Shown here: positions 1 to 64,000 of the stretch, in pieces
Numbering within the stretch: position 1 is the stretch's first letter
Layout: the number at the start of each line of letters is the position of its first letter
Assembly: GCA_028717565.1 (NCBI GenBank)
Contig: JAQUNP010000001.1
Coordinates: 112,997 to 176,996, forward strand
DNA length: 64,000 bases
Direction: 5' to 3'
Source: Patescibacteria group bacterium
Lineage (GTDB): Bacteria; Patescibacteriota; Kazan-3B-28
Notes under the pieces: generated by a model
Told to the model about the DNA's origin: nothing
The model's input: the letters and a program-made list of their open reading frames with translations, nothing else
Databases searched by the model: none
Translations under genes and position numbers: made by a program

Positions 1-94
1 CCGGACTTTTGGCTGTGAGAACCGAAGCAAAGTCCAGCACTTTCATGCCGCGTCTGCCTGCAGTAGTAGGTTTGATAATTCTCACCATGGGACT

Positions 95-385
95 TTATTT
101 AGTTTCCTCTTCAAATAATGGAATCGTTTGACCTTTTTTAAGCGTCACTACAACATGCTTACGACCCGCCCGAATGCCTTTAATGCGACGGAATCTTTTG
201 ATTTTGGCTGGTAAATTGATGACGTTGGTTTTCACTACTTCTACCCCAAAGGCGTCGGTCACGGCCATAGCCACCTGTTTTGCAGTAGCTTGTGCACTGA
301 CCAAAAAGGTGTATTTGTTGCCACTGCTTTGGGCGGAAATACTCTTTTCGGAAATAACTGGTTTCTTGACTACCGAGTTAAGCAT
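95..385 (-). CDS. rplW: 50S ribosomal protein L23
   Basis: 96-aa translation has the L23 fold signature and length. Sits at the 3' side of the L4-L3-S10 block. Confidence 0.9.
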   Translation of the reverse strand: MLNSVVKKPVISEKSISAQSSGNKYTFLVSAQATAKQVAMAVTDAFGVEVVKTNVINLPAKIKRFRRIKGIRAGRKHVVVTLKKGQTIPLFEEETK

Positions 386-989
386 GCTTGACCCTATTTA
401 AAAGTTGACTATAAGTATCGTTAATAAAAACTACATGATGCGCCCGGGCTACGATGAGGGCATTGACGCGATTAAGGCTTACGGGGGTAAGATTGCTGAG
501 ATTGCGCAAACCCTTTGCCCATGTGGCCTCAGGAATAACTACTAAAGCATTTCGTAAAACGAGGAGTTCTGGCGCATTGGCCTTGATGTCCCCGACCTTC
601 GTCAGAGGCTGCTCGAGAGTCAACCGAGCTAGCTGTCCGGCATCGACTTTTGATTTAAGAGCCATCATGAGTGCTTGGCGTTTCAGCTGAGTCGGCAGCA
701 TATGAGAAAAGTTGGCAGCATTTGTAGGACCAAAGGTAATTCCACCGCCCCGCCATAATGGGTTTCTGATAGACCCAGTTCTGGCTCGGCCTGTACCTTT
801 TTGCCGCCAGGGCTTTTTGCCACCGCCACTTACCTCGCCGCGACGTTTAGTATGAGCCGTACTTTGGCGTTGATTATTCAAAATGCCTAGAACCACCTGT
901 CGCAGCACTTTCGGCTGAATCCGAACTTGGCTAAGCTCCTGGCCCGCAATCTTTTCTAACCCGATAGTAGCAGAACTAGTCTTGGTCAT
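378..989 (-). CDS. rplD: 50S ribosomal protein L4
   Basis: Motif GGGKKPWRQKGTGRARTGSIRNPLWRGGG. The ORF extends to 1061 but that would overlap L3, so the start is more likely the internal Met (MTKTSS...) at 989. Confidence 0.9.
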   Translation of the reverse strand: MTKTSSATIGLEKIAGQELSQVRIQPKVLRQVVLGILNNQRQSTAHTKRRGEVSGGGKKPWRQKGTGRARTGSIRNPLWRGGGITFGPTNAANFSHMLPTQLKRQALMMALKSKVDAGQLARLTLEQPLTKVGDIKANAPELLVLRNALVVIPEATWAKGLRNLSNLTPVSLNRVNALIVARAHHVVFINDTYSQLLNRVKHA

Positions 990-1578
990 AGCTATGGTTC
1001 TTAGTGTGCTGAATAGTAACAAAGCTCTGGTTGGCCCCAGGGACTGCGCCAGAAACTGCAATCAGATTAGCTTGAGTGTCGACGGCCATTACTTTCAGAT
1101 TTTTGATGGTGTTTTGGGTGTTGCCCATATGTCCAGACATGCGCTTACCCTTCGCCACTCGTGGCATACCCATAGCGCCAATGGAACCTGGAGCTCGGTG
1201 ATGGTCATGTCCGTGAGTTTGTGGACCACGGTGGAATCCGTGCCGCTTGACAGTACCGGCAAATCCCATGCCTCGCGACGTACCGATGGCATCAACCAAG
1301 TCGCCTTCTTTGAAAATATCTAGAGAGATGGTATCCCCAACTTTATATTCGCCCTCTGGAAATCTGAATTCACGTTTAGTATAAAAAGTGGCTTTGGTGT
1401 CTGCCTTCTTAGCTGGCTTGGCTATACCGATTTGCAACGCAAAGTAGCCATCTTTGTCAGCGGTTTTTTTCTGCGTAATAACATTAGGCAGAACCTGAAA
1501 GATAGTGACGGCTTGGGCTTTGCCATCTGGAGTGATGGCTTGGCTCATGCTTAACTTTTTAGCGATAACACCTTTCAT
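976..1578 (-). CDS. rplC: 50S ribosomal protein L3
   Basis: Motif FKEGDLVD...GTSRGMGFAGTVKRHGF, typical of L3. Confidence 0.9.
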   Translation of the reverse strand: MKGVIAKKLSMSQAITPDGKAQAVTIFQVLPNVITQKKTADKDGYFALQIGIAKPAKKADTKATFYTKREFRFPEGEYKVGDTISLDIFKEGDLVDAIGTSRGMGFAGTVKRHGFHRGPQTHGHDHHRAPGSIGAMGMPRVAKGKRMSGHMGNTQNTIKNLKVMAVDTQANLIAVSGAVPGANQSFVTIQHTKNHSYDQD

Positions 1579-1678
1579 AAAAAATATCTGCTTTCATCTC
1601 CATTGACCGGACGATGATAAGCTATTAGTTAATATTTTGTGATAATCCCTCGATAACCTCGAGTTAGCTTCTGCAAAG

Positions 1679-2077
1679 CTACATTTTGACTTCGATGCTA
1701 ACCCCAGCCGGCAAAGACAGATTGGTTAAAGCGTCGATAGTTTTGGGAGTAGGATCGGCAATATCAATTAAGCGCTTGTGAATTCTCATTTCAAACTGGT
1801 CACGCGAATCTTTGTGAACGAACGTGGATTTGAGAACCGTGTAGACCTTCTTCTCGGTTGGAAGTGGAATGGGGCCTAAAACTACAGCTCCAGTGCGTTC
1901 CGCTGTGTCAATAATCAGACGAGCCGACTTATCTAAGATACGATGATCGTAGGCCTTTAAGCGAATACGAATTCTTTGCTTAGCATCTTTAGAGTGGCTA
2001 GCTTTTTTGGGAGGTGCAATTTCGGATTTTGGTTTATTTTCCGCCATAAGAGTTTTTAAGGTATCATTTTGCCCCAC
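1679..2077 (-). CDS. rpsJ: 30S ribosomal protein S10, with an approximately 30-aa N-terminal extension
   Basis: Core [16 protein letters not shown]...PLPT matches S10. Start could be M1 or M11. Confidence 0.85.
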
Positions 2078-2110
2078 GCGAGGTGGGGCAAAGCGATACT
2101 TTTTACATAA

Positions 2111-3301
2111 TTATTTAACAATCTTAGTGACAACTCCGGATGCCACAGTCCGACCGCCTTCGCGAATAGCAAAGCGCAGACCTTCATCCATAGCAATCGG
2201 AACAATCAGTTTCACTGTCACGCTAGACAAGGTGTCACCCGGCATAACCATTTCGGTGCCTTCAGGAAGAAAGACCTCGCCAGTTACGTCAGTAGTTCTG
2301 AAATAGAACTGGGGTTTATAACCCTTGCCAAATGGGGTGTGACGTCCGCCCTCTTCTTTGGACAAAACGTAGATTTCGGATTCGAACTCAGTGTGCGGAG
2401 TGATAGTGCCCGGCTTGGCAATCACCTGACCGCGCTCGATTTGTTCTCTTTCAACACCGCGCAGCAAAAGTCCTACATTGTCACCAGCTTGGCCTTGATC
2501 TAAGAGTTTTCTAAACATCTCTACACCGGTGACTACGGTCTTAGCAGTTGGCTTAATACCTACAATTTCAACTTCATCATTGACCTTCACAATGCCCTGC
2601 TCGACACGACCAGTGGCTACTGTACCGCGTCCTTTGATAGAAAAGACGTCTTCTACTGGCATCAGCAAAGGTTTGTCGAGAGCCCGTACAGGATCTGGAA
2701 TATAACTATCCAGCGCATCCATCAACTCCATGATCGGCTTAATGGCCTCTGGATCAGTCGGGTTCTCAAGAGCCTTTAAGGCAGACCCTCTGATAATTGG
2801 GGTTTCATCTCCTGGATATTCTTGTTTGGTCAAAAGATCACGAATCTCTTGCTCTACTAAATCAATGAGCTCTGGATCGTCAACCATATCGGTCTTGTTT
2901 AGGAAAACTATGATGCGAGGGACGCCCACCTGACGAGCTAATAGAATATGTTCGCGAGTTTGAGGCATAGGGCCATCGGTAGCGGCCACCACCAAAATAG
3001 CAGCGTCCATCTGGGCGGCACCAGTAATCATGTTTTTGATGTAGTCGGCATGACCCGGACAATCAACATGAGCGTAGTGACGCTTGTCAGTTTCATATTC
3101 CTGATGACTAGTAGCAATAGTGATACCACGCGCCTTCTCTTCAGGGGCATTATCAATATCTTCAAACTTTCTGGCAGTCGCCTTACCTTGGGCCGCAAGC
3201 ACCTGGGTAATAGCCGCTGTCAGAGTGGTTTTTCCGTGGTCAACGTGGCCAATTGTACCGACGTTAACATGGACCTTATCGCGAGAAAATGTATCTGCCA
3301 T
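2111..3301 (-). CDS. tuf: Elongation factor Tu
   Basis: [18 protein letters not shown] and NKTD GTPase motifs. 396 aa. Confidence 0.97.
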
Positions 3302-3414
3302 ATGGACTCCTAACTAAGTTAAACTTATACCTGTAAAATATAAAAATTATACTTTTAGAAAATACACAATTTTTTCTTTATGCGCAAGGGTTTTTGACAA
3401 AAAAGTCGATTTCT

Positions 3415-3439
3415 CAACGGCTCAAAAAATGAGCCGTTG
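3415..3439 (-). terminator. Perfect 10-bp hairpin (CAACGGCTCA-a6-TGAGCCGTTG) between fusA stop and tuf, a likely partial terminator or attenuator
   Basis: Inverted repeat seen directly in sequence. A T-run follows 9 nt downstream on the minus strand. Confidence 0.5.
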
Positions 3440-3461
3440 ACTTATTGGTCAAAAAATGGTC

Positions 3462-5561
3462 TTATCCTTCTTTGCCGCCACCCCGTTTGGCAATGAGTTC
3501 TTCCTGGATGTTGGATGGAACTTTTTCATACTGATAGAACTCCATCGTGTAGGAAGCTCGGCCTTGGCTCATGGAGCGCAAGTTAGTAGCGTAACCAAAC
3601 ATCTCACCAAGCGGGACATAGCCCTTGATAGCTTTGGCGTTGCCCCGTTCAGTCATGCCCTCAATACGTCCACGCTTAGCATTTAAATCCCCCATTACAT
3701 CCCCAGCGAAATCTTCTGGAGTAACTACCTCTACTTTCATAATGGGCTCTAAAATAACCGGGCCGCCCTTCTTTACGCCGTCTTGGAGAGCCATCGAGCC
3801 AGCAATCGAAAAGGCCATTTCAGAGGAGTCCACATCGTGGTAGGTACCGTCATACAGCGTTGCGCGAATGCCGATAACTGGATAGCCCGCAAGCACTCCT
3901 CGTGCCATGGCACCCTCAATACCTTTTTGCACAGCCGGAATGTACTCTTTGGGAATAGCACCACCGACGATCTTGTTGATGAACTCAAAGTTTTTACCTT
4001 CTTCATCGTCAACCAGCGGTTCAAACCTAACATACACATGGCCATACTGGCCACGACCACCGGACTGGCGAACGTATTTTGTTTCTACATCTGATTCCTT
4101 GGTAACCGTTTCTCGATAAGCCACCTGCGGTTGGCCAATGTTGGCCTCCACTTTGAATTCACGCTTCATGCGATCAACGATAATATCCAAGTGTAGTTCT
4201 CCCATACCAGAAATGACCGTCTGGTTGGTTTCAGAATCAGTAGCTACTTTGAAAGTGGGGTCTTCTTCGGCCAACTTCTGAAGCGCCAATGACATCTTTT
4301 CTTGGTCGGCCTTGGATTTTGGCTCAACAGCAATAGAGATGACTGGTTCAGGGAATTCAATGGATTCTAGAATGATTGGATGCGCTTCATCGGTGAGCGT
4401 GTCACCAGTAGTGACACCTTTTAGGCCAACCATGGCACCAATTTCACCGGCAAAGATCTCATCAACTTCCTCGCGGTGGTTCGCATGCATTCTTAAGATA
4501 CGGCCCACTCGTTCTTTCTCCCCTTTGGAAGCATTGAGAACATAGGAACCGGCTTTGAGTGTACCGGAATAAACTCTGAAATAGATTAGTTTACCAACAA
4601 ATGGGTCGGTAGCAATTTTGAAAGCCAGAGCGGCAAAGGGCTGCTCGTCACTAGTTTCACGCGTAACTTCGCTCTCGGTTTTAGGGTCAATGCCTTTAAC
4701 TGCCGGCACCTCTAAAGGCGTTGGGAGATAATCTACAACCGCGTCCAGTAGCAGCTGGATGCCTTTGTTCTTAAGCGCTGAGCCGCAAAACACGGGAACA
4801 ACTTGATTGGCTACTACCGCAGCATGTAGGGCTTTTTTCAACTCGTCTATGGTCAAGGCCTGATCACCCAAAAATTTTTCTAAGAGATCTTCTTGGGTCT
4901 CTACAATCTTTTCTAACAAAACATGGCGATATTTTGCCATCGCTTCTTTCATATCCTCGGGTACGTCAGTTTCGGTGATTTGTTTACCTAGATCGTCTTC
5001 AAAGATGTACGCCTTTTCCGTAAGCAGATCAACTACACCTTTAAAAGTTTCAGCCGCACCGATTGGTAATTGAGCCATAACTGCATTGGCGCCCAAACGA
5101 TCAATAATGGATTTGAAACTTGCATAAAAGTCCGCCCCCATTCTGTCCATTTTGTTGATAAAACAAATACGAGGCACATGATATTTCTCGGCCTGACGCC
5201 ACACCGTTTCACTCTGTGGCTCCACACCCGCAACGCCGTCAAAAACGACGACGCCACCGTCTAGAACCCTTAAGGAGCGCTCTACCTCAACGGTGAAGTC
5301 AACGTGGCCGGGAGTGTCGATAATATTGATACGATAATCTTTCCAAAAGCAAGTCGTAGCGGCAGAGGTGATCGTAATCCCACGTTCCTGCTCTTGCTCC
5401 ATCCAATCCATGACCGCCTCACCTTCGTGCACTTCGCCAATCTTATAGGTAATCCCGGTATAGAACAAAATCCGCTCCGTAACCGTAGTTTTACCCGCGT
5501 CAATGTGAGCGATAATTCCGATGTTTTTTGTCCGATCGAGAGGATATTGTCTTTCCGCCAT
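3462..5561 (-). CDS. fusA: Elongation factor G
   Basis: AHIDAGKTT and DTPGHVDF motifs, 699 aa. Position between rpsG and tuf fits the str operon. Confidence 0.97.
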
Positions 5562-5669
5562 GTTGATTAAGATTTAATAGTTCTTTATTAAGCGAGCTTG
5601 GTCGCCTTGGGCGACTGGGCCGCTGCCCACGAGCGTCTCAAAAGAAAACTAGCGTTTTCTTTTGAAGCC

Positions 5670-6143
5670 CTAAAATCTCGCATAGTGAGCAAACGCTCGG
5701 TTGGCCTCGGCCATGCGGTGAGTTTCTTCCTTCTTTTTGACCGCTTCACCAGTATTGTTATAAGCATCAATCAGTTCCTGACCCAGCCGTTCGGCCATTG
5801 GTTTACCTTTTTTGGCACGAGTAGCTTTAATCAGCCACTGCATAGCTAACACGACTTTGCGCTCGGAGCTAACTTCAGTGGGAATCTGCAAATTGGCACC
5901 ACCAATGCGGCGTCCTTTCAATTGAACTGCTGGATAAATATTGGCAAAGGCATCTTCCAACACTTGTACTGGATCCTTGCCGACTTTTTTTGCAGCAATT
6001 TGTAACGCATCATAAACGATTTGCTCCGCCACTGTTTTTTTGCCATTAAGCATTAGTTTATTAATCAGGCGCGCAACTAAAAGACTGCCATATTTATGGT
6101 CGGGGGTCAGTTCACGTTTGAGATTAAGTCGACTGCGAGGCAT
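5670..6143 (-). CDS. rpsG: 30S ribosomal protein S7
   Basis: MPRSR...KYGS...LMLNGKKT signature. Confidence 0.95.
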   Translation of the reverse strand: MPRSRLNLKRELTPDHKYGSLLVARLINKLMLNGKKTVAEQIVYDALQIAAKKVGKDPVQVLEDAFANIYPAVQLKGRRIGGANLQIPTEVSSERKVVLAMQWLIKATRAKKGKPMAERLGQELIDAYNNTGEAVKKKEETHRMAEANRAFAHYARF

Positions 6144-6157
6144 AGAATATATATTTT

Positions 6158-6604
6158 TTAAGCAACTGTAGCTTCTTTGGCGGTAGTAGCACCGCTGCGC
6201 TTCGTACCATATTTGGAACGACCACGTTTACGATTTTGGACACCGGCCGTATCTAGCCGACCACGTACCACGTGATACCGCACACCTGGGAGGTCTTTTA
6301 CTCTACCACCTCGGATCAATACGATTGAATGTTCCTGCAAGTTATGGCCAATACCACCAATATAGGCCGTAACCTCCATGCGGTTGGTTAGACGTACACG
6401 CGCAATCTTACGCAAAGCCGAGTTTGGCTTTTTGGGCGTAGTAGTAGTGACCTTTACACAAACGCCCCGTTTGAACGGTGAACCCTTACTCGTAGTCGTA
6501 GGGCGCATTTTAATAGTATTAAAACCTCTCTGCAGTGCTGGAGATTTACTTTTTTGGACTGCAGTTTTACGGTTCTTGCGAATTAATTGGTTAATTGTTG
6601 GCAT
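6158..6604 (-). CDS. rpsL: 30S ribosomal protein S12, with an internal insertion and a C-terminal extension
   Basis: [10 protein letters not shown]...[10 protein letters not shown]...[16 protein letters not shown]. 148 aa versus about 124 typical. Confidence 0.95.
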
Positions 6605-6612
6605 GTGAAGGA

Positions 6613-9600
6613 TTATACTGACTTCTTAGCTGAGCTGTCAATCTGGCCACGAGCCTTAAAGCCAGTTCCAGCCGGAATTAATCGGCCAACAATGACATTT
6701 TCTTTGAGGCCACGGAGATAATCTACTTTACCTGTAACTGCAGCATCAACCAATACTCGAGTTGTCTCCTGGAAGGATGCCGCTGACAAAAAGCTTTCTG
6801 TGTTTAAGGCAGCTTTGGAAATACCCAATAGCAATTGAGTGGCGGTTGGCGGAGTTTTGCCGGCCTTGGCCAAAGCAGCTGCGATGTGTTCAAAGGCTAA
6901 TTTCTCAATAATTTCACCGACGATAAAGTCACTATCCCCTTCTTTTTCAATCCGCACTTTGGAGAACATCTGACGCACTACTGCTTCAACGTGTTTGTCG
7001 TTGATATTTTGGCCCTGCAATGAATAAATCTTCTGGATTTCTGAAATGATGTACCGTTGAGCAGCGTCGATACCCTTTAGCTTCATAAGGTCTTTAGTAT
7101 TGAGCTGACCTTCAGTCAATTGCTGACCACGGGCAATCCGATCTCCGTCCTTAACACGCAAAAAGACCTTGGCGGTAATAGGATACTCATAGACCTCTTT
7201 TTGATTGTGAGTAAAAGCAATATTATTTTCGTCGATGGCGACTACACCGTTGGCCGTAGCCTTGTGTTCGTCTTTATCTACCACAAAGAAAACGTCACCA
7301 CGTTTCACCTCACTACCGTCTTTTACTTTGACTTTAGCGTCTTGGGGGATCTTAATATCGGTCACCACTTCTTCAACAACCTCCAGACGCATGAATTTCT
7401 TGTTGCCCACCTCCATAACATGAACCGTACCGTCGCCCGGAGATAAGATGGCCTCGGTCTTGGGCACACGTGCTTCAAACAATTCTTCAACTCGTGGCAA
7501 GCCCTGCGTGATATCAGCTGTAGATGCCACACCGCCGGTATGGAACGTCCGCATGGTGAGCTGTGTACCTGGTTCGCCGATGGATTGAGCCGCTACAATG
7601 CCCACGGCCTCGCCTAGCTCAACCAGTGAGCCGCGTGCCAAATCCTTGCCGTAACATTTTTGACAAACGCCCCATTCGGCCTCACAAGTGATCATCGAAC
7701 GAACCGGAACCTCGGTGACACCTGCATTTTCTATGTGACGAGCAATCTCTTCAGTGATGTATTCGTCCTTGCCGACAATAACTTTGGCGCCGACCTTGAT
7801 TTCGGCGGCCGTGAATCTGCCCTCCAAACGTTTGTGGAGTGGATCGGCTAGCATATCATCGGGGTCATGGACGATTGTAATAAAGCGGTCGGTACCACAA
7901 TCTTCAGTCCCCACAATAATGTCTTGGCAAACGTCCACTAGTCGACGGGTCAGATAACCAGCGTCAGAGGTTCTTAAAGCTGTGTCGGATAAACCTTTTC
8001 GAGCACCGTGAGTAGATAAGAAATATTCCAAGGTGGTAAGCCCCTCTTTATAGTTGGACTTAACGGGCAGCTCAATCTTGCGACCAGCTGGGTTAACTTT
8101 GGTGCCTACCATCCCGATTAGCTGGTTGTACTGCTCCAAGCTACCGCGAGCACCAGAACTAACCATCATGGCTGTGGGGTTAATGGGATTTTCCTTAATG
8201 GTGGCGTCTAGCAAGTCCTCAATGGATTGCTTGGTTTTTTCCCATTCATTAATTACCAAACGACGCCGTTCGTCAGCAGTAATCAAACCTTCTTTGTACT
8301 GTTCGCGTACGCCCTTGGTAGTCACATCTGTGTTACTAATCAGTCCTTGTTTTTCTGCTGGGACATTAAGATCGCCCGCCGAGAAAGTAGCGCCCGAGAG
8401 TGCGGCATAAGTGAATCCAAGATTTTTCATATCGTTAGCCAACTTCACTGTGCGCTCAGTACCAAGTGTACGGTAGCAAGTGTTGACCAATCCCTTGAGG
8501 CGTTTTTTGTTGGTAATCTCATTCACGAAGCCGATTTCCTCCGGAATAATCTGATTAAAGATCAACCGGCCTAGTGTGGTTTTGAGCATATCGCCATTCA
8601 CTGGTACCAAAATCAGGTCTTGGAGCTTGATGACTCCATGATGATGAGCCAACTGGGCTTCTTCGATATTGCGATAGTATCTAATTTTTGCCTTGTCAGG
8701 ATTGTCATCCGTAAAGGTCAAATAGTAACAGCCCAGGACCACGTCTTGGTCCGGCATGACAATCGGATCACCAGTGGCTGGCTTGAGCAAGTTTTTAGAT
8801 GAAAGTAAGATTTCTCTAGCTTCCTCTTGGGCCTGTTTACTCAAAGGCAAATGGATGGCCATTTGGTCACCGTCAAAGTCAGCATTGAAAGCTGTACAGG
8901 TTAGAGGATGGAGCTGAATAGCATTACCCTCAATGAGTTTAGGTTTAAAGGCCTGAATACCCAAGCGATGCAAGGTGGGTGCGCGGTTAAGTAACACGTA
9001 GTATTTATTAACGACTTCGTCTAAAGCGTCCCAGACCTCGTTGGTCTCTTTTTCCACCATTTTGCCGGCGGTTTTAACGTTGTGGACGATGCCGTCACGC
9101 ATCAAGCTGGAAATGACGAACGGCTTGAAAAGCTCCAAAGCAATTGGTTTGGGGACTCCACATTCATGCAGCTCCAAGTCGGAGCCAACTACGATGACAC
9201 TTCGGCCAGAGTAATCAACACGCTTGCCCAGCAAATTTTGACGGAAACGGCCTTGTTTACCTTTGAGCATGTCGCTTAAAGATTTCAGTTTGCGCTTCGC
9301 AGTCGTAGTTGAAGAAGTTTCTCGCGCAGTAATATCAAAGAGGGCATCGACAGCTTCCTGTAGCATACGTTTCTCGTTTCGAGTGATGACCTCTGGCGCA
9401 CCGATGTCAATCAATTTTTTCAATCGATTGTTCCGGTTAATAACTCGGCGATACAAATCATTTAAATCGGAAGTGGCAAAACGACCACCGTCTAGTTGAA
9501 CCATAGGGCGCAAATCTGGCGGGATAACTGGCAAAACCGTTACGAACATCCAACTAGGATGCAAGGCGGCCTTGGAAAAGCCCTCCAGAAGTTTAAGCCG

Positions 9601-10386
9601 TTTCTGTAATCGCTTATATTTCTGGCCAGTTGCACTTTTCAGCTCCTCTCGCATATCTTTGATCTCCGTAACTAAATCCATCTGTTTGACCAGGTCGTGT
9701 ACTGCCTCTGCGCCGATGCCAGCCGTGAAAACCTGACCGTATTTCAAATTGAGGCTCCGATATTCGTGCTCAGACAAAATCTTTTGTATCTTGAGATCTT
9801 TAATCTCATTCAAAGCTGTCTGGTAAGCATTTTTCAGTTTTTCCAAACGCTCTTCTAGCTCACTAGCTTCGGAATTTTTTTGCTTGTGTTCGGATTTAAT
9901 AGTTTTGATGTGCACCTTGTACTCTTTGTCTAGCTGCTCAAGAGCCGCCGTACGGGCACTCTCATCAATACTAGTGACAATGTAAGAGGCAAAGTAAATT
10001 ACCTGCTCTAATTTTCTAGCCGGTACATTTAAAATCAGCCCTAAGCGTGATGGTGTACCGCGTAAATACCAAATGTGACTCACCGGGGCGGCTAAGTTAA
10101 TATGGCCCATCCGTTCACGGCGAACTACTGCTCGAGTTACCTCTACACCACACTTGTCACAGACAATGCCTTTGTAACGAACTTTTTTGTACTTGCCGCA
10201 GTAACATTCCCAGTCCTTAGTTGGGCCAAAGATGCGCTCGTCGAACAAACCGTCTTTTTCCGGCCGTAAGGTTCGATAGTTTATGGTCTCTGGCTTAGTA
10301 ATCTCGCCGTGTGACCAATTTAAAATCTGTTCTGGCGATGCCAGCCCAATTCTAACCGCTAAAAAGCTTTCGTCTTTGGCTTTCAT
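6613..10386 (-). CDS. rpoC: DNA-directed RNA polymerase beta' subunit
   Basis: NADFDGD catalytic motif and Zn-finger CxxC pairs. 1257 aa. Confidence 0.97.
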
Positions 10387-10388
10387 AA

Positions 10389-13300
10389 TTATTTCTTCTT
10401 TAATTTGGAGGCCACTTTGTTTTGTTCACCAATGGGAGTTTTTAAATCTTCCTCGTTATCAACCACATCTACGTTAAGACCCAGTCCCTGAAGCTCCTTA
10501 ACGATGACGTTGAAGGCCTCGGGAGTATGGGCGGTTTGAATCTCTTCGCCCTTAACAATGGATTCATACGTGCGGGAACGGCCTTGCACATCGTCGGATT
10601 TAATTGTCAGCATTTCTTCCAAAGTATGAGCTGCGCCATAACCTTCCAACGCCCAGACCTCCATTTCGCCAAACCGCTGACCACCGAGTTGGGCCTTGCC
10701 ACCCAACGGCTGCTGGGTAACTAGAGCATATGGTCCAATAGAACGAGCGTGGATCTTGTCGTCGACCATGTGGTTGAGCTTCAACATATAAATAATTCCT
10801 GTGGTAGTTTCCTGAGCAAAGGGTTCGCCAGTCCGACCGTCATACAGCTGAATCTTGCCCTTTTCAGGCAGGTCGGCATTTTTAAGTTCGTCGACAATAC
10901 CGTCCATATTAATACCCTCAAACACTGGATTAATAGCATTGAATCCACCTTTGCCAGCTGCCCAACCCAGATGGGTTTCTAAAATTTGCCCTAAATTCAT
11001 CCGAGAGATAACGCCTAAAGGGTTTAAAATGATATCCACTGGCGTGCCATCCTCTAAGAACGGCATGTCTGCTTGGGGAACAATCTTGGCAATCACGCCC
11101 TTGTTGCCATGGCGACCAGCCAGTTTATCGCCAACTGAAATCTTGCGCATTTGAGCAATATACACATAAATCTTTTTCAAAACGCCAACCTCTAGTTTGT
11201 CACCTTTATCGGCATCAAAAATTTGTACACCAATGACTTTGCCGTAACCACCGTGAGGCATGGTTAAGGAAGTGTCTTTGACGTCTTTGATCTTTTCACC
11301 AAAGATGGCTCGCAGCAATCGCTCTTCAGATGTGAGTTCGGTTTCACCTTTGGGAGTAATCTTACCGACCAAAATATTTCGTGACTTCACTTTGGCCCCA
11401 ATCCGAATAATGCCGTCTTCATCCAAATCGGCCACCGCATCTTCGCCAACGTTCGGGATGTCACGGGTAGTGATTTCAGGACCTAATTTTGTATCACGAA
11501 CATCAATCTCCTCACGTTTGATATGGATAGAAGTGAACTCGTCGTCCTCGACTAAACGGTCAGAAATAATAATAGCGTCCTCATAGTTAGAACCACCCCA
11601 AGACATGAAAGCCACCAATACGTTTTTACCTAAAGCGAGGCGGGAATTTTTGATAGCCGGACCATCACATAGAGGTTGACCTTTTTTGACCACATCCCCT
11701 TCGCAGACAATTGGGGTTTGATTAAGGTTAGTTTCATCATTGGATCGCGAAAACTTAATCAGCTCAAAAACTATGCTCTTGCGTTTGCCTTTGGGCATAA
11801 ATTCAATTTTTGAACCATCAACATACTTAATGGTACCGTCCTCCGGAGCAGTCAAAACCCAGCCCGAGCCTAAGGCGGCATCCCATTCCACACCGGTGGA
11901 AACAATCGGAACGTTGGGTTTGACCAGAGGAACAGCTTGGCGTTGCATATTGGAGCCCATCAGAGCGCGTTTAGCGTCATCATGTTCAACAAACGGAATC
12001 AATGAGGTAGTCACACTTAAAATTTGTTTTGGAGACACGTCCATATATGAAATACGGCCGATAGATAAAGTTTCTGGTTCACCGCCTAAACGAGCTGGCA
12101 CATATTGCGACAGGACATGACCTTCGTCATCAAGCGGGATATTGGCTTGGGCAATACCGGTTTTTTCTTCGATGTAAGCATCAACATACTGAACGTCATT
12201 AGTGACAAAAGTTGTAACCGGAATCAAATCGAGTCCCGCAACTTTAATCAGTTTTTTGGCTAACGTTTCAGTAGCAACGGTCTTGCTTGGTACCAAAATG
12301 TTTTTGGTTTTGGGATCAACTATATCTTTATGTATAGTCCGACCGATAACCGACTTACCGTCATTGGGCACGGCAGAAATTACGCGTCGATAGGGGGTTT
12401 CAATAAAACCATACTCGTTGACTTTGGCATAGGACGCCAAGTGCCCTACCAAACCGATGTTTTGACCTTCTGGGGTTTGGATGGGACAAATGCGACCATA
12501 ATGGCTGGTATGTACATCGCGGACATCAAAACCAGCACGTTCGCGGGACAGTCCACCCGGACCCATGGCTGAGAGGCGACGTTTATGTTCCAGCTCGCTT
12601 AAAGGGTTAACCTGATCCATGAACTGGGATAGTTGGCTGGAGCCAAAAAATTCTTGCATGACAGCTGAAATCGGCCGCGCATTGATTAGCTGGGCTGGGG
12701 TGAGAGTGGAAATGTCGGAAACGCTCATGCGGTCTTTGACAATGCGCTCCACCCGCAAAAGTCCAGTCCGGAATTTGTTTTGCATCAGCTCGCCCACCGC
12801 TCTCACGCGACGATTCTTTAAATGATCCACATCATCAGCCAATCCCCCCTCATTGTTGAGACGAATAATTTCTTTGGTAATAGCTACCAGATCCTCTAGT
12901 GTCAAAACTCGATGTTTGCGGTCATTGGCGGATGTAAGGTCTAGTCGTTTGTTGATTTTGTAGCGACCCACTGCGCCCAAATCGTAACGACGAAAGTTTT
13001 GGAAAGTATTTACAAACAGTGTTCTGGCATTCTCGACAGTAGCCAAATCCCCTGGACGAATCTTTTTATACACTTCCAACAAGGCCTGATCGGTGGATTT
13101 GGCTGGGTCTTTTTCAATAGTATTTTTGATAAAGTTCATCTTGGGGTCGGTATCAACATCCGCAAACATCTCAATTAATTCGGCATCACTACCCACGCCA
13201 AAGGCACGCAAAATAGTCGTCACAAAAGTTTTGCGTTTGCGATCGATTTTGACAGAAACGACGCCCTTGCTGTTGGTTTCTAGCTCCAACCAGGCGCCGC

Positions 13301-13814
13301 GTTCTGGAATTATCTTAGTTCCGTACTGGCCATGTTTGAGACCATCCTCACGTGCAAAAAGCACACCACTAGAGCGTACTAATTGAGAGACAACCACACG
13401 TTCAACACCGTTAATAATAAAGGTGCCGGACTGACTCATAACCGGAATATCACCTAAGAAAACTTCTTGCTCCTTAATCTCTCCTGTCCCCTTGTTGACC
13501 AAGCGTAGTTTTACTCGCAAAGATGCTTCAAAAGTAGCGTAGCGTTCTCTGGCTTCTTTTTCAGTAAACTTGGGTTCCTCGAAATAATAGTCAACAAAAT
13601 GTAGCTCTAAGTTTTTCCCCGTCAGGTCTTCAATGGGATTTATTTCATCAAAAAGCTCCTGCAAACCAGTGCGGAGGAAGTATTCATATGAACGACGCTG
13701 CAGATTATTTAACTCTGGCAGGGAGGGGGATTTTTTGGGATCAGCGTACCATTTATCTTTGTAGTGATCGTTGTTTGTAATTAAAATATTGGGCTCTAAA
13801 TTTTTTGGGGACAT
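10389..13814 (-). CDS. rpoB: DNA-directed RNA polymerase beta subunit
   Basis: 1141 aa with conserved beta-subunit blocks. Directly upstream of rpoC. Confidence 0.97.
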   Translation of the reverse strand: MSPKNLEPNILITNNDHYKDKWYADPKKSPSLPELNNLQRRSYEYFLRTGLQELFDEINPIEDLTGKNLELHFVDYYFEEPKFTEKEARERYATFEASLRVKLRLVNKGTGEIKEQEVFLGDIPVMSQSGTFIINGVERVVVSQLVRSSGVLFAREDGLKHGQYGTKIIPERGAWLELETNSKGVVSVKIDRKRKTFVTTILRAFGVGSDAELIEMFADVDTDPKMNFIKNTIEKDPAKSTDQALLEVYKKIRPGDLATVENARTLFVNTFQNFRRYDLGAVGRYKINKRLDLTSANDRKHRVLTLEDLVAITKEIIRLNNEGGLADDVDHLKNRRVRAVGELMQNKFRTGLLRVERIVKDRMSVSDISTLTPAQLINARPISAVMQEFFGSSQLSQFMDQVNPLSELEHKRRLSAMGPGGLSRERAGFDVRDVHTSHYGRICPIQTPEGQNIGLVGHLASYAKVNEYGFIETPYRRVISAVPNDGKSVIGRTIHKDIVDPKTKNILVPSKTVATETLAKKLIKVAGLDLIPVTTFVTNDVQYVDAYIEEKTGIAQANIPLDDEGHVLSQYVPARLGGEPETLSIGRISYMDVSPKQILSVTTSLIPFVEHDDAKRALMGSNMQRQAVPLVKPNVPIVSTGVEWDAALGSGWVLTAPEDGTIKYVDGSKIEFMPKGKRKSIVFELIKFSRSNDETNLNQTPIVCEGDVVKKGQPLCDGPAIKNSRLALGKNVLVAFMSWGGSNYEDAIIISDRLVEDDEFTSIHIKREEIDVRDTKLGPEITTRDIPNVGEDAVADLDEDGIIRIGAKVKSRNILVGKITPKGETELTSEERLLRAIFGEKIKDVKDTSLTMPHGGYGKVIGVQIFDADKGDKLEVGVLKKIYVYIAQMRKISVGDKLAGRHGNKGVIAKIVPQADMPFLEDGTPVDIILNPLGVISRMNLGQILETHLGWAAGKGGFNAINPVFEGINMDGIVDELKNADLPEKGKIQLYDGRTGEPFAQETTTGIIYMLKLNHMVDDKIHARSIGPYALVTQQPLGGKAQLGGQRFGEMEVWALEGYGAAHTLEEMLTIKSDDVQGRSRTYESIVKGEEIQTAHTPEAFNVIVKELQGLGLNVDVVDNEEDLKTPIGEQNKVASKLKKK

Positions 13815-13992
13815 AGAAAGCTCTCTCTTTGAAATGATGAATTATTCAAAAAGTATAGACCGGGAGCGACTCATTGAATGAGAGTCATAATTTCGACGAT
13901 AACCAAAACTGGCTATTTGGTCAACAATTAAAAACTCCGTTTATTATAGGAGCCCCCAAAGAGAAAAGCAACACCTTTTTTAAAAAAAGTTT

Positions 13993-14823
13993 TTAGCCGG
14001 TTTTAACCAGGAAAGTGTGTGATGCCGCTTCAAGGTTGTTAACCAAAACCGTAATCTCAAACGCCCCCTCTGGCCACAGTCGATCAGACCAAAGCTTGCC
14101 ATACCGGTCACGTTCTAGATCAACTACAATATCTTGGTCTTCATCCACTTCATAGCTGAAGGTGGCGAAGATGTTGTCCTCTTTAACATACCTGACTCGG
14201 ATCGATACTGCTGTACCCGCATCAGCCCCGCGAATGTTGGTTTGAACAAAGATGTCATCAACATTACGCGCAAAAGTAGTTTGTGCATCACTAATCTTAA
14301 AATCATCATCCAGAGCGCTCGCGGTGCTAATCTTGTGAACAATGGCGGCCAGCTCTCCAGCCAAGGCCTCGTTGTCTGGGACGATATCAAACATGACAGA
14401 TTTGGCCGGATTGTTGTTGACTAATACCTCGACCTTATATTCCCCTAGCGCCCAAGTTAGATCATTTTTTTTGATGCTGGAAGCTAAGAAGCTGGACTTG
14501 GCACCTGCCTGATAGTCAAATTTATTGGCGCTACTGCGCTGACCCACAAAGTCCTCACTGGCAATTAACTCACTGGGCCAGCGGTACCATCTAACTCGGA
14601 TGCGCGTAGTTGGTGTTGGATCAAAAACTTCAACCGCAGCGTAAATAGTTTCTGTACTAGCGGCCACCTTGGCCAACTCGTTGCTGGGTTGGTTATAAAG
14701 ATTGAGACCAGTAGCAATAGCCACCTGCCCTATATTTGTAGAGCTGATGTCGCGGGAGCAGCTAGCTGCCCCCAAGGTAAACCATAAAGCTACCACTAAC
14801 AAGCTGACCTTAAAGAATTTCAT
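13993..14823 (-). CDS. Secreted protein or lipoprotein with two internally repeated beta-rich domains
   Basis: N-terminal signal MKFFKVSLLVVALWFTLGAASC. Two repeats end in ...YKVEVLVNNNPA... and ...FEITVLVNNLEA.... Confidence 0.6.
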   Translation of the reverse strand: MKFFKVSLLVVALWFTLGAASCSRDISSTNIGQVAIATGLNLYNQPSNELAKVAASTETIYAAVEVFDPTPTTRIRVRWYRWPSELIASEDFVGQRSSANKFDYQAGAKSSFLASSIKKNDLTWALGEYKVEVLVNNNPAKSVMFDIVPDNEALAGELAAIVHKISTASALDDDFKISDAQTTFARNVDDIFVQTNIRGADAGTAVSIRVRYVKEDNIFATFSYEVDEDQDIVVDLERDRYGKLWSDRLWPEGAFEITVLVNNLEAASHTFLVKTG

Positions 14824-15713
14824 AGATTCATTTCTCTTAAGCGTTTAACGCGCTCTTCGATGGGCGGATGCGTCGAGAACCAACTGCGCGCCCCTGTCTT
14901 TATCTTACCCTCAAATGGGCTGGCAATAAACAAGTGCGCCGTAGCGCGGTTAGCAGTTGGCATCCCTTGAGTAGTATCCGCGGCGATTTTCTCTAACGCA
15001 GCGGCCAGCCCTTCGGGATAGCGAGTCAGCATGGCACCTGATGCATCAGCCAGATACTCACGTCCGCGAGAAACGGCCAGCTGCAGAAGTTTCGCAAAAA
15101 GTGGTGCTAGAACTATCAAGACAATCGCTAGGACTGCTAACCAACCAGCTTCTTTGTTGTTACTAGACCGATTATTGTATAGCCGTACCCGAGTGAACCA
15201 ATCAGCTAGTAAAGTGACGATGCCTACCATAGTGATAGCTACCGTGGCTAGTAAGATATCATAGTTTTTTACATGGGAAAGCTCGTGAGCAATCACACCT
15301 TCCAGCTCCACCTTCTCAAGTTTTTCCAGTGCACCGGTGGTAAGAGCCACACTGGCATGTTTGGGATCGCGCCCGGTAGCAAAAGCGTTGATACTGGGGT
15401 CTTCCATAATGTAGAGCTTAGGGGTGAGCAGACCGGCAGTAATGCTTAAATTCTCCACTAAATGCATGGCCTGTCTTTCCGATAGATTGGTATCTGGCCT
15501 GACTGGGCGCGCCCGACTTGCCGAAAGAGCGATGGCGTCGCTCTTGAAATATCCCACCCAGTTCATAATCAGCGCAAAAACTACCGCACCGATAACGATG
15601 GAAATATCCTCGTAAATATATGCAAATAGATAGCCCACCCCGACTACAACCACGAAGAACATGGCCATAATGAAAATCGTTCTCTCACGATTCTGCGCTA
15701 TCTCTTTATACAT
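14820..15713 (-). CDS. htpX: Zn-dependent protease HtpX (M48 family)
   Basis: HELSHVKNYD HExxH motif, N-terminal TM pairs, and a C-terminal ...STHPPIEERV tail. Confidence 0.85.
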   Translation of the reverse strand: MYKEIAQNRERTIFIMAMFFVVVVGVGYLFAYIYEDISIVIGAVVFALIMNWVGYFKSDAIALSASRARPVRPDTNLSERQAMHLVENLSITAGLLTPKLYIMEDPSINAFATGRDPKHASVALTTGALEKLEKVELEGVIAHELSHVKNYDILLATVAITMVGIVTLLADWFTRVRLYNNRSSNNKEAGWLAVLAIVLIVLAPLFAKLLQLAVSRGREYLADASGAMLTRYPEGLAAALEKIAADTTQGMPTANRATAHLFIASPFEGKIKTGARSWFSTHPPIEERVKRLREMNL

Positions 15714-15722
15714 TGCTCCTCT

Positions 15723-16376
15723 TTATTGCGGTGGCTCGTCGTTGTGTGGTGGCATCGGGGGGGCGGGCGGTGTTGGCGGTGTTGGTCCAGGAGCTCCCGT
15801 CTGTGTAGGTGGCTGAGGTGCTCCGTGGTTGAACTCAACTCTTGGTACCTCGCGAGTAGCTACATCATCAATTTCGAATAAATCACGCTTGGCGAATTTG
15901 AACCAGCTAGCGATGATGCTAGTCGGGAAAATCTCCGTCCGAATATTGTAATCACGAACATTAGTATTGTAGAACCGGCGGGCAGACATAATTTTGTTCT
16001 CCGTATCTGACAATTCTTCCTGCAAAGCCAAAAAGTTCTGATTGGCTTTTAGCTCCGGATAGTTTTCAACCACGGCGAACAGAGATTTCAGCGCTCCAGT
16101 CAGTACATTTTCGGAAGCGGCCTTTTCCTCCATGTTTTGAGCACCCATCGCTTGAGTCCGAGCCTGGGTAACTTTTTCTAACAGCTCACGCTCATGTGTA
16201 GCATAGCCCTGAACGGTGCTCACTAAGTTCGGAATCAAATCATGCCGACGCTTCAGTTGCACATCAATATCGCTCTCGGCCTCATTGACCCGATTTTTAA
16301 GAATAACCAAGCCATTGAACATAGTGATTATCCAACCTGCAATAATCACCAGCACAACAATAATAAACCAAGTCAT
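15723..16376 (-). CDS. lemA: LemA family protein with a proline-rich C-terminus
   Basis: N-terminal TM, then ...ESDIDVQLKRRHDLIPNLV...ENYPELKANQNF, a LemA signature. LemA-HtpX adjacency is common. Confidence 0.85.
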   Translation of the reverse strand: MTWFIIVVLVIIAGWIITMFNGLVILKNRVNEAESDIDVQLKRRHDLIPNLVSTVQGYATHERELLEKVTQARTQAMGAQNMEEKAASENVLTGALKSLFAVVENYPELKANQNFLALQEELSDTENKIMSARRFYNTNVRDYNIRTEIFPTSIIASWFKFAKRDLFEIDDVATREVPRVEFNHGAPQPPTQTGAPGPTPPTPPAPPMPPHNDEPPQ

Positions 16377-16403
16377 AATACTACCTCTTGTTTAAAAAAT
16401 TAA

Positions 16404-16988
16404 TTACTCTCCTTTACTAATGTGAAGGAAAATCGGCAAATAGACAATCTTTTGCAGCTCGGAGAAGGTTAGGTAACGACCCCACTGTTCTTCCCACCAA
16501 CCGTTTTTTCGCCAAGCGCTGTCAGTAGCAGAGTGATTGATAATTTGGATATCGTTACCTAAAAAGGCCCTGAAGGAAAGATAAGCCCGGCGTTGGTGAT
16601 ATGGCGAGGTGACCAAGATAATGGATCCAATGTGGTTGTTTCGCACAATGTCTCTGACGTATTGTGCATTTTCCAGAGTAGTTTCGGCTTCCTCTTCCAA
16701 AAGAATCGCTTCGGCTGGCACCCCCGCCTGAATAGCCAGTTGCCTCATCATCAATGCATTGGAGGTACCTTCATCTCGGGCGGCGCCCGACATAATCATG
16801 AGCGGCGCCCACTGCTCATTGAATAGTTTAGCTCCTTCAGCCACTCGTAAATCGGTCTCTCCCCCACTGACGACTACAATCGCATCCGCTGGTGTTAGGG
16901 CATTTTGCGGAGAAAGGTAAAAGCCCGCGCCAACCACTAGCGTGATAAACATCCCCCCTATTATCAGTAGCGCGACCGCATATCTCAT
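16404..16988 (-). CDS. DUF218 / YdcF-ElyC-SanA family protein
   Basis: Motif VVVSGGETDL...IMSGAA...VTSPYHQRRA. Confidence 0.75.
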   Translation of the reverse strand: MRYAVALLIIGGMFITLVVGAGFYLSPQNALTPADAIVVVSGGETDLRVAEGAKLFNEQWAPLMIMSGAARDEGTSNALMMRQLAIQAGVPAEAILLEEEAETTLENAQYVRDIVRNNHIGSIILVTSPYHQRRAYLSFRAFLGNDIQIINHSATDSAWRKNGWWEEQWGRYLTFSELQKIVYLPIFLHISKGE

Positions 16989-16991
16989 GCT

Positions 16992-17393
16992 CTATGGCAG
17001 TTTGAGTTCCTGACCAACTGACAAACTGTAGGGCGGTTCAAGGTCATTTAACTCAGCTAGTTTCTCCGTAGTCGAGCCAACTTCAACAGCTATCCCAAAC
17101 AGGGTGTCACCGGATTGCACAGTATAGGTACCTGTACTCTTAAGTTTAATAGATGCCTCTGGAGTTGGGGTGGTATCTGGTGATTGAACGCTCGTCGCGG
17201 CAGTTTCAGTATTGGGGTTTACAATGCCAAGCGGTCGAATGAACATGGTGGCAATCAGCCCCCTGAAAGCAAATACTAAAAAGATTAGCGATAGGAAAAC
17301 TGCCCATAAAACTAAGAAAGAAAACGGCGCCTCTTGGAAACGACGCTTAATTTTGTAGCCGTATCGTCTGGCTGTATGTGGAATACGTGCCAT
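16992..17393 (-). CDS. LysM domain membrane protein
   Basis: N-terminal TM. C-terminal LysM YTVQSGDTLFGIA...ELNDLEPPYSLSVGQELKLP. Confidence 0.7.
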   Translation of the reverse strand: MARIPHTARRYGYKIKRRFQEAPFSFLVLWAVFLSLIFLVFAFRGLIATMFIRPLGIVNPNTETAATSVQSPDTTPTPEASIKLKSTGTYTVQSGDTLFGIAVEVGSTTEKLAELNDLEPPYSLSVGQELKLP

Positions 17394-17559
17394 ACCCTGT
17401 AGAAGATTTTAGAAAATAATACTCTTGGTTGGGTGCAGTGAATCACACCCAGTATTGCCCACGGAAGATACATACTTATCATTCCGAATAGATTATCGCA
17501 TTATTCGAAACAATTCTAAAATTCTCTACGGGGCATAGATATATAGTATCCTACTTAGC

Positions 17560-17645
17560 TGGTGGGCGGGAGAGGATTTGAACCTCCACGGGATTGCTCC
17601 CACTACGACCTGAACGTAGCGCGTCTACCGTTCCGCCACCCGCCC
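17560..17645 (-). tRNA. tRNA-Leu(CAG), type II with a long variable arm
   Basis: Reverse complement reads GGGCGGGTGGCGGAACGGTAGACGCG CTACG TTCAGGT CGTAG ... GGTTCAAATCC ... CCCACCA. Confidence 0.85.
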
Positions 17646-17756
17646 AAACACGAATTAAAGGTTTAAGGCCCATCTTCGTATGAATCCTCCACCGAGGCGG
17701 TCTTCTTGCCTCCTGGCGTTAGCCAGGCGTAGTCCCGACAGAGTCGGGACGAAGAC

Positions 17757-17842
17757 TGGTGGGCAGGGTGGGACTCGAACCCACAAGGTCTTACGACCAA
17801 GAGATTTTAAGTCTCTCGTGTATACCATTCCACCACCTGCCC
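17757..17842 (-). tRNA. tRNA-Leu(TAA)
   Basis: Reverse complement reads GGGCAGGTGGTGGAATGGTATACACG AGAGA CTTAAAA TCTCT ... GGTTCGAGTCC ... CCCACCA. Confidence 0.85.
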
Positions 17843-17845
17843 AGC

Positions 17846-17919
17846 TGGAGGCCTGGAGCGGAGTCGAACCGCTGTACAGGGTTTTGCAGACCCTTGCCTA
17901 ACCGCTCGGCCACCAGGCC
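17846..17919 (-). tRNA. tRNA-Cys(GCA)
   Basis: Reverse complement reads GGCCTGGTGGCCGAGCGGTTAGGCAAGGGTCTGCAAAACCC ... GGTTCGACTCC ... CCTCCA. Confidence 0.85.
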
Positions 17920-17983
17920 ACCGTTTGATGAACCAATGACTGAAAACCTCACAGCCACTGGATTAATTATTAAAGTTTTTTTA

Positions 17984-18060
17984 TGGAGCGGCAGACCGGA
18001 CTCGAACCGGCGACCTTTTCCTTGGCAAGGAAACGTTCTACCAACTGAACTACTGCCGCA
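17984..18060 (-). tRNA. tRNA-Gly(GCC)
   Basis: Reverse complement reads GCGGCAGTAGTTCAGTTGGTAGAACG TTTCC TTGCCAA GGAAA ... GGTTCGAGTCC ... CTCCA. Confidence 0.85.
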
Positions 18061-18136
18061 TGGTGCCGAGGGAGTGAATCGAACACTCGACACGATGCTC
18101 TTCAGGCATCTGCTCTACCACTGAGCTACCTCGGCG
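18061..18136 (-). tRNA. tRNA-Phe(GAA)
   Basis: Reverse complement reads GCCGAGGTAGCTCAGTGGTAGAGC AGATG CCTGAAG AGCATC ... GTTCGATTC ... CACCA. Confidence 0.85.
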
Positions 18137-18174
18137 TAACATATCAATATTACAACAATTTGTTCAATCCTCAT

Positions 18175-18642
18175 TTAGTCTAGCGTTTCTAGATAAACTG
18201 GAACACCAGTATCGATAGATGCAAGTGCGGGGGGCAACCGTTTCGCCATATCTGAACTGATCATGGTCAGGGCTGTCGCCAAATCAACGAACTGGTAAGC
18301 TTCGATTTCCTGCTTGGCCAGCCGGATTCGGGCAATCTCTTCTGCACTCAGAACACCACCGTAAAATAAGAACTGCAGACTTTCGCCCTTATTGTTATTG
18401 CGATTAGCGAAATAACCGACTGACAAAAATTGCAATGAAGTGGGAGTCAATCCAATTTCCTCCTGGATTTCGCGGATACAGGCGGCCTTGGGTGATTCTT
18501 GACTATCTACAACTCCGCCGGGGATACCCCAGTGGTCTTTATAGACCGGCTTCAGTAACAAAATCTTGTGTGTCGTGTCCATAAACAACACCCCGGCTCC
18601 CATGCGTTTCTTGGGCAAGTTGTCGTAATAATTTTCGGTCAT
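18175..18642 (-). CDS. NUDIX hydrolase
   Basis: Nudix box GGVVDSQESPKAACIREIQEEIG. The ORF runs to 18729 but that part overlaps tRNA-Val, so the start is more likely the internal Met (MTENYY...) at 18642. Confidence 0.8.
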   Translation of the reverse strand: MTENYYDNLPKKRMGAGVLFMDTTHKILLLKPVYKDHWGIPGGVVDSQESPKAACIREIQEEIGLTPTSLQFLSVGYFANRNNNKGESLQFLFYGGVLSAEEIARIRLAKQEIEAYQFVDLATALTMISSDMAKRLPPALASIDTGVPVYLETLD

Positions 18643-18649
18643 ATTCGAT

Positions 18650-18726
18650 TGGTGGGCGCGGAGGGATTCGAACCCCCGACCTTCCGGATGTAAGCCGACT
18701 GCTCTGACCAACTGAGCTACGCGCCC
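18650..18726 (-). tRNA. tRNA-Val(TAC)
   Basis: Reverse complement reads GGGCGCGTAGCTCAGTTGGTCAGAGCA GTCGG CTTACAT CCGGA ... GGTTCGAATCC ... CCCACCA. Confidence 0.85.
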
Positions 18727-18894
18727 CAAAACACATTTCTGATTTTATTCGGACTGTTCCGGCCCGCCGGAACTACGCGCCCCAAAACACATTTCTGATT
18801 TTATTCGGACTGTTCCGGCCCGCCGGAACTACGCGCCCCAAAACACATTTCTGATTTTATTCGGACTGTTCCGGCCCGCCGGAACTACGCGCCC
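18721..18894. repeat. Three perfect tandem copies of a 56-bp unit between tRNA-Val and tRNA-Leu
   Basis: The unit gcgccccaaaacacatttctgattttattcggactgttccggcccgccggaactac repeats at 18721, 18777 and 18833. Each copy starts with the first about 10 nt of tRNA-Val (5' end on the minus strand) and contains the palindrome GTTCCGGC-CC-GCCGGAAC. Confidence 0.9.
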
Positions 18895-18981
18895 TGGTGG
18901 GCAAGAGAGGACTCGAACCTCCACGGGTTTTACCCCACACGGCCCTTAACCGTGCGCGTATACCAATTCCGCCACTTGCCC
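18895..18981 (-). tRNA. tRNA-Leu, type II, with anticodon loop TTAAGGG (anticodon reads AAG)
   Basis: Reverse complement reads GGGCAAGTGGCGGAATTGGTATACGCG CACGG TTAAGGG CCGTG TGGGGTAAAACCCGTG GAGGTTCGAGTCC ... CCCACCA. Confidence 0.75.
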
Positions 18982-19006
18982 GCTTAAGAAAATTTTTAAG
19001 ACTTTT

Positions 19007-20620
19007 TTATTCTAACTCTTTTTTGATTTTGATGTACCAGTCAGAGATATTAGCGAATCTGTCAACTGGTGTCGCTAAGTTGATTTGGTCAGTCACACCT
19101 TTTACTTTGGTATCTACCAAATATAAGTATCTGGGCTGATAAAGCAAGATGGCTGGAACAGTTTGGGCGAAAGCTGTTTGGAATTGATGATAATACGTAA
19201 TGGTTTTGTTCAAGACGGTGGTAGTTCTAGCGGCTTCCAGATTATTATCTAAGTCCTTGTCAAAAGTCACAGCTAAGGCCAAACCTGGGTCAACAGTTTG
19301 ACTGCTGTGCCAATAAACATAGGGATCCGAATCCGCGCCTAAATCTTGGCCGAACAGCAAAACATCATAAGCTCGGGGCCGAATTGCGTCTTTGATGAGT
19401 GTCTGACTGTCCAACGGTTCAACTAAAACCTCTGCACCGATGGCTGTCCAACTCGAGCTTAAAAGCTCGGCAGTAGATACACTTTTCTCATCGTTGCGGA
19501 TGGTTAGAGTGAACTGCAAACGAGTATCATCTTTTTCCAAGACACCATCCTTGTCAACGTCTACCCAGCCATCTTTTTTTAACACCTCGGCTGCCTTAGC
19601 AATACTAAAGTCATAGGTTGCCAAATCTGGTTTATGTCCCCAGAAACCGGGCAAAATTGGTGAATTGGCTATATCCGCCCAGCCACCCTCCACTTCGTCA
19701 ACAATCAACTGCTTGTTGGTGGCATAGGCCAAGGCCTGGCGGACCGCCTGATTACGAATAGCATTATTCCCTCCGGCCTGATTAAAGAAGAGGCCTTTGT
19801 ATTGAGGCAGATTATAAACGAACTCATCAACACCGGGCAGATGACCAACATCGCTGGGTCCCAGCTGACTAAATCCAGCCGCCGAAATAGTGCGGTTTTT
19901 TAAGGATGCTAACATACTCTTTTCCGTATCAAAGAAAAAGAAAACTAACCGATCAATAAATGGCGCTTTGCCGTAATATCCCGAGAAGCGTTTGAGTGCA
20001 ATGGAGGTTACATCGGACGCCTTATCAATCATGAAAGGTCCGGTTCCCACTACCTGCTCTAGTTGATAAGCGGATTGAAAGTCACTTACTGGAATCGATT
20101 CCAGAATATGTTTCGGGACAATGCCAGTGGCTATGTCGTACAGAAAGAAGGCACTCGGGCTTGGCAAAGTAAACTTGACAGTGTAGTCGTCAATCTTTTC
20201 TACCGCCACGCCAGTCACAGCCCCACGCAAAACTCCTTGGAAATTCTCGTTTTGTAAAACATTGATGGTGTAAACCACATCGTCGGCTGTAAAGTCCACA
20301 CCATCATGCCATGTGACGTTATTCCGAAGATGAAAAACGTAGGTTTTGCCCTCGTCAAAGATTTCCCAGCTTTCTGCCAAATCTGGTAGAACTTCACGCG
20401 TTGGGCTAATTTGGGTCAGACCAGAATAAATAAATCTTACTAAGGTTTTATCAACTTGGTTGGTACCGGCCAGGACAGGATTAATATAGTTTGGAGCTCC
20501 AATCAGCCCTTCGATATGGACGCCCCCAGAGACGGCCTGCACGGTAGCATAACGAGCCCGTGTCAGACCAAGCCAACCGCTAGCTCCAATGATTACCGCC
20601 ATCAGTCCAACCAATATCAA
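19007..20620 (-). CDS. ABC-transporter family-5 (peptide/nickel, OppA/DppA-like) substrate-binding protein, orphan
   Basis: About 540-aa SBP_bac_5-like sequence with an N-terminal membrane anchor. No permease or ATPase genes are adjacent. The open frame continues upstream to 20756 without a canonical start codon. Confidence 0.8.
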   Translation of the reverse strand: MILVGLMAVIIGASGWLGLTRARYATVQAVSGGVHIEGLIGAPNYINPVLAGTNQVDKTLVRFIYSGLTQISPTREVLPDLAESWEIFDEGKTYVFHLRNNVTWHDGVDFTADDVVYTINVLQNENFQGVLRGAVTGVAVEKIDDYTVKFTLPSPSAFFLYDIATGIVPKHILESIPVSDFQSAYQLEQVVGTGPFMIDKASDVTSIALKRFSGYYGKAPFIDRLVFFFFDTEKSMLASLKNRTISAAGFSQLGPSDVGHLPGVDEFVYNLPQYKGLFFNQAGGNNAIRNQAVRQALAYATNKQLIVDEVEGGWADIANSPILPGFWGHKPDLATYDFSIAKAAEVLKKDGWVDVDKDGVLEKDDTRLQFTLTIRNDEKSVSTAELLSSSWTAIGAEVLVEPLDSQTLIKDAIRPRAYDVLLFGQDLGADSDPYVYWHSSQTVDPGLALAVTFDKDLDNNLEAARTTTVLNKTITYYHQFQTAFAQTVPAILLYQPRYLYLVDTKVKGVTDQINLATPVDRFANISDWYIKIKKELE

Positions 20621-20786
20621 CTTTTCGGTAGCCGAGAAGCTGCCATATAAACCAGTTAGCCAGCGTAGCGCTAGACCAAAAAATACCCTAAACCGAACCA
20701 GCCCAGAGATGACAGGGTGGGTATCATACTTAGACTTAAAACGTCTCAGCAGCTGAATGGTGCCTCCTTTAAAATCTTAGATAGTT

Positions 20787-21038
20787 TTAAAGAAAAATAA
20801 TCACGAACGAAAGTGCAACAAAAGCGACGGCCAGGCCAATGGTAATGTAATACAAAGTTTTCTCTGGACCACGGCGAACGCTATGAAAAGCATCGCTACC
20901 GCCGAAAGCAGCACCCAGGGAAGCGCCTCGATTCTGTAATAAAATGGCAACCACCATGAGGATGCCGACAATCACCTGCAAGGCAACGAAAAACTTTTGT
21001 AAATCCATGAAAAAAACATGAAAAAATATGGCTTTCAA
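20787..21038 (-). CDS. secG: Preprotein translocase subunit SecG
   Basis: Motif ILLQNRGASLGAAFGGSDAFHSVRRGPEKTL flanked by two TM segments. The start may be the second Met, at 21008. Confidence 0.7.
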   Translation of the reverse strand: MKAIFFHVFFMDLQKFFVALQVIVGILMVVAILLQNRGASLGAAFGGSDAFHSVRRGPEKTLYYITIGLAVAFVALSFVIIFL

Positions 21039-21112
21039 ACTAATCTATTCTAATCTTAAAAGGAGTAAAAAGTAAAGCCACTCTTTACTTTTTTGACCCT
21101 AGCCCTATATAA

Positions 21113-21565
21113 TTGGACTTGTCTAAAATCTATATGAAGACCAAAGACGATTTTGCCGAGTTTACTAACCCCGACACCATTATTGGTGAGGGGGTGGCTG
21201 TTGAGGGTACGCTCAAAACCTTGGGCGATATTCAGATAAACGGAACTTTTAAGGGCAAATTGATGACTGAAGGCGATGTGGTTGTGGGGGAACATGCTAC
21301 GGTGGAGGCAGATATCAACGCAGAGAATGTACATGTGGCTGGTACTGTGATTGGCAACGTCAGCGCTCTGCACAAACTGGAAGTGTTAGACACTGGAGAG
21401 ATTGATGGCAATGTCAGTAGTTCAGCTCTAGTTATTGAAGCAGGTGGTGTGCTAAAAGGCACCAGCAAAATGCATGAAACTGAAGCTGAACGCCCAGACA
21501 TCGACCCGACTTACGAAGTGGAAGAGGGCACCGAAGTAGAAGACCAAGAGGAAATCTCAGCCTAA
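21113..21565 (+). CDS. Bactofilin (polymer-forming cytoskeletal protein)
   Basis: Repeating beta-helix pattern IIGEGVAVEGTL..DIQINGTFKGKL...VVVGEHATVEADI..VHVAGTVIGNV, followed by an acidic tail. Confidence 0.8.
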   Translation: MDLSKIYMKTKDDFAEFTNPDTIIGEGVAVEGTLKTLGDIQINGTFKGKLMTEGDVVVGEHATVEADINAENVHVAGTVIGNVSALHKLEVLDTGEIDGNVSSSALVIEAGGVLKGTSKMHETEAERPDIDPTYEVEEGTEVEDQEEISA

Positions 21566-21569
21566 AAAA

Positions 21570-22373
21570 ATGTATCTAATACTTGTTAATCCCGAAGCCG
21601 GTAACCATGCTTACAAGCGCATTGAAAAGAAGTTCAAGCGTTTACTTGAAATAGAAAATATTAAAGCCCGTATCGTTCTGGTAGAAGATTTGGCAGAGAT
21701 CCCCGAGCTGATCCGCCAACATCACAGACCCAGTGACCAAGCCGTAGTGGCCATGGGGGGAAATGCTACTGTTAACGCCACCATCAATGCCCTAGCCAAT
21801 CAAGATATCGCCTTGGGCATTATTCCAATCAGCCGAACCAATTTCTTGGCACGCCATTTAGGGTTTAGGAATTGGATCCAAGCCGTGAAAGCCCTAGCTA
21901 TCCCCCACTTGCAGAAATCTCGGGTCGGCAAGGTTGGTCAGCACTATTTTATTGGCGAGGTGCAAATCGCTTCTCGACACAACCTGTTGGCTGATTACAT
22001 CAACCAAGTTAATCCCATAAAAAAGTTCTTAGGGTTAAACCAACCCCCCACTAACGAGTCCAGCGACGTAGAAACAATTGTGGCTCTAGATGACGACCTA
22101 GTCATGTCCGGTACCGTAGAGAAAATGACAATTTCATTGAATGGCGTTAATGGTACAAAAAAGTTAAAGGTAGAAACGTTCTTAAAAGATAATTTGAATC
22201 AGGCACACTCCCTAATGCACGGTGACATCGTGGCGATTGCCAGCAAAACCAAAATGCCTGTGATCATGGGTAATGAAACTATCGCCCATACACCGGTAGA
22301 AATTAAGGGTGTGGCAAAATACATCAACTTGGTTGTCCCAGGTGAAAAATTGACGGAAGAAATAGTAGCGTGA
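21570..22373 (+). CDS. Diacylglycerol/lipid-kinase catalytic-domain-like protein (YegS/DAGK_cat family) with degenerate catalytic motifs
   Basis: ILVNPEAGN ... VVAMGGNATVNATINAL ... ALGIIPISRTNFLAR aligns with the canonical GGDGT(V/I)NEV ... LG(I/V)(L/I)PLGT(A/G)NDFAR, but with D to N, G to A and GT(A/G)ND to SRTNF substitutions. Confidence 0.65.
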   Translation: MYLILVNPEAGNHAYKRIEKKFKRLLEIENIKARIVLVEDLAEIPELIRQHHRPSDQAVVAMGGNATVNATINALANQDIALGIIPISRTNFLARHLGFRNWIQAVKALAIPHLQKSRVGKVGQHYFIGEVQIASRHNLLADYINQVNPIKKFLGLNQPPTNESSDVETIVALDDDLVMSGTVEKMTISLNGVNGTKKLKVETFLKDNLNQAHSLMHGDIVAIASKTKMPVIMGNETIAHTPVEIKGVAKYINLVVPGEKLTEEIVA

Positions 22374-22403
22374 TAATTTTTTAAGTAGGGACAAAAGATT
22401 ATA

Positions 22404-22934
22404 TTGAAGTACACAAGAACACCTTTTAGTGAGCCACGAATCAGAGCCAATGAGCGCATCCGGGTACCGGAGGTTTTTCTGATAGATGAAACCGGCAAGC
22501 CAGTTGGTAAAACCCCAACTGGCCAAGCTTTGGCTTTAGCCAAAGCTGCTGGTTTAGATTTAGTGGAAGTTTCGCCCAACATTCGGCCACCGGTAGCCAA
22601 AATCTTGGACTTTGGGAAATACAAATACGAACAGACCAAAGCCGCAGCCAAGGCCAAGAAGAAACAAAAAGATATTTCCAAGGAGATCCGGTTGGGAGTT
22701 AAGATTGGTGATGGCGATTTTGAGGTCAAGGCCAAGCGGGCTGAAAAGTTCTTAAGTCAAGGCGCCAAGCTGAAAGTGGCGGTGATGTTTCGAGGACGTG
22801 AAATCGTCCATAGCGACCTGGGCCACAAATTGATGGAAAGATTTATTGACAGATTAGAGGGAGTAGCTAAAATAGAACAAGCTCCACTCAAACAAGGGAG
22901 GAGCATTCATACTATTTTAGCGCCGAAGAAATAA
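22404..22934 (+). CDS. infC: Translation initiation factor IF-3
   Basis: ...RIRVPEV..IDETG...KILDFGKYKYE... plus the C-terminal domain. In-frame start is TTG at 22404, with an in-frame ATA at 22401. There is no ATG. Confidence 0.9.
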   Translation: MKYTRTPFSEPRIRANERIRVPEVFLIDETGKPVGKTPTGQALALAKAAGLDLVEVSPNIRPPVAKILDFGKYKYEQTKAAAKAKKKQKDISKEIRLGVKIGDGDFEVKAKRAEKFLSQGAKLKVAVMFRGREIVHSDLGHKLMERFIDRLEGVAKIEQAPLKQGRSIHTILAPKK

Positions 22935-22935
22935 A

Positions 22936-23130
22936 ATGCCTAAGATAAAAACTCATAAGGGTACCGCAAAACGGATTTCTATTACGAAGAGCGGGAAGCT
23001 AAAAAGACGCCAAGCGATGCAGTCGCACAATTTGTCTAAAAAAACTTCGGCTCGGAAACGCAAACTGGCTCGCCCAGCTGACGTGGCATCCGTTGATATC
23101 AAGCGAGTTCGGCGTTTGCTTAAAAAATAA
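22936..23130 (+). CDS. rpmI: 50S ribosomal protein L35
   Basis: MPKIKTHKGTAKR... 64 aa, immediately after infC. Confidence 0.9.
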   Translation: MPKIKTHKGTAKRISITKSGKLKRRQAMQSHNLSKKTSARKRKLARPADVASVDIKRVRRLLKK

Positions 23131-23133
23131 TCT

Positions 23134-23478
23134 ATGAGAATCAAGCGTGGGAAAACAGTTAATCGTAAGCACAAAAAGGTCTTAAAGGCGGCTAAGGGTT
23201 TTCGTACGCTAAGACGTACTAATATCAAGCTAGCTCGACAGGCAGTATTAAAAGCAGGTCAATATGCTTATCGAGATCGACGTGTAAAAAAACGTGACTT
23301 CCGAGCTTTATGGATTAATCGCATTAGCGCGGCTTTGGCAGGTTTGGAGCTGAAGTACAGTCGGTTTGTGGAGGCCTTAAAAAACAAGCAGGTTGGTCTG
23401 GACAGAAAGATTCTGGCCCAGCTAGCTACTACCCACCCAGAGGTTTTCGATCGAGTGGTGCGGGAAGTGGTCAAATAA
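23134..23478 (+). CDS. rplT: 50S ribosomal protein L20
   Basis: MRIKRGKTVNRKHKKVLK...YAYRDRR.KKRDFR.LWI.RI.AA. Confidence 0.92.
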   Translation: MRIKRGKTVNRKHKKVLKAAKGFRTLRRTNIKLARQAVLKAGQYAYRDRRVKKRDFRALWINRISAALAGLELKYSRFVEALKNKQVGLDRKILAQLATTHPEVFDRVVREVVK

Positions 23479-23548
23479 ATTTAAAAAGCATTTTTACAAA
23501 ACACTCCGGTTTATACCGGAGTGTTTTGATCTGCAGACCAATCAGTAA

Positions 23549-23941
23549 CTAATACGCCGCTAAGGCCAACCATAGCAGGCCAGCACCAATCACTAGCGAG
23601 ATTAAGCCAAAGAAGCTCGTAGTCGCCCCTGGAGGGCAATAGAGCTTGATCATTCTTTTCACGGTATCAGGAAACAGCATGATCCAAGCTCCCTTGATAA
23701 GGCTCAGCCAACCCAAAAGTGGAATTACCCAGTACCAATTAGGCAAAGCGATGCGGTACTCGTGTCCGAGCACAACCAAGCCAAGAATCAGAGCCATCAG
23801 GCTCCAGGTGAACAGTTGGCTTGGCGAGGTGGCTAGATCGGCTACGACCTTACAAAAATCTTTGTTTCTAAAAAGTAATAACAAGCCAACCATAATCAAC
23901 AGGCCAGCAAAGATAAGAGCGATGATTGCAAATGTAGTCAT
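23549..23941 (-). CDS. Small integral membrane protein (4 predicted TM), function unknown
   Basis: Hydrophobicity pattern only. Confidence 0.5.
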   Translation of the reverse strand: MTTFAIIALIFAGLLIMVGLLLLFRNKDFCKVVADLATSPSQLFTWSLMALILGLVVLGHEYRIALPNWYWVIPLLGWLSLIKGAWIMLFPDTVKRMIKLYCPPGATTSFFGLISLVIGAGLLWLALAAY

Positions 23942-23953
23942 AGTAAATTGTTT

Positions 23954-25993
23954 TTAATTAATCCCTATATATTCGACCCCAAAGTTAGCATCCTGTATAA
24001 ATTTGTCGTCAAATAAAAGCTTGTGTTTGCTACCATCTGCAAATTGTAGCGCTGGAGATAAATGCACAACCGAAGACAGCCGAGTGTTGTTGGCGCCAGC
24101 TTGCTTTTGGAGATATAGCTGATACAGATGGTCATCCGTCACATCTGTGGGGAGAGTATACCGAAGAGTCAGGCGACTGGTGGCGCCGGGTTCAGTAGTA
24201 ACCCAAAATGCAAAAACTGTTTTGCCCGACTCGTCAAAAGTTTCTGCTGTCGTGCCATAATCTTGACCAGTATAGTCGCCTAGCTGACTACCAAGTGGGA
24301 CATAAATACGCAAGTAGTTCTTATTGGTGCCGTCGGGGAATTCACTGGTACCGGTATGGGTATAGGTTAATGCCAGTTCGTCAGTAATTTCGCCGGCGAT
24401 ATTAATATTGGCTACATGCTCAATGTCTTGAATCAGATGCTGACTACTTTTAGTCCCACCTAAATTACTTTGGACCACGCTCAAGAAATCCCCCACACCA
24501 TCCACCGCCACCGTGCCAGCCGCATTAAGTTGGTGTGCAACCTGTTGAAGACGCAGATTATTGAAATACAGCAACACATCTTTGCTGGCAATCCGATCCA
24601 GAAGAGCTGTGTAGGTTTGCTGCAGCTGGCCCTGATTAGCCGACATCAGTCGCTCCATCAGAATAGGAGCTAGTTCGGTTAATACTTCCTTGGGGTTCTC
24701 TTGCTGATTATCAATGAGCTCTACTTGCTGCTGGGTGGTCTCAACAAAATTGTCGGCTGTGATTTCGAGGTCTTTGCTGGCAATATAAATCGGGCCAAAA
24801 ACTTTTAGAATATCCTCAATGATAGTGGGGTTAATGGCAATAATCCCATCAGCCGTGCCTCCCCCGCCCTGTTCGTAGAGCTTTTGAAAACTTTGGGCGC
24901 TGGTGGGAAAGTCCAAATACCAATTTGAATCTCGGGTACCAAACTGGGTAGTGACTGCTCTCAGCGGTGCTGGCATGATGGCGTCACCAGCGTGGCCAAG
25001 TTGACCGTCAACCCGCTGGGTAATGTCGACTTTAATATCCTGAATCTTGCCTTGGTAGATTTCCATCCATACGAAGCTACCTAAAAATCCACCCGTAGCC
25101 CGTAGCTCATTGTTATTTTGATTAAGGATTAGATAATGCCGAGGATTTTTAAAGCCAAGCGCGTCAGGCAGCTCTTTGGCCAAGGTTCCCAAAATACTAA
25201 CCAGTTCTTGTAAACGAGCGGTTTTGGTTTGAGCTTCATTTAATGCACTGGCATAAGCTGTACCGACTATTGTGGGATTAACGTTGACCAGTAACGTATG
25301 GGCTCTATCGATTTTGGCAAGAGCGCGGTCGAAGTCAGCAGAACTGGCTTGGAGCAGGGTGACCATTTGGATAGTAAAATCATCGACCGCCAAGGTGCTT
25401 ACCGAAGTGCCGTTTAAATATTGAAAAATTGGCTGTGTGGCATCCAGCATAATTTGGCCAGCTTGTGCCAAGTTTATCCCACTGTCGATCAGCTGCTGTC
25501 CCGCCACAATCTGGGACCTGTCGGCCGCTAGACCAGATAGGTAGAGGTTGGTTTGGCCTAGAGATAGAACCTCTTTTTGAGCAGTAGCAAACAGATTTTC
25601 AGCAGCCAGAAAATCACCTTGAGCAGCCAGCATGTCTTGCTCGGTCAAAGCTACGGCAGCAGCGGCTAGTTTGTCCATGCCTCGCAGTGACAAGTCGGTG
25701 ATTTGACCACGTAAATTATTAGCTCCCCCGTAAATAAATAGACCTCCGATATATAAAATGGCCGCCAAGATTAGAATTAGAACGGCCCGTAATATCCCCA
25801 TACCCGACAGTGAGGCAGACGCCTGCGAGCTCTCAAAGTTCATATCCACAATGGAAGTGGGATGATTAGTGGTAAGTAGTGAGACAGCCGCAACATTCCG
25901 AGAGGTCGTTGTACCAGAGCTGGGCTCATGAAAAGCAATCCGATGTTTATCGGATTTCGGTTTGAGATAGTAGTACTTTGACTTCTCCCCCAT
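23954..25993 (-). CDS. DUF4012-like membrane-anchored extracytoplasmic protein, associated with the polysaccharide locus
   Basis: Cytoplasmic N-terminus, one TM, then a large exported region containing NPRHYLILNQNNNELRATGGFLGSF, recalled as the DUF4012 core motif. Directly upstream of GT4/GT4/WbaP. Confidence 0.6.
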   Translation of the reverse strand: MGEKSKYYYLKPKSDKHRIAFHEPSSGTTTSRNVAAVSLLTTNHPTSIVDMNFESSQASASLSGMGILRAVLILILAAILYIGGLFIYGGANNLRGQITDLSLRGMDKLAAAAVALTEQDMLAAQGDFLAAENLFATAQKEVLSLGQTNLYLSGLAADRSQIVAGQQLIDSGINLAQAGQIMLDATQPIFQYLNGTSVSTLAVDDFTIQMVTLLQASSADFDRALAKIDRAHTLLVNVNPTIVGTAYASALNEAQTKTARLQELVSILGTLAKELPDALGFKNPRHYLILNQNNNELRATGGFLGSFVWMEIYQGKIQDIKVDITQRVDGQLGHAGDAIMPAPLRAVTTQFGTRDSNWYLDFPTSAQSFQKLYEQGGGGTADGIIAINPTIIEDILKVFGPIYIASKDLEITADNFVETTQQQVELIDNQQENPKEVLTELAPILMERLMSANQGQLQQTYTALLDRIASKDVLLYFNNLRLQQVAHQLNAAGTVAVDGVGDFLSVVQSNLGGTKSSQHLIQDIEHVANINIAGEITDELALTYTHTGTSEFPDGTNKNYLRIYVPLGSQLGDYTGQDYGTTAETFDESGKTVFAFWVTTEPGATSRLTLRYTLPTDVTDDHLYQLYLQKQAGANNTRLSSVVHLSPALQFADGSKHKLLFDDKFIQDANFGVEYIGIN

Positions 25994-25998
25994 ACAAT

Positions 25999-27171
25999 TT
26001 ATGTTTTAACGACTCGTTGAAATATTTCCAAAGTTTGCTTGGCGGCCTTTTCCCAAGTAAACGACTCGGCTCGCAAACGTCCTTGGTGAACCAGCTGGCT
26101 CCGTAACGTCGCATCGTGAGCAATCTGGGCAAGGGCATCGGCCATGGCCTGAACATCGTCAGGAGAAACTGTGAGGGCTGCCTTGCCAGCCACTTCTGGT
26201 AGTGCCCCTCGATCGCTGATAATGACCGGGCAACCAGCTGCAAAGGCCTCCAGCACCATCAGCCCGAATCCCTCGTAGAAGGACGGGAAGACAAAGGCAC
26301 AAGCATATTGCATCAGGGCAATTTTCTCCCGATCGCTGACTCGGCCAGTGAAAATAACGTCCTGAGCCAGTCCGAGTTCCTGAACAAGTTGATAAAGATC
26401 AGAGCTTAGCCAACTTTTGCTCCCCGACAGCACCAATTTCATTGTATCAGAATGCTTTTGCTGATAAATTTTTAACGCCAAAATCACACTCTTCAAATTT
26501 TTGCGTGGCTCAATGCTGCCAATGTAATAAATGAATTTTTCTGGCAAATTAAACTTGGCCTTAAGATCCGCAAAGATGTGCGCATCTTTGCCAGCAAAAT
26601 ACTCCTTGCCCACCCCCTCGTAAACCACCCTAATTTTCTTAGGGTCAGCTTTAACTAGGCGAACTAGGTCTTGTTTAGTGGTGTGCGATACCGCAATCAC
26701 AGCATCGGAGGTTCTGGCTTCGTAGGGATAGCTCATCTGCCACTGCCATAATCGAGATGACAAGGTATAGAATTGTGGATAAATCAAGAAGATTAGGTCG
26801 TGGAAAGTGGTTACCTTTTTACATTTTCGACTAAGCGGTAAAAGTCGGGGTGCTGGCATAAACATGATGTCTAGTCCCCCACAAATCACATCGGCCTTGG
26901 GCCAGTTGAGTGGTTTAAAGAAGGCATGCAAGAGCAGCGGGAAATTCACCCATTTGAGTTTTTTTACCTCAACATTAGCATTGGCCAAAAAGGGATACTC
27001 TTTTCTAAGTTTTTGTAAAACCTCATCTTGATCACGATAAGCCACGTAAAACAAAACATATGTGTTAGTCGTATCAATGGCTAGCAGGTTTTTTAAAATT
27101 TGCAGAGTGTACTGCTCTACCCCGCTAATTTGGCCGGTTAAAACTCCTCTGAAATCAACACCGATCCGCAT
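25999..27171 (-). CDS. Glycosyltransferase family 4 (GT-B)
   Basis: C-terminal FPSFYEGFGLMVLEAFAAGCPVI motif (E-x7-E). Confidence 0.85.
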   Translation of the reverse strand: MRIGVDFRGVLTGQISGVEQYTLQILKNLLAIDTTNTYVLFYVAYRDQDEVLQKLRKEYPFLANANVEVKKLKWVNFPLLLHAFFKPLNWPKADVICGGLDIMFMPAPRLLPLSRKCKKVTTFHDLIFLIYPQFYTLSSRLWQWQMSYPYEARTSDAVIAVSHTTKQDLVRLVKADPKKIRVVYEGVGKEYFAGKDAHIFADLKAKFNLPEKFIYYIGSIEPRKNLKSVILALKIYQQKHSDTMKLVLSGSKSWLSSDLYQLVQELGLAQDVIFTGRVSDREKIALMQYACAFVFPSFYEGFGLMVLEAFAAGCPVIISDRGALPEVAGKAALTVSPDDVQAMADALAQIAHDATLRSQLVHQGRLRAESFTWEKAAKQTLEIFQRVVKT

Positions 27172-27172
27172 G

Positions 27173-28300
27173 CTATAACATCCTTTCTACCAAGTACTTT
27201 TCAATCACTTCAAACAGGCGTTGTTTAAAGATGTCGTTATCGAACTGACGGGCTTGCTCCCGACAGGCCTCCGGACTAATCGACATATTCTCAAAGCGCT
27301 CAATCGCCCCGATCAGACTAGTCGACGTCTGCTCATCGAAAAATGTTCCGGTGACACCTTCCACAACGGTTTCCAAAGCCCCGCCTTTGCCGAAGGCAAT
27401 TACTGGTTTGCCAGCCGCCATCGCCTCCAGCGGCACTATGCCGAAATCCTCCTCTTGCGGGAAGATTAAGGCCTTGCAGCCAGCAAAATAGTTGGTGACT
27501 GCCTCGTCACTTGGAGAGCCCAAAAATTCAGTGGCCGGGGATTTCGATAACTTTTGCAAACGCTCCAGCTCCGGACCGGTACCAATTATTTTTAACGGGC
27601 GTTGCAGATGATTCATGGCTTCCACAACTACGTCAGTACGTTTGTAAGGAATCTGTCGGCCTACTACCAAGTAGTATCCCCCGTCAGTTGATTGAAGCGA
27701 ACCAAACCGAGAGAAATCAACCGGAGCTTGGACCACTTCGGATTTGCGTTCGTAATATTTTTGAATACGTTTCTGCGTGTTGAACGAATTGGCGACAAAG
27801 ACGTCGACCCTGTCAGCTGCTACCCGATCCCAGATTCTCAATTTATGAATTAGGGCTGGCATGAAGGCTTTAAAAAATGGGTCTAAAATCCCGAATTGAT
27901 TTCTTTTGAGATATTCGTGATAGTGACTCCAGAAATACCTGGTGGGCGTATGGCAATAACAAACATGCAGAGTTTCTGGCTTGGTAATAACGCCTTTGGC
28001 TTCAGAGTGAGCTGAAGACAAGACCAAGTCATAGCTATCAAGATTCATGCTTTCAAATGCCCGGGGTCTAAAAATAGTAAACAATTGGTGTCTGAACTTG
28101 AAGGGCAATTTTTGCAAATAAGTCGTAAAAATTCGCCTGTTCTTTAGCTCCGGAAAAGACGCAGATTGAAAAACCGATGTATAAATATCGGCGTTGGGAA
28201 ACATTTCAGCGAACAATAAAACCACTCGCTCAGCCCCTCCCCTGCCAGTTAGCCAGTCCGCGACAATAGCGACTTTCAAATCCTCCTTGGCTTTTTCCAT
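27173..28300 (-). CDS. Glycosyltransferase family 4 (GT-B)
   Basis: IFPQEEDFGIVPLEAMAAGKPVIA motif. Confidence 0.85.
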   Translation of the reverse strand: MEKAKEDLKVAIVADWLTGRGGAERVVLLFAEMFPNADIYTSVFQSASFPELKNRRIFTTYLQKLPFKFRHQLFTIFRPRAFESMNLDSYDLVLSSAHSEAKGVITKPETLHVCYCHTPTRYFWSHYHEYLKRNQFGILDPFFKAFMPALIHKLRIWDRVAADRVDVFVANSFNTQKRIQKYYERKSEVVQAPVDFSRFGSLQSTDGGYYLVVGRQIPYKRTDVVVEAMNHLQRPLKIIGTGPELERLQKLSKSPATEFLGSPSDEAVTNYFAGCKALIFPQEEDFGIVPLEAMAAGKPVIAFGKGGALETVVEGVTGTFFDEQTSTSLIGAIERFENMSISPEACREQARQFDNDIFKQRLFEVIEKYLVERML

Positions 28301-28319
28301 GGGTGTATTATATCAGGTT

Positions 28320-29702
28320 TTAGTAGCTACCCTTACGAGAAAAGACGGCTTTGAAGGTGAGTAAAATGATTTTGATGTCGAGCCAAAGCGACCAGTGTTC
28401 AATATAGAAAGTATCTAGCTTAACATAATCCTCGAAGGAAGCGTCACTCCGTCCCGAGGCTTGCCACAAGCCCGTCACACCGGGTTTGATCAGTAGCCGG
28501 CGCTTGGTAGCATCATCGTATTGTGCCACTTCGCTGGGCAGAGCTGGACGGGGGCCCACCGCACTCATGTTGCCGATGAAAACGTTAAATAGCTGGGGGA
28601 GTTCGTCTAGAGATGTCCGCCGGATAAATTTACCGACCCGAGTAACCCGAGGATCGTCTTTAATCTTGAAAAGCAGCCCCGAGGCCTCATTGAGTTCAGC
28701 GGCTAGCTTGGCTCGCAAGGCCTCGGCCTGTTTGCCACCATAGCCCTCACCCGTGGACATTTCGGTGTACATGGAACGAAATTTGTAGAAGGTAAAGAGT
28801 TCCCCTCTGCGTCCCACCCGTGGTTGCGCAAAGATGATTGGCCCTTTTGAGTTTAGCTTGATAGCTGTGGCCACGGCCAACATCACCGGAGACAGCACTA
28901 TGATACCTATGGTGCTCACCACAATATCAAAGGTTCGTTTTGCAATTCGGCCCCAGCCAGCCAAGGGGGTTGGCGACAGTTCAATAATCGGGTAACCAGA
29001 AATGGTATCAATAGTCATTTGCGAAGTATAAAGGCCGGTTAAACTGGGGATATATTGCAGGGCGATGCCATTGTCTTCACAGAAACGAATCAGTTGCAAC
29101 ATAGCGTCGCGGTCTAGCTCGTAGCCCACAATGACACGGTCGGCTTGTTTCAAAATATTCCAGTCAGGTGAAGCGAGAACGGCCAACAGGGCCTGACTGG
29201 GACGCATACCTTCTACATGACTACGCAAAATGGTGGCGACCCTGTCTTTAGCCACTATTACCACTTTTTCTACTCCCGCTCCGGAGTATTGAAACCACTG
29301 GCGAATAAAACTTAATAAACTGCGTCCGATCAAGAGACAAATCGGAGTTAAAATCCATAAATAGATCACAATCAGCCTGGAGAAAAACGTGGTTTTAGTT
29401 AAAAACAAGACAATAATTAAAAGCGCCAAGGCAACGGAGGAGGCCACCATGAAGCGAGCTGCTAAGCCAAGTGTGTTTTTAAAACCCTTGAAACTATACA
29501 GCCCTAAACACGCCAAAGTTAACACCCAAAGCAAACCAGCCCATAGGGCAAAAACTATAAAATCATCAAATGGCTGGACAAAGATGACCTCTTTGAACTG
29601 CCAGTTAACCCGTAGCCAGTAGGCCACCAAAAAGCTGACCCACACGGCCACAAAATCGGTTGGGAGAGCTAGGAGAGTAAAAATTTGAGAAAACCTTTTC
29701 AT
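28320..29702 (-). CDS. Polyprenyl-phosphate hexose-1-phosphate transferase (WbaP/bacterial sugar transferase family), the initiating enzyme
   Basis: N-terminal multi-TM region. C-terminal catalytic domain ...FYKFRSM...[17 protein letters not shown].... Confidence 0.85.
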
Positions 29703-29727
29703 ATGACTTCCCCACCATTTGACTATC

Positions 29728-29804
29728 TGGTGGGCGATACTGGATTCGAACCAGTGACCTCATCAACGTCAATGATGCGCTCTAGCCAACTGAGCTAATC
29801 GCCC
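29728..29804 (-). tRNA. tRNA-Val(GAC)
   Basis: Reverse complement reads GGGCGATTAGCTCAGTTGGCTAGAGCG CATCA TTGACGT TGATG ... GGTTCGAATCC ... CCCACCA. Confidence 0.85.
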
Positions 29805-29832
29805 TCATAGAATAAGGTATCTTAAAGCGAAC

Positions 29833-30492
29833 CTATTTGCCAAGTATTTCTGCAATCCGAGCCCGAATAGTTTCAATTGCATCTTCAAGTTCTGTGAAGT
29901 CACGATTGTTATTGATAATCAAATCAGCGTAATCTTTGCCTGGTTCGACGTAGCGGTCATGCATCGGCTGAGCTGATGTCAAATATTGGTTGAGAGATTC
30001 GCTATACGTCCGATCCCGTCTGCCAACGTCCCGAGCCAATCGCCGAGCCAATCGAATATCTGCGTCAACTTCAACAAAGATCGTTAAATCCAGCACCTCT
30101 CGGACTCGCTTATCGGTTAAGATCAAGATGCCTTCAACAATGATAACTGGTGCAGGTTTGACTAATTTGGATTTAGTTTTACGTGTATGGGTCGTAAAAT
30201 CATACTCTGGCATATCAATGGCCTCGCCCTTTTTCAGTTGACCTAGCTGTTTTACAAACAGCTCTTCGTCAATAGCAGCGGGCTCATCGTAATTGAGCTC
30301 CTTGCGCTGCATCAGAGGGATGTGGCTCCTGTCTTTGTAATAATTATCGTGAGAGAGAATCAAGACCTGTTTGGGGTCTACCTTTTGCAAAGCCCGAGCA
30401 ATATAAGACTTACCGGAGCCCGTCCCCCCAGCAATTCCGATCAAAAACGGCTTGATTTTCCTTACCATGGACTTATTATGCCACAATTTCAA
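29833..30492 (-). CDS. udk: Uridine kinase
   Basis: P-loop IGIAGGTGSGKS ... SHDNYYKD ... YDFTTHTR ... EGIL ... DADIRLARR. The start may be the internal Met at 30468. Confidence 0.8.
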   Translation of the reverse strand: MKLWHNKSMVRKIKPFLIGIAGGTGSGKSYIARALQKVDPKQVLILSHDNYYKDRSHIPLMQRKELNYDEPAAIDEELFVKQLGQLKKGEAIDMPEYDFTTHTRKTKSKLVKPAPVIIVEGILILTDKRVREVLDLTIFVEVDADIRLARRLARDVGRRDRTYSESLNQYLTSAQPMHDRYVEPGKDYADLIINNNRDFTELEDAIETIRARIAEILGK

Positions 30493-30552
30493 TGGCTCAA
30501 CTTTTGAGCCATTGAGCTCTTTACAAAATAAGCCCGAAAAGGTAGCATGGAG

Positions 30553-31102
30553 GCGCTCTTTGCAAATGTGTAGTCGCTGCTCCAGTTATCTGGAGTGGAG
30601 GAAAGTCCGGACACCATCTCAAACCTGATGAGTTGCTAACGGCAACCAAGCGCAAGCTTAGGGAAAGTGCCACAGAGACAATACTAGGATTGCTTCCTAT
30701 CTGTAAAAGGAAAGGAGAGCAGGACTGCTTGTTTCTAACTTGTTAGAAATTGGCTTTTGCCAACAGTCCGTTGAGAGGAAAACCTTGGGTTTGCCTCTCA
30801 ATGTCTAAAAGGTGAAAAGTAATCAGATGTTAATGTGTCGATGATTTAAGACAATCTTAAATCTTGGCTCCAGAGCTACTGATTGACCTCCGCCGTGAGG
30901 CGGATGTGTGGGTAAACCCTTGTCGGTGCAAGTTGGGTGGGTGGAGATATATCAATGGAATGGGTTTGAGTCAGATATATCTGCATCCCAACGCTTGAGG
31001 CATGTGGCGACGCATGCCCTAGATAGATGACTACTAAACCCCCAAAGTTTTTCAACATTTTGGGGAACAAACAGAATCCGGCTTATAGTTTGCAAAGAGC
31101 TT
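30553..31102 (+). ncRNA. rnpB: RNase P RNA (bacterial), unusually long at about 550 nt
   Basis: Universally conserved GGAGGAAAGTCCGGAC (P4 5' strand, 30597..30612) and ACAGAATCCGGCTTATAG (P4 3' strand, about 31070). P1 is formed by gctctttgcaaa (30555..30566) pairing with tttgcaaagagc (31089..31100). Confidence 0.8.
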
Positions 31103-31187
31103 GAAAAGAAAAACTCTCGTTGATGAGGGTTTTTCTGTATCTAAAGAACCCTGTTGCAGACAGACGAATCTTGATAAACTATGAAGT

Positions 31188-32945
31188 ATGGTAAAGCGGC
31201 TCAGAAAAACTAAAGCGGATAAGCATACCGACTTGTCAAAAATTCGCCACTCGGCGAGTCATATTTTGGCTGAAGCAGTTCTAGCACTTTATCCTGGGAC
31301 CAAGTTTGGTATCGGTCCTGCCACGAATGATGGCTTCTACTATGATTTTGAGTTTGTACGACCCATTTCAGAAGAGGCCTTGCCCCGTATTGAAGCTAAA
31401 ATGAAGGCCTTGATCGCCGAAGGCAGAAAGTTTAGCAGAAGCGAAAAGACGATAGCAACTGCCATCAAACACGCTCTAGCTGACGAGCAGCCGTATAAAG
31501 TAGACCTATTGGAGGGCTTAAAGGAGAAGGGACACAAAAAGGTTTCGTTTTATACGAGCGGCGACTTTACCGACCTGTGCGAAGGGCCTCACGTCAAGGA
31601 CACTAAAGAGATTGGAGCGATTAAGCTTTTAAGCTTGGCTGGAGCATATTGGCGGGGCAATGAAAACAACGCCCAGCTCACCCGCATTTACGGTACGGCA
31701 TTCGCGACCCAAGCTGACTTAGACGAATGCCTGTTGATGCTGGAGGAAGCCAAGAAACGAGATCATCGCATTTTGGGTGAGAAGCTGGAGCTTTTCTCTT
31801 TCCATCAGGAAGGTCCCGGATTCCCATTCTGGCATCCCAAAGGCACCTGGCTGTTCCACACGATTTTGGCATATATGCGTGCCTTGTTGGCCAAATACAA
31901 TTACGGCGAAATCATGACGCCACCGATTTTGAATGAAGAACTGTGGCATAAATCTGGCCACTGGGACAACTACAAAGAAAACATGTATTTTACGGAGATT
32001 GACGAGACACGGTTTGCAGTGAAGCCCATGAACTGTCCCGGTGGGCTTTTGGTTTTTAACAAACAGTTGCATTCCTACAAAGAACTGCCTATGCGCTTAG
32101 CCGAGTTTGGATTGGTACATAGACATGAAATGTCCGGCGTGTTACACGGGCTCTTTCGAGTTCGCGCTTTTACGCAGGACGACGCACACGTTTATTGTAT
32201 GCCAGACCAAATCAAGGACGAGATCAAGATCCTAGTCAACATGATTCAAGATGTTTACAAAGATTTTGGATTCACTAACTATCACATCGAGCTATCTACC
32301 CGCCCAGCCAAATCAATCGGCAGTGATGAGATTTGGGACAAAGCCGAAAAAATTATGCGGCAGGTAGACAAGGAAGAAAACCTGCATGCAGCTATCAACG
32401 AAGGTGATGGTGCTTTTTACGGTCCGAAATTTGACTTTCATATTAACGACTCTTTGGGTCGTAATTGGCAGATGGGTACTGTGCAACTCGATTTTTCGAT
32501 GCCGATGCGGTTGGGGGCCACCTATATAGACAAGGACGGCAGCAAGCAAACTCCGATTATGATTCATCGGGCTATTTTAGGCAGCTTGGAGCGGTTCATT
32601 GGTATCTTGATCGAACACTATGCCGGCGCGCTACCCGTCTGGCTGGCGCCGGTACAGGCCAAGGTTTTACCAATCAGTGACAAGAGCGCAACTTATGTAA
32701 AAAAGCTGTCAGGGGAACTGGCGACGGCTGGTGTACGATTTGAGATTGATGACAGAAATGAGTCCATCGGCCGTAAAATCCGTGATGCAGAAATGAGTAA
32801 AATTCCGTATATGTTGGTGGTTGGTGACAAAGAGGTGCAGGCCAAGAAGGTTGCCGTACGTCATATCCATGAAGGTGATATCGGACAAATGGCGTTGAGC
32901 AGTATTATCAAGCGCATCGGAGACGAAGTTGATAAGAAAAAATAA
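31188..32945 (+). CDS. thrS: Threonyl-tRNA synthetase, short form lacking the N-terminal TGS domain
   Basis: Editing-domain start HSASHIL, class-II motifs, and anticodon-binding C-terminus ...HRAILGS.ERFIGILIEHYAG.LP.WLAP.Q. 585 aa. Confidence 0.93.
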   Translation: MVKRLRKTKADKHTDLSKIRHSASHILAEAVLALYPGTKFGIGPATNDGFYYDFEFVRPISEEALPRIEAKMKALIAEGRKFSRSEKTIATAIKHALADEQPYKVDLLEGLKEKGHKKVSFYTSGDFTDLCEGPHVKDTKEIGAIKLLSLAGAYWRGNENNAQLTRIYGTAFATQADLDECLLMLEEAKKRDHRILGEKLELFSFHQEGPGFPFWHPKGTWLFHTILAYMRALLAKYNYGEIMTPPILNEELWHKSGHWDNYKENMYFTEIDETRFAVKPMNCPGGLLVFNKQLHSYKELPMRLAEFGLVHRHEMSGVLHGLFRVRAFTQDDAHVYCMPDQIKDEIKILVNMIQDVYKDFGFTNYHIELSTRPAKSIGSDEIWDKAEKIMRQVDKEENLHAAINEGDGAFYGPKFDFHINDSLGRNWQMGTVQLDFSMPMRLGATYIDKDGSKQTPIMIHRAILGSLERFIGILIEHYAGALPVWLAPVQAKVLPISDKSATYVKKLSGELATAGVRFEIDDRNESIGRKIRDAEMSKIPYMLVVGDKEVQAKKVAVRHIHEGDIGQMALSSIIKRIGDEVDKKK

Positions 32946-33073
32946 TTTTGAAAACAATCCTACTCGAGCTGAGAAACGCGATGCCAAAAGACAGAAAGCC
33001 AAGGAGCAACGCCAGGATAATCGCACGTCGGTACGTTTGATAGCTCGGTTGTCCAAACCCAAGTAATTATTTT

Positions 33074-33985
33074 ATGCGTAAAGACCCCCTGCAAAATCTG
33101 AAGGTAGTAGCAGTCGTGGGGCCGACCGCATCAGGCAAATCGGAGTTAGCCGTGGAGCTAGCTCGGGTTTTTAACGGTGTAGTCATCTCCGCCGACTCCC
33201 GTCAAATTTACAGGGAAATGGACGTTGGCACCACCAAAATTAGCCGCGAAGAGATGCAGGGTGTCCCCCACTATATGCTGAGCATCGTTGAACCCAACCA
33301 AGAATTCAGTGTCAGCGCCTATCAAAAGTCGGTTATGAATTTATTAAATCGAATCGCGCACAAAAACTTGAAAGCCAAGTCCCCAATTTTACCGCTTATA
33401 GTTGGTGGTACCGGACTTTATGTGAGCGCCATTGTTGATGGATATGAATTTTCTAACGTCAAACCTGATGCTGGGCTGCGTGCCAAATTAAATGCCTCGC
33501 CTTTGGGCCAATTGGTTCAACAGCTCAAGAAATTTGATCCCGACACCACTGTGGATCTAAAAAATAAACGCCGAGTTATTAGGGCTTTGGAAATCTTCGT
33601 AGCTGGTGGCAAGCCTCCGACCCGAACACGGCCTAGTTTTTCAGTTTTGAAGATAGGACTCGGCAACAACCGCCAAAAAAATAGTCGCCAAATCCGTGAA
33701 CGCATCTGCACTATGAATATTGACGCTTTGGTAAAAGAAACCAAACGGCTACTCCGCCGACGATATAAATTGTCACTGCCAGCGCTATCTGCGTTGGGGT
33801 ATCGGGATGTCAAAGATTTTATTGATAAGAAAATCACAAAGCGTCAGCTCCAGGATAAGCTGGTACGGCTTCACAGCCAATACGCCAAACGCCAACTCAC
33901 ATGGTTTAAGCGCGATCCCCAGATAAATTGGGTGACGAATATAAATGAAGCAGAAAAGCTGGTGAGTCAGTTTTTATTCGACTAA
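33074..33985 (+). CDS. miaA: tRNA dimethylallyltransferase
   Basis: P-loop GPTASGKS, then ...ISADSRQIYR.MDIGT.K.... Confidence 0.9.
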   Translation: MRKDPLQNLKVVAVVGPTASGKSELAVELARVFNGVVISADSRQIYREMDVGTTKISREEMQGVPHYMLSIVEPNQEFSVSAYQKSVMNLLNRIAHKNLKAKSPILPLIVGGTGLYVSAIVDGYEFSNVKPDAGLRAKLNASPLGQLVQQLKKFDPDTTVDLKNKRRVIRALEIFVAGGKPPTRTRPSFSVLKIGLGNNRQKNSRQIRERICTMNIDALVKETKRLLRRRYKLSLPALSALGYRDVKDFIDKKITKRQLQDKLVRLHSQYAKRQLTWFKRDPQINWVTNINEAEKLVSQFLFD

Positions 33986-34780
33986 CTCCAACTCTTTCTC
34001 TTTTTCTGTCACCGGCTGAGTATCCGCAAGCGGTGCCGAATAAATATACCCCACGGCATCGTAATCTCCACGCAATATATTGCGTTTTATTTTAAATAGA
34101 TCAATCAGGGTGCGAATGGCCTCACGACTGGCAAACTTACTTTCCGGATCATTGTGCCACTCAATCCCGACCTCTTTGATCTTGTAACGAAGGCGTCGCG
34201 CTATCATTAAGGCCTCGAAATCAAACCCCCATCGATTGATAGTCACATTGGCAAATATGTTTTTGCCGGCCGTATGTTCAAACAACTTAAATCCGCACTG
34301 TGTGTCACAGACACCCGGGACAGCCAAGAGGCGGATCAAAATGTTTGAGAGCCGAGATAGAATAATCCGATACCAAACTTGGGATACATGAATTTTTGCC
34401 CCTGAGCAATGTCTGGAACCAAACACTACTTGGTAATCTGTGACAAACGGCCAGAGCTTTTCAATTTCACTAATGGGAGTCGCATTATCTGCATCCGCAA
34501 ATAACAAATATTTGCCTCGAGCCATCAGAATACCATTTTTTACCGCTCCGCCTTTACCTAAGTTTTGGGGATTTTTAACTAGGTACAAATTAGGCCAGCC
34601 CTCTTTGATAATCTCAACAATTGGTACAGTGGTATCCGTGCTAGCATCGTTGACCACGATAATTTCATAAGAATAGTTTTGGGCGTCAAAATATTTGCGC
34701 ATGGCCACCAGAGTTCGTCCGATGCGACGCTCTTCGTTGTAGGCCGGGATAATGACTGATAGTTGTGGCTGAATATTCAT
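33974..34780 (-). CDS. GT2 polyprenol-phosphate sugar transferase (GtrB/DPM1-like)
   Basis: LSVIIPAYNEE ... IIVVNDASTD ... FADADN. 4-bp overlap with the downstream GtrA-like gene. Confidence 0.85.
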   Translation of the reverse strand: MNIQPQLSVIIPAYNEERRIGRTLVAMRKYFDAQNYSYEIIVVNDASTDTTVPIVEIIKEGWPNLYLVKNPQNLGKGGAVKNGILMARGKYLLFADADNATPISEIEKLWPFVTDYQVVFGSRHCSGAKIHVSQVWYRIILSRLSNILIRLLAVPGVCDTQCGFKLFEHTAGKNIFANVTINRWGFDFEALMIARRLRYKIKEVGIEWHNDPESKFASREAIRTLIDLFKIKRNILRGDYDAVGYIYSAPLADTQPVTEKEKELELVE

Positions 34781-35217
34781 TTTTTAAAAACTAGGTATTT
34801 ATACGCTAGAAAATTCCAGATTAAGACAATGCCCGCTGAAACTGCCTTAGCCAAATTGTAGCTCCAAGTAAATGATATCTCGAAAAATGGATTGTGCACC
34901 AAGCAGCTAGTACCAAAGTGTACCAGCAGGTTCGACAAGCCCAAACCCACCACACTTACTATTACAAAGGTCGGGAACTGACGCAGATGCTGTGGTTGAG
35001 TGTCTTTAAAGGTCCAGTATTTGTTGAGGCAGTAGCTCACTATCACTGCGCTAGAAAAAGAAATCGTATTGGCCCAAACTGGAGCCCAACCAGCCAGTTT
35101 GATTAATAAATTCAAAATCCCGAAGTCCACTCCCGCATTGAGCATACCAGTAATAGAAAAACGTAATATCTGACCCCAAAGCGGATGATTAATATTTAGC
35201 ATCGATTCTTTTTGCAA
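34777..35217 (-). CDS. GtrA-family small membrane protein
   Basis: Four TM segments and FSITGMLNAGVDFGILNLL, typical of the GtrA family. Confidence 0.8.
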   Translation of the reverse strand: MQKESMLNINHPLWGQILRFSITGMLNAGVDFGILNLLIKLAGWAPVWANTISFSSAVIVSYCLNKYWTFKDTQPQHLRQFPTFVIVSVVGLGLSNLLVHFGTSCLVHNPFFEISFTWSYNLAKAVSAGIVLIWNFLAYKYLVFKK

Positions 35218-35929
35218 TTAAAACCAAACTGCTCCCCCATGGTAAGCCCCAACCGCGACCCAGCCAACTGGCCTCTATTTGACTCAGCGCCACTAAAACC
35301 CCGGTCAGCCGACTTTGAGAGCTGGCTGTTTCGTAAGTGGTGCGCCGCTGCCCCCGCATCAACCAGCGGACTGCCACAAAGACCGGGAAAGTAAAGAAAA
35401 AAAACGGGGATAAAAATTTTATTTCAAAACCAGCGCATTCCACTTTCTGGCGCAAATCCAAGGCGCTATATCTTCGGAAATGGTGCAAGACCTGATCATG
35501 GGTTGTAAATAACCAAGCATGAGCGGGCACAGTTAGATACAGCCAACCATTGGGCTTAATAACTCGATGCCAGTTTTGTAGGGCCACGACATCATTTTGT
35601 ATATGTTCCAAGACATCAAAGGCAGTCACAAGATCATAGGTCGTAGCGGTTAAAATATTGCTGGCATCGCCTTCAATCACATGGCGGTAAGCCCTGTGAG
35701 CGCGACAAAAGGCCAGGGCTGTTGGCGAATTGTCTAGTCCATCTACCTGCCCCCAATCTCGTAGCCACGAAAAATTAACTCCTGCCCCGCAACCTAGATC
35801 CAATAGTTGCAGGTTGCAGTGTGGAGATACAAATCCCCCCAACACTCTGCCTAGAACCTGTCGTCTACCAATATGCCACCAGTAATTGGTTTCTTGGGCA
35901 TGCATTTCGGCCACTTCTTGAACATCCAT
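35189..35929 (-). CDS. Class I SAM-dependent methyltransferase
   Basis: LLDLGCGAG ... VTAFDVLEH ... IKPNGWLYLTVP. The longer ORF (to 36094) runs antisense through tRNA-Pro, so the start is set at the internal Met (MDVQEV...). Confidence 0.75.
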   Translation of the reverse strand: MDVQEVAEMHAQETNYWWHIGRRQVLGRVLGGFVSPHCNLQLLDLGCGAGVNFSWLRDWGQVDGLDNSPTALAFCRAHRAYRHVIEGDASNILTATTYDLVTAFDVLEHIQNDVVALQNWHRVIKPNGWLYLTVPAHAWLFTTHDQVLHHFRRYSALDLRQKVECAGFEIKFLSPFFFFTFPVFVAVRWLMRGQRRTTYETASSQSRLTGVLVALSQIEASWLGRGWGLPWGSSLVLIAKRIDAKY

Positions 35930-36004
35930 ACCATCTATTATACCTTTATTCGTAAGCCTGGTTTCGGGTATAATAATGAAGTTTTGAAGCGAATTTTTGA
36001 TAAT

Positions 36005-36079
36005 CGGGGCGTGGCGCAGTGGTAGCGCGCTCGCTTTGGGAGCGAGAGGTCGCACGTTCGAATCGTGTCGCCCCGACCA
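36005..36079 (+). tRNA. tRNA-Pro(TGG)
   Basis: CGGGGCGTGGCGCAGTGGTAGCGCG CTCGC TTTGGGA GCGAG AGGTC GCACGTTCGAATCGTGT CGCCCCG ACCA. Confidence 0.85.
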
Positions 36080-36094
36080 GAAGATAATACCCAT

Positions 36095-37852
36095 ATGAAT
36101 TTAGTTGCTGATATAAAAGCCGAGCTACACAAGACCATTACCAAGTTATGGCCGAGTGTTGATATCCCGGAAATCGTAGTCATTACACCACCTAAAGAAG
36201 AATTTGGCGACTATTCCTGTGCTGTGGCCTTGAGTTTGGCCAAAGTTATCAACGGCTCACCCATGCAGGTAGCCCAACAGCTTAAACAAAAGTTGGGGAA
36301 GATGCCGTTTGTGGATAACGTAACCTTAACCGAGCCAGGGTTTGTAAACTTCAATATCAACTATCCTAAACTAGTCGAAAAACTTCTGGACAAAAACTTG
36401 CCAAGGCCAAAGCCAAAATCCCTTAAGATTTCCGTGGAGCATACTTCAGTCAACCCCAATAAAGCTGCCCACATCGGACATCTAAGAAATGCCTGCCTCG
36501 GAGACAGTTTCGCCAGATTGGCAAAATTGATAGGGCATCAGGTTGAGGTTCAAAACTACATTGACGATCTGGGTGTGCAGGTAGCTGATAGTGTAGTGGC
36601 CTTTGAGACCCTTGGCGACGCGCCGGAAGATATTCCGATTGATAAATGGATGTGGCAGATTTATGCGGACATTTCCACTAAGTATGAGGGGAACCCCAAG
36701 CTCTTAGCTAGACGAGACGAAGTTTTACATGAAATGGAGCGTGGCGAGAGCCAGACAGCGAAAAAGATTGTTAAGGCCATGGTAGCCGCGCAGTTGCGTA
36801 CTTTTAAACGTTTTGACATCAACTACGACTTGCTGGTTTATGAAACGGATATCATAAAAAATAAGCTTTGGGATAGTTTGTTCACGGAGTTAAAAACCAA
36901 AAAGCTCATTGCCCAGGCCACCTCTGGTGATAATCAGGGGGCTTGGTTGGTTGAGTTTGGCGAAACTGAACGAGAGAACAAGATTTTGGTCAGGAGCAAC
37001 GGCCTTCCCACATACACGGCCAAGGACTTGGCCTACTACATGTGGAAGTTCGGCATTTTTGAAATGCCTGGCTACAAGCGTATTTTGAAACAAGTAGACG
37101 AGGTCGTTAATGTGGTGGACGAACGTCAAACTTATCCTTTAGCGGTAGTGAAGCACATGTTAGCTCAACTTGGGTACACCAAGGAGGCACAGCACGCGTT
37201 TCATCTCGCCTATGGTGTGGTGAAACTCTCCGCTAAGGCAGTGGAACAGCTCGGCAAAAGTCAGGGTAACAAATCGTTGAGACCGGCGTCGATGTCCGGA
37301 CGAGCTGGCATTGGCATAATGGCAGATGACCTGCTAGATACTGCGCTTGCCTTACAAACCAAACGATTTAATACACCTCAAAAAACCGCCGAACAAATTG
37401 CCATGGGCTCTATCCGTTACTATATGTTAAAAGCTCGTCCCCAGCGTGAAATCGTTTTCGACTTTGATGAGGCCTTACAAACCGATGGCAATACCGGAGT
37501 TTATCTCCAATACGCTTATGCACGAGCAAACAATATCCTAGACAAAGGGTCGGCGCATACCCCATCCCCTAGCTCGTTAACAAATTTAAACAAAAACGAG
37601 CGACGGTTGGCTAAAACCCTGGCCGAAAAAGATCAGGTATTGGCAGCGGCCTTTAGAGAGTACGACCCTTCCCAGCTGTGTGACTACGCTTATGAGTTAG
37701 CATCAACATTTGCAAAATTCTATGAAACCAGCCCTGTGCTGCAGGCCAAGCCAGATATTCAGAGTCTTCGTCTTGGTTTAGTGCGGTCTTATTTAAATAC
37801 ACTAAGGGAGATTATGGAGTGCTTGGGCATTCCCACCCTGCCTAAAATTTAA
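36095..37852 (+). CDS. argS: Arginyl-tRNA synthetase
   Basis: HIGH motif NPNKAAHIGHLRN and the ArgRS anticodon-binding C-terminus. The ORF's first 10 codons overlap tRNA-Pro, so the start is set at MNLVADIKAEL. Confidence 0.93.
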   Translation: MNLVADIKAELHKTITKLWPSVDIPEIVVITPPKEEFGDYSCAVALSLAKVINGSPMQVAQQLKQKLGKMPFVDNVTLTEPGFVNFNINYPKLVEKLLDKNLPRPKPKSLKISVEHTSVNPNKAAHIGHLRNACLGDSFARLAKLIGHQVEVQNYIDDLGVQVADSVVAFETLGDAPEDIPIDKWMWQIYADISTKYEGNPKLLARRDEVLHEMERGESQTAKKIVKAMVAAQLRTFKRFDINYDLLVYETDIIKNKLWDSLFTELKTKKLIAQATSGDNQGAWLVEFGETERENKILVRSNGLPTYTAKDLAYYMWKFGIFEMPGYKRILKQVDEVVNVVDERQTYPLAVVKHMLAQLGYTKEAQHAFHLAYGVVKLSAKAVEQLGKSQGNKSLRPASMSGRAGIGIMADDLLDTALALQTKRFNTPQKTAEQIAMGSIRYYMLKARPQREIVFDFDEALQTDGNTGVYLQYAYARANNILDKGSAHTPSPSSLTNLNKNERRLAKTLAEKDQVLAAAFREYDPSQLCDYAYELASTFAKFYETSPVLQAKPDIQSLRLGLVRSYLNTLREIMECLGIPTLPKI

Positions 37853-37945
37853 GTGAGCAAAATTTATTATTAAATCATTATGTTATATAATGGTTTCTCG
37901 CACAGATAGATCCAACAGTCATAGTATGAACCACATATTACACTG

Positions 37946-37974
37946 TTGACATCCAGGCAGGAATGTGCTATAAT
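37946..37974 (+). promoter_or_regulatory. Consensus sigma70 promoter: TTGACA, 17-nt spacer, TATAAT
   Basis: TTGACA at 37946..37951 and TATAAT at 37969..37974 with an exact 17-nt spacer. It sits about 60 nt upstream of the first gene of the surface-protein locus. Confidence 0.7.
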
Positions 37975-38031
37975 TAGACTCGTTATAGGGGGAAGTCTGA
38001 AAATGTATAAATTATGGGGGCAAAAACAAAC

Positions 38032-38655
38032 ATGAAAAATAAGATCCAAAAGTTTCTTCAAGCTAGGGCGGAAATGAGCCGTCAGCTGTTGGTGTTGGAA
38101 ACCGTACTGTTCGCTACCGTAATTATGGCGGTGGCGACTATTCAAATAGTTAATGCAGATACCACTGCTGACACCAACCTAGCCCAGAACGTAACTGCTG
38201 GCTCCCTGTCCATTACTGGCCCGTCACAGCTAAACTTCAATGATGGTTCTATTGGCGAAACTACTATTGCTAATATTACCACTAGCGATCCTGTCAGAAT
38301 CGCCGATACTCGTGGTAACTTGGATGGCTGGGAAGTAACTGGCTTTTTCAATACCAACTGGCTCAAAACTGGTGATAGCAATGTTCAGATGGACATCGGT
38401 ACAGCTGATCTCTACTGGTATCCTGGAAATATGACAGTGCAAAATAATACCGGAAATAATGATGGGGTCAACAAGGGCAGTAACGCCCCCTTCCAGGGTA
38501 TTACCAATGCGCTTACGTTGGCAACTTCTAACAACTCTCATGCCGACAATGGCGCTGGCTCGTTCAATTTGTTTAATATTGAGTTCAAATACTCCATTCC
38601 AATCGGCGCTGAAGCCACTGACTACACCACCGACATGCGCCTGACCATCGCTTAA
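38032..38655 (+). CDS. Small secreted WxL-like domain protein (CscB/C-like)
   Basis: Signal peptide ending ...IQIVNA|DT. Motifs DTRGNLDGWEVTGFF ... DYTTDMRLTIA-end parallel the C-termini of the two large proteins at 41707 and 45136. The ORF track starts at 38014. Confidence 0.6.
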   Translation: MKNKIQKFLQARAEMSRQLLVLETVLFATVIMAVATIQIVNADTTADTNLAQNVTAGSLSITGPSQLNFNDGSIGETTIANITTSDPVRIADTRGNLDGWEVTGFFNTNWLKTGDSNVQMDIGTADLYWYPGNMTVQNNTGNNDGVNKGSNAPFQGITNALTLATSNNSHADNGAGSFNLFNIEFKYSIPIGAEATDYTTDMRLTIA

Positions 38656-38682
38656 AAAAAGCTTCTGGCTAAAAAACAAATA

Positions 38683-38720
38683 AGCGCCCTGAATAAATAA
38701 GGGCTCTTTTTGTTTTTGTT
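38683..38720 (+). terminator. Rho-independent terminator-like hairpin followed by a T-tract
   Basis: GCCCT-gaataaataa-AGGGC followed by TCTTTTTGTTTTTGTT. Confidence 0.5.
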
Positions 38721-40248
38721 ATACACTTACATTATGGTAAAAACAAAAAAAGCTTTGACGCAGCCACGGTCTACTTTGGTCCGCACCAGTTGGCTGGAGA
38801 GAATGCTTCTACTATTGTTATTAGTCGCCGGAGCCAGACCTCTGCTTGACCCGGATTTTGGCTGGCATTTGCGCTCCGGGATCGATTTATTGAGAAACCT
38901 AAGTGTGCCGAAGTTTGATAGCTATGCCTACACATTACCTAACTGGCCCTGGGTCAATCATGAGTGGTTGGCCGATGGCTTGGTGGCATTTATCTACCAA
39001 AATTTAGGCGCCCTGACTCTAATCTTAGGGTTTGCGGTGTTAATTGCTTTTATCTTCTTGTTGGCCGCCTCACTAAATCGGGTTGAGTTGAAATATAAGA
39101 TAATCGCTGGTTTAATCGCTGTTTTAGCTGCTTTGCCGATCGTGGGAGTACGTATGCAGGTTCTAACTTTGTTGGGCATGGCTCTGACCATGTGGCTTAT
39201 ATATCGATATCGCCGAGGCGAGGTTAAGCACTTGTGGTGGATACCAATCATTTTTTTGGCTTGGGCCAATCTGCACGGCGGCTTTATGATCGGTCTGGTA
39301 ATTTTAGCGCTGTTCTTTATAACAGAGCTTGCAAAGTTTTGGCTACATCAGACCCGACCCGCCATCTACAACAAACTGCGGATAGTTGAAGACACGCTTT
39401 CAGCAAGAAAGCTAAAACACCTCTTGGGTATAAGTATCTTGTCAGGACTAGCCACATTGATTAATCCATATGGTTGGGGGCTGTATTTAGATTTTTACAA
39501 GCTATTTATCAATCCTTTTGCCATTAGTCACATTAGTGAGTGGCAACCAGTCACGGTTGATAACGCCATCAGTATTAACTTCTTTATTTATTTAGCGGTT
39601 TTTGTAGTGGTAATGTTTTTGGCTTATCGGAAGGTTGAGCCGACTCGGTGGGTCTTAACTTTGGTGTTTTTATACCTGTCGTTTTTATACTGGCGCAATA
39701 TGCCTTTTTTCATGGTTATGAGTGTCGGTTTTTTTGCTGAAATTATTCAGACACACACCGCTCTGGTCTTTGATAATGTAGTGCGCAACAAAACAGTTGT
39801 TACCATTGTCACTGTGGTAGTGGCGGTATTGGTAGCCCAACGGATTGCCGATGTTGTTCCCAAAGCACTTGATGCCAACCTAAATTTTAAAGCCGGCGGC
39901 TACCCGATTGATGCGGTAAATTGGATAAAAGCTAATCCCGATAAAATCGGAACTAAAATGTTTAACGAGTACGGACAGGGCGGGTTCTTGGTTTGGCAAT
40001 ATCCCGAACAACAAGTATTTGTAGACGGTCGGATGCCGTTTTGGGTAGAAGGAGATAAATTCGTCTTCTTTGATAATCAGCTCGCTTTGGATGCTCAACC
40101 TGGTTCAATCGAGATGTTAGAAACGAAATACGGTGTGGACTGGGTAATTATTAAGCCCACTCGCCCACTTGATTGGGCACTTTCGGGTCAAGCCACGTGG
40201 GCAAATGTATATCGAGACCCTTACGCAGTCATCTACAAAAAGCTATAA
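38710..40248 (+). CDS. Polytopic membrane protein, probably a GT-C-fold glycosyltransferase (ArnT/PMT/GtrII-like)
   Basis: About 12 TM segments. First extracytoplasmic loop has an acidic motif LLDPDFGWHLRSG. Large C-terminal soluble domain. This is a recognition-level call. Confidence 0.45.
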   Translation: MFLLYTYIMVKTKKALTQPRSTLVRTSWLERMLLLLLLVAGARPLLDPDFGWHLRSGIDLLRNLSVPKFDSYAYTLPNWPWVNHEWLADGLVAFIYQNLGALTLILGFAVLIAFIFLLAASLNRVELKYKIIAGLIAVLAALPIVGVRMQVLTLLGMALTMWLIYRYRRGEVKHLWWIPIIFLAWANLHGGFMIGLVILALFFITELAKFWLHQTRPAIYNKLRIVEDTLSARKLKHLLGISILSGLATLINPYGWGLYLDFYKLFINPFAISHISEWQPVTVDNAISINFFIYLAVFVVVMFLAYRKVEPTRWVLTLVFLYLSFLYWRNMPFFMVMSVGFFAEIIQTHTALVFDNVVRNKTVVTIVTVVVAVLVAQRIADVVPKALDANLNFKAGGYPIDAVNWIKANPDKIGTKMFNEYGQGGFLVWQYPEQQVFVDGRMPFWVEGDKFVFFDNQLALDAQPGSIEMLETKYGVDWVIIKPTRPLDWALSGQATWANVYRDPYAVIYKKL

Positions 40249-40256
40249 TTGAATCC

Positions 40257-41693
40257 ATGGGGACACCAAATAAATTAGTACGGTCATTGATCTTTTTACA
40301 GGGACTCCTGTTTTTGTTTGTGCCAACGGCAACGTTGGCCTTGGCGGCTGGAGGCATTGGCGTAGTACCGCATGTCACAGAAGAGCGTCCCGATCGGGGC
40401 GGTTGGTTTCTATACGAGGTTGACCCTGGTGAGGTTATTCAAGACGAGGCCCTACTCATCAACAACAACGATCAGACAACACATTTAACACTTGATCCAC
40501 TAGATGCGGCGCTGACAGCCGATGGAGCTTTTTCTTTGATCCGAGGCCCCGAGGACAACAAGGACATTGGCACATGGATAAAAATCGAGCAAACCGAGTT
40601 TGACTTAGAACCGCATACTCAGCTAACGGTGCCTTTTACCATTGAAGTGCCTCAAACTGCGGAAGTCGGTGACCACATTGGGGGCTTGGCAGTTTACGAA
40701 TCCGAGAAGGAGCCGGAAACGGTCTTAAAATCTGGTGGCGCCAAGGTAGGTATCTCCACACGGGTTGGAGCTCGGATTTATCTGACTGTCGCGGGTGATA
40801 TCGTGCGTGATTGGAGCATCTATCACAAGTTGTTTTACGGACAAGCAGATAAGATAAAATTTCGGTTTACGATTGCCAACCGAGGCAATATTCGTGCCAA
40901 CTTATTTATAAAGGAAGGCCGTATTTATAACATTTTTGGCCTGTTCGATAAACAAGAAGATATTTCTCTGGCGCAGGTCTTCCCTCGTGAGACAGTCAGC
41001 AAAACTTTCACCTGGCCGGGCAAGGGCCGACCGCTTTTTGGCCCGTATTTGGCGATTTTTACAATCGAGGATAAATACGTTCAGGTTAACCCCAACTCGC
41101 ATGTCATAGTCCCTGAAGTCGAACCTAAAACCATTTGGATGATCACCTTCTTTATTCCTTTCACCCAAACTGCGGTCTTACTGGGGCTGCTATTCATTGC
41201 TTGGTTCTTGTATCGCTTTATAACCTGGAAACGGTTGAGCAACTTGGCCAGACGACCAGTTAAGAAATACTCTGTTAAAGCTGGTGATACTTTAGTAGAT
41301 ATCGCCGAGGACTTTGGTGTGTCATGGAAACTGGTAGCTCATTTAAATGAGCTGAAACCACCATATAGTTTACGCCAAGTGAAGGTGCTATATGTACCCG
41401 ACGCCAGTGGTGAGAGACGCAGTATTCCAATTACTGGTTTCTGGACATTTATTACCAAGCCCGTAGCTAAAATGTTCCGAAAACGGACACAGCCCAAGCT
41501 ACAAGTGGCATCTGATGCCGTAACGGAGGAGTACATTATCGTTATCGATAAGAGCGATAAGCGTAATGACATTGAGACTTTTACAGGACTGAAATGGCAG
41601 ACCATTGCCAAATACAATCACCTGAAGTCAACCTTTAAATTAAGAGTTGGCACGGAATTAAAAATTCCGGGTAAAAAACCAAAAAAGAAGTAA
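40257..41693 (+). CDS. Csc-type (DUF916/DUF3324-like) cell-surface protein with a C-terminal TM anchor followed by two LysM repeats
   Basis: Signal/anchor MGTPNKLVRSLIFLQGLLFLFVPTATLALAAGG. Two beta-rich domains. TM ITFFIPFTQTAVLLGLLFIAWFLY followed by a basic stretch. LysM repeats YSVKAGDTLVDIA...ELKPPYSL and FTGLKWQTIAKYN.... Start is set at the internal Met because the ORF-track start overlaps the previous gene. Confidence 0.5.
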   Translation: MGTPNKLVRSLIFLQGLLFLFVPTATLALAAGGIGVVPHVTEERPDRGGWFLYEVDPGEVIQDEALLINNNDQTTHLTLDPLDAALTADGAFSLIRGPEDNKDIGTWIKIEQTEFDLEPHTQLTVPFTIEVPQTAEVGDHIGGLAVYESEKEPETVLKSGGAKVGISTRVGARIYLTVAGDIVRDWSIYHKLFYGQADKIKFRFTIANRGNIRANLFIKEGRIYNIFGLFDKQEDISLAQVFPRETVSKTFTWPGKGRPLFGPYLAIFTIEDKYVQVNPNSHVIVPEVEPKTIWMITFFIPFTQTAVLLGLLFIAWFLYRFITWKRLSNLARRPVKKYSVKAGDTLVDIAEDFGVSWKLVAHLNELKPPYSLRQVKVLYVPDASGERRSIPITGFWTFITKPVAKMFRKRTQPKLQVASDAVTEEYIIVIDKSDKRNDIETFTGLKWQTIAKYNHLKSTFKLRVGTELKIPGKKPKKK

Positions 41694-41706
41694 CGGAAGG
41701 GGGTGA

Positions 41707-43797
41707 ATGATATATGGGAGGTATCAACATCTAGCAAATGGAGTGGCTTGGTTTCTGGCTGGGTGGCTCGCTTTTGGCTTCCCATTTTCTTATTTTCAGT
41801 TCACACCCTCTGTTCGGGCCGGTGGTGCGACCATGTACCTGCTGTGGGACTCGACTAATGGCGATCCGCCAGATGGCTGGGTAACACAATCTGGATCCGG
41901 CGACCCGGCCTATCAACGCTTTTTGCGAGGAGACGCGGCGGTTTCGGCTTTGAGCACGGGCGGTAATGAGGCAGGTATCCACAATCATACGTTAAGCAAC
42001 ATGACTGTCAGCACCAATATCGCTGGCGCGGCCTATAAAAATAACCGAGCTGATACGGTGGACTGTGCACTAAGTCACAGTCATAATATTTTGGCTTCCT
42101 TTATGGATGATGCCACCATCTTGCCCAAATACCGGGATTTGGTCCTAATCATGTACGAAGCCGGCATGCCAGATTTTTTGCCAGCTGACGTGATAGTTGG
42201 CTTTGCTTCTGGAGCCAGCATCCCATCTGGATTTACGCAATATTCATCACAAAACACCAACTTTGTCCGTCTCGCAGACGCCACTGGCAGTAGCACTGGT
42301 TCCAACACTCACACCCACACTAATGTCGCTATCATATTGGATGTTTGTGACACAATTTCTCTGAATAATCGCGGTGCCAACGTGGTGGCCAGTGAGAAGC
42401 ATTTTCATCAATACTCGGGGACCTCACCGACTGGCGACCACACCCCTCCCAGCACCGGCTTGCCCCTCTATAGTGTGGATGACGCCGATACTCCCCTCCC
42501 CACCGATATGATAGCGTTCTTTAACGCCTCTCCCCCAACGTGGTGGACCTCTTTAAGCGAATCGGGGGGAGATTTTTATCAAAAATATATCTACGGCAAT
42601 AGCACTTATGCCACTGGTACCGGTAGCGCTACCCACAATCACCCAGGTGTTACCCAACTGGTAACTGGTGCTGCTGTCGATCCAGGTCCGGTTCTAGTCG
42701 ATCCGGGAACTCCGTCCGCCTCGGCCGCCTCAAGCACACATACACATACCATTACTACGCCTACCTACTCCAATGAAAATAATGACCCGCCATATATTAA
42801 CGTAGTCGTGGCCAAATATGATCCGCCTGACTTAACTTGGTCATCAGGCATCTTGGATAGTTACACTATCTACGAATCAGGAACTTTGACCTGGGGAGCA
42901 GGCACGGAGGTGTGCTCGGCCACTTTAACTGATGACAACTCCTCGACTGTAGAATGTAGTGGCGATGGCATTGACGATTCTACCCAATACCGGATTGATG
43001 TTGTATTAAAAAACGTTGGCTCGGTAGCCGCTCATATGTATGGAGGTAGCGATACCGTAACTTTTAAAAATATTATTGGCGGCTGGGCGGGCACCACACC
43101 CACCATCGGCTCATGCGGATTTTATGATTCTGGTTCAGATGATACCGGCACACCATCATGTACCCCAGCGTCAGGCGCCAACGACGTAATTTTGTCTAAT
43201 ATCGGAGCAAGTAGCGAGGTGATTTTGGCCGCCTCCTCGGGATTGGAGGGATTTATGCTGATTGTCACAACTGACAGCGATGCAACTACCAGCTCTACTA
43301 GTTATATGGACACTATCATTGACACAAATAGTGAGGATTCTAGCAAAATCACTGTTTCGTTGGCTTCGGCTCTAGGGATCACGGCGCCCGACAACATAGT
43401 TTTGGCTGCTTCTAATCCCGGAGCCGTTAGTGAAACCACTTTCGAGACAGATGAATTGGTTGTAGTCACCGATGGGGGCAGTGGGTGGAGCTTGACGGCT
43501 GCCATGCAGACCACTTTTAGCGATGGTGGCTCCAACACTATTCCGGATGCGAGTGTCTATCTACATAAAGACGGCAATGTAGAAACCGAAGATGAATATA
43601 CGATTTGGTCTGGCGATGTAGAAAACGTTACCGAGACCGATGAAACTGTCTCGTTAGACGAATCCAGATCGGTGGGGACTAGAAGCAGCGGTACCGGTGG
43701 TGACACCACCAATGTTCGGCCAACTATCAAAATAATTATGCCTGTAGATCAGGCAATCGCTGACTATGATGGTGTCATCCGATTTACCGTAGTATAA
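41707..43797 (+). CDS. Large S/T/G/D-rich surface protein with a C-terminal WxL-like module
   Basis: N-terminal hydrophobic anchor or signal. C-terminus ...VVTDGGSGWSLTAAM ... DYDGVIRFTVV-end. GGAAGGGGG RBS upstream. Confidence 0.6.
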   Translation: MIYGRYQHLANGVAWFLAGWLAFGFPFSYFQFTPSVRAGGATMYLLWDSTNGDPPDGWVTQSGSGDPAYQRFLRGDAAVSALSTGGNEAGIHNHTLSNMTVSTNIAGAAYKNNRADTVDCALSHSHNILASFMDDATILPKYRDLVLIMYEAGMPDFLPADVIVGFASGASIPSGFTQYSSQNTNFVRLADATGSSTGSNTHTHTNVAIILDVCDTISLNNRGANVVASEKHFHQYSGTSPTGDHTPPSTGLPLYSVDDADTPLPTDMIAFFNASPPTWWTSLSESGGDFYQKYIYGNSTYATGTGSATHNHPGVTQLVTGAAVDPGPVLVDPGTPSASAASSTHTHTITTPTYSNENNDPPYINVVVAKYDPPDLTWSSGILDSYTIYESGTLTWGAGTEVCSATLTDDNSSTVECSGDGIDDSTQYRIDVVLKNVGSVAAHMYGGSDTVTFKNIIGGWAGTTPTIGSCGFYDSGSDDTGTPSCTPASGANDVILSNIGASSEVILAASSGLEGFMLIVTTDSDATTSSTSYMDTIIDTNSEDSSKITVSLASALGITAPDNIVLAASNPGAVSETTFETDELVVVTDGGSGWSLTAAMQTTFSDGGSNTIPDASVYLHKDGNVETEDEYTIWSGDVENVTETDETVSLDESRSVGTRSSGTGGDTTNVRPTIKIIMPVDQAIADYDGVIRFTVV

Positions 43798-44191
43798 AAA
43801 GTTGATGCTTTTCCATCTGGTGTTGATGTAAAATGGTTTTAAGAAATAAATGGCTAAGTAAGGGGTCCATTGTCAAAAGCCAATCGCGATGATAAGGGAC
43901 GATAAATCGCGAAACAATCAGGACCACAGCGGCGACGCTCCGGCTATGCGACGCCCAAGAATAGTAAGTAGGCCGATAATATTTTTAACCGGCTGACTAA
44001 GAGCAAAACTCTGGCAGAAAACAAAAGTACGATAGGCCTGCGAAATATTTAGCGGCCGACCTCGTCTTTCGAGGATACAATGACCACTACAATTGTTGCG
44101 CAAGCGTTTTTACTCGCTTCTCTTTTCGGAAAAACAGAATTTGTCACCGGCAGGATTATCGTGACCTAACAAGTCACGAAATTTTTATATC

Positions 44192-45139
44192 ATGAAACAA
44201 CCATCGCGTTCTATCCCCATCCTGATTCTCTCGAACTTAGTGCTTTTAGGCGCACTGATTTTTGTATGCGTGTTTTGCATCAACCATCCCCACAGTTCAA
44301 AATATCCACTGGTAGATATCACTAGGGACTTTATACCACAGGAAGATTTCATCATTAATATTCAACCCCTACGTGAGCAGGTGCGGGAAATGATTGATCA
44401 GTATGGAGCTAATCGGGTCTCGGCCTATATCGAATTTTTAAACACGGGCTCTAATATCGCTGTGAACCCCGACTTAAAACTTTGGTCGGCTAGTTTGGGT
44501 AAGGTGCCTTTGGGCATGACAGTAATGAAAAAGGTGGAAAATGGGTTGTGGGATCTAAACAGCGAATTGGTGCTGTTTGAGGGAGATCGAGACCCTTTGT
44601 CTAGTGATGCCACAGACCCCCTGTTTCGCTACCCTATCGGTACCCGTTTTACGATTGAAAAGCTAATGGAATATCTACTAACCTATTCTGACAATACTGC
44701 CGGGCAGATTTTAACACGTAACCTAAGCCAAGATGACACTCAATTGATTATCGAGGATACTGGCGCCGAAGAGCTGTTTACTGAAGAAGGCAAGATGAGC
44801 TCCAAAGAATATGCCCGACTATACCGAGCGCTATACACCTCTAGCTTTTTGAACCGAGACGGTTCACAAAAAATCTTGGACTGGTTAGCCAATGCCAGTT
44901 TCAGAAAATATCTTTCAACCGGCATACCAGAAGGTATTTCGTTTGCTCACAAATACGGGGAAAATCGAACTGATTTAGTCATCGCCGACTCGGGCATTGT
45001 CTATCTGCCGAACCGACCGTTTTTAATGGTGGTAATGGTGCAAAAGTTAGATGATTCGGCAGCGGAGGATATAAAAGCGCGGGCCTTTATGCACGACATA
45101 GCCGAGACAACATATAACTATTTTGCCAACTATCAATGA
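44192..45139 (+). CDS. Class A beta-lactamase-like serine hydrolase (PF13354-like), membrane-anchored
   Basis: N-terminal TM. S-x-x-K (WSASLGK) and SDN (YSDNTAG) motifs. Third box HKYGEN sits where KTG/KSG is expected. ATGA start/stop overlap with the next gene. Confidence 0.6.
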   Translation: MKQPSRSIPILILSNLVLLGALIFVCVFCINHPHSSKYPLVDITRDFIPQEDFIINIQPLREQVREMIDQYGANRVSAYIEFLNTGSNIAVNPDLKLWSASLGKVPLGMTVMKKVENGLWDLNSELVLFEGDRDPLSSDATDPLFRYPIGTRFTIEKLMEYLLTYSDNTAGQILTRNLSQDDTQLIIEDTGAEELFTEEGKMSSKEYARLYRALYTSSFLNRDGSQKILDWLANASFRKYLSTGIPEGISFAHKYGENRTDLVIADSGIVYLPNRPFLMVVMVQKLDDSAAEDIKARAFMHDIAETTYNYFANYQ

Positions 45140-47538
45140 TACGGCGGGGATTTTATTGGCTGGTGGCTTTCATGCTGACTGTTCAGCTGGTTTTGCCCAG
45201 TAGCTTAGTTACCCAGTTGCTTCGGGACTGTAACATAGTAGATGTTTTATATCTTTCTTCAAAAAGCCACAACCTAGCCGATAACCAGTTAGCCGGTTCA
45301 CAAAATGCACACGCTCAGTCGGCCAGCCAAACTACCTTTTATTTTAAAAACGATACCAGAAGTGCAAACACCTACTGGGGTGTAGCCGGTCCTACAGTGG
45401 ACAACAGCACTGATACAGTAGAGATTACGGTAAGTGGTGCTACCACAGCCGGCGCCATGCATCCAATTGCTGGGCCTATAGTTCCCGCCACTACCAGTGA
45501 CAGCGTAGTGGGCACTAGTTTGGGAGATAGCAACGCGGATTTGGCATGGTACAAAACCTTTATTATGCCCATTGCCTCCGGCACCCAGTTTACGGCTTTG
45601 ACCATGTTTCAGGTTGCCGCATCGTTTGACGAAAGCAACGCGGCCGCCAATGCTTACGCCAGAGCTTTTGCTTATGTGTATGACTCCGGCAGCAATTCCA
45701 ATGTCCAAACCCTAGCTGGTCCGACTAGTCACAGTACTGAAATCGGTACCAGTGATCAAGGTAAGATTTGGTACTTAATGAATGCAGTGGGAGTTACTCC
45801 CTACACGACGGATAACAATGACTTTTTAGCCGTTGAAATCTGGGTGGATTTCCAGCATACCACCACCACGGCCTACACTTGCACATTCCGCTGGGGAGGT
45901 AACACGAATATAGTGGACAATACGGCCAACACTACACCAGCCAGTCGGATTACCATTAGCAATACTACTGTTGACACCTTTGACCCTCTGTGGCTCTTGC
46001 CGACTAATGCGGACCATGAGGTCACGCCTAATGCCCATCAAACCGGCGATTCATTCCAGGGCGGCACTTGGGAGGGCAGACGTATGAGTACTACGGCTGG
46101 CGGTGGCGCCGAGCTCAAAAGCCAAGCCGTATCCACATCTGTTGGCAACTGGCGGATGAATACTTTCGTCTCTCCCCCACTAGCTGCCCAGACGATTCCT
46201 GCTGGCAACTGGGTCATTCATATGCATGGTAACGAATCCAGCACTTCGGCTAATGCTAGATTTCGAAGTATGATCTACATTTGGAAAAATGACGACTCCG
46301 GCATCCGCGGGACCATTAAGTCAGTGGGCAATGCTTCGACCGAATGGGGCACAGCCACCACGAATAATCAAGTGGAAGATGTGGTGGCGGGCTCGACAGT
46401 AGCTGTGAGTGCTGGCGATAGATTGGTATTAGAAATGGAAGCTGTTACCGTTACCTCCTCTGGCGCTTATACTACCAATCACCGCTTTGGAGCAGATCCT
46501 ACAACACCTGGCACTTCGGTATATGATAGTGCCATCCTGCCACCGATGAACTATTCCTCTACACCCACTCCCCTGCAGTTTTTAACTGAAGATTTCAGCC
46601 AGACCCACTATCACTTCGATGAGGACAATGATGGCGAAACCCATAGTGCGTGGACTGATTCGGTGGGCAGCATTGCTGAAGATACTCCTGGCACTTATTC
46701 GGTCAGTACTAATTTTCGACTTAGAATTCAAATTGCTTCCACAGGCGGTGAAAATGCTGGTCTGGTTCCGTTTTTATACTATCAAACCAAAAGTCCGCCT
46801 GGTTCGTGGACTCTGGTCACCAATAGTTCAACTGACATCCAAACCTCCCTGTCAGGTAATTTTGACCAAAATACAGCCACCAGCAGACAGCTAACTGACC
46901 TCACTAGTAGTGGATGGGATTTTACTGCTGGTAGAATGATTGAGGACTCTGGGGGAACTGTGTCCAACACTTCGATGAATGCCTGGAGTTTTACCGAATT
47001 TGAATGGTCTTTGACTGGTGTTAATGCAAATATCTATTTGTTCAAAGCCACCTATGCCGGTAGTGATTTCGGTTTGTATGCGAGCACCCCAGAAGTCACC
47101 ATCACTGCGGGGTCTCCACTAAGCGTTTTTGCTCCAGCGGCACAAGACCTTGGCTCTCTTAGTCCAGGCGATGTGGGGCAGTACACTTTTGGGGAGCCTG
47201 TCATTATTACTGACGGTGGCGCAGGATGGTCACTAACGGCAGTTATTACTGTGCCTTTAAATAACGGTAAAACTAACCTAGATAGTTCTAATGTCAAACT
47301 AAGAAAAGACGGGGTTGTCGATGGTGGGAGTGATGTTTATACCATCTGGGATAATGAGGTCAGCTACGTTTCAGAAAACGAGGAAACGGTTGGTTTAGAC
47401 ACGTCTCGTACCGTCGGGATACGCAGCCGAGGCCGAGCTAGTGAGATGACCTTGGTGAGCCCTAGTTTGCAAATTGAAATACCGGTTGCCCAACAGACCG
47501 GAGATTATCGAGGAGTCCTCGAGTTCACTGTCGTTTAG
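45136..47538 (+). CDS. Large surface protein with a C-terminal WxL-like module, paralogous at its C-terminus to the 41707 gene
   Basis: N-terminal anchor. C-terminus ...IITDGGAGWSLTAVI ... DYRGVLEFTVV-end. Confidence 0.6.
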   Translation: MIRRGFYWLVAFMLTVQLVLPSSLVTQLLRDCNIVDVLYLSSKSHNLADNQLAGSQNAHAQSASQTTFYFKNDTRSANTYWGVAGPTVDNSTDTVEITVSGATTAGAMHPIAGPIVPATTSDSVVGTSLGDSNADLAWYKTFIMPIASGTQFTALTMFQVAASFDESNAAANAYARAFAYVYDSGSNSNVQTLAGPTSHSTEIGTSDQGKIWYLMNAVGVTPYTTDNNDFLAVEIWVDFQHTTTTAYTCTFRWGGNTNIVDNTANTTPASRITISNTTVDTFDPLWLLPTNADHEVTPNAHQTGDSFQGGTWEGRRMSTTAGGGAELKSQAVSTSVGNWRMNTFVSPPLAAQTIPAGNWVIHMHGNESSTSANARFRSMIYIWKNDDSGIRGTIKSVGNASTEWGTATTNNQVEDVVAGSTVAVSAGDRLVLEMEAVTVTSSGAYTTNHRFGADPTTPGTSVYDSAILPPMNYSSTPTPLQFLTEDFSQTHYHFDEDNDGETHSAWTDSVGSIAEDTPGTYSVSTNFRLRIQIASTGGENAGLVPFLYYQTKSPPGSWTLVTNSSTDIQTSLSGNFDQNTATSRQLTDLTSSGWDFTAGRMIEDSGGTVSNTSMNAWSFTEFEWSLTGVNANIYLFKATYAGSDFGLYASTPEVTITAGSPLSVFAPAAQDLGSLSPGDVGQYTFGEPVIITDGGAGWSLTAVITVPLNNGKTNLDSSNVKLRKDGVVDGGSDVYTIWDNEVSYVSENEETVGLDTSRTVGIRSRGRASEMTLVSPSLQIEIPVAQQTGDYRGVLEFTVV

Positions 47539-47564
47539 AAAAGTTACGGTGATACAATTAGATC

Positions 47565-48584
47565 ATGCGACTTAGGCTACAGTTCCAGATATTTTTATGG
47601 GTTGGCTTGGGGCTTTTGCTGTACGCACTTTGGCTGACCCTCCGAGTCCCTGCAGTTCAGCATCTAGTCGAGCGGCTAGTGGCCGATCAACCCGTCACTG
47701 TTTTAGCTGGTGGTGATGTGAATTTGGGCCGACAAACCGGACAAGAAATTTTGGCTGGGAATATAGATTATCCTTTTCAAAATATCACTGGCATTTTACA
47801 GAGTGCAGATATTACTTTCGTAAATCTCGAGAGCCAACTGGCTGACCTCAACGGTGAAACCCAATCCCCCACTAATGAATACCGCTTTGCCGGTCCGCCC
47901 CAAGGGGCGCTTGCGTTGCACAATGCGGGTATAGATATTGTATCGATTGCCAATAACCACATGTGGGATTATGGCCAAGAGCGTTTGCAAGAAACCATTA
48001 ATAATCTGAATGCTCAAGAAATTGTATATGTGGGTGCCGACATGTTACCAGAAAATCGTTTCGCAGCCAAAATTCTTGAGGTACGTGGTCAAAAAATCGC
48101 CTTTCTGGCGTTCACTGATTTGCTCAACGGTTATGAGAAAAGTGGTGCTGACCAATATGTCGCTTTCGGCGATGAAGACGCATGCATAGCCGAAATCAAA
48201 CAAGTCCGCGAATTTGCTGACTGGGTGCTAGTTTCCCTGCATGCTGGAGCCGAATACACAGCCAAACCTACTGCCCGAACTATTGAACTAGCTCATACTT
48301 TTATTGATGCTGGCGCTGATGCAATTTTGGGTCACCACCCTCATGTCCCTCACCCAATCGAGATCTACAAAGATAAGCCCATTTTCTACTCATTGGGTAA
48401 TTTTGCTTTCTGGCAGCCATTTACTTTCTGGACGCAAAATAGTTTTTTGATAAAGCTGGAGCTAACCGAGCCCCGACAGTTGGATTACGAGATCATCCCA
48501 GTTAAAGCAGGTTGGCAACCAGAGATGCTGACCAAAAGTGATGACATTGCCACACTCATGACACGGCTACATTCCCAAATCTGA
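47565..48584 (+). CDS. CapA/PGA_cap family metallophosphatase (poly-gamma-glutamate-type capsule biosynthesis protein)
   Basis: N-terminal TM. GGDVNLGR ... SIANNHMWDYG ... LHAGAEY ... GHHPHVP ... YSLGNF. Confidence 0.8.
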   Translation: MRLRLQFQIFLWVGLGLLLYALWLTLRVPAVQHLVERLVADQPVTVLAGGDVNLGRQTGQEILAGNIDYPFQNITGILQSADITFVNLESQLADLNGETQSPTNEYRFAGPPQGALALHNAGIDIVSIANNHMWDYGQERLQETINNLNAQEIVYVGADMLPENRFAAKILEVRGQKIAFLAFTDLLNGYEKSGADQYVAFGDEDACIAEIKQVREFADWVLVSLHAGAEYTAKPTARTIELAHTFIDAGADAILGHHPHVPHPIEIYKDKPIFYSLGNFAFWQPFTFWTQNSFLIKLELTEPRQLDYEIIPVKAGWQPEMLTKSDDIATLMTRLHSQI

Positions 48585-48622
48585 TATAATAGGAGCGAAA
48601 TTATCACTAATCATGCTGTCTT

Positions 48623-49618
48623 ATGAAATCTGATAAAAAAATTAACCCGTGGCATGTGTTCCAAATGGCCGTGGGGGTTTTGGCGATTATTGTTATTGGC
48701 TACTTCGCAGTTAGCTCACCGACTACCCGAGCATCTTCAGTCACTCAGGCGGTCGACGGTGACATTGTGCTTTCGGATAGTGATTTCGAAACGTATATGG
48801 CCTACGAATTTGAATATTTCTTGGAGAAAGAAGGCGTCAGTTATGTCACAGCGGAGGCCGAAGCCCGAACTCAGTATCTCAACGATGATTATGGAATTGG
48901 CGACGATACCACTGGTGACACCGTTAGCGAAGAAGCCGAAAGCACGTCCAGCGATTCTGCCCCGACCGGTTTTTGGGATAAGGTTCTTGGCTGGTTCCAG
49001 CGAACCTTTCTAGGCACTGGCGCCGAAGCAGCCACGGATACAACCTGGGAAGCGCACAATAAAAAGATTGCCGATTTAGAAGCTCAGCTGAAAGAGGCAG
49101 AGTGGGCTTTAAACAAGGAAAAGCAGCTTTACGCTGCCGCCTATGATGCGTGGAAACAAGATGTACTCTACGAAAGCCCCGAAGCTGAAAAAAGGGACAA
49201 GGCCATTAAGAAGGCTCGGGTTGATGCAGCTTTGAAAGCTTTAAAGAATGCGGAGGCCAGAGTGGCTCAGATAAAATCTCAGTTGGCGAAGGCTAAGCAA
49301 GATTTTAAGGACTACCAGGATACTATGTCCAGACAAAGACGATCTACCGGTAAGCGTGGGTCAAGCGGTAGCCGGGATAGACAAAAGGGCTACGCCGATG
49401 CTAGAGATGAACTCGGACGAACCCCAACTTATGAAGAGTGGGTGGAGGCCTTCTTGAAACAGTTAGAGGCAAACCCACCGACCACACCCAAAAGTCCTAT
49501 CCCCGAGCCAGAACCCTTACCGGCCTATCCGACAACTCCTGGGTTAAATCTTGATTCCAAGTTGAACGCCACCACGCCATCTGCAACCCTTAATCAGTCT
49601 ACTACCTCATCAAAGTAA
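48623..49618 (+). CDS. Membrane-anchored coiled-coil protein with a Pro-rich tail (paralog 1)
   Basis: TM MAVGVLAIIVIGYF, an acidic region, a heptad-like K/E/A-rich segment, and a tail ...RTPTYEEWVEAF...PIPEPEPLPAYP.... Confidence 0.55.
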   Translation: MKSDKKINPWHVFQMAVGVLAIIVIGYFAVSSPTTRASSVTQAVDGDIVLSDSDFETYMAYEFEYFLEKEGVSYVTAEAEARTQYLNDDYGIGDDTTGDTVSEEAESTSSDSAPTGFWDKVLGWFQRTFLGTGAEAATDTTWEAHNKKIADLEAQLKEAEWALNKEKQLYAAAYDAWKQDVLYESPEAEKRDKAIKKARVDAALKALKNAEARVAQIKSQLAKAKQDFKDYQDTMSRQRRSTGKRGSSGSRDRQKGYADARDELGRTPTYEEWVEAFLKQLEANPPTTPKSPIPEPEPLPAYPTTPGLNLDSKLNATTPSATLNQSTTSSK

Positions 49619-49626
49619 ATATTTAA

Positions 49627-51093
49627 TTGCCCATTTTGATGCAACCGAATCACAATACCCCGCAGCACTACTTGGAAATGGCCGTTGCCATTGTGGCGGT
49701 GGTAGTGATTGGTGCTTTTGGCGTGTTGAATAATTTTCACACACACGCTGCGACCACTTTAACAACTGACGAGCAGACCAGAGTGGACGAATATCTGGCT
49801 CGGTTGTGGTTGGAAGAGAATGGTGACACGTATGCCAATGAGCTGACCCAAATTGATCTGGACTATGTTGCCGCCGTACAGGAAATTATGTCCCAAGAGC
49901 CCACCCCAACCCTCGACGAGGACATCTTGGCCAAAGCCACCAGATCGGATGCGGCCGAGTTTGTGTATGCTTTGTTCGGGACGACTGGTTATGATGCCGC
50001 GGATGATACCACTATGTCCGAGACCGGTTTCACAACCGATACCAAAATTATTACCGAGGTAGTTGGGGCCTTGTCTCTCAACAGCGAGACCTATTCGCCT
50101 GGTGCCCTTTTGGCCACCGCTGCAAGTTACGCCGACCCAGAGTTTGACGGCCGCACCTTTTCTAGCGAAGAGGTGGAATCTATGACGGAACTGGCTAGTA
50201 ATTTTGCCGAGGAACAAAATCTCCCAGAGCTAATCAACGATGTCAATATGTGGCTCAGTGAAAAATCGGCTCCGCCAAGCAAAAGTTGGTGGCAAAGATT
50301 CATCGATTGGATCAAGGGCTTATTTAAGCCAGCTGAGGCACAGGCCCTTATCGCAGCCATGTTGCCAATCGTGGGGCAGATTCAACAAAGTTTGGTGAGC
50401 TATTTGCAAGCCAACCCGGGTCTTATGTCCACTTCGTCCGGGCAAAGCTGGACCTGGGGAAAGCCAGAGGCACTAAATGAACAAGAACAAGCTTTAGTAG
50501 ACGAGCTGGAGTGGCTGAATGAACGTTTGAAATTAAATGAGGAGGCACTGGCCAAAGCCGAAAAGGAGGGTAAGAAAGTCACGGCCGCTATTCATAGACG
50601 AGCCATTCAGCTGATAAAAGAGAAGATGTTAGGCGTCATGCAGAAATTAAATGAGCTACGAAGAAAGGCCAAAGCTATTCGCGATGCCAAAGTGGCTCGA
50701 GACGAACAGGAGCGTAAAGCTGCCGAGCGGGCCAGTCAACGTAGCCGCCGATCACAAAGTGATGGTCAAAAGGCCTACGAGGAGGCCAAGAGTAAGGCCA
50801 ATAAACCGCCCACTTATGACGAATGGCTGGACAAACTAGCAGAGCTCTTGGGAGGAGATGATATAAAACCACGAAAGCCCATGCCTGAGCCAGAGCCGTT
50901 ACCAATCAGCCCACCAGGGCTGGGTGAACCCTCGATTCCGGGTCTGGACAATCCGCTCATTCCGAGCGCACCGGAGCCGAATGAAAATATTACTATCCCA
51001 CCGATTGAGCCGGAACCAGCCGAGCCAGTCATACCCACCCCTACCCCTCTACTCAATGAGTCACTAGAACCAGGACTAAATACCAGTAACTGA
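49627..51093 (+). CDS. Membrane-anchored coiled-coil protein with a Pro-rich tail (paralog 2)
   Basis: TM MAVAIVAVVVIGAF, acidic region, coiled coil, tail ...KPPTYDEWLDKL...PMPEPEPLPISPPGLG.... Same architecture and motifs as the preceding gene. Confidence 0.55.
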   Translation: MPILMQPNHNTPQHYLEMAVAIVAVVVIGAFGVLNNFHTHAATTLTTDEQTRVDEYLARLWLEENGDTYANELTQIDLDYVAAVQEIMSQEPTPTLDEDILAKATRSDAAEFVYALFGTTGYDAADDTTMSETGFTTDTKIITEVVGALSLNSETYSPGALLATAASYADPEFDGRTFSSEEVESMTELASNFAEEQNLPELINDVNMWLSEKSAPPSKSWWQRFIDWIKGLFKPAEAQALIAAMLPIVGQIQQSLVSYLQANPGLMSTSSGQSWTWGKPEALNEQEQALVDELEWLNERLKLNEEALAKAEKEGKKVTAAIHRRAIQLIKEKMLGVMQKLNELRRKAKAIRDAKVARDEQERKAAERASQRSRRSQSDGQKAYEEAKSKANKPPTYDEWLDKLAELLGGDDIKPRKPMPEPEPLPISPPGLGEPSIPGLDNPLIPSAPEPNENITIPPIEPEPAEPVIPTPTPLLNESLEPGLNTSN

Positions 51094-51108
51094 TAGAGCC
51101 ATCGGATT

Positions 51109-52617
51109 ATGCCATTAGCCAAAATCAAAAGCGCATCAGTAGTTGGATTGGATGCGACCCTAGTAGACGTGGAGGCAGACATCAGCAATGGACTGCCGAC
51201 TTTTAAAATAGTTGGGTTGCCAGACAAGGCAGTGGAAGAATCTAGAGAACGAGTGCGTTCAGCTATCAAGAATTCGGGGCTCACCATGCCTACACGTCGA
51301 CTAACTATCAATCTAGCTCCGGCCGATGTCAAAAAGATTGGCCCGGCTTACGATTTGCCAATAGCTGTTGGTTTGCTAGTAGCTTCCAAACAAATTGAAC
51401 TAGACAGTGACAAGTGTTTCTTTATTGGAGAGTTGGCTCTAGATGGGACCTTGCGTCATACCAATGGCATCATTGCCATGGTCAACATGGCAAAACGGCA
51501 TGGTTTTGAAACCGCCTACATTCCTCTGGCCAACGCTCGGGAAGGAGCCCTGATAGACAACATTGAAATAATTCCGGTCGACAGTTTGTTAAATCTAGTG
51601 TTGCACTTAAAAAGAGAAAAAATTATTCTACCGTGTCCGCATGAGACCTTGCCCCAATCTACCCATATCTATGACACTGACATGAGCCAGATCGCAGGCC
51701 AAGAACAAGCCAAGCGAGCTCTCGAAATAGCAGCCGCTGGTGGACACAACCTATTGATGACCGGTCCGCCAGGTAGTGGTAAAACCATGTTGGCCAAGGC
51801 CCTCCCCAGCATCTTGCCCAAAATGACTCTCGAGGAAATGCTAAGTGTCACCCACATCTATAGTGTGGCCAACTTGTTAAAAGATAGGCATTTGGTCTCG
51901 ACTCGACCTTTTAGAAGCCCACATCATACCGCCTCATATGTCGCATTGGTAGGCGGTGGCAACATTCCTCAACCGGGTGAAATTACCTTGGCGCACAGGG
52001 GGGTTTTGTTTTTAGACGAGTTACCAGAGTTCCCGCGCCAAGTCCTGGAAGTTTTACGCCAACCGCTAGAGGATGGGGTGGTACATATCGCCAGAAGTGC
52101 CGGCAAGCTTACTTTCCCTGCTCGCTTTATGTTGATAGCAGCGAAAAACCCCTGCCCCTGTGGTTATTTTGGCGACGAACAAAAATCTTGCTCTTGCAGT
52201 GCGGGACAGATAGAAAACTACAACAAAAAGATTTCGGGACCACTTTTGGACAGAATCGACATTCATATTGAAGTACCCAGAATCGAATACGAAAAATTGA
52301 AGAACTTCGAACCCCAGGAGTCCTCTGATGTGATTAGGCAACGAGTAGAAAATGCACGAAATATCCAAATTCAACGCTTTGCTGATAGCGCCAGTTTGAC
52401 CAACAGTGATATGAGAACTGAAGAGTTGAAAAGTTTCTGTGTCCTCGATGATGAGGGCGAAGCTTTAATGTCTCAAGCCATGGAGAGCTATCAGCTCTCA
52501 CCTAGAAGCTACACTCGCATACTTAAAATCTCCCGCACAATTGCAGATTTGAATAATTCGCCAATGATAAAACCGCATCACCTCGCCGAGGCGATTCGGT
52601 ATAAGGTAGCCGATTAA
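51109..52617 (+). CDS. comM: YifB/ComM family Mg-chelatase-like AAA+ ATPase
   Basis: Lon-like N-domain, Walker A GPPGSGKT, and a C-terminal Mg_chelatase_C-like region. 502 aa. Confidence 0.9.
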   Translation: MPLAKIKSASVVGLDATLVDVEADISNGLPTFKIVGLPDKAVEESRERVRSAIKNSGLTMPTRRLTINLAPADVKKIGPAYDLPIAVGLLVASKQIELDSDKCFFIGELALDGTLRHTNGIIAMVNMAKRHGFETAYIPLANAREGALIDNIEIIPVDSLLNLVLHLKREKIILPCPHETLPQSTHIYDTDMSQIAGQEQAKRALEIAAAGGHNLLMTGPPGSGKTMLAKALPSILPKMTLEEMLSVTHIYSVANLLKDRHLVSTRPFRSPHHTASYVALVGGGNIPQPGEITLAHRGVLFLDELPEFPRQVLEVLRQPLEDGVVHIARSAGKLTFPARFMLIAAKNPCPCGYFGDEQKSCSCSAGQIENYNKKISGPLLDRIDIHIEVPRIEYEKLKNFEPQESSDVIRQRVENARNIQIQRFADSASLTNSDMRTEELKSFCVLDDEGEALMSQAMESYQLSPRSYTRILKISRTIADLNNSPMIKPHHLAEAIRYKVAD

Positions 52618-52901
52618 ATTCCAAACAAACCGATCAGCCAACCACCAAAGCCGGTGTGTGCCACTAGCCAGTTGAGACCAATCAAGACCGCGACCATCAC
52701 TGCGATCAAAACAATCAAGCCGATAAGATCACGACGAATCTGACTATGATCGTCCACGGCCAGATTGACATTGGCAGCAGTTGGCATAGTCGCTGTGGGT
52801 TGTATAGCTGAAAGCTCACGTCGAGAAGTATCGACGCTTTGTCCATAAAGCGCCTTCAAGCGCTCAATTTCTTTTAATCTAGCTTTGTGCTTTTTGCCCA
52901 T
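52614..52901 (-). CDS. Small protein with a C-terminal TM segment, unknown function
   Basis: ORF only. 4-bp overlap with the comM stop on the opposite strand. Confidence 0.4.
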   Translation of the reverse strand: MGKKHKARLKEIERLKALYGQSVDTSRRELSAIQPTATMPTAANVNLAVDDHSQIRRDLIGLIVLIAVMVAVLIGLNWLVAHTGFGGWLIGLFGI

Positions 52902-52932
52902 AGGTTGATTTTAACAAAAAACGAGCACATAA

Positions 52933-53049
52933 CTCTGGCGCTGACCTACTCTCCCAGACCGTTACGATCTAGTACCATCGGCGCTAAGGCGCTTGACTGC
53001 CGTGTTCGGGATGGGAACGGGTATTACCACCTTGCTACAAGCACCAGAG
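52933..53049 (-). rRNA. rrf: 5S ribosomal RNA
   Basis: Reverse complement reads ...CCCGTTCCCATCCCGAACACGGCAGTCAAGCGCCTTAGCGCCGATGGTACT...GGGAGAGTAGGTCAGCGCCAG. Confidence 0.85.
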
Positions 53050-53071
53050 CTATGGACTCGTTTTTAAGGGA

Positions 53072-53365
53072 TTATTTGGATTTATCAGTAAAGAAATCTT
53101 TGAGTTTGCGGGTATTGTCATCAACCGAAATAGCCAATAGAACGAATTCACTAACACCGAGAAAGATAATAGCATAGACAATACTCATAAATAAAATGCC
53201 GAGTGCAGACATGACCGGCGTACCAATGGTCTGGAAACCATAGGTTACCAGAATATCTGGCATAGCCATAATCACTCCACTAAGCGCAATGCCACCTAAG
53301 AAAACTAGCCAGCCAAGTAAGCGCATTGTTAAACTCAAGGTTCTCAACATCTTATATTTAGCCAT
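53072..53365 (-). CDS. Small 2-TM membrane protein encoded in the 23S-5S spacer (hypothetical)
   Basis: 97-aa ORF with two clear hydrophobic helices. Not part of the rRNA. May be spurious. Confidence 0.35.
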   Translation of the reverse strand: MAKYKMLRTLSLTMRLLGWLVFLGGIALSGVIMAMPDILVTYGFQTIGTPVMSALGILFMSIVYAIIFLGVSEFVLLAISVDDNTRKLKDFFTDKSK

Positions 53366-53569
53366 AAATTTCTTTATCCTCTCCGAGCCGGAGACCCCCG
53401 GTGATTAATTGTAATAGTACCCCGCTTAGAAATGACGTTTGCCATGTCTAACGGTAATATTATATCGCGCCTACCATTAGAGACAAACTATTTCTAACGG
53501 GGCACAGCCAACTTTTTAATTTCTTACTTCTCTTAAATCGTCGATTCAAGCCAGGCAAGGCACAAAGTC

Positions 53570-56790
<3,221 letters not shown>

Positions 56791-57409
56791 TGTGGTTAGG
56801 ATTTGTGCCTTAACGACTTGATATCGACGATTTAAGAGAATCATCTTCTTTCTACGCTCGTCAAAGTATAGAAAAAGATGAAATTTATTTGCTTTTGTAC
56901 TACTACACTAATTTTCAACGAGCGAATTGGGATTACTATTGAAATGAGTGATGCCCCGAGGCACCGAGGGGGTACCTTTAGAACTGTCCTTAAGAACAAG
57001 GAATATCCCTCAGTTCTTCGGGACAATTGCCTCTCCGGCAATTGAAAACAGGGCGTTCGCCCTGCCGGTTAAATCCGCCAGCTGGCGGACGGAAACTTAC
57101 GGACGAACCTACGTCTTAAAAAAGTTTTGCAAATACAGAGACACCAAATCGTAAACTTCGGATACTATTTGATAGAAGATTGGTTGAATCAAATGCGTGT
57201 TTTACTAAATATTCCCCAGGTATGCAAACCTTCATTTGCAACTAGTAAAAAATGTACCATATACATCTTTTACACACAAGGGAAATTTTGCCATTATTTT
57301 TTGGATACGTCAATACTCCGAGGACAAATCGGAGGTAATTGACAAAAGTAGCTCTGGGAGTATGATAAATCCACCCTTCGGGGTGAACTTATATGTGGGT
57401 AAGGAGATG

Positions 57410-57664
57410 AAAATGGACGTTGCTGCCGCAAATGATATGGCCAACATGGCCAATCAACAGTTTGCGCGGCTGCAAAGGATCCAGGGAATTCGAGATATCA
57501 ACGAGAAGGCCAGGCAGCTATTGGCATTTCTCAAGGAGCCGCAATACTTGGAGTATTCGGTTCGAAATGACATCTTGAGCTCTCTGGGGCGCCTCCTGGA
57601 GTCCCCTGGTGGGCTCGAGGAGGAGCTGCTGGACGAGATCCGGCGATCCTGGCAGCGAACGTAA
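57410..57664 (+). CDS. Small helical protein, unknown function
   Basis: RBS AAGGAG 6 nt upstream of ATGAAAATG. Start chosen inside the longer ORF 57236..57664. Followed by a strong terminator. Confidence 0.45.
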   Translation, partial: KMDVAAANDMANMANQQFARLQRIQGIRDINEKARQLLAFLKEPQYLEYSVRNDILSSLGRLLESPGGLEEELLDEIRRSWQRT

Positions 57665-57678
57665 ACTCCACCCCGACC

Positions 57679-57710
57679 AAGAGGGGGGCCTCGTGCCCCC
57701 TCTCTTTTTT
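57679..57710 (+). terminator. Rho-independent terminator
   Basis: AGAGGGGGG-cctcgtg-CCCCCTCTCT followed by TTTTTTT. Confidence 0.75.
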
Positions 57711-57732
57711 TATATTGATATACTTTATATGT

Positions 57733-58017
57733 ATGGAGGAGCTGTCGGATAGTTTGGAGAAGCTAAAAGAAAAGGTGCGGAATCCGCATCTGCATTCGGA
57801 GTTGCATTTGCTGGTGGATGAGGCGCGGACTCTTTTTGGGGAGACAGCTGTAAAAGGCAAAGGTTCTTTTGCTTTTTATTTAGGGTTTTTTAAACGGCTC
57901 GGTGTGAACCGAGTTAGGCAATTGCTGTCGGAAGTGAAACAAAGTGGAGCAAAAGAGCCAGGGCGACTCTTCTGGTACCTTGTGTCCAAAGAGTCGAACA
58001 CTGATTCGGAGAATTAG
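57733..58017 (+). CDS. Small protein, unknown function
   Basis: ORF 57715..58017. Start probably at MEELSDSLEKL. Confidence 0.4.
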   Translation: MEELSDSLEKLKEKVRNPHLHSELHLLVDEARTLFGETAVKGKGSFAFYLGFFKRLGVNRVRQLLSEVKQSGAKEPGRLFWYLVSKESNTDSEN

Positions 58018-58298
58018 TTTTAAGTTGTGAGTCGAAGACCCGAAGGGTCGTAGATCCCGGTTTACCGGGAGTGGAAAGTTAAAAATGAAGGGGGTTCCCC
58101 TTCAACCCCTTCCAAACGCTGGCTGGCGTTTGATCCAGCCCACCTTTTTGGGTGTGCAAAAAGGTGGAGAAAAACACACCCCGGTCGCGATTAGTCAAAG
58201 GCACATGGAATTTATTTTTGTCTGACAAAGCAGCAAACTCTCCGCCAGCCGGCGGATCAAACATGCCTTAGTCAGAACTAAAGCTAAATTCTCATTGC

Positions 58299-59198
58299 CT
58301 AATGTCTAATCTCTCCAACGGGGACCACTGGATAATCCCTCTCGACTGCGGCTTGTATAATGCTCTCTGAACGCTGCACTAGCTCCTCCATCTCATCCAT
58401 TAGTTCAACAATGTCTGCCTTGTAATGATAAATTTTGAATACTGTTGGGGGAGAAAATTGTAAATCAGGGAACTTATTGGGAACCTCACCTTTGCACTGA
58501 AGACAACCAACTCCTCTGGCATAATCCTCCCAATGCGCCAAAATATCACGTATGTCCTTGTAATCAAATTTGGATTTAATACTCTTAACCGTTTCTTCAA
58601 TAACATTGTCTTTGTAACCGTTAGCAATCTCTTCACACACCGTCATTAATTCTGCGACTCCAAAAGTCAACAAGACCCAGCGACCTAACGGATGGGGCAA
58701 TTTCCGCAATGAGTCAACCAGCTCTGAGTCCAAGGGCGCTTGCTTAAAAGCATCCTTCAGTTTGTCTAAATCCTTAGCCAGTTCTCGAAGTAATTCGAGC
58801 GTAAAACGAAACTGATGCAACATACTTTGTAAATACAATGAATCTATTGGAAGTTTGTTAGAGCCCATAACATTAACCCCACATCTTTCTCTTACCTCGT
58901 CTGCAATAACTCCACGCATATCACTATTACTAACTAGTTGGAGGTTTTGCTGTATGTATTTTTTTGCTTTTTCAATGCGCTTTGTCTCCCGGGAAATATC
59001 TTCATAGCTTCCCAAGATATCTCCAATTCCAGATCTTATATTATGATAAATCTGTTTGCCATAAGATACCCCTACAAGGCCGGCAAATTTCTTAGTCGAC
59101 TCCTCTAAATCAGACAATTTGGGGATAGGATAACGCACAAAAATACGACGCCTTTTGGGCAAAAAGTTTTTCCAATTCCTTGGTAATGTTTCGGCCAT
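58299..59198 (-). CDS. Hypothetical alpha-helical protein carrying an R-x4-H (HEPN-like) motif
   Basis: ...FDYKDIRDILAHWEDY... contains R-D-I-L-A-H. No other recognisable domain. 5' end overlaps the upstream ORF by 94 nt. Confidence 0.45.
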   Translation of the reverse strand: MAETLPRNWKNFLPKRRRIFVRYPIPKLSDLEESTKKFAGLVGVSYGKQIYHNIRSGIGDILGSYEDISRETKRIEKAKKYIQQNLQLVSNSDMRGVIADEVRERCGVNVMGSNKLPIDSLYLQSMLHQFRFTLELLRELAKDLDKLKDAFKQAPLDSELVDSLRKLPHPLGRWVLLTFGVAELMTVCEEIANGYKDNVIEETVKSIKSKFDYKDIRDILAHWEDYARGVGCLQCKGEVPNKFPDLQFSPPTVFKIYHYKADIVELMDEMEELVQRSESIIQAAVERDYPVVPVGEIRH

Positions 59199-59638
59199 AT
59201 CTTGGTCGAGTTATAGGTTAGTTTGTAGAGTTCCTTGCCTTCGCTTGTGATGGTTTCGGTGCCTTGGAAATTTAATTCGTCGCCGGCGCCGGTGCATTTA
59301 TATTGGAAGTTGTCTTTTTGCCAGTCGACTTGCTCGCTGGTGCGGGCGGTTTTGGCGTTTTCGATTAGGGCTGGGCGGAGGACAGAGTCGATTTCTTCTT
59401 CGGTCATTGTGCCCCAGTCGCCGTGATAGACCATAGACCAAACAACTTTGCCTTGGTGATAGATTGTTTCTATACCCAAAAAGGTATGTTCGCCGGTGTA
59501 GTAGACATCTCTATATAGATATTCACCATCGCTGAATTCCAATTGGGTGGAGCCATGCAAAAGTGGCTCGACTTTACCTCCCCCACTGGCATAGGTATTG
59601 GTTCTGGCTTTGATTAAAAAATTTATTATTTCTTCCAT
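59105..59638 (-). CDS. Hypothetical protein (N-terminal ...FLIKARTNTYASGGG...)
   Basis: ORF only. 3' end overlaps the downstream ORF by 94 nt in another frame. Confidence 0.45.
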   Translation of the reverse strand: MEEIINFLIKARTNTYASGGGKVEPLLHGSTQLEFSDGEYLYRDVYYTGEHTFLGIETIYHQGKVVWSMVYHGDWGTMTEEEIDSVLRPALIENAKTARTSEQVDWQKDNFQYKCTGAGDELNFQGTETITSEGKELYKLTYNSTKIWPKHYQGIGKTFCPKGVVFLCVILSPNCLI

Positions 59639-59642
59639 AAAA

Positions 59643-60197
59643 TTATTCTAAATGGCTGGCGTCGTTGTCTAATTCTATCTCGACCTTTCCATCTTTATCG
59701 ACCTGGAAGATGGTGATGCTAGTGTTGAGCAAAACAGGAGTGTCGTCGAACTCTTTCTCCTCGAGCACGGCGATAATGTTCCTGTTCATGCCAGCATGTC
59801 CAACCAATAAAACCGTGTCATTCGGGTGTTGGGCAATAACCTTCTTTATAAATTGACTAGCTCGATTTCGGATATCTACTATGCTTTCAATACTAGGATC
59901 GTCAAACCCACATCCGCTCTTTTGTTTCCCTGCGAACTTGCCCAGATCTCTTTCACGAAGTTCTTTAGTCAATTCAAACGGGACTTCAGGATGATACTTG
60001 ACGATCTCTTGTGCAGTATCAGCGGCTCGAGCTAAATCGGATGAGTAAATGTAATCTATCTCTTCATCCTTCAATCTCAGAGCAAGTTTTTTGGCTTGTT
60101 CAATCCCAAGTTCAGACAATGTGCCGGGTATTTGCCCTTGTAAAATTCCTGCCTTGTTCTCTTCTGTCTCACCGTGGCGAGTGATAATTAATTTCAT
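59643..60197 (-). CDS. Histidine phosphatase family protein (phosphoglycerate-mutase-like)
   Basis: ITRHGETEEN ... catalytic RHG at the N-terminus, and a later LLVGHAG motif. Confidence 0.8.
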   Translation of the reverse strand: MKLIITRHGETEENKAGILQGQIPGTLSELGIEQAKKLALRLKDEEIDYIYSSDLARAADTAQEIVKYHPEVPFELTKELRERDLGKFAGKQKSGCGFDDPSIESIVDIRNRASQFIKKVIAQHPNDTVLLVGHAGMNRNIIAVLEEKEFDDTPVLLNTSITIFQVDKDGKVEIELDNDASHLE

Positions 60198-60670
60198 TTC
60201 TTCTTTGGTTTGAATTGGTAAACATTGTAGGTGTGTACTCCACCGAAGCTTTTGATGTTGGCCTGGGAGGGAGTGTTATCAGGTCTGATGTAGACAAGGA
60301 TTTTTGCTAATTTATACTTAGCCAGTTGTTTTAATCGAGTATCAGTCAATGCGCGACCAATGCCTTGTCTACGATATCGTGGCTCCACCCAGATTGCATC
60401 TAGGCTGGCAGTCTTCTTTTTGGTATGTTCACTTTTCTTTATTGAGACTACCGAAAAACCTACTGGCCTCCCTTCTACCTCGGCAATGAAGAAAAGGAAA
60501 TTTTTGTCTTTGATATACCCCGGTATTTGTCGTAAAAGTTCAGCCCGAGACGGTACGGGATTCAAAGGATTATAACGATGCTCGAACACATCCAGCTTCC
60601 GACGTAAATCGACTATCGTCTTGATATCTTTTGGCGTGGCTTTACGAATTGTAAAATTTATCTTTTTCAT
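60194..60670 (-). CDS. GNAT family N-acetyltransferase
   Basis: Acetyl-CoA binding motif RRQGIGRAL. 4-bp overlap with the upstream gene. Confidence 0.8.
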   Translation of the reverse strand: MKKINFTIRKATPKDIKTIVDLRRKLDVFEHRYNPLNPVPSRAELLRQIPGYIKDKNFLFFIAEVEGRPVGFSVVSIKKSEHTKKKTASLDAIWVEPRYRRQGIGRALTDTRLKQLAKYKLAKILVYIRPDNTPSQANIKSFGGVHTYNVYQFKPKKK

Positions 60671-60760
60671 CCCATTAGAAATTTTTGCTATGCCTATTAA
60701 CTGACACCTTGATTATCACATTTGTCAGCCCGTTTTCTAAATTTCTAACGGGACAAGTGC

Positions 60761-61402
60761 CTAGATTATAGCACTCCTTAGTTCGTCTATAGTGTGGACA
60801 ATAAAATCCGGATGGGTGGATTCTAACTTAGCTTCAGTATCGTACCCCCAGGTGACGGCAACGCTTGTGATATTTGCCTTCTTGGCGGCATCAACTTCAT
60901 GGCCACTGTCGCCAACCAAAAATGTGTTGGTGGGATCTAAAGAATATTTTTCCACTAGTTCACATACCCCTTCCCTCTTGTCATGGACACCGACTGATAC
61001 TTCATCGAACACGTTATCTAGCCCGTAATTGGTTACTTCAGGAAAAATTGTCTCGGGCCAGTCGGAGCTGATGACCGCCAGAAAATAGCCCTGGTCTTTT
61101 AGCCCTTTGATGAAATCTACTATACCGGGAAAGGGTGAGGATTTAGGACAATCCGCTTCACCCATGATCTGTCTGTATAATCTCTGCTCTTCTTCAATGG
61201 TCAGCTCTGGCAAATACTTATTGAAAAAGAGCATGTACGGCTGCTCCCAGTTGTCTTTTAGTTCCTCCAAAGAGATGGCAGACACACCAAAATGCGCGAA
61301 CATTTTGTTCACCACCCAAAGTTGGGTTGTGAGCGCATCTTTGATGACACCGGACCAATCAAAAATGACCGCTTTGGCTTTTTTTGCCTCCTCCATGTCC
61401 AA
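60761..61402 (-). CDS. HAD-superfamily hydrolase (phosphatase-like)
   Basis: Motif I VIFDWSGV(I), plus a ...LVGDSGHEVDAAKKANI... motif III/IV region. Confidence 0.8.
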   Translation of the reverse strand: MDMEEAKKAKAVIFDWSGVIKDALTTQLWVVNKMFAHFGVSAISLEELKDNWEQPYMLFFNKYLPELTIEEEQRLYRQIMGEADCPKSSPFPGIVDFIKGLKDQGYFLAVISSDWPETIFPEVTNYGLDNVFDEVSVGVHDKREGVCELVEKYSLDPTNTFLVGDSGHEVDAAKKANITSVAVTWGYDTEAKLESTHPDFIVHTIDELRSAII

Positions 61403-61486
61403 ATTGTAGCATTTTTCTCCACTAGTCGGTGGAGGCTAAAAGATGAGCTATCGAATTTTGCTTGACTGGGAGCTGATTTTAGGACT

Positions 61487-61846
61487 ATGCTGCGAACATC
61501 AACTGTACCGGAGCGTAAAGCTATGGCAACAAAAATCAGTATCAAGATTCCTCGTCTCTCGTCTGTGCTGACCCTGATTGCCTGTGAGGCAAGTGCCCCC
61601 TGCCGACAAGCAGGATCTATAGCAGCCGAGTTCGACCTGTGGGACGGCAGAACAGTTCGAGGTAGCTACGACCACGTAGCGGGAGCACCCGATCTGGACG
61701 TTCCTTACCCTTGCGGGGATTGGGATGCCTGGGTCAAGCAACTTATCCCATTCGTAACCAAGCTGGTGGAGGAAAATGTTCCTTTCACTGTCTCAATGGG
61801 TACACAGGATGAAGCCAAGCGCCTGCGCTGGGAGATAGTCTCTTAG
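61487..61846 (+). CDS. Hypothetical protein in a GC-rich island
   Basis: ORF only. Local GC is about 58 % against about 45 % in flanking DNA. GC-rich hairpin and A/T tract downstream. Confidence 0.4.
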   Translation: MLRTSTVPERKAMATKISIKIPRLSSVLTLIACEASAPCRQAGSIAAEFDLWDGRTVRGSYDHVAGAPDLDVPYPCGDWDAWVKQLIPFVTKLVEENVPFTVSMGTQDEAKRLRWEIVS

Positions 61847-62000
61847 TTACCTCCCAGACCCAGGCACCAAGTTAGTCAGCCGGCCCAGGTACCCCCTGCG
61901 GCCGGCATTTTAGATCGCTGCCAAAAACATTGACCGGAAGCGGGTTTTATATTACGCTCTCGGCAGGAAATTGTACCACCTCTTTAAGGAGGGGTGAGAA

Positions 62001-62285
62001 ATGAAAAAGCGTAGGGAGCAACTCCAGGTCATAACCTGGGTAGAACGGTTGGCACCGTTCACTATGGCGCTGGCCTTCTGTTTGGTCTTGTGGCCAGTGG
62101 TCGTAGTGATCGGCATCGTCGTCGCCTTTTGTTTTCTCCCCCTTGTTCCAAAAGAACACATCGTGGCAGGATGGCTGTGTTGGTTTGGTCTGACCGTCCT
62201 TGCCGAATACCTGTTGGCTACGATGGGTATCTATCTGGCCCTAGCGAAACAGGACCGAAAGATGCGGAGGGGGGAAAGAAAATAA
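62001..62285 (+). CDS. Small 3-TM membrane protein (GC-rich island)
   Basis: Strong RBS AAGGAGGGGTGAgaaATG. Hydrophobic helices. Confidence 0.45.
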   Translation: MKKRREQLQVITWVERLAPFTMALAFCLVLWPVVVVIGIVVAFCFLPLVPKEHIVAGWLCWFGLTVLAEYLLATMGIYLALAKQDRKMRRGERK

Positions 62286-62418
62286 CATGGGCTCTTTTTC
62301 ACACTTACGAAGCTACCAGCTGGTACGCCAGCAGGTAGCTTCTTTGCTTGCCTTCGTATAAAAAAGTACGCCGGTGTGAGTCACGCCGGCGTATAACGGC
62401 TCTGTGGCACAGATGGCC

Positions 62419-62955
62419 CTAGCCACATTCGAAGCCACTGAATTCATGCTCCGCAACCGTTGCCGGAACCAGCTTGAAGCCAGTGCGAGGGACCAGGTAC
62501 CCATAGGTTTCCAGAACATCTTCGCTCTTGTGCTGGCCTTCGTTATCATCGTAAATCCGGAAGAAAACGATGCGGAACAGGGCTCGGTTGCTTTCCTCTT
62601 CCAGCGTTTCCAGCTCGGCTCGGTAGCTGTAGAGGTCAGAGGTTGATAGAGCCCTCGGGTCGGTGAGCCACCGTGAACGCTTCTGGCTCAGTTCAGCCAG
62701 TAATGGCTTCCCACGACGGCTGTCTACCTCGAGATCACAGACGCCGTAGAGGCCACTTTGCACCAGCAGGGGCAGCCCGAAGGGTGCTGCATCACCGGTA
62801 GCGGCCAAGAGCAACGTCCTGGCTGCTATGTTGGCCTGCGTCTGCCCGGGTTGACCTAGCCAACCCCCAAAAAAGCAGACGCAGCGTGGCAACGAATAAC
62901 GTGCCGACACTGCGATTTCTTTGGTGGCTGCTGCCACCAGTTGTGAGGATCCCAT
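62419..62955 (-). CDS. Hypothetical protein (GC-rich island)
   Basis: 178-aa ORF. A long ORF in GC-rich DNA could be spurious. Confidence 0.35.
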   Translation of the reverse strand: MGSSQLVAAATKEIAVSARYSLPRCVCFFGGWLGQPGQTQANIAARTLLLAATGDAAPFGLPLLVQSGLYGVCDLEVDSRRGKPLLAELSQKRSRWLTDPRALSTSDLYSYRAELETLEEESNRALFRIVFFRIYDDNEGQHKSEDVLETYGYLVPRTGFKLVPATVAEHEFSGFECG

Positions 62956-63050
62956 ATACCACGCTCCGGAAAATATGTGCTGCCTACAAAGTAGCGCATG
63001 GCGCTAGTTTTGTAAAGAAAAATCCTTTATAGAAGCAGATTTTTGGTATA

Positions 63051-63575
63051 ATGAACAGGATGAAAAAGAAGATTTATCTAGCAAGTGACTCTACCGATAT
63101 TAAAACCCTACGCGCCAAGAGCGAACGAGTCGAGAAGGTGGATGAAAAAATACGGCAACTGATTGCCGATATGTTTGAATCGATGCATGGAGGTGAAGAG
63201 AACGGCATCGGCCTATCAGCCCCACAGGTGGGTGAACTAAAAAGAATCATTATCGCGGAATACTCTAGCAAAGAGACACCTGTCCCCCGCACAGCCATCA
63301 TCAACCCAGAAATTATCTGGAGTTCAAAAAAGTTAGCTGAAGACGAGGAGGGCTGTCTGTCTTTCCCACAGATTTATGGCATGGTGAAACGGCCAGAAAG
63401 TATTCGATACAAAGGACTGGACGAAAATGGCAACCCCATCGAGAGAAAAGCTGGTGGTTTGTTGGCTCGAGTCATTCAGCACGAAATAGATCATTTGAAC
63501 GGAGTGCTGCTCCCCGACCGAGTGGAGGGAGATCTCTATACTTATGAAAAAACTGATGACGCCAACAAGTTATAA
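63051..63575 (+). CDS. def: Peptide deformylase
   Basis: GIGLSAPQVG, EGCLSFP and HEIDHLNG motifs. Confidence 0.92.
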   Translation: MNRMKKKIYLASDSTDIKTLRAKSERVEKVDEKIRQLIADMFESMHGGEENGIGLSAPQVGELKRIIIAEYSSKETPVPRTAIINPEIIWSSKKLAEDEEGCLSFPQIYGMVKRPESIRYKGLDENGNPIERKAGGLLARVIQHEIDHLNGVLLPDRVEGDLYTYEKTDDANKL

Positions 63576-64000
63576 AGTAATCTTCATGGGCACGCCCGAA
63601 TTTGCCGTCCCGTCATTGGATGGGCTGATTCATGATGAGCGGTTTGAGATAGTGGGGGTTGTCACCCAGCCAGACCGACCTCGAGGCCGTGGACAAAAAA
63701 TGCAAATGAGCCCGGTGCGAGAGATCGCCCAAAAGTATTCACTCAGAACCTTCCAACCCGAAAAAGTAAAAAATAATCCGGAGCTAATTACGGATATAAA
63801 AACTCTCTCCCCCGATATTATTGTAGTAGCAGCGTACGGAAAAATCCTACCACAGGAATTTTTGGATATTGGCAAGATTGTAAACATACATGGGTCTTTT
63901 TTGCCTAAATATCGCGGTGCCTCACCGATTGCAGCGGCTATTTTAAACGGCGAGCAACAAACTGGGATTACCTTGATGGAGATGACTTTGGGCATGGACG
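63556..64000 (+). CDS. fmt: Methionyl-tRNA formyltransferase, 5'-partial (continues past the window end)
   Basis: MTPTSYKVIFMGTPEFAVPSLDGL...VVTQPDRPRGRG. 20-nt overlap with def. No stop codon before the window end. Confidence 0.85.
   Translation, partial: MTPTSYKVIFMGTPEFAVPSLDGLIHDERFEIVGVVTQPDRPRGRGQKMQMSPVREIAQKYSLRTFQPEKVKNNPELITDIKTLSPDIIVVAAYGKILPQEFLDIGKIVNIHGSFLPKYRGASPIAAAILNGEQQTGITLMEMTLGMD

Follow-up and report, generated by a model that had tools for sequence, protein, structure and literature searches.

LysM modules are almost universally taken as extracytoplasmic binders of the wall or of chitin. The gene at positions 40257..41693 of the window (the whole 64,000-nucleotide stretch of a Patescibacteria contig that was analyzed) raises the question of whether such modules can also be carried on the cytoplasmic side of the membrane by a surface-protein anchor, and what they would bind there.

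The ORF lies on the + strand, begins with the ATG at 40257 and encodes 478 aa. This start is favored by the N-termini of the homologs ("MGASKIHR..."). An alternative TTG start at 40173 would give a longer protein, but it would run into the upstream gene, which ends at 40248. The order of parts given in the original prediction, that is, a signal peptide, an all-beta ectodomain, one transmembrane (TM) helix, a basic linker and two LysM repeats, was recovered by ORF calling, Pfam, hydropathy and AF2. In detail, residues 34-299 of the AF2 model (pLDDT 86.4) are all-beta, and helices occupy 302-331 and 395-411. Modeling had been proposed as a check of this layout, and the model contains one predicted membrane helix (302-331), an all-beta ectodomain and two LysM folds. 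The parts of the protein are the following:

40257..40346, + strand: signal peptide, aa 1-30, MGTPNKLVRSLIFLQGLLFLFVPTATLALA (hydropathy scan; basic n-region with K6 and R9; A-x-A-like end and position conserved in homologs)
40347..41156, + strand: WxLIP-type ectodomain of two Ig-like beta-sandwiches, aa ~31-167 (PGBD/DUF916-like) and ~168-300 (second domain) (PF06030, Foldseek, AF2)
41160..41228, + strand: single TM helix, aa 302-324, FTQTAVLLGLLFIAWFLYRFITW, preceded by the near-invariant Pro301 (Hessa, AF2, homology of position)
41229..41267, + strand: basic juxtamembrane linker, aa 325-337, KRLSNLARRPVKK (K/R count)
41268..41399, + strand: LysM1, aa 338-381 (best Pfam LysM stretch; AF2 beta-alpha-alpha-beta)
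41439..41489, + strand: inter-LysM helix, aa 395-411, FWTFITKPVAKMFRKRT, amphipathic, basic and non-TM (AF2, hydropathy, hydrophobic moment)
41529..41669, + strand: LysM2, aa 425-471 (second Pfam LysM stretch; AF2)
41670..41693, + strand: Lys-rich C-terminal tail GKKPKKK and stop codon (direct translation)

The signal peptide would be cleaved at a putative site between ALA and AG.

The ectodomain is a WxLIP (DUF916/CscA-type) unit of two Ig domains. The protein had been labeled "Csc-like", and this label agrees with PF06030 in the homologs, with Foldseek and with the family profile. On the query itself PF06030 scores 27.1 bits, that is, 0.2 below its GA of 27.3, and it is matched by 36 of 36 homologs at E ≤ 1e-3 (best 1.1e-15). 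The family profile aligns with EfmWxLIP1 (9i25_C) at E 2.6e-8, covering residues 1-149 of EfmWxLIP1. The AF2 ectodomain is all-beta with pLDDT mostly above 90, its second beta-sandwich spanning 168-300, and the best Foldseek matches of the model are 9i25_C (Enterococcus faecium WxLIP) and 9i1y (E 2e-14), with 275-279 aligned columns over chains of 251-267 residues and a target-normalized TM-score of 0.49. PF11797 (DUF3324, HBD) had no match on the query at E ≤ 1. The pI of the ectodomain is 4.98.

The location of the LysM repeats depends on the number and the position of the membrane helices. A combined Kyte-Doolittle (KD) and Hessa scan showed just two hydrophobic segments, namely the signal peptide (~7-38) and 293-324. 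The single TM helix of the original prediction stands, but its first part (ITFFI) does not belong to the helix: residues 291-299 close the second Ig domain as its last beta-strand in the AF2 model (pLDDT ~95), and the true helix is FTQTAVLLGLLFIAWFLYRFITW at 302-324. For the same reason the model rules out that the hydrophobic stretch 293-324 (31 residues) forms a helical hairpin. The helix has ~23 residues, and its best 19-residue Hessa sum is +0.12 in the query and down to -3.5 among homologs. Since Pro301 is nearly invariant, a sortase/exosortase-like tripartite signal (FIPFTQ, TM, basic cluster) was also considered. This candidate was rejected because the segment is not located at the extreme C-terminus and no LPXTG-type motif accompanies it, and Pro301 therefore reads as a helix N-cap.

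The basic stretch KRLSNLARRPVKK directly follows the helix in the translation, as had been claimed. In the query, one K/R falls within the last 15 aa ahead of the TM and seven within the first 20 aa behind it; nearly all full-length homologs have 0-1 and 4-9, respectively. The tail (325-478) has a pI of 10.18, with 33 K/R against 15 D/E. A missed second TM would have placed the C-terminus outside, but in the query's tail no 19-residue window attains KD 1.2, and none has a Hessa sum under 3. Among homologs, the tail segment with the highest hydrophobicity (in P0012 and P0157) has three Pro and a Hessa sum of +6.8, and a second TM in the tail was ruled out.

The relatives provide further evidence. 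LysM-less members from other Patescibacteria and Actinomycetota, as well as a Paenibacillus relative and P0035, also stop at this TM and have a short tail; the LysM has therefore been added to the cytoplasmic tail. In 23-25 relatives the order is signal peptide, WxLIP, TM1, LysM and TM2, with the LysM placed between the two TMs, and 9 of the 10 scanned proteins of this kind carry LytR_C (PF13399), a domain of extracytoplasmic type, after TM2. When K/R residues are summed over 23 two-TM relatives, the two flanks facing the LysM have 115 and 105, against 36 for the ecto side of TM1 and 64 for the LytR_C side. These relatives belong to other lineages (e.g., Moranbacteria), outside the orthologous group of the query, and are an independent constraint which, as read from their sequences, would place the LysM in the cytoplasm.

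The claim that the LysM repeats lie on the cytoplasmic side thus gains computational support from the lack of a second TM, from the K/R bias in nearly all full-length homologs and from the two-TM relatives with LytR_C. The predicted topology of the tail draws on hydropathy, on the charge bias, on AF2, on homology with the terminal anchor of WxLIP and on the two-TM relatives, and it departs from the usual extracytoplasmic location of LysM. Taken jointly, the identity of the anchor as WxLIP-type and the cytoplasmic position of the LysM are very likely correct.

Both repeats are genuine LysM domains by profile. A failure to reach the HMM threshold had been named as a reason to abandon the prediction, and Pfam LysM (PF01476) scores 56.9 bits against a GA of 20.9 in two stretches, the best at 338-381 and the second at ~425-471. 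The same family is matched by 34 of 36 homologs. In the AF2 model, LysM1 is predicted as E334-339/H346-352/H357-363/E377-381 and LysM2 as E425-429, H436-443, H447-453 and E467-471 (beta-alpha-alpha-beta), with pLDDT of ~88-94 for both. The pI of LysM2 is 9.46.

Within the protein, conservation peaks in LysM1, which has a mean majority-residue frequency of 0.70 against 0.60-0.64 for the ectodomain, and its residues W357, K358, A361, N364 and P369 are nearly invariant. On the other hand, the Thr position of the GD(T/S) motif varies: in 164 TM-proximal LysM domains of the family it is occupied by T in 35%, N in 18%, D in 18% and H in 13%. In SpoVID, the counterpart of this Thr (T532) is required for peptidoglycan binding. 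LysM1 of the query retains GDT, and LysM2 has SDK at the equivalent place. Because of the low conservation of this Thr and the SDK of LysM2, glycan binding by the tail may have been altered or lost. A different surface, W-K-x-L-A-K-x-N-x-L-K-x-P-Y, is 75-100% conserved in the LysM of the family. Between the two modules, the helix at 395-411 has a best 14-mer hydrophobic moment of 0.63 (family mean 0.59 vs 0.49 in shuffles), and it probably rests on the membrane surface.

The (E/K)PPYSL motif had been regarded as unusual and as the mark of a lineage-specific LysM subfamily. This view was not sustained, since the periplasmic LysM of Escherichia coli NlpD has the same pattern and the best NCBIfam models are ActS, NlpD and DipM. 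The motif is indeed also found, as had been noted, in the LysM protein at 16992..17393 (133 aa, - strand), which contains EPPYSL. In that protein a basic N-terminus is followed by a TM and a C-terminal LysM, that is, the ordinary topology with the LysM outside. The motif is present both there and in the inside-facing tail, and thus it does not track topology.

Proteins with the order TM-then-LysM, a search for which had been suggested, amount to ~150 of the 181 relatives analyzed, and the named ones are Patescibacteria. The family profile retrieves 1199 cluster representatives at E ≤ 1e-30, and the TM-LysM architecture is present in more than 100 clusters of 50% identity. Fifteen species representatives from independent assemblies, the complete Kazan genome CP011216 among them, have the same continuous ORF. 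The relatives are automatically named "LysM peptidoglycan-binding" in database sources. In the literature searched for DUF916 or WxL together with Patescibacteria or LysM, no paper linking them was found, and a WxLIP anchor with cytoplasmic LysM is apparently not yet described.

This large conserved family had escaped the original prediction, as had the surrounding WxL-type cluster with a GT-C glycosyltransferase. The neighboring genes are:

38014..38655, + strand: small secreted WxL-like protein, 213 aa, motif DTRGNLDGWEVTG, first gene of the module (PF13731 sub-threshold; conserved synteny)
38734..40248, + strand: GT-C fold membrane glycosyltransferase, 504 aa, OST/DPY19/ArnT-like (AF2, Foldseek)
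41707..43797, + strand: large surface protein, 696 aa, variable in its N-terminal part and ending in a WxL-like domain of ~150 aa (hhalign)

The order small WxL-like, GT-C, WxLIP-LysM and large WxL-like protein is conserved. PF13731 (WxL) hits the 213-aa protein below threshold (E 0.024), and no other family recurs when 13 orthologs of this protein are compared (5 of 13 at E ≤ 0.1; best 4e-4, 20.8 bits against a GA of 25). The small WxL-like family and the family of the C-terminal domain of the 696-aa protein align in hhalign with 96.4% probability (E 1.1e-9, 142 columns). Their homology is visible by profile-profile comparison only, as pairwise BLAST between the 213-aa and 696-aa proteins gave a non-significant E of 1.3. 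The C-terminal ~150 aa of the large protein show 50-58% identity across loci. The WxL-like proteins contain 5-6 N-X-S/T sequons. PDB sequence searches with the small WxL-like protein and with its family profile returned no solved WxL chain, and a search of PDB with the GT-C profile matched nothing. A regular-expression scan of all six-frame ORFs of the window found no LPXTG-like C-terminal sorting signal in a plausible gene.

The GT-C protein is modeled by AF2 with pLDDT 92.4 and pTM 0.90. Its best Foldseek matches are STT3, PglB, AglB, DPY19 and ArnT (E 2e-6 to 2e-3; TM-score of 0.5-0.6 to OSTs), and D41 in the "DPDFGWH" loop (the first external loop) is invariant. Pfam gave no family for the 504-aa protein. 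The OST-specific WWDxG motif was not seen in it, and for this reason the protein is not filed as an oligosaccharyltransferase. Wherever upstream sequence is available, the gene directly precedes WxLIP-LysM in the two-LysM (Kazan-type) loci, and it does so in none of the 22 LysM-less or one-LysM loci, a pattern confounded by phylogeny. With this confounding, and with no GT-C gene adjacent in the one-LysM relative P0036, the idea that the LysM tail requires the GT-C as its partner is weakened, and a GT-C-specific role of the LysM is therefore not general. A polyprenyl-phosphate sugar transferase gene and GT4/GT2 genes are located 9-14 kb upstream, and no peptidoglycan-synthesis genes were found in the 64-kb window.

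As a whole, the protein is probably a membrane-anchored WxLIP of a WxL-like cluster in an uncultured Kazan-lineage member of Patescibacteria, with cytoplasmic LysM modules that read a ligand at the inner face. The signal peptide would send the two-Ig ectodomain outside, where, as in Firmicutes, it presumably keeps the small and the large WxL-like neighbors attached to the wall. The stop-transfer helix of the ancestral C-terminus would span the cell's own membrane. The cytoplasmic tail, normally very short, would have gained three elements at the inner membrane face, namely an NlpD-like LysM, then an amphipathic basic helix and finally a second LysM, and there the membrane-tethered LysM may bind a cytoplasmic-face ligand. 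Tentatively, and by analogy with SpoVID, this ligand might be a HexNAc-containing lipid-linked glycan precursor, either lipid II or the Und-PP-glycan that the adjacent GT-C uses as donor; alternatively, it could be a membrane-associated protein of envelope synthesis. Through such a contact, the surface complex would be placed or assembled in a manner coupled to the sites where the envelope is synthesized.

The tail may also be cytoplasmic with a LysM fold that binds no glycan at all, serving as a protein adaptor, as a binder of anionic lipids or nucleic acids, or as a Kbp-like ion module that organizes the surface complex from inside. The poor conservation of the Thr of GD(T/S), together with a different, highly conserved surface, speaks for such a role, and the strong basicity of the tail is in agreement with it. 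Moreover, the LysM of SpoVID also binds a protein, SpoVK, independently of its peptidoglycan-binding residue, and Kbp is a precedent for a non-glycan role of LysM (PMC6562680). However, the W/F-K/R...N...P-Y pattern is common to the bona fide periplasmic LysM of NlpD and may simply be an NlpD-type scaffold, LysM1 of the query keeps its GDT, and no partner has been identified; this reading is a doubtful one, though worth keeping in mind.

The more radical departure would be that the LysM is extracellular after all, the helix being inserted not in the membrane of the producer but in that of a host, so that the LysM binds the wall of the producer or of the host cell. Hassan et al. 2023 proposed that the TM helix of Firmicutes WxLIP inserts in the host-cell membrane and considered its insertion in the bacterial one "very unlikely" (PMC10599100), although this is an in silico proposal. 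Patescibacteria are typically episymbionts, LysM normally works outside the cell, and the query's modules are NlpD-type, like the outside-facing 133-aa protein of the same window. On the contrary, a Sec-exported chain with a helix of ~23 residues (Hessa ~0 to -3.5) and 7-8 K/R behind it has the classical form of a stop-transfer anchor, and the TM2 and LytR_C that follow the LysM of relatives, with K/R enriched on both flanks of the LysM, fit poorly with a freely exported tail, as does a tail pI of 10.2 against 5.0 for the ectodomain. Export of the tail is hence improbable. As for an artefact, in which a misassembly, a frameshift or a wrong gene call would have fused a WxLIP gene to a separate LysM gene, the described WxLIP proteins do end at the TM helix and one database gene call, P0001 (468 aa), has a slightly different start. 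Yet the same ORF in 15 species representatives from independent assemblies including CP011216, the shared architecture of more than 100 clusters of 50% identity and the position of the linker and LysM1 as the best-conserved part leave it a practically negligible chance, and this conservation effectively refutes it.

The preferred reading, with the LysM tethered at the inner face, has several implications. A large family is predicted to carry cytoplasmic LysM on a surface-protein anchor, and domain annotation that ignores topology misleads for it. WxL/WxLIP surface systems would reach from Firmicutes into the candidate phyla radiation. The locus also offers a testable candidate for inside-outside coupling between envelope synthesis and the display of surface or attachment proteins in ultrasmall episymbionts. 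In its most specific form, which we regard as speculative and rather unlikely, the protein would be a transmembrane coupling device of Patescibacteria, in which the tethered cytoplasmic LysM reads inner-leaflet lipid II or Und-PP-glycan and targets or gates the assembly of a WxL-type, possibly glycosylated, complex for surface or host attachment. If true, this would be the first LysM acting as an inside-facing sensor in an integral membrane surface protein.

Among known systems, the closest is the WxLIP (DUF916-DUF3324-TMH; CscA/DufA) of Firmicutes WxL/Csc clusters (Hassan et al. 2023, PMC10599100), which provides the best structural and profile match (PDB 9i1y, 9i25) and has the same succession of a signal peptide, two tandem Ig-like domains and one TM helix as is predicted for the query. 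In the WxLIP proteins described so far the chain ends at the TM helix, but in the query 154 residues follow the TM (302-324). The tails of Firmicutes WxLIP are usually short, in contrast to the predicted cytoplasmic tail of 154 aa with two LysM, and the query differs also in the lack of a PF11797 (DUF3324) sequence match and in a PF06030 score just under the cut-off. The host is a member of Patescibacteria, whereas WxL/WxLIP have been reported almost only from Lactobacillales and Bacillales.

Similarly to the Firmicutes clusters, the WxLIP gene has as neighbors a small WxL-like gene and a gene whose large product carries a WxL-like domain at its C-terminus. [quoted passage not shown] The GT-C glycosyltransferase is an insertion compared with the Firmicutes WxL/Csc clusters, and the small LPXTG-anchored CscD-type protein of the Csc cluster (Siezen 2006) has no equivalent found in the window.

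The nearest LysM sequence type is that of NlpD, ActS and DipM, the periplasmic amidase activators, and F/W-R/K-x-L-A-x-x-N-x-(L/I)-x-(A/P)-P-Y-x-L is common to E. coli NlpD and the query. Those LysM are periplasmic and fused to LytM/M23, whereas the query has no catalytic domain and its LysM is predicted to be cytoplasmic. YneA and the 133-aa protein (16992..17393) resemble the query in the TM helix closely followed by LysM, and NCBIfam YneA gives a weak match (E 0.0019) over the TM and the start of LysM1. In both of them, however, the basic residues lie ahead of the TM and the LysM is outside, while the query enters its TM from outside and has the basic residues after it.

For an inside-facing LysM two precedents are relevant. 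In SpoVID, of the Bacillus subtilis spore-coat checkpoint, the C-terminal LysM acts on the cytoplasmic side of the membrane, as predicted here. Unlike the query, SpoVID is a soluble, sporulation-specific coat protein with neither a TM nor an ectodomain, its LysM is acidic (pI 4.8) in contrast to the basic tail, and the similarity of the query to NCBIfam spore_VI_D is negligible (E 0.21). Kbp (YgaU) is a cytoplasmic protein. It is the K+-binding BON and LysM protein of E. coli, and thus bears a LysM in a non-peptidoglycan role (PMC6562680), but it is soluble, pairs its LysM with BON and has no membrane anchor or surface domain. To these very few known intracellular functions of LysM, the WxLIP-LysM protein would add a membrane-tethered case.

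The product of ORF 40257..41693 (+) is an anchor of the WxL-interacting protein (WxLIP) type, whose conserved and basic LysM tail is tethered to the membrane and predicted to be cytoplasmic. Its gene stands in a WxL-like cluster. The ORF was confirmed and encodes 478 aa; its ATG at 40257 follows the stop of the upstream gene after a gap of 9 nt and is backed by the N-termini of the homologs ('MGASKIHR...'). In Pfam, LysM was matched in two stretches with 56.9 bits (cut-off 20.9), so the repeats do not fall below the HMM threshold, as had been considered in the original prediction, and WxLIP_PGBD (DUF916) scored 27.1 bits, that is, 0.2 under its cut-off. The AlphaFold2 model, built from 36 homologs (mean pLDDT 86.4), consists of:

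aa 34-299, strands only
aa 302-331, a single long helix
aa 334-381, LysM1, beta-alpha-alpha-beta
aa 395-411, helix between the LysM domains
aa 425-471, LysM2

LysM1 is the best-conserved part of the protein (majority-residue frequency 0.70 vs 0.60-0.64 in the Ig domains). This is an indication that the tail is under selection and not decaying.

The protein had been described as Csc-like, and the label is correct. PF06030 (DUF916) was matched by all 36 homologs of the first search at E<=1e-3 (best 1.1e-15) and LysM by 34 of them, while the family profile matches the solved EfmWxLIP1 of E. faecium (E 2.6e-8). When the query model was compared with the PDB by Foldseek, the WxLIP chains 9i25_C and 9i1y ranked first (E 2e-14, ~277 aligned columns), with generic Ig-like folds below them. 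WxLIPs are defined by DUF916 (PGBD), DUF3324 (HBD) and a C-terminal TM helix (PMC10599100). Since the DUF3324 HMM found no match in the query, the second Ig-like domain is supported as the second WxLIP domain by its modelled fold only.

Five lines of evidence predict a cytoplasmic location of the LysM tail, as originally proposed, among them hydropathy, the K/R bias, the LysM-less relatives and the two-TM relatives. The query has only two hydrophobic segments in a Kyte-Doolittle/Hessa scan, namely the N-terminal signal peptide and residues 293-324, and neither the scan nor the AlphaFold2 model gave a further TM that could have been missed. With a single TM after a Sec-type signal peptide, the chain enters the helix from the outside. 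The one membrane helix is FTQTAVLLGLLFIAWFLYRFITW, directly followed by KRLSNLARRPVKK; the single TM of the original prediction thus stands, but its 'TIWMITFFI' portion forms the final strand of Ig domain 2 in the model. The segment between the LysM domains was rejected as a TM. It is an amphipathic basic helix (best hydrophobic moment 0.63; family mean 0.59 vs 0.49 for shuffles; Hessa sum +6.8 for the most hydrophobic homologous segment), which may lie on the membrane surface.

The positive-inside bias at the TM is strong and conserved: in nearly all full-length homologs, the 15 residues preceding the core hold 0-1 K/R, against 4-9 for the following 20. In the query, the pI is 4.98 for the ectodomain and 10.18 for the tail. 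A scan that took one genome for each GTDB species found the full architecture (signal peptide, WxLIP, TM, two LysM) at 15 loci. Their hosts are Kazan bacteria and unclassified Patescibacteria MAGs, some of which are labelled Saccharibacteria. Classical WxLIPs ending at the TM occur among the relatives in other Patescibacteria, in Actinomycetota and in a Paenibacillus relative, and the homolog P0035 is one as well, which indicates that the LysM modules were added to the cytoplasmic tail of a pre-existing anchor.

The most independent line comes from sister lineages of the query's group. The exhaustive family profile search retrieved 1199 cluster representatives at E<=1e-30, and in ~150 of the 181 relatives analysed LysM follows the TM, mostly in one-LysM proteins of ~380-400 aa. 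In 23-25 of the 181, a second TM lies downstream of LysM, and LytR_C (PF13399) follows it in nine of the ten scanned. Elsewhere, LytR_C is located downstream of LCP, an extracytoplasmic domain of cell-wall ligases, or after the single TM of LytR_C-only proteins (PMC7831098, PMC11481543), and by analogy it is placed on the outside here. Flanked by a TM on each side, with outside-type domains beyond them, the LysM of these predicted architectures must be inside. The summed K/R of 23 two-TM relatives were 36 on the ecto side of TM1, 115 and 105 in the LysM-facing flanks and 64 on the LytR_C side. Hassan et al. speculated that the WxLIP helix is not in the membrane of the producer, in which case LysM would be extracellular, but this is unlikely given the stop-transfer features of the TM with its basic flank and the two-TM relatives. 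The subclass with TM2 and LytR_C (P0165, P0178, P0184, P0190, P0191 and others, from Moranbacteria and other Patescibacteria) would join a WxLIP ectodomain to LytR_C through a cytoplasmic LysM, and some members (P0176, P0188) carry three or four LysM repeats.

The PPYSL motif had been regarded as an unusual mark of a lineage-specific LysM subfamily. The motif does exist and its conservation over 164 TM-proximal LysM is high (P 98%, Y 87%, N 100%, W 95%), but it is not unusual, and the subfamily was not borne out: E. coli NlpD has the same F/W-R/K-x-L-A-x-x-N-x-(L/I)-x-x-P-Y-x-L pattern in its periplasmic LysM, and the best NCBIfam matches of both the query and the 133-aa LysM protein (16992..17393, -) are ActS, NlpD and DipM. 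As the outside-facing 133-aa protein and the predicted inside-facing tail both have the motif, it marks the NlpD type of LysM and neither lineage nor topology. The gene of the 133-aa protein is directly upstream of a DUF218 (SanA/YdcF-like) gene with a 3-nt gap (16404..17393, -), suggesting an envelope-related pair.

All two-LysM loci that include upstream sequence share one gene order: a ~210-aa protein, a ~500-aa polytopic membrane protein, WxLIP-LysM and a large protein. The respective genes here, besides WxLIP-LysM, and the glycan genes are:

38014..38655 (+), small WxL-like protein, 213 aa, PF13731 (sub-threshold), 'DTRG..GW.VT' motif
38734..40248 (+), putative GT-C membrane protein, 504 aa, polytopic, model pLDDT 92.4
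41707..43797 (+), large protein, 696 aa, C-terminal ~150 aa homologous to the small WxL-like protein
23954..29702 and 33974..36094 (-), glycan-synthesis cluster: DUF4012 protein, two GT4, Bac_transf (polyprenyl-phosphate sugar-phosphate transferase), then GT2 and methyltransferase

PF13731 is the sole recurring family in the small protein, always sub-threshold (five of 13 orthologs at E<=0.1, best 4e-4). The homology of the small protein with the conserved end of the 696-aa protein was detected by hhalign (96.4%, E 1.1e-9). The variable N-terminal part of the latter has repeated H-x-H motifs (IHNHT, THTHT, THNHP, THTHT). No LPXTG (CscD-like) protein was found in the window. Locus L001 from the complete Kazan genome GW2011_GWA1_50_15 includes, at its positions 5663..9428, two tandem WxLIP-LysM paralogs (P0028 and P0029), each with a small WxL-like gene of its own in front and with one GT-C gene in common.

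The 504-aa product has no Pfam or NCBIfam family. Its model, with STT3, PglB, AglB, DPY19 and ArnT as top matches, points to a GT-C glycosyltransferase. Its first external loop, the invariant 'DPDFGWH', carries the invariant Asp, and the C-terminus forms a small soluble domain; the OST WWDxG motif is absent. Homologs reach Nitrospira (35-40% identity). The gene is missing from 22 LysM-less or one-LysM loci, likewise from the locus of the one-LysM protein P0036, and is therefore a feature of the cluster of the query's clade and not of LysM tails in general. The polyprenyl-phosphate sugar transferase, two GT4 and one GT2 located 9-14 kb upstream could provide its lipid-linked donor. N-X-S/T sequons, as raw counts, number five in the small WxL-like protein, six in the 696-aa protein and zero in WxLIP-LysM, which is suggestive beside an OST-like GT-C.

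Elsewhere in the window, the matches of the 23S rRNA (53581..56781, -; 3201 nt vs 2925 model positions) and of RNase P RNA (30558..31101, +; 544 nt vs 367) exceed their models and thus contain sizeable insertions. The 5S gene is 532 nt from the 23S. A tRNA-Pro (36005..36079, +) and the arginyl-tRNA synthetase ORF (36065..37852, +) overlap at the mechanically chosen GTG start of the latter, whose true start is thus probably further downstream. Two downstream ORFs, of 800 aa (45136..47538, +) and 488 aa (49627..51093, +), had no Pfam match at E<=0.01; the genes reported on either side of them are of the class-A-like beta-lactamase family (44192..45139) and PGA_cap (47565..48584).

As proposed for the WxLIPs of Firmicutes, the ectodomain would organise both WxL-like proteins on the wall, while the tail would have a ligand on the inner membrane face. 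By analogy with SpoVID of Bacillus subtilis, whose LysM acts on the cytoplasmic side of a membrane, our favoured guess is lipid II or an Und-PP-glycan as a HexNAc precursor linked to lipid, the binding of which would couple the placement of the surface complex to envelope synthesis. The rival reading, a non-glycan adaptor, is favoured by the basic tail and by the variable Thr of GD(T/S), whose conservation in the family is just 35%, a departure from canonical LysM; the counterpart of this Thr in SpoVID, T532, is required for peptidoglycan binding.

Intracellular LysM and WxLIP are each already known. In E. coli, Kbp/YgaU is cytoplasmic. It is a K+-binding BON-LysM protein (PMC6562680). Databases call the proteins no more than 'hypothetical' or 'LysM peptidoglycan-binding domain-containing protein', the named sources being Kazan, Moranbacteria and unclassified Patescibacteria, and a limited literature search found no paper tying WxL/DUF916 to Patescibacteria or to LysM. 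The novelty is the combination of WxLIP with LysM, its predicted topology and its breadth. WxLIPs have been reported almost only from Lactobacillales and Bacillales, and in Firmicutes their genes accompany one small and one large WxL protein (PMC10599100). The layout is the same here, although the WxL identity is sub-threshold. Compared with the WxLIPs of Firmicutes, the query shares the DUF916-type domain and the TM helix but carries a LysM tail beyond the TM, and this tail shares the pattern of the periplasmic LysM of NlpD, whereas its own predicted location is cytoplasmic.

What the first reader, a model, noticed from the sequence alone, without database searches (positions are those of the whole stretch)
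48623..51093. Tandem paralogous membrane-anchored coiled-coil proteins with a conserved PTY(E/D)EW...PEPEPLP tail
Two adjacent genes encode proteins of 331 and 488 aa with the same architecture. The first gene has a short N-terminus and a single TM (MAVGVLAIIVIGYF in one, MAVAIVAVVVIGAF in the other). An acidic low-complexity region follows. Next comes a K/E/A-rich coiled-coil segment. The C-terminus carries G(Q)K(A/G)Y(E/A)(E/D)A, then (R/K)(T/P)PTY(E/D)EW, then P(I/M)PEPEPLP, then PGL. The motif conservation shows they are paralogs. I recognise no functional domain. They sit between CapA (capsule/PGA anchoring) and ComM, at the distal end of the surface-protein locus. That placement suggests an envelope scaffold or divisome/secretion-associated role.
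Basis: seen in the sequence. Interest (0 to 1): 0.55.

Follow-up and report, generated by a model that had tools for sequence, protein, structure and literature searches.

The report
Orphan paired coiled-coil envelope protein genes
Two neighbouring genes in an uncultured Patescibacteria (CPR) genome encode real, anciently duplicated proteins, probably of the cell envelope, that have no detectable relatives anywhere. They fill a variable gap between two conserved genes, so they are most likely an ordinary lineage-specific accessory surface pair and not a core machine.

Summary
ORFs 48623..49618 (331 aa, A) and 49627..51093 (488 aa, B) are true paralogs with one collinear layout. In order it runs: N-terminal hydrophobic helix, acidic disordered spacer, Trp-rich amphipathic helix, long helical hairpin, basic Arg/Ser linker, QKxYxxA, PTY(E/D)EW, PxPEPEPLP, PGL. 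Shuffle z-scores are 11 for the TM block and 17 for the C-terminal block. The coiled-coil segment matches by composition only.

Both genes show host-like coding statistics. Synonymous sites between them are saturated, so the duplication is old and selection has kept the motifs.

No known family matched in Pfam, NCBIfam, PHROGs, PADLOC, PDB sequences or Foldseek. A full HMMER profile search of 1.84 billion representative proteins returned only the two proteins themselves.

The five nearest genomes (candidate division Kazan and allies; ComM 67-68% identical, CapA 66% in the one relative compared) lack the pair. There CapA abuts ComM directly, or the gap holds unrelated genes (GIY-YIG, GGDEF, PaaX-like).

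My reading is a lineage-specific accessory pair of extracytoplasmic envelope proteins, membrane-anchored or secreted. A core divisome or secretion role is not supported. Function remains inferred. Interest is low to moderate.

The parts
48623..49618 (+). Gene A, 331 aa
   Evidence: ORF. In-frame codon log-likelihood is 0.25 per codon against -0.47 and -0.77 off-frame. Identical to NCBI 'hypothetical protein PHR51_00915, Patescibacteria group bacterium'.
49627..51093 (+). Gene B, 488 aa from TTG 49627, or 484 aa from ATG 49639
   Evidence: ORF. In-frame codon log-likelihood is 0.30 per codon against -0.66 and -0.60 off-frame. The public gene call is 484 aa.
48665..48712 (+). A residues 15-30: single hydrophobic helix, either a signal anchor or the h-region of a signal peptide. 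A conserved T-x-A follows at residues 35-37.
   Evidence: Kyte-Doolittle windows above 1.4 occur only here. The block is conserved with B at z=11.4.
49678..49728 (+). B residues 18-34: the homologous hydrophobic helix, followed by T-H-A
48968..49015 (+). A residues 116-131: Trp-rich amphipathic helix GFWDKVLGWFQRTFLG
   Evidence: W118, W124 and F129 are invariant with B. Shuffle z=4.8. Hydrophobic moment is 0.40. AF2 predicts a helix at 117-129 at low confidence.
50284..50331 (+). B residues 220-235: Trp-rich amphipathic helix SWWQRFIDWIKGLFKP
   Evidence: Hydrophobic moment is 0.62.
49019..49366 (+). A residues 133-248: two long helices (133-183 and 189-248) predicted as a hairpin. This is the only confidently modelled part.
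   Evidence: AF2 pLDDT is 77-89 over ~141-240. Foldseek superposes it on helical hairpins such as CdsO, YscO and MacA, none significantly.
50467..50799 (+). B residues 281-391: the equivalent long helices
   Evidence: Alignment. AF2 predicts helices 281-314 and 316-391, but at low confidence with pLDDT below 62.
49376..49546 (+). A residues 252-308: conserved C-terminal module D-QKxYxxA ... PTYEEW ... L..L ... PIPEPEPLP ... PGL
   Evidence: Shuffle z=17.3. Invariant columns are listed. Only 11 of 29 identical residues use the same codon.
50761..50922 (+). B residues 379-432: the same module (GQKAYEEA ... PTYDEW ... PMPEPEPLP ... PGL), followed by a further ~55-aa Pro-rich tail to 51090
47565..48584 (+). 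Upstream flank: CapA-like PGA_cap gene, conserved in relatives
   Evidence: Pfam PF09587 E=2.8e-67. 66% identical to the L052 ortholog.
51109..52617 (+). Downstream flank: ComM / Mg-chelatase-like AAA+ gene, conserved in relatives
   Evidence: Pfam hits. 67-68% identical orthologs in L001-L004 and L052.

Best explanation
A and B are functional, anciently duplicated, lineage-specific accessory envelope proteins of a Kazan-related Patescibacteria (CPR) bacterium. They sit in a variable slot between the conserved capA-like and comM genes.

Shown:
- Both are real coding genes.
- They are paralogs.
- They have no detectable homolog.
- The pair is absent from the syntenic site in the nearest genomes.

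Inferred mechanism:
- Each protein is inserted by Sec with its short N-terminus in the cytoplasm and its one hydrophobic helix in the membrane. That helix is either retained as an anchor or cleaved after the conserved T-x-A.
- The rest of the protein lies outside the cell.
- There an acidic disordered spacer is followed by a Trp-rich amphipathic helix that could lie on the membrane surface or on a partner.
- A helical hairpin with arms of about 50 and 60 residues then serves as a stalk or oligomerisation unit, possibly forming an A-B heteromer.
- A short conserved module (QKxYxxA, PTYxEW, PxPEPEPLP, PGL) leads into an extended proline-rich tail. I take this module to be the partner- or wall-binding end.

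The likely role is accessory decoration, spacing or adhesion at the cell surface, next to a WxL/LysM-type surface-protein locus. It is not a core cell-division or secretion machine.
For: - Real genes: coding statistics match the host's genes in frame and are negative off frame, and GC content equals the surrounding genome.
- Paralogy: E=8e-16, with block z-scores of 11-17.
- Old duplication under selection: among 97 identical amino-acid columns, 36 share the codon against 33.7 expected by chance, so the motifs are kept although synonymous sites are saturated.
- Topology cues: one N-terminal hydrophobic segment only, the N-flank of A carries +2 net charge, and the downstream flank is acidic.
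- The TM block is unusually conserved, including N-x-x-P-x-H before it and VIGxF within it.
- Structure: only the two long helices are confidently predicted (pLDDT 77-89), and the spacer and tail are disordered.
- Orphan status: two k-mer-seeded searches of 5.8 billion proteins, an exhaustive HMMER profile search of 1.84 billion representatives, and motif scans of GTDB genomes, JGI metagenomes and IMG/VR all returned only self.
- Accessory status: in L052 and L004, CapA is followed by ComM after 14 nt. L001 has a GIY-YIG ORF in the slot, L002 a GGDEF ORF, and L003 GGDEF plus a PaaX-like ORF. The flanks are orthologous: ComM 68%, CapA 66%, 800-aa protein 46%.
- Context: the upstream same-strand genes include a LysM + WxLIP_PGBD protein and sub-threshold WxL matches. 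Gaps between genes are tight, and no + strand promoter-like or terminator-like site lies between 44761 and 51986, which is consistent with co-transcription.
Against: - Nothing tests function directly.
- Topology rests on the positive-inside rule for A only. The N-flank of B has no positive charge.
- No signal-peptide or TM predictor was available, so anchor versus cleaved signal is open.
- The AF2 models rest on a two-sequence alignment. B is unusable (pLDDT 38).
- The hairpin arrangement, as opposed to one extended helix or an intermolecular coiled coil, is a prediction.
- No expression data exist.
- The second sample's contig is 100% identical, so there is no population variation from which to measure selection.
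- The WxL-locus context is partly sub-threshold: WxLIP_PGBD scores 26.9 against a 27.3-bit cutoff, and WxL matches have E=0.02-0.07.
Confidence: 0.45

Rival explanations
1. Cargo of a mobile or viral element. On this reading the pair was dropped into the capA|comM slot by a selfish element and acts in something like superinfection exclusion, lysis (an Rz-like membrane-anchored coiled coil) or host takeover.
For: The slot is variable among relatives, and in L001 it carries a GIY-YIG nuclease ORF, a frequent selfish-element gene. Weak PHROG hits include a 'moron membrane protein' at E=0.019 and an Rz-like spanin at E=0.61.
Against: - There are no integrase, transposase, tRNA or phage genes nearby, and no flanking direct or inverted repeats.
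- Codon usage and GC content are native.
- The duplication is old.
- IMG/VR holds no relatives.
- Viral fold matches are meaningless, with TM-scores below 0.35.
- All PHROG hits are coiled-coil noise.
Confidence: 0.12
2. Membrane partners of the neighbouring CapA-like enzyme. On this reading the conserved TM helices bind CapA, as the small PgsE/CapE membrane peptide encoded after capA does in Bacillus poly-gamma-glutamate systems. The external parts would then organise a polymer or the wall.
For: The genes lie immediately downstream of capA on the same strand. The TM block is more conserved than a mere anchor needs. The TM region of B gives a faint NCBIfam CapE_47_fam match, E=0.073.
Against: - The CapE hit scores 13 bits against a cutoff of 35, covers only a hydrophobic segment, and is absent for A.
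- No CapB or CapC was found among the window proteins scanned.
- Orthologous CapA genes in five relatives have no such partner downstream.
Confidence: 0.1
3. Core envelope scaffold of the divisome or a secretion/competence apparatus.
For: The layout (N-terminal TM plus coiled coil) recalls FtsB/FtsL/DivIC, EzrA and MreC-type proteins. The pair is adjacent to comM.
Against: - The pair is not conserved even in the nearest genomes, where capA abuts comM.
- There are no homologs anywhere.
- No DivIC, FtsB, EzrA, pilus or secretion family matches.
- The capA-comM adjacency is conserved without the pair, so the link to comM is incidental.
Confidence: 0.07
4. A TolA/TonB-like envelope-spanning tether. 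On this reading an N-terminal TM helix with a conserved polar residue couples to a membrane motor, and a long helical or polyproline rod reaches an outer layer.
For: The order of elements (TM, long K/E/A-rich helix, (E-P)n-type proline stretch) is reminiscent of TolA domain II and the TonB Pro-rich spacer (own knowledge of those families). His and Pro are invariant just before the TM helix.
Against: - No TonB_C or TolA matches.
- No globular C-terminal domain.
- No ExbB/ExbD/TolQ/TolR/MotA-like gene among the window proteins scanned.
- CPR cells are generally considered to lack an outer membrane (own knowledge).
Confidence: 0.04
5. Cytoplasm-facing membrane-remodelling or stress proteins with a PspA/Vipp1/ESCRT-III-like hairpin.
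For: The top Foldseek PDB hits include Vipp1 filaments (E=0.14), and the proteins have an amphipathic helix plus a hairpin.
Against: - No hit is significant, and TM-scores are 0.2-0.4.
- There is no PspA_IM30 Pfam match.
- PspA-family proteins have no N-terminal TM helix or Pro-rich tail.
- The charge distribution of A puts the bulk outside.
Confidence: 0.04

Closest known systems
TolA (domain I TM anchor + domain II long Ala/Lys/Glu-rich helix) and TonB (TM anchor + Glu-Pro/Lys-Pro spacer)
   Same: Both have a single N-terminal TM helix, a long charged alpha-helical segment and an (E-P)-type proline stretch. All are expected to span envelope space.
   Different: There is no sequence match, no C-terminal globular domain and no motor-partner gene among the window proteins scanned. 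A 70-170-aa acidic disordered spacer and a Trp-rich helix lie between the TM helix and the long helices. The Pro-rich part is the very C-terminus.
FtsB / FtsL / DivIC and other bitopic coiled-coil division proteins
   Same: Short cytoplasmic N-terminus, one TM helix and an extracytoplasmic coiled coil.
   Different: A and B are three to five times larger. The coiled coil starts more than 100 residues after the TM helix. There is no Pfam DivIC match, and the pair is not conserved in the nearest relatives.
Helical-hairpin proteins: YscO/CdsO/FliJ, the alpha-hairpin of HlyD/MacA/EmrA adaptors, PspA/Vipp1
   Same: The predicted antiparallel two-helix hairpin, with arms of about 50 and 60 residues, superposes locally. 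Examples are CdsO at rmsd 2.0 A over 87 columns and MacA at 2.1 A over 89. Pfam YscO scores E=0.0097.
   Different: All matches are below significance: Foldseek E>=0.14, and YscO scores 16.4 against a 28.8-bit cutoff. A and B lack the lipoyl and beta-barrel domains of adaptor proteins. YscO/FliJ and PspA have no TM helix or Pro tail.
Gram-positive fibrillar coiled-coil surface proteins with Pro-rich wall-spanning regions (M-protein type), and WxL/Csc cell-surface complex loci
   Same: A coiled-coil stalk plus a proline-rich segment, located beside a locus with LysM, WxLIP_PGBD and WxL-like proteins.
   Different: A and B have no LPXTG or YSIRK signal and no WxL domain. Anchoring, if any, is by the N-terminal helix, and the Pro-rich region is at the free C-terminus.

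Membership tests
TonB (PF03544 TonB_C) / TolA (PF06519, TIGR02794) | C-terminal TonB_C or TolA domain III detectable by profile | tested here: not met
   There are no such hits at E<=1 in Pfam or NCBIfam. The C-terminus is a disordered Pro-rich tail.
TonB / TolA | Partner ExbB/ExbD or TolQ/TolR genes | tested here: inconclusive
   None was found among the window proteins scanned. The remaining window ORFs and the rest of the genome were not examined.
FtsB/FtsL/DivIC (PF04977) | Profile match, small size (~100-130 aa), and conservation across related genomes | tested here: not met
   There is no Pfam hit. The proteins are 331 and 488 aa. The pair is absent from the syntenic site in five relatives and has no homolog at all.
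PspA/Vipp1/ESCRT-III (PF04012) | Profile or significant structural match to the hairpin core | tested here: not met
   There is no Pfam hit. The best Foldseek match is Vipp1 at E=0.14 with TM-scores of 0.22-0.38.
YscO / FliJ hairpin family (PF07321) | Score above the Pfam gathering cutoff | tested here: not met
   The score is 16.4 bits against a 28.8 cutoff, for A only. PDB YscO 4mh6 scores E=0.11.
PEP-CTERM / PGF-CTERM / LPXTG sorting signals | Motif followed by a C-terminal hydrophobic helix and a basic cluster | tested here: not met
   PEPEP and PGL motifs are present, but no hydrophobic window exists beyond residue ~40 in either protein. There are no NCBIfam sorting-signal hits.
CapE/PgsE small membrane partner of CapA (NF040516) | Profile match above cutoff | tested here: not met
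   B only: 13 bits against a 35-bit cutoff, E=0.073, over the hydrophobic segment.
CapE/PgsE small membrane partner of CapA (NF040516) | CapB and CapC present in the genome | tested here: inconclusive
   No CapB or CapC was found among the window proteins scanned. The remaining window ORFs and the rest of the genome were not examined.
Phage Rz-type i-spanin / tape-measure proteins (PHROGs) | Significant profile match and phage gene context | tested here: not met
   Best PHROG E-values are 0.017-0.6 on coiled-coil segments only. There are no phage genes nearby and no viral-contig relatives.
Sec signal peptide versus signal anchor | Cleavage after an A-x-A-type site | not testable with these tools
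   A conserved T-R-A / T-H-A lies 5-7 residues after the hydrophobic core in both proteins. No SignalP or DeepTMHMM was available.

The most novel reading that the evidence does not exclude
A and B may found a previously unseen CPR-specific class of envelope-spanning tether. On this reading a conserved TM helix, an acidic spacer, a hetero-oligomeric helical hairpin and a polyproline rod end in a new docking motif (PTYxEW-PEPEPLP-PGL). That motif would bind the wall, the S-layer or the host cell, so the pair would be a lineage-specific determinant of episymbiont attachment.
Probability: 0.1. Interest if true: 0.5.

Novelty: new variant of a known kind. Interest (0 to 1): 0.2.

Why it matters
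If the inference holds, the pair is one more rapidly evolving, strain-specific surface equipment of an ultra-small CPR bacterium. Such proteins are candidates for host attachment or phage-receptor variation, both poorly understood in this group.

Its practical value is modest. The pair documents a variable slot between capA and comM in Kazan-related genomes. It also provides a clean case of an orphan family whose reality is shown by internal paralogy and not by external homologs. It opens no long-standing question, and nothing in it would surprise a specialist, because orphan envelope proteins are common in CPR genomes.

Tried and rejected
- **Domain libraries.** Pfam, NCBIfam, PHROGs and PADLOC gave only sub-threshold coiled-coil noise: YscO, SMC, LmuB, tape measure, FliH.
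- **Homolog searches.** The k-mer-seeded searches with A and with B returned only self. The exhaustive HMMER search with the A+B profile, covering the Trp helix to PGL, returned only self. A search with B residues 35-215 returned nothing, not even the protein itself, so that negative is weak.
- **Motif-pattern scans.** GTDB genomes, JGI metagenomes and IMG/VR gave pattern hits, but none was confirmed as a relative.
- **PDB sequence search.** The best hit was YscO at E=0.11.
- **Structure prediction.** For A only the hairpin is confident. B is unusable.
- **Fold searches.** Foldseek against the PDB found nothing at E<=1e-3. BFVD matches have TM-scores below 0.35 and rmsd above 20 A. afdb50 was unavailable.
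- **Mobile-element signs.** No flanking repeats and no composition shift.
- **Population variation.** The second sample's contig is 100% identical over 12.4 kb, so no pN/pS estimate is possible.
- **Further paralogs.** None in the 64-kb window.
- **Literature.** Searches for WxL plus Patescibacteria and for candidate division Kazan gave nothing relevant.
- **Sorting signals.** PEP-CTERM and PGF-CTERM were considered because of the PEPEP and PGL motifs. They were rejected for lack of a C-terminal hydrophobic helix.
Full report
**1. What is there**

The window carries two same-strand ORFs: A at 48623..49618 (331 aa) and B at 49627..51093 (488 aa from TTG). Public gene callers start B at ATG 49639, giving 484 aa.

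The genes lie 38 nt after a PGA_cap/CapA-like gene (47565..48584, Pfam E=2.8e-67). They end 15 nt before a ComM/Mg-chelatase-like AAA+ gene (51109..52617, E=5e-99).

Protein A is identical to an NCBI entry named [quoted passage not shown] from a 359-kb contig. A Logan assembly of run SRR22315506 holds a 16-kb contig with the same gene order. That contig is 100% identical in DNA over 12.4 kb.

Yes.

The MAFFT alignment is collinear along the whole length. The shared elements run in this order:
- a short N-terminus with invariant N, P and H
- one hydrophobic helix (MAVxxxAxxVIGxF)
- an acidic, low-complexity spacer, with net charge about -17 in A 31-120 and about -29 in B 31-210; B carries about 110 extra residues here
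- a K/E/A-rich helical region
- a basic Arg/Ser-rich linker
- then D-QKxYxxA, PTY(E/D)EW, L..L, PxPEPEPLP and PGL
- a Ser/Thr/Pro-rich tail in A, and a Pro-rich tail in B

BLASTP gives 32% identity over 147 aa with E=8e-16.

| Region compared (A vs B) | Shuffle z-score |
|---|---|
| Full length | 20.8 |
| N-terminal / TM block | 11.4 |
| C-terminal motif block | 17.3 |
| Trp-rich helix | 4.8 |
| K/E/A coiled-coil segment | 2.0 |

So paralogy rests on the ends and the Trp helix. The coiled coil itself is similar only in composition.

**3. Are they real genes?**

A codon model was trained on 17 clear genes of the window.

| Gene | In-frame log-likelihood per codon | Off-frame values |
|---|---|---|
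| A | 0.25 | -0.47, -0.77 |
| B | 0.30 | -0.66, -0.60 |

These values are as good as or better than those of ComM and the neighbouring surface genes, and they hold in every sub-region. The overlapping antisense ORFs score about 0. GC content does not differ from the surroundings.

At the 97 aligned columns where A and B share a degenerate amino acid, 36 use the same codon against 33.7 expected from codon usage alone. Synonymous sites are therefore saturated. The duplication is old, and the TM block and C-terminal module have been kept by purifying selection. There is no sign of recent gene conversion; the longest shared DNA word is 16 nt.

**4. Homology**

No known family explains the proteins:
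- Pfam, NCBIfam, PHROGs and PADLOC give only sub-threshold matches on the helical segment. Examples are YscO at 16.4 bits against a 28.8 cutoff, SMC, LmuB, tape-measure proteins and FliH.
- The best PDB sequence match is YscO at E=0.11.
- The k-mer-seeded searches of 5.8 billion proteins returned only the queries themselves.
- An exhaustive HMMER search with the A+B profile (Trp helix to PGL, 227 positions) against 1.84 billion representatives found exactly two proteins at E<=1e-3: A and B.
- Degenerate-motif scans of 185,579 GTDB species genomes, JGI metagenomes and IMG/VR found pattern matches but no confirmed relative.
- The window holds no third paralog.
- A search with B's N-terminal region alone returned nothing, not even the protein itself, so that negative carries little weight.

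**5. Structure**

AF2 on the two-sequence alignment gives a mean pLDDT of 52.5 for A.
- Confidence is high only for two long helices, 133-183 and 189-248 (block means 77-89).
- Two short helices cover QKGYADARDELG (251-264) and YEEWVEAFLKQLEA (270-283), at pLDDT 56-69.
- Residues 1-137 and 284-331 fall below 50.

The model of B is unusable at pLDDT 38, although it is predicted all-helical or disordered.

Foldseek against the PDB found no match at E<=1e-3. The top hits are generic helical hairpins, including Vipp1, IpaB, EmrA, HlyD, MacA, YscO and CdsO. Local superpositions reach rmsd of about 2 A over about 90 columns. This fits a hairpin but says nothing about family. BFVD matches are meaningless, and afdb50 was unavailable.

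**6. Synteny, the most informative result**

The window's ComM was used to fetch the nearest genomes among the GTDB species representatives. The best five, at 67-68% identity, are:
- two "candidate division Kazan" MAGs: L052 (CP011216, complete) and L004
- three further Patescibacteria or Saccharibacteria-labelled MAGs: L001, L002 and L003

The flanking genes are orthologous. CapA is 66% identical, and the 800-aa surface protein is 46% identical over 767 aa.

| Genome | Content of the capA-comM slot |
|---|---|
| L052, L004 | Nothing; the capA stop and comM start are 14 nt apart |
| L001 | A 100-aa GIY-YIG ORF |
| L002 | A GGDEF ORF |
| L003 | A GGDEF ORF plus a PaaX-like ORF |
| Window | A and B (2.5 kb) |

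The capA|comM junction is therefore a variable slot, and A+B is its lineage-specific filling. An 800-aa surface protein is still 46% identical at this phylogenetic distance. So the absence of any A/B relative there is a real absence and not just divergence.

No repeats, integrase, transposase or tRNA mark the insertion. The simple scans show no + strand promoter-like or terminator-like site between 44761 and 51986. Together with intergenic gaps of 8-38 nt, this fits co-transcription with the neighbours, although such scans are weak evidence.

**7. Context**

The same-strand genes upstream include the following:
- a 506-aa protein with LysM (E=2e-15) and a near-threshold WxLIP_PGBD/DUF916 match (26.9 against 27.3 bits)
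- a 213-aa protein with a sub-threshold WxL match, E=0.024; the L052 ortholog scores 0.065
- the conserved 800-aa protein, which carries a GWSL motif
- a beta-lactamase-fold gene

"Surface-protein locus" is therefore a fair description, probably of the WxL/Csc type, but A and B are not a conserved part of it. I found no CapB, CapC, ExbB or TolQ-type genes among the window proteins I scanned.

**8. How it most likely works**

Shown:
- two functional paralogous genes
- a single N-terminal hydrophobic helix
- a disordered acidic spacer
- a confidently predicted pair of long helices
- a conserved short C-terminal module
- a proline-rich tail
- orphan status and accessory status

Inferred:
- Topology is N-in/C-out. 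The N-flank of A has +2 net charge, and the flank after the helix is acidic.
- The helix is either retained as a signal anchor or cleaved after the conserved T-R-A / T-H-A. Its unusually high conservation argues mildly for retention and for a specific helix-helix contact.
- Outside the membrane, the hairpin is the obvious oligomerisation or stalk unit. A-B hetero-oligomers are plausible because both copies have been kept side by side for a long time.
- The invariant PTYxEW-PEPEPLP-PGL module, ahead of an extended polyproline segment, is the best candidate for a binding end. The partner could be the wall, an outer layer, another protein or the host cell.

I put 0.45 on "accessory extracytoplasmic envelope or surface proteins".

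Rivals, with their probabilities:
- mobile-element or phage cargo, 0.12
- CapA membrane partner of the PgsE/CapE type, 0.10
- core divisome or secretion scaffold, 0.07
- TolA/TonB-like tether, 0.04
- PspA-like cytoplasmic remodeller, 0.04

The remainder is unassigned.

**9. Comparison with known families**

The pair resembles bitopic coiled-coil envelope proteins in layout (TolA/TonB, FtsB/FtsL/DivIC, M-protein-like fibrils). It fails every membership test that could be run:
- no profile match to any of these families
- no C-terminal domain
- no sorting signal after PEPEP or PGL, because there is no C-terminal hydrophobic segment
- no motor-partner gene among the window proteins scanned
- no conservation in relatives

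It is a new sequence family with a familiar architecture.

**10. Verdict**

Orphan, fast-evolving envelope proteins are common in CPR genomes, and no system-level feature emerges. Interest is therefore low to moderate, at 0.2.

Noticed in passing
window 38014..47538 (+): The same-strand block upstream looks like a WxL/Csc-type cell-surface complex locus in a CPR genome. A 506-aa protein carries LysM plus WxLIP_PGBD (26.9 against 27.3 bits). A 213-aa protein has a sub-threshold WxL match (E=0.024). The 800-aa protein has a GWSL motif and a conserved C-terminus, and it is 46% identical to an 810-aa protein in Kazan MAG L004. WxL loci are known from Firmicutes. A literature search for WxL plus Patescibacteria found nothing relevant.
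   Followed up: partly
L001 9484..9786; L002 9306..9944; L003 1068..1628 and 1755..2318; L052 and L004 9972..9985: The capA|comM junction is a variable slot in Kazan-related genomes. It is empty (14 nt) in two genomes, holds a GIY-YIG nuclease ORF in one, a GGDEF ORF in one, and GGDEF plus a PaaX-like ORF in one.
   Followed up: yes
window 53581..56781 (-), 52933..53048 (-): The 23S rRNA match spans 3201 nt against a 2925-position model, so about 276 nt are extra, probably as insertions. No 16S rRNA lies anywhere in the window, so the rRNA genes appear unlinked. The 5S gene lies about 530 nt from the 23S, with a 97-aa ORF (53072..53365) between them.
   Followed up: no
window 30558..31101 (+): The RNase P RNA (bacterial class A) match spans 544 nt against a 367-position model, which implies large insertions.
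   Followed up: no
window 17563..18981 (-): A cluster of eight tRNA genes within 1.4 kb.
   Followed up: no
window 23954..29702 (-): A glycan-synthesis cluster: a DUF4012 protein, two GT4 glycosyltransferases and a Bac_transf initiating sugar transferase. It lies about 10 kb from the surface-protein locus.
   Followed up: no
window 44192..45139 (+): A Beta-lactamase2-family gene (E=2e-34) sits inside the surface locus. It was not seen in the corresponding stretches of L004 and L052, which instead carry a PaaX-like gene between the 800-aa ortholog and capA.
   Followed up: partly
tool behaviour: The protein search with B residues 35-215 did not return the parent protein P0002, although that protein is in the collection. 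Negatives from the k-mer-seeded search on low-complexity acidic queries should therefore be treated with caution.
   Followed up: no
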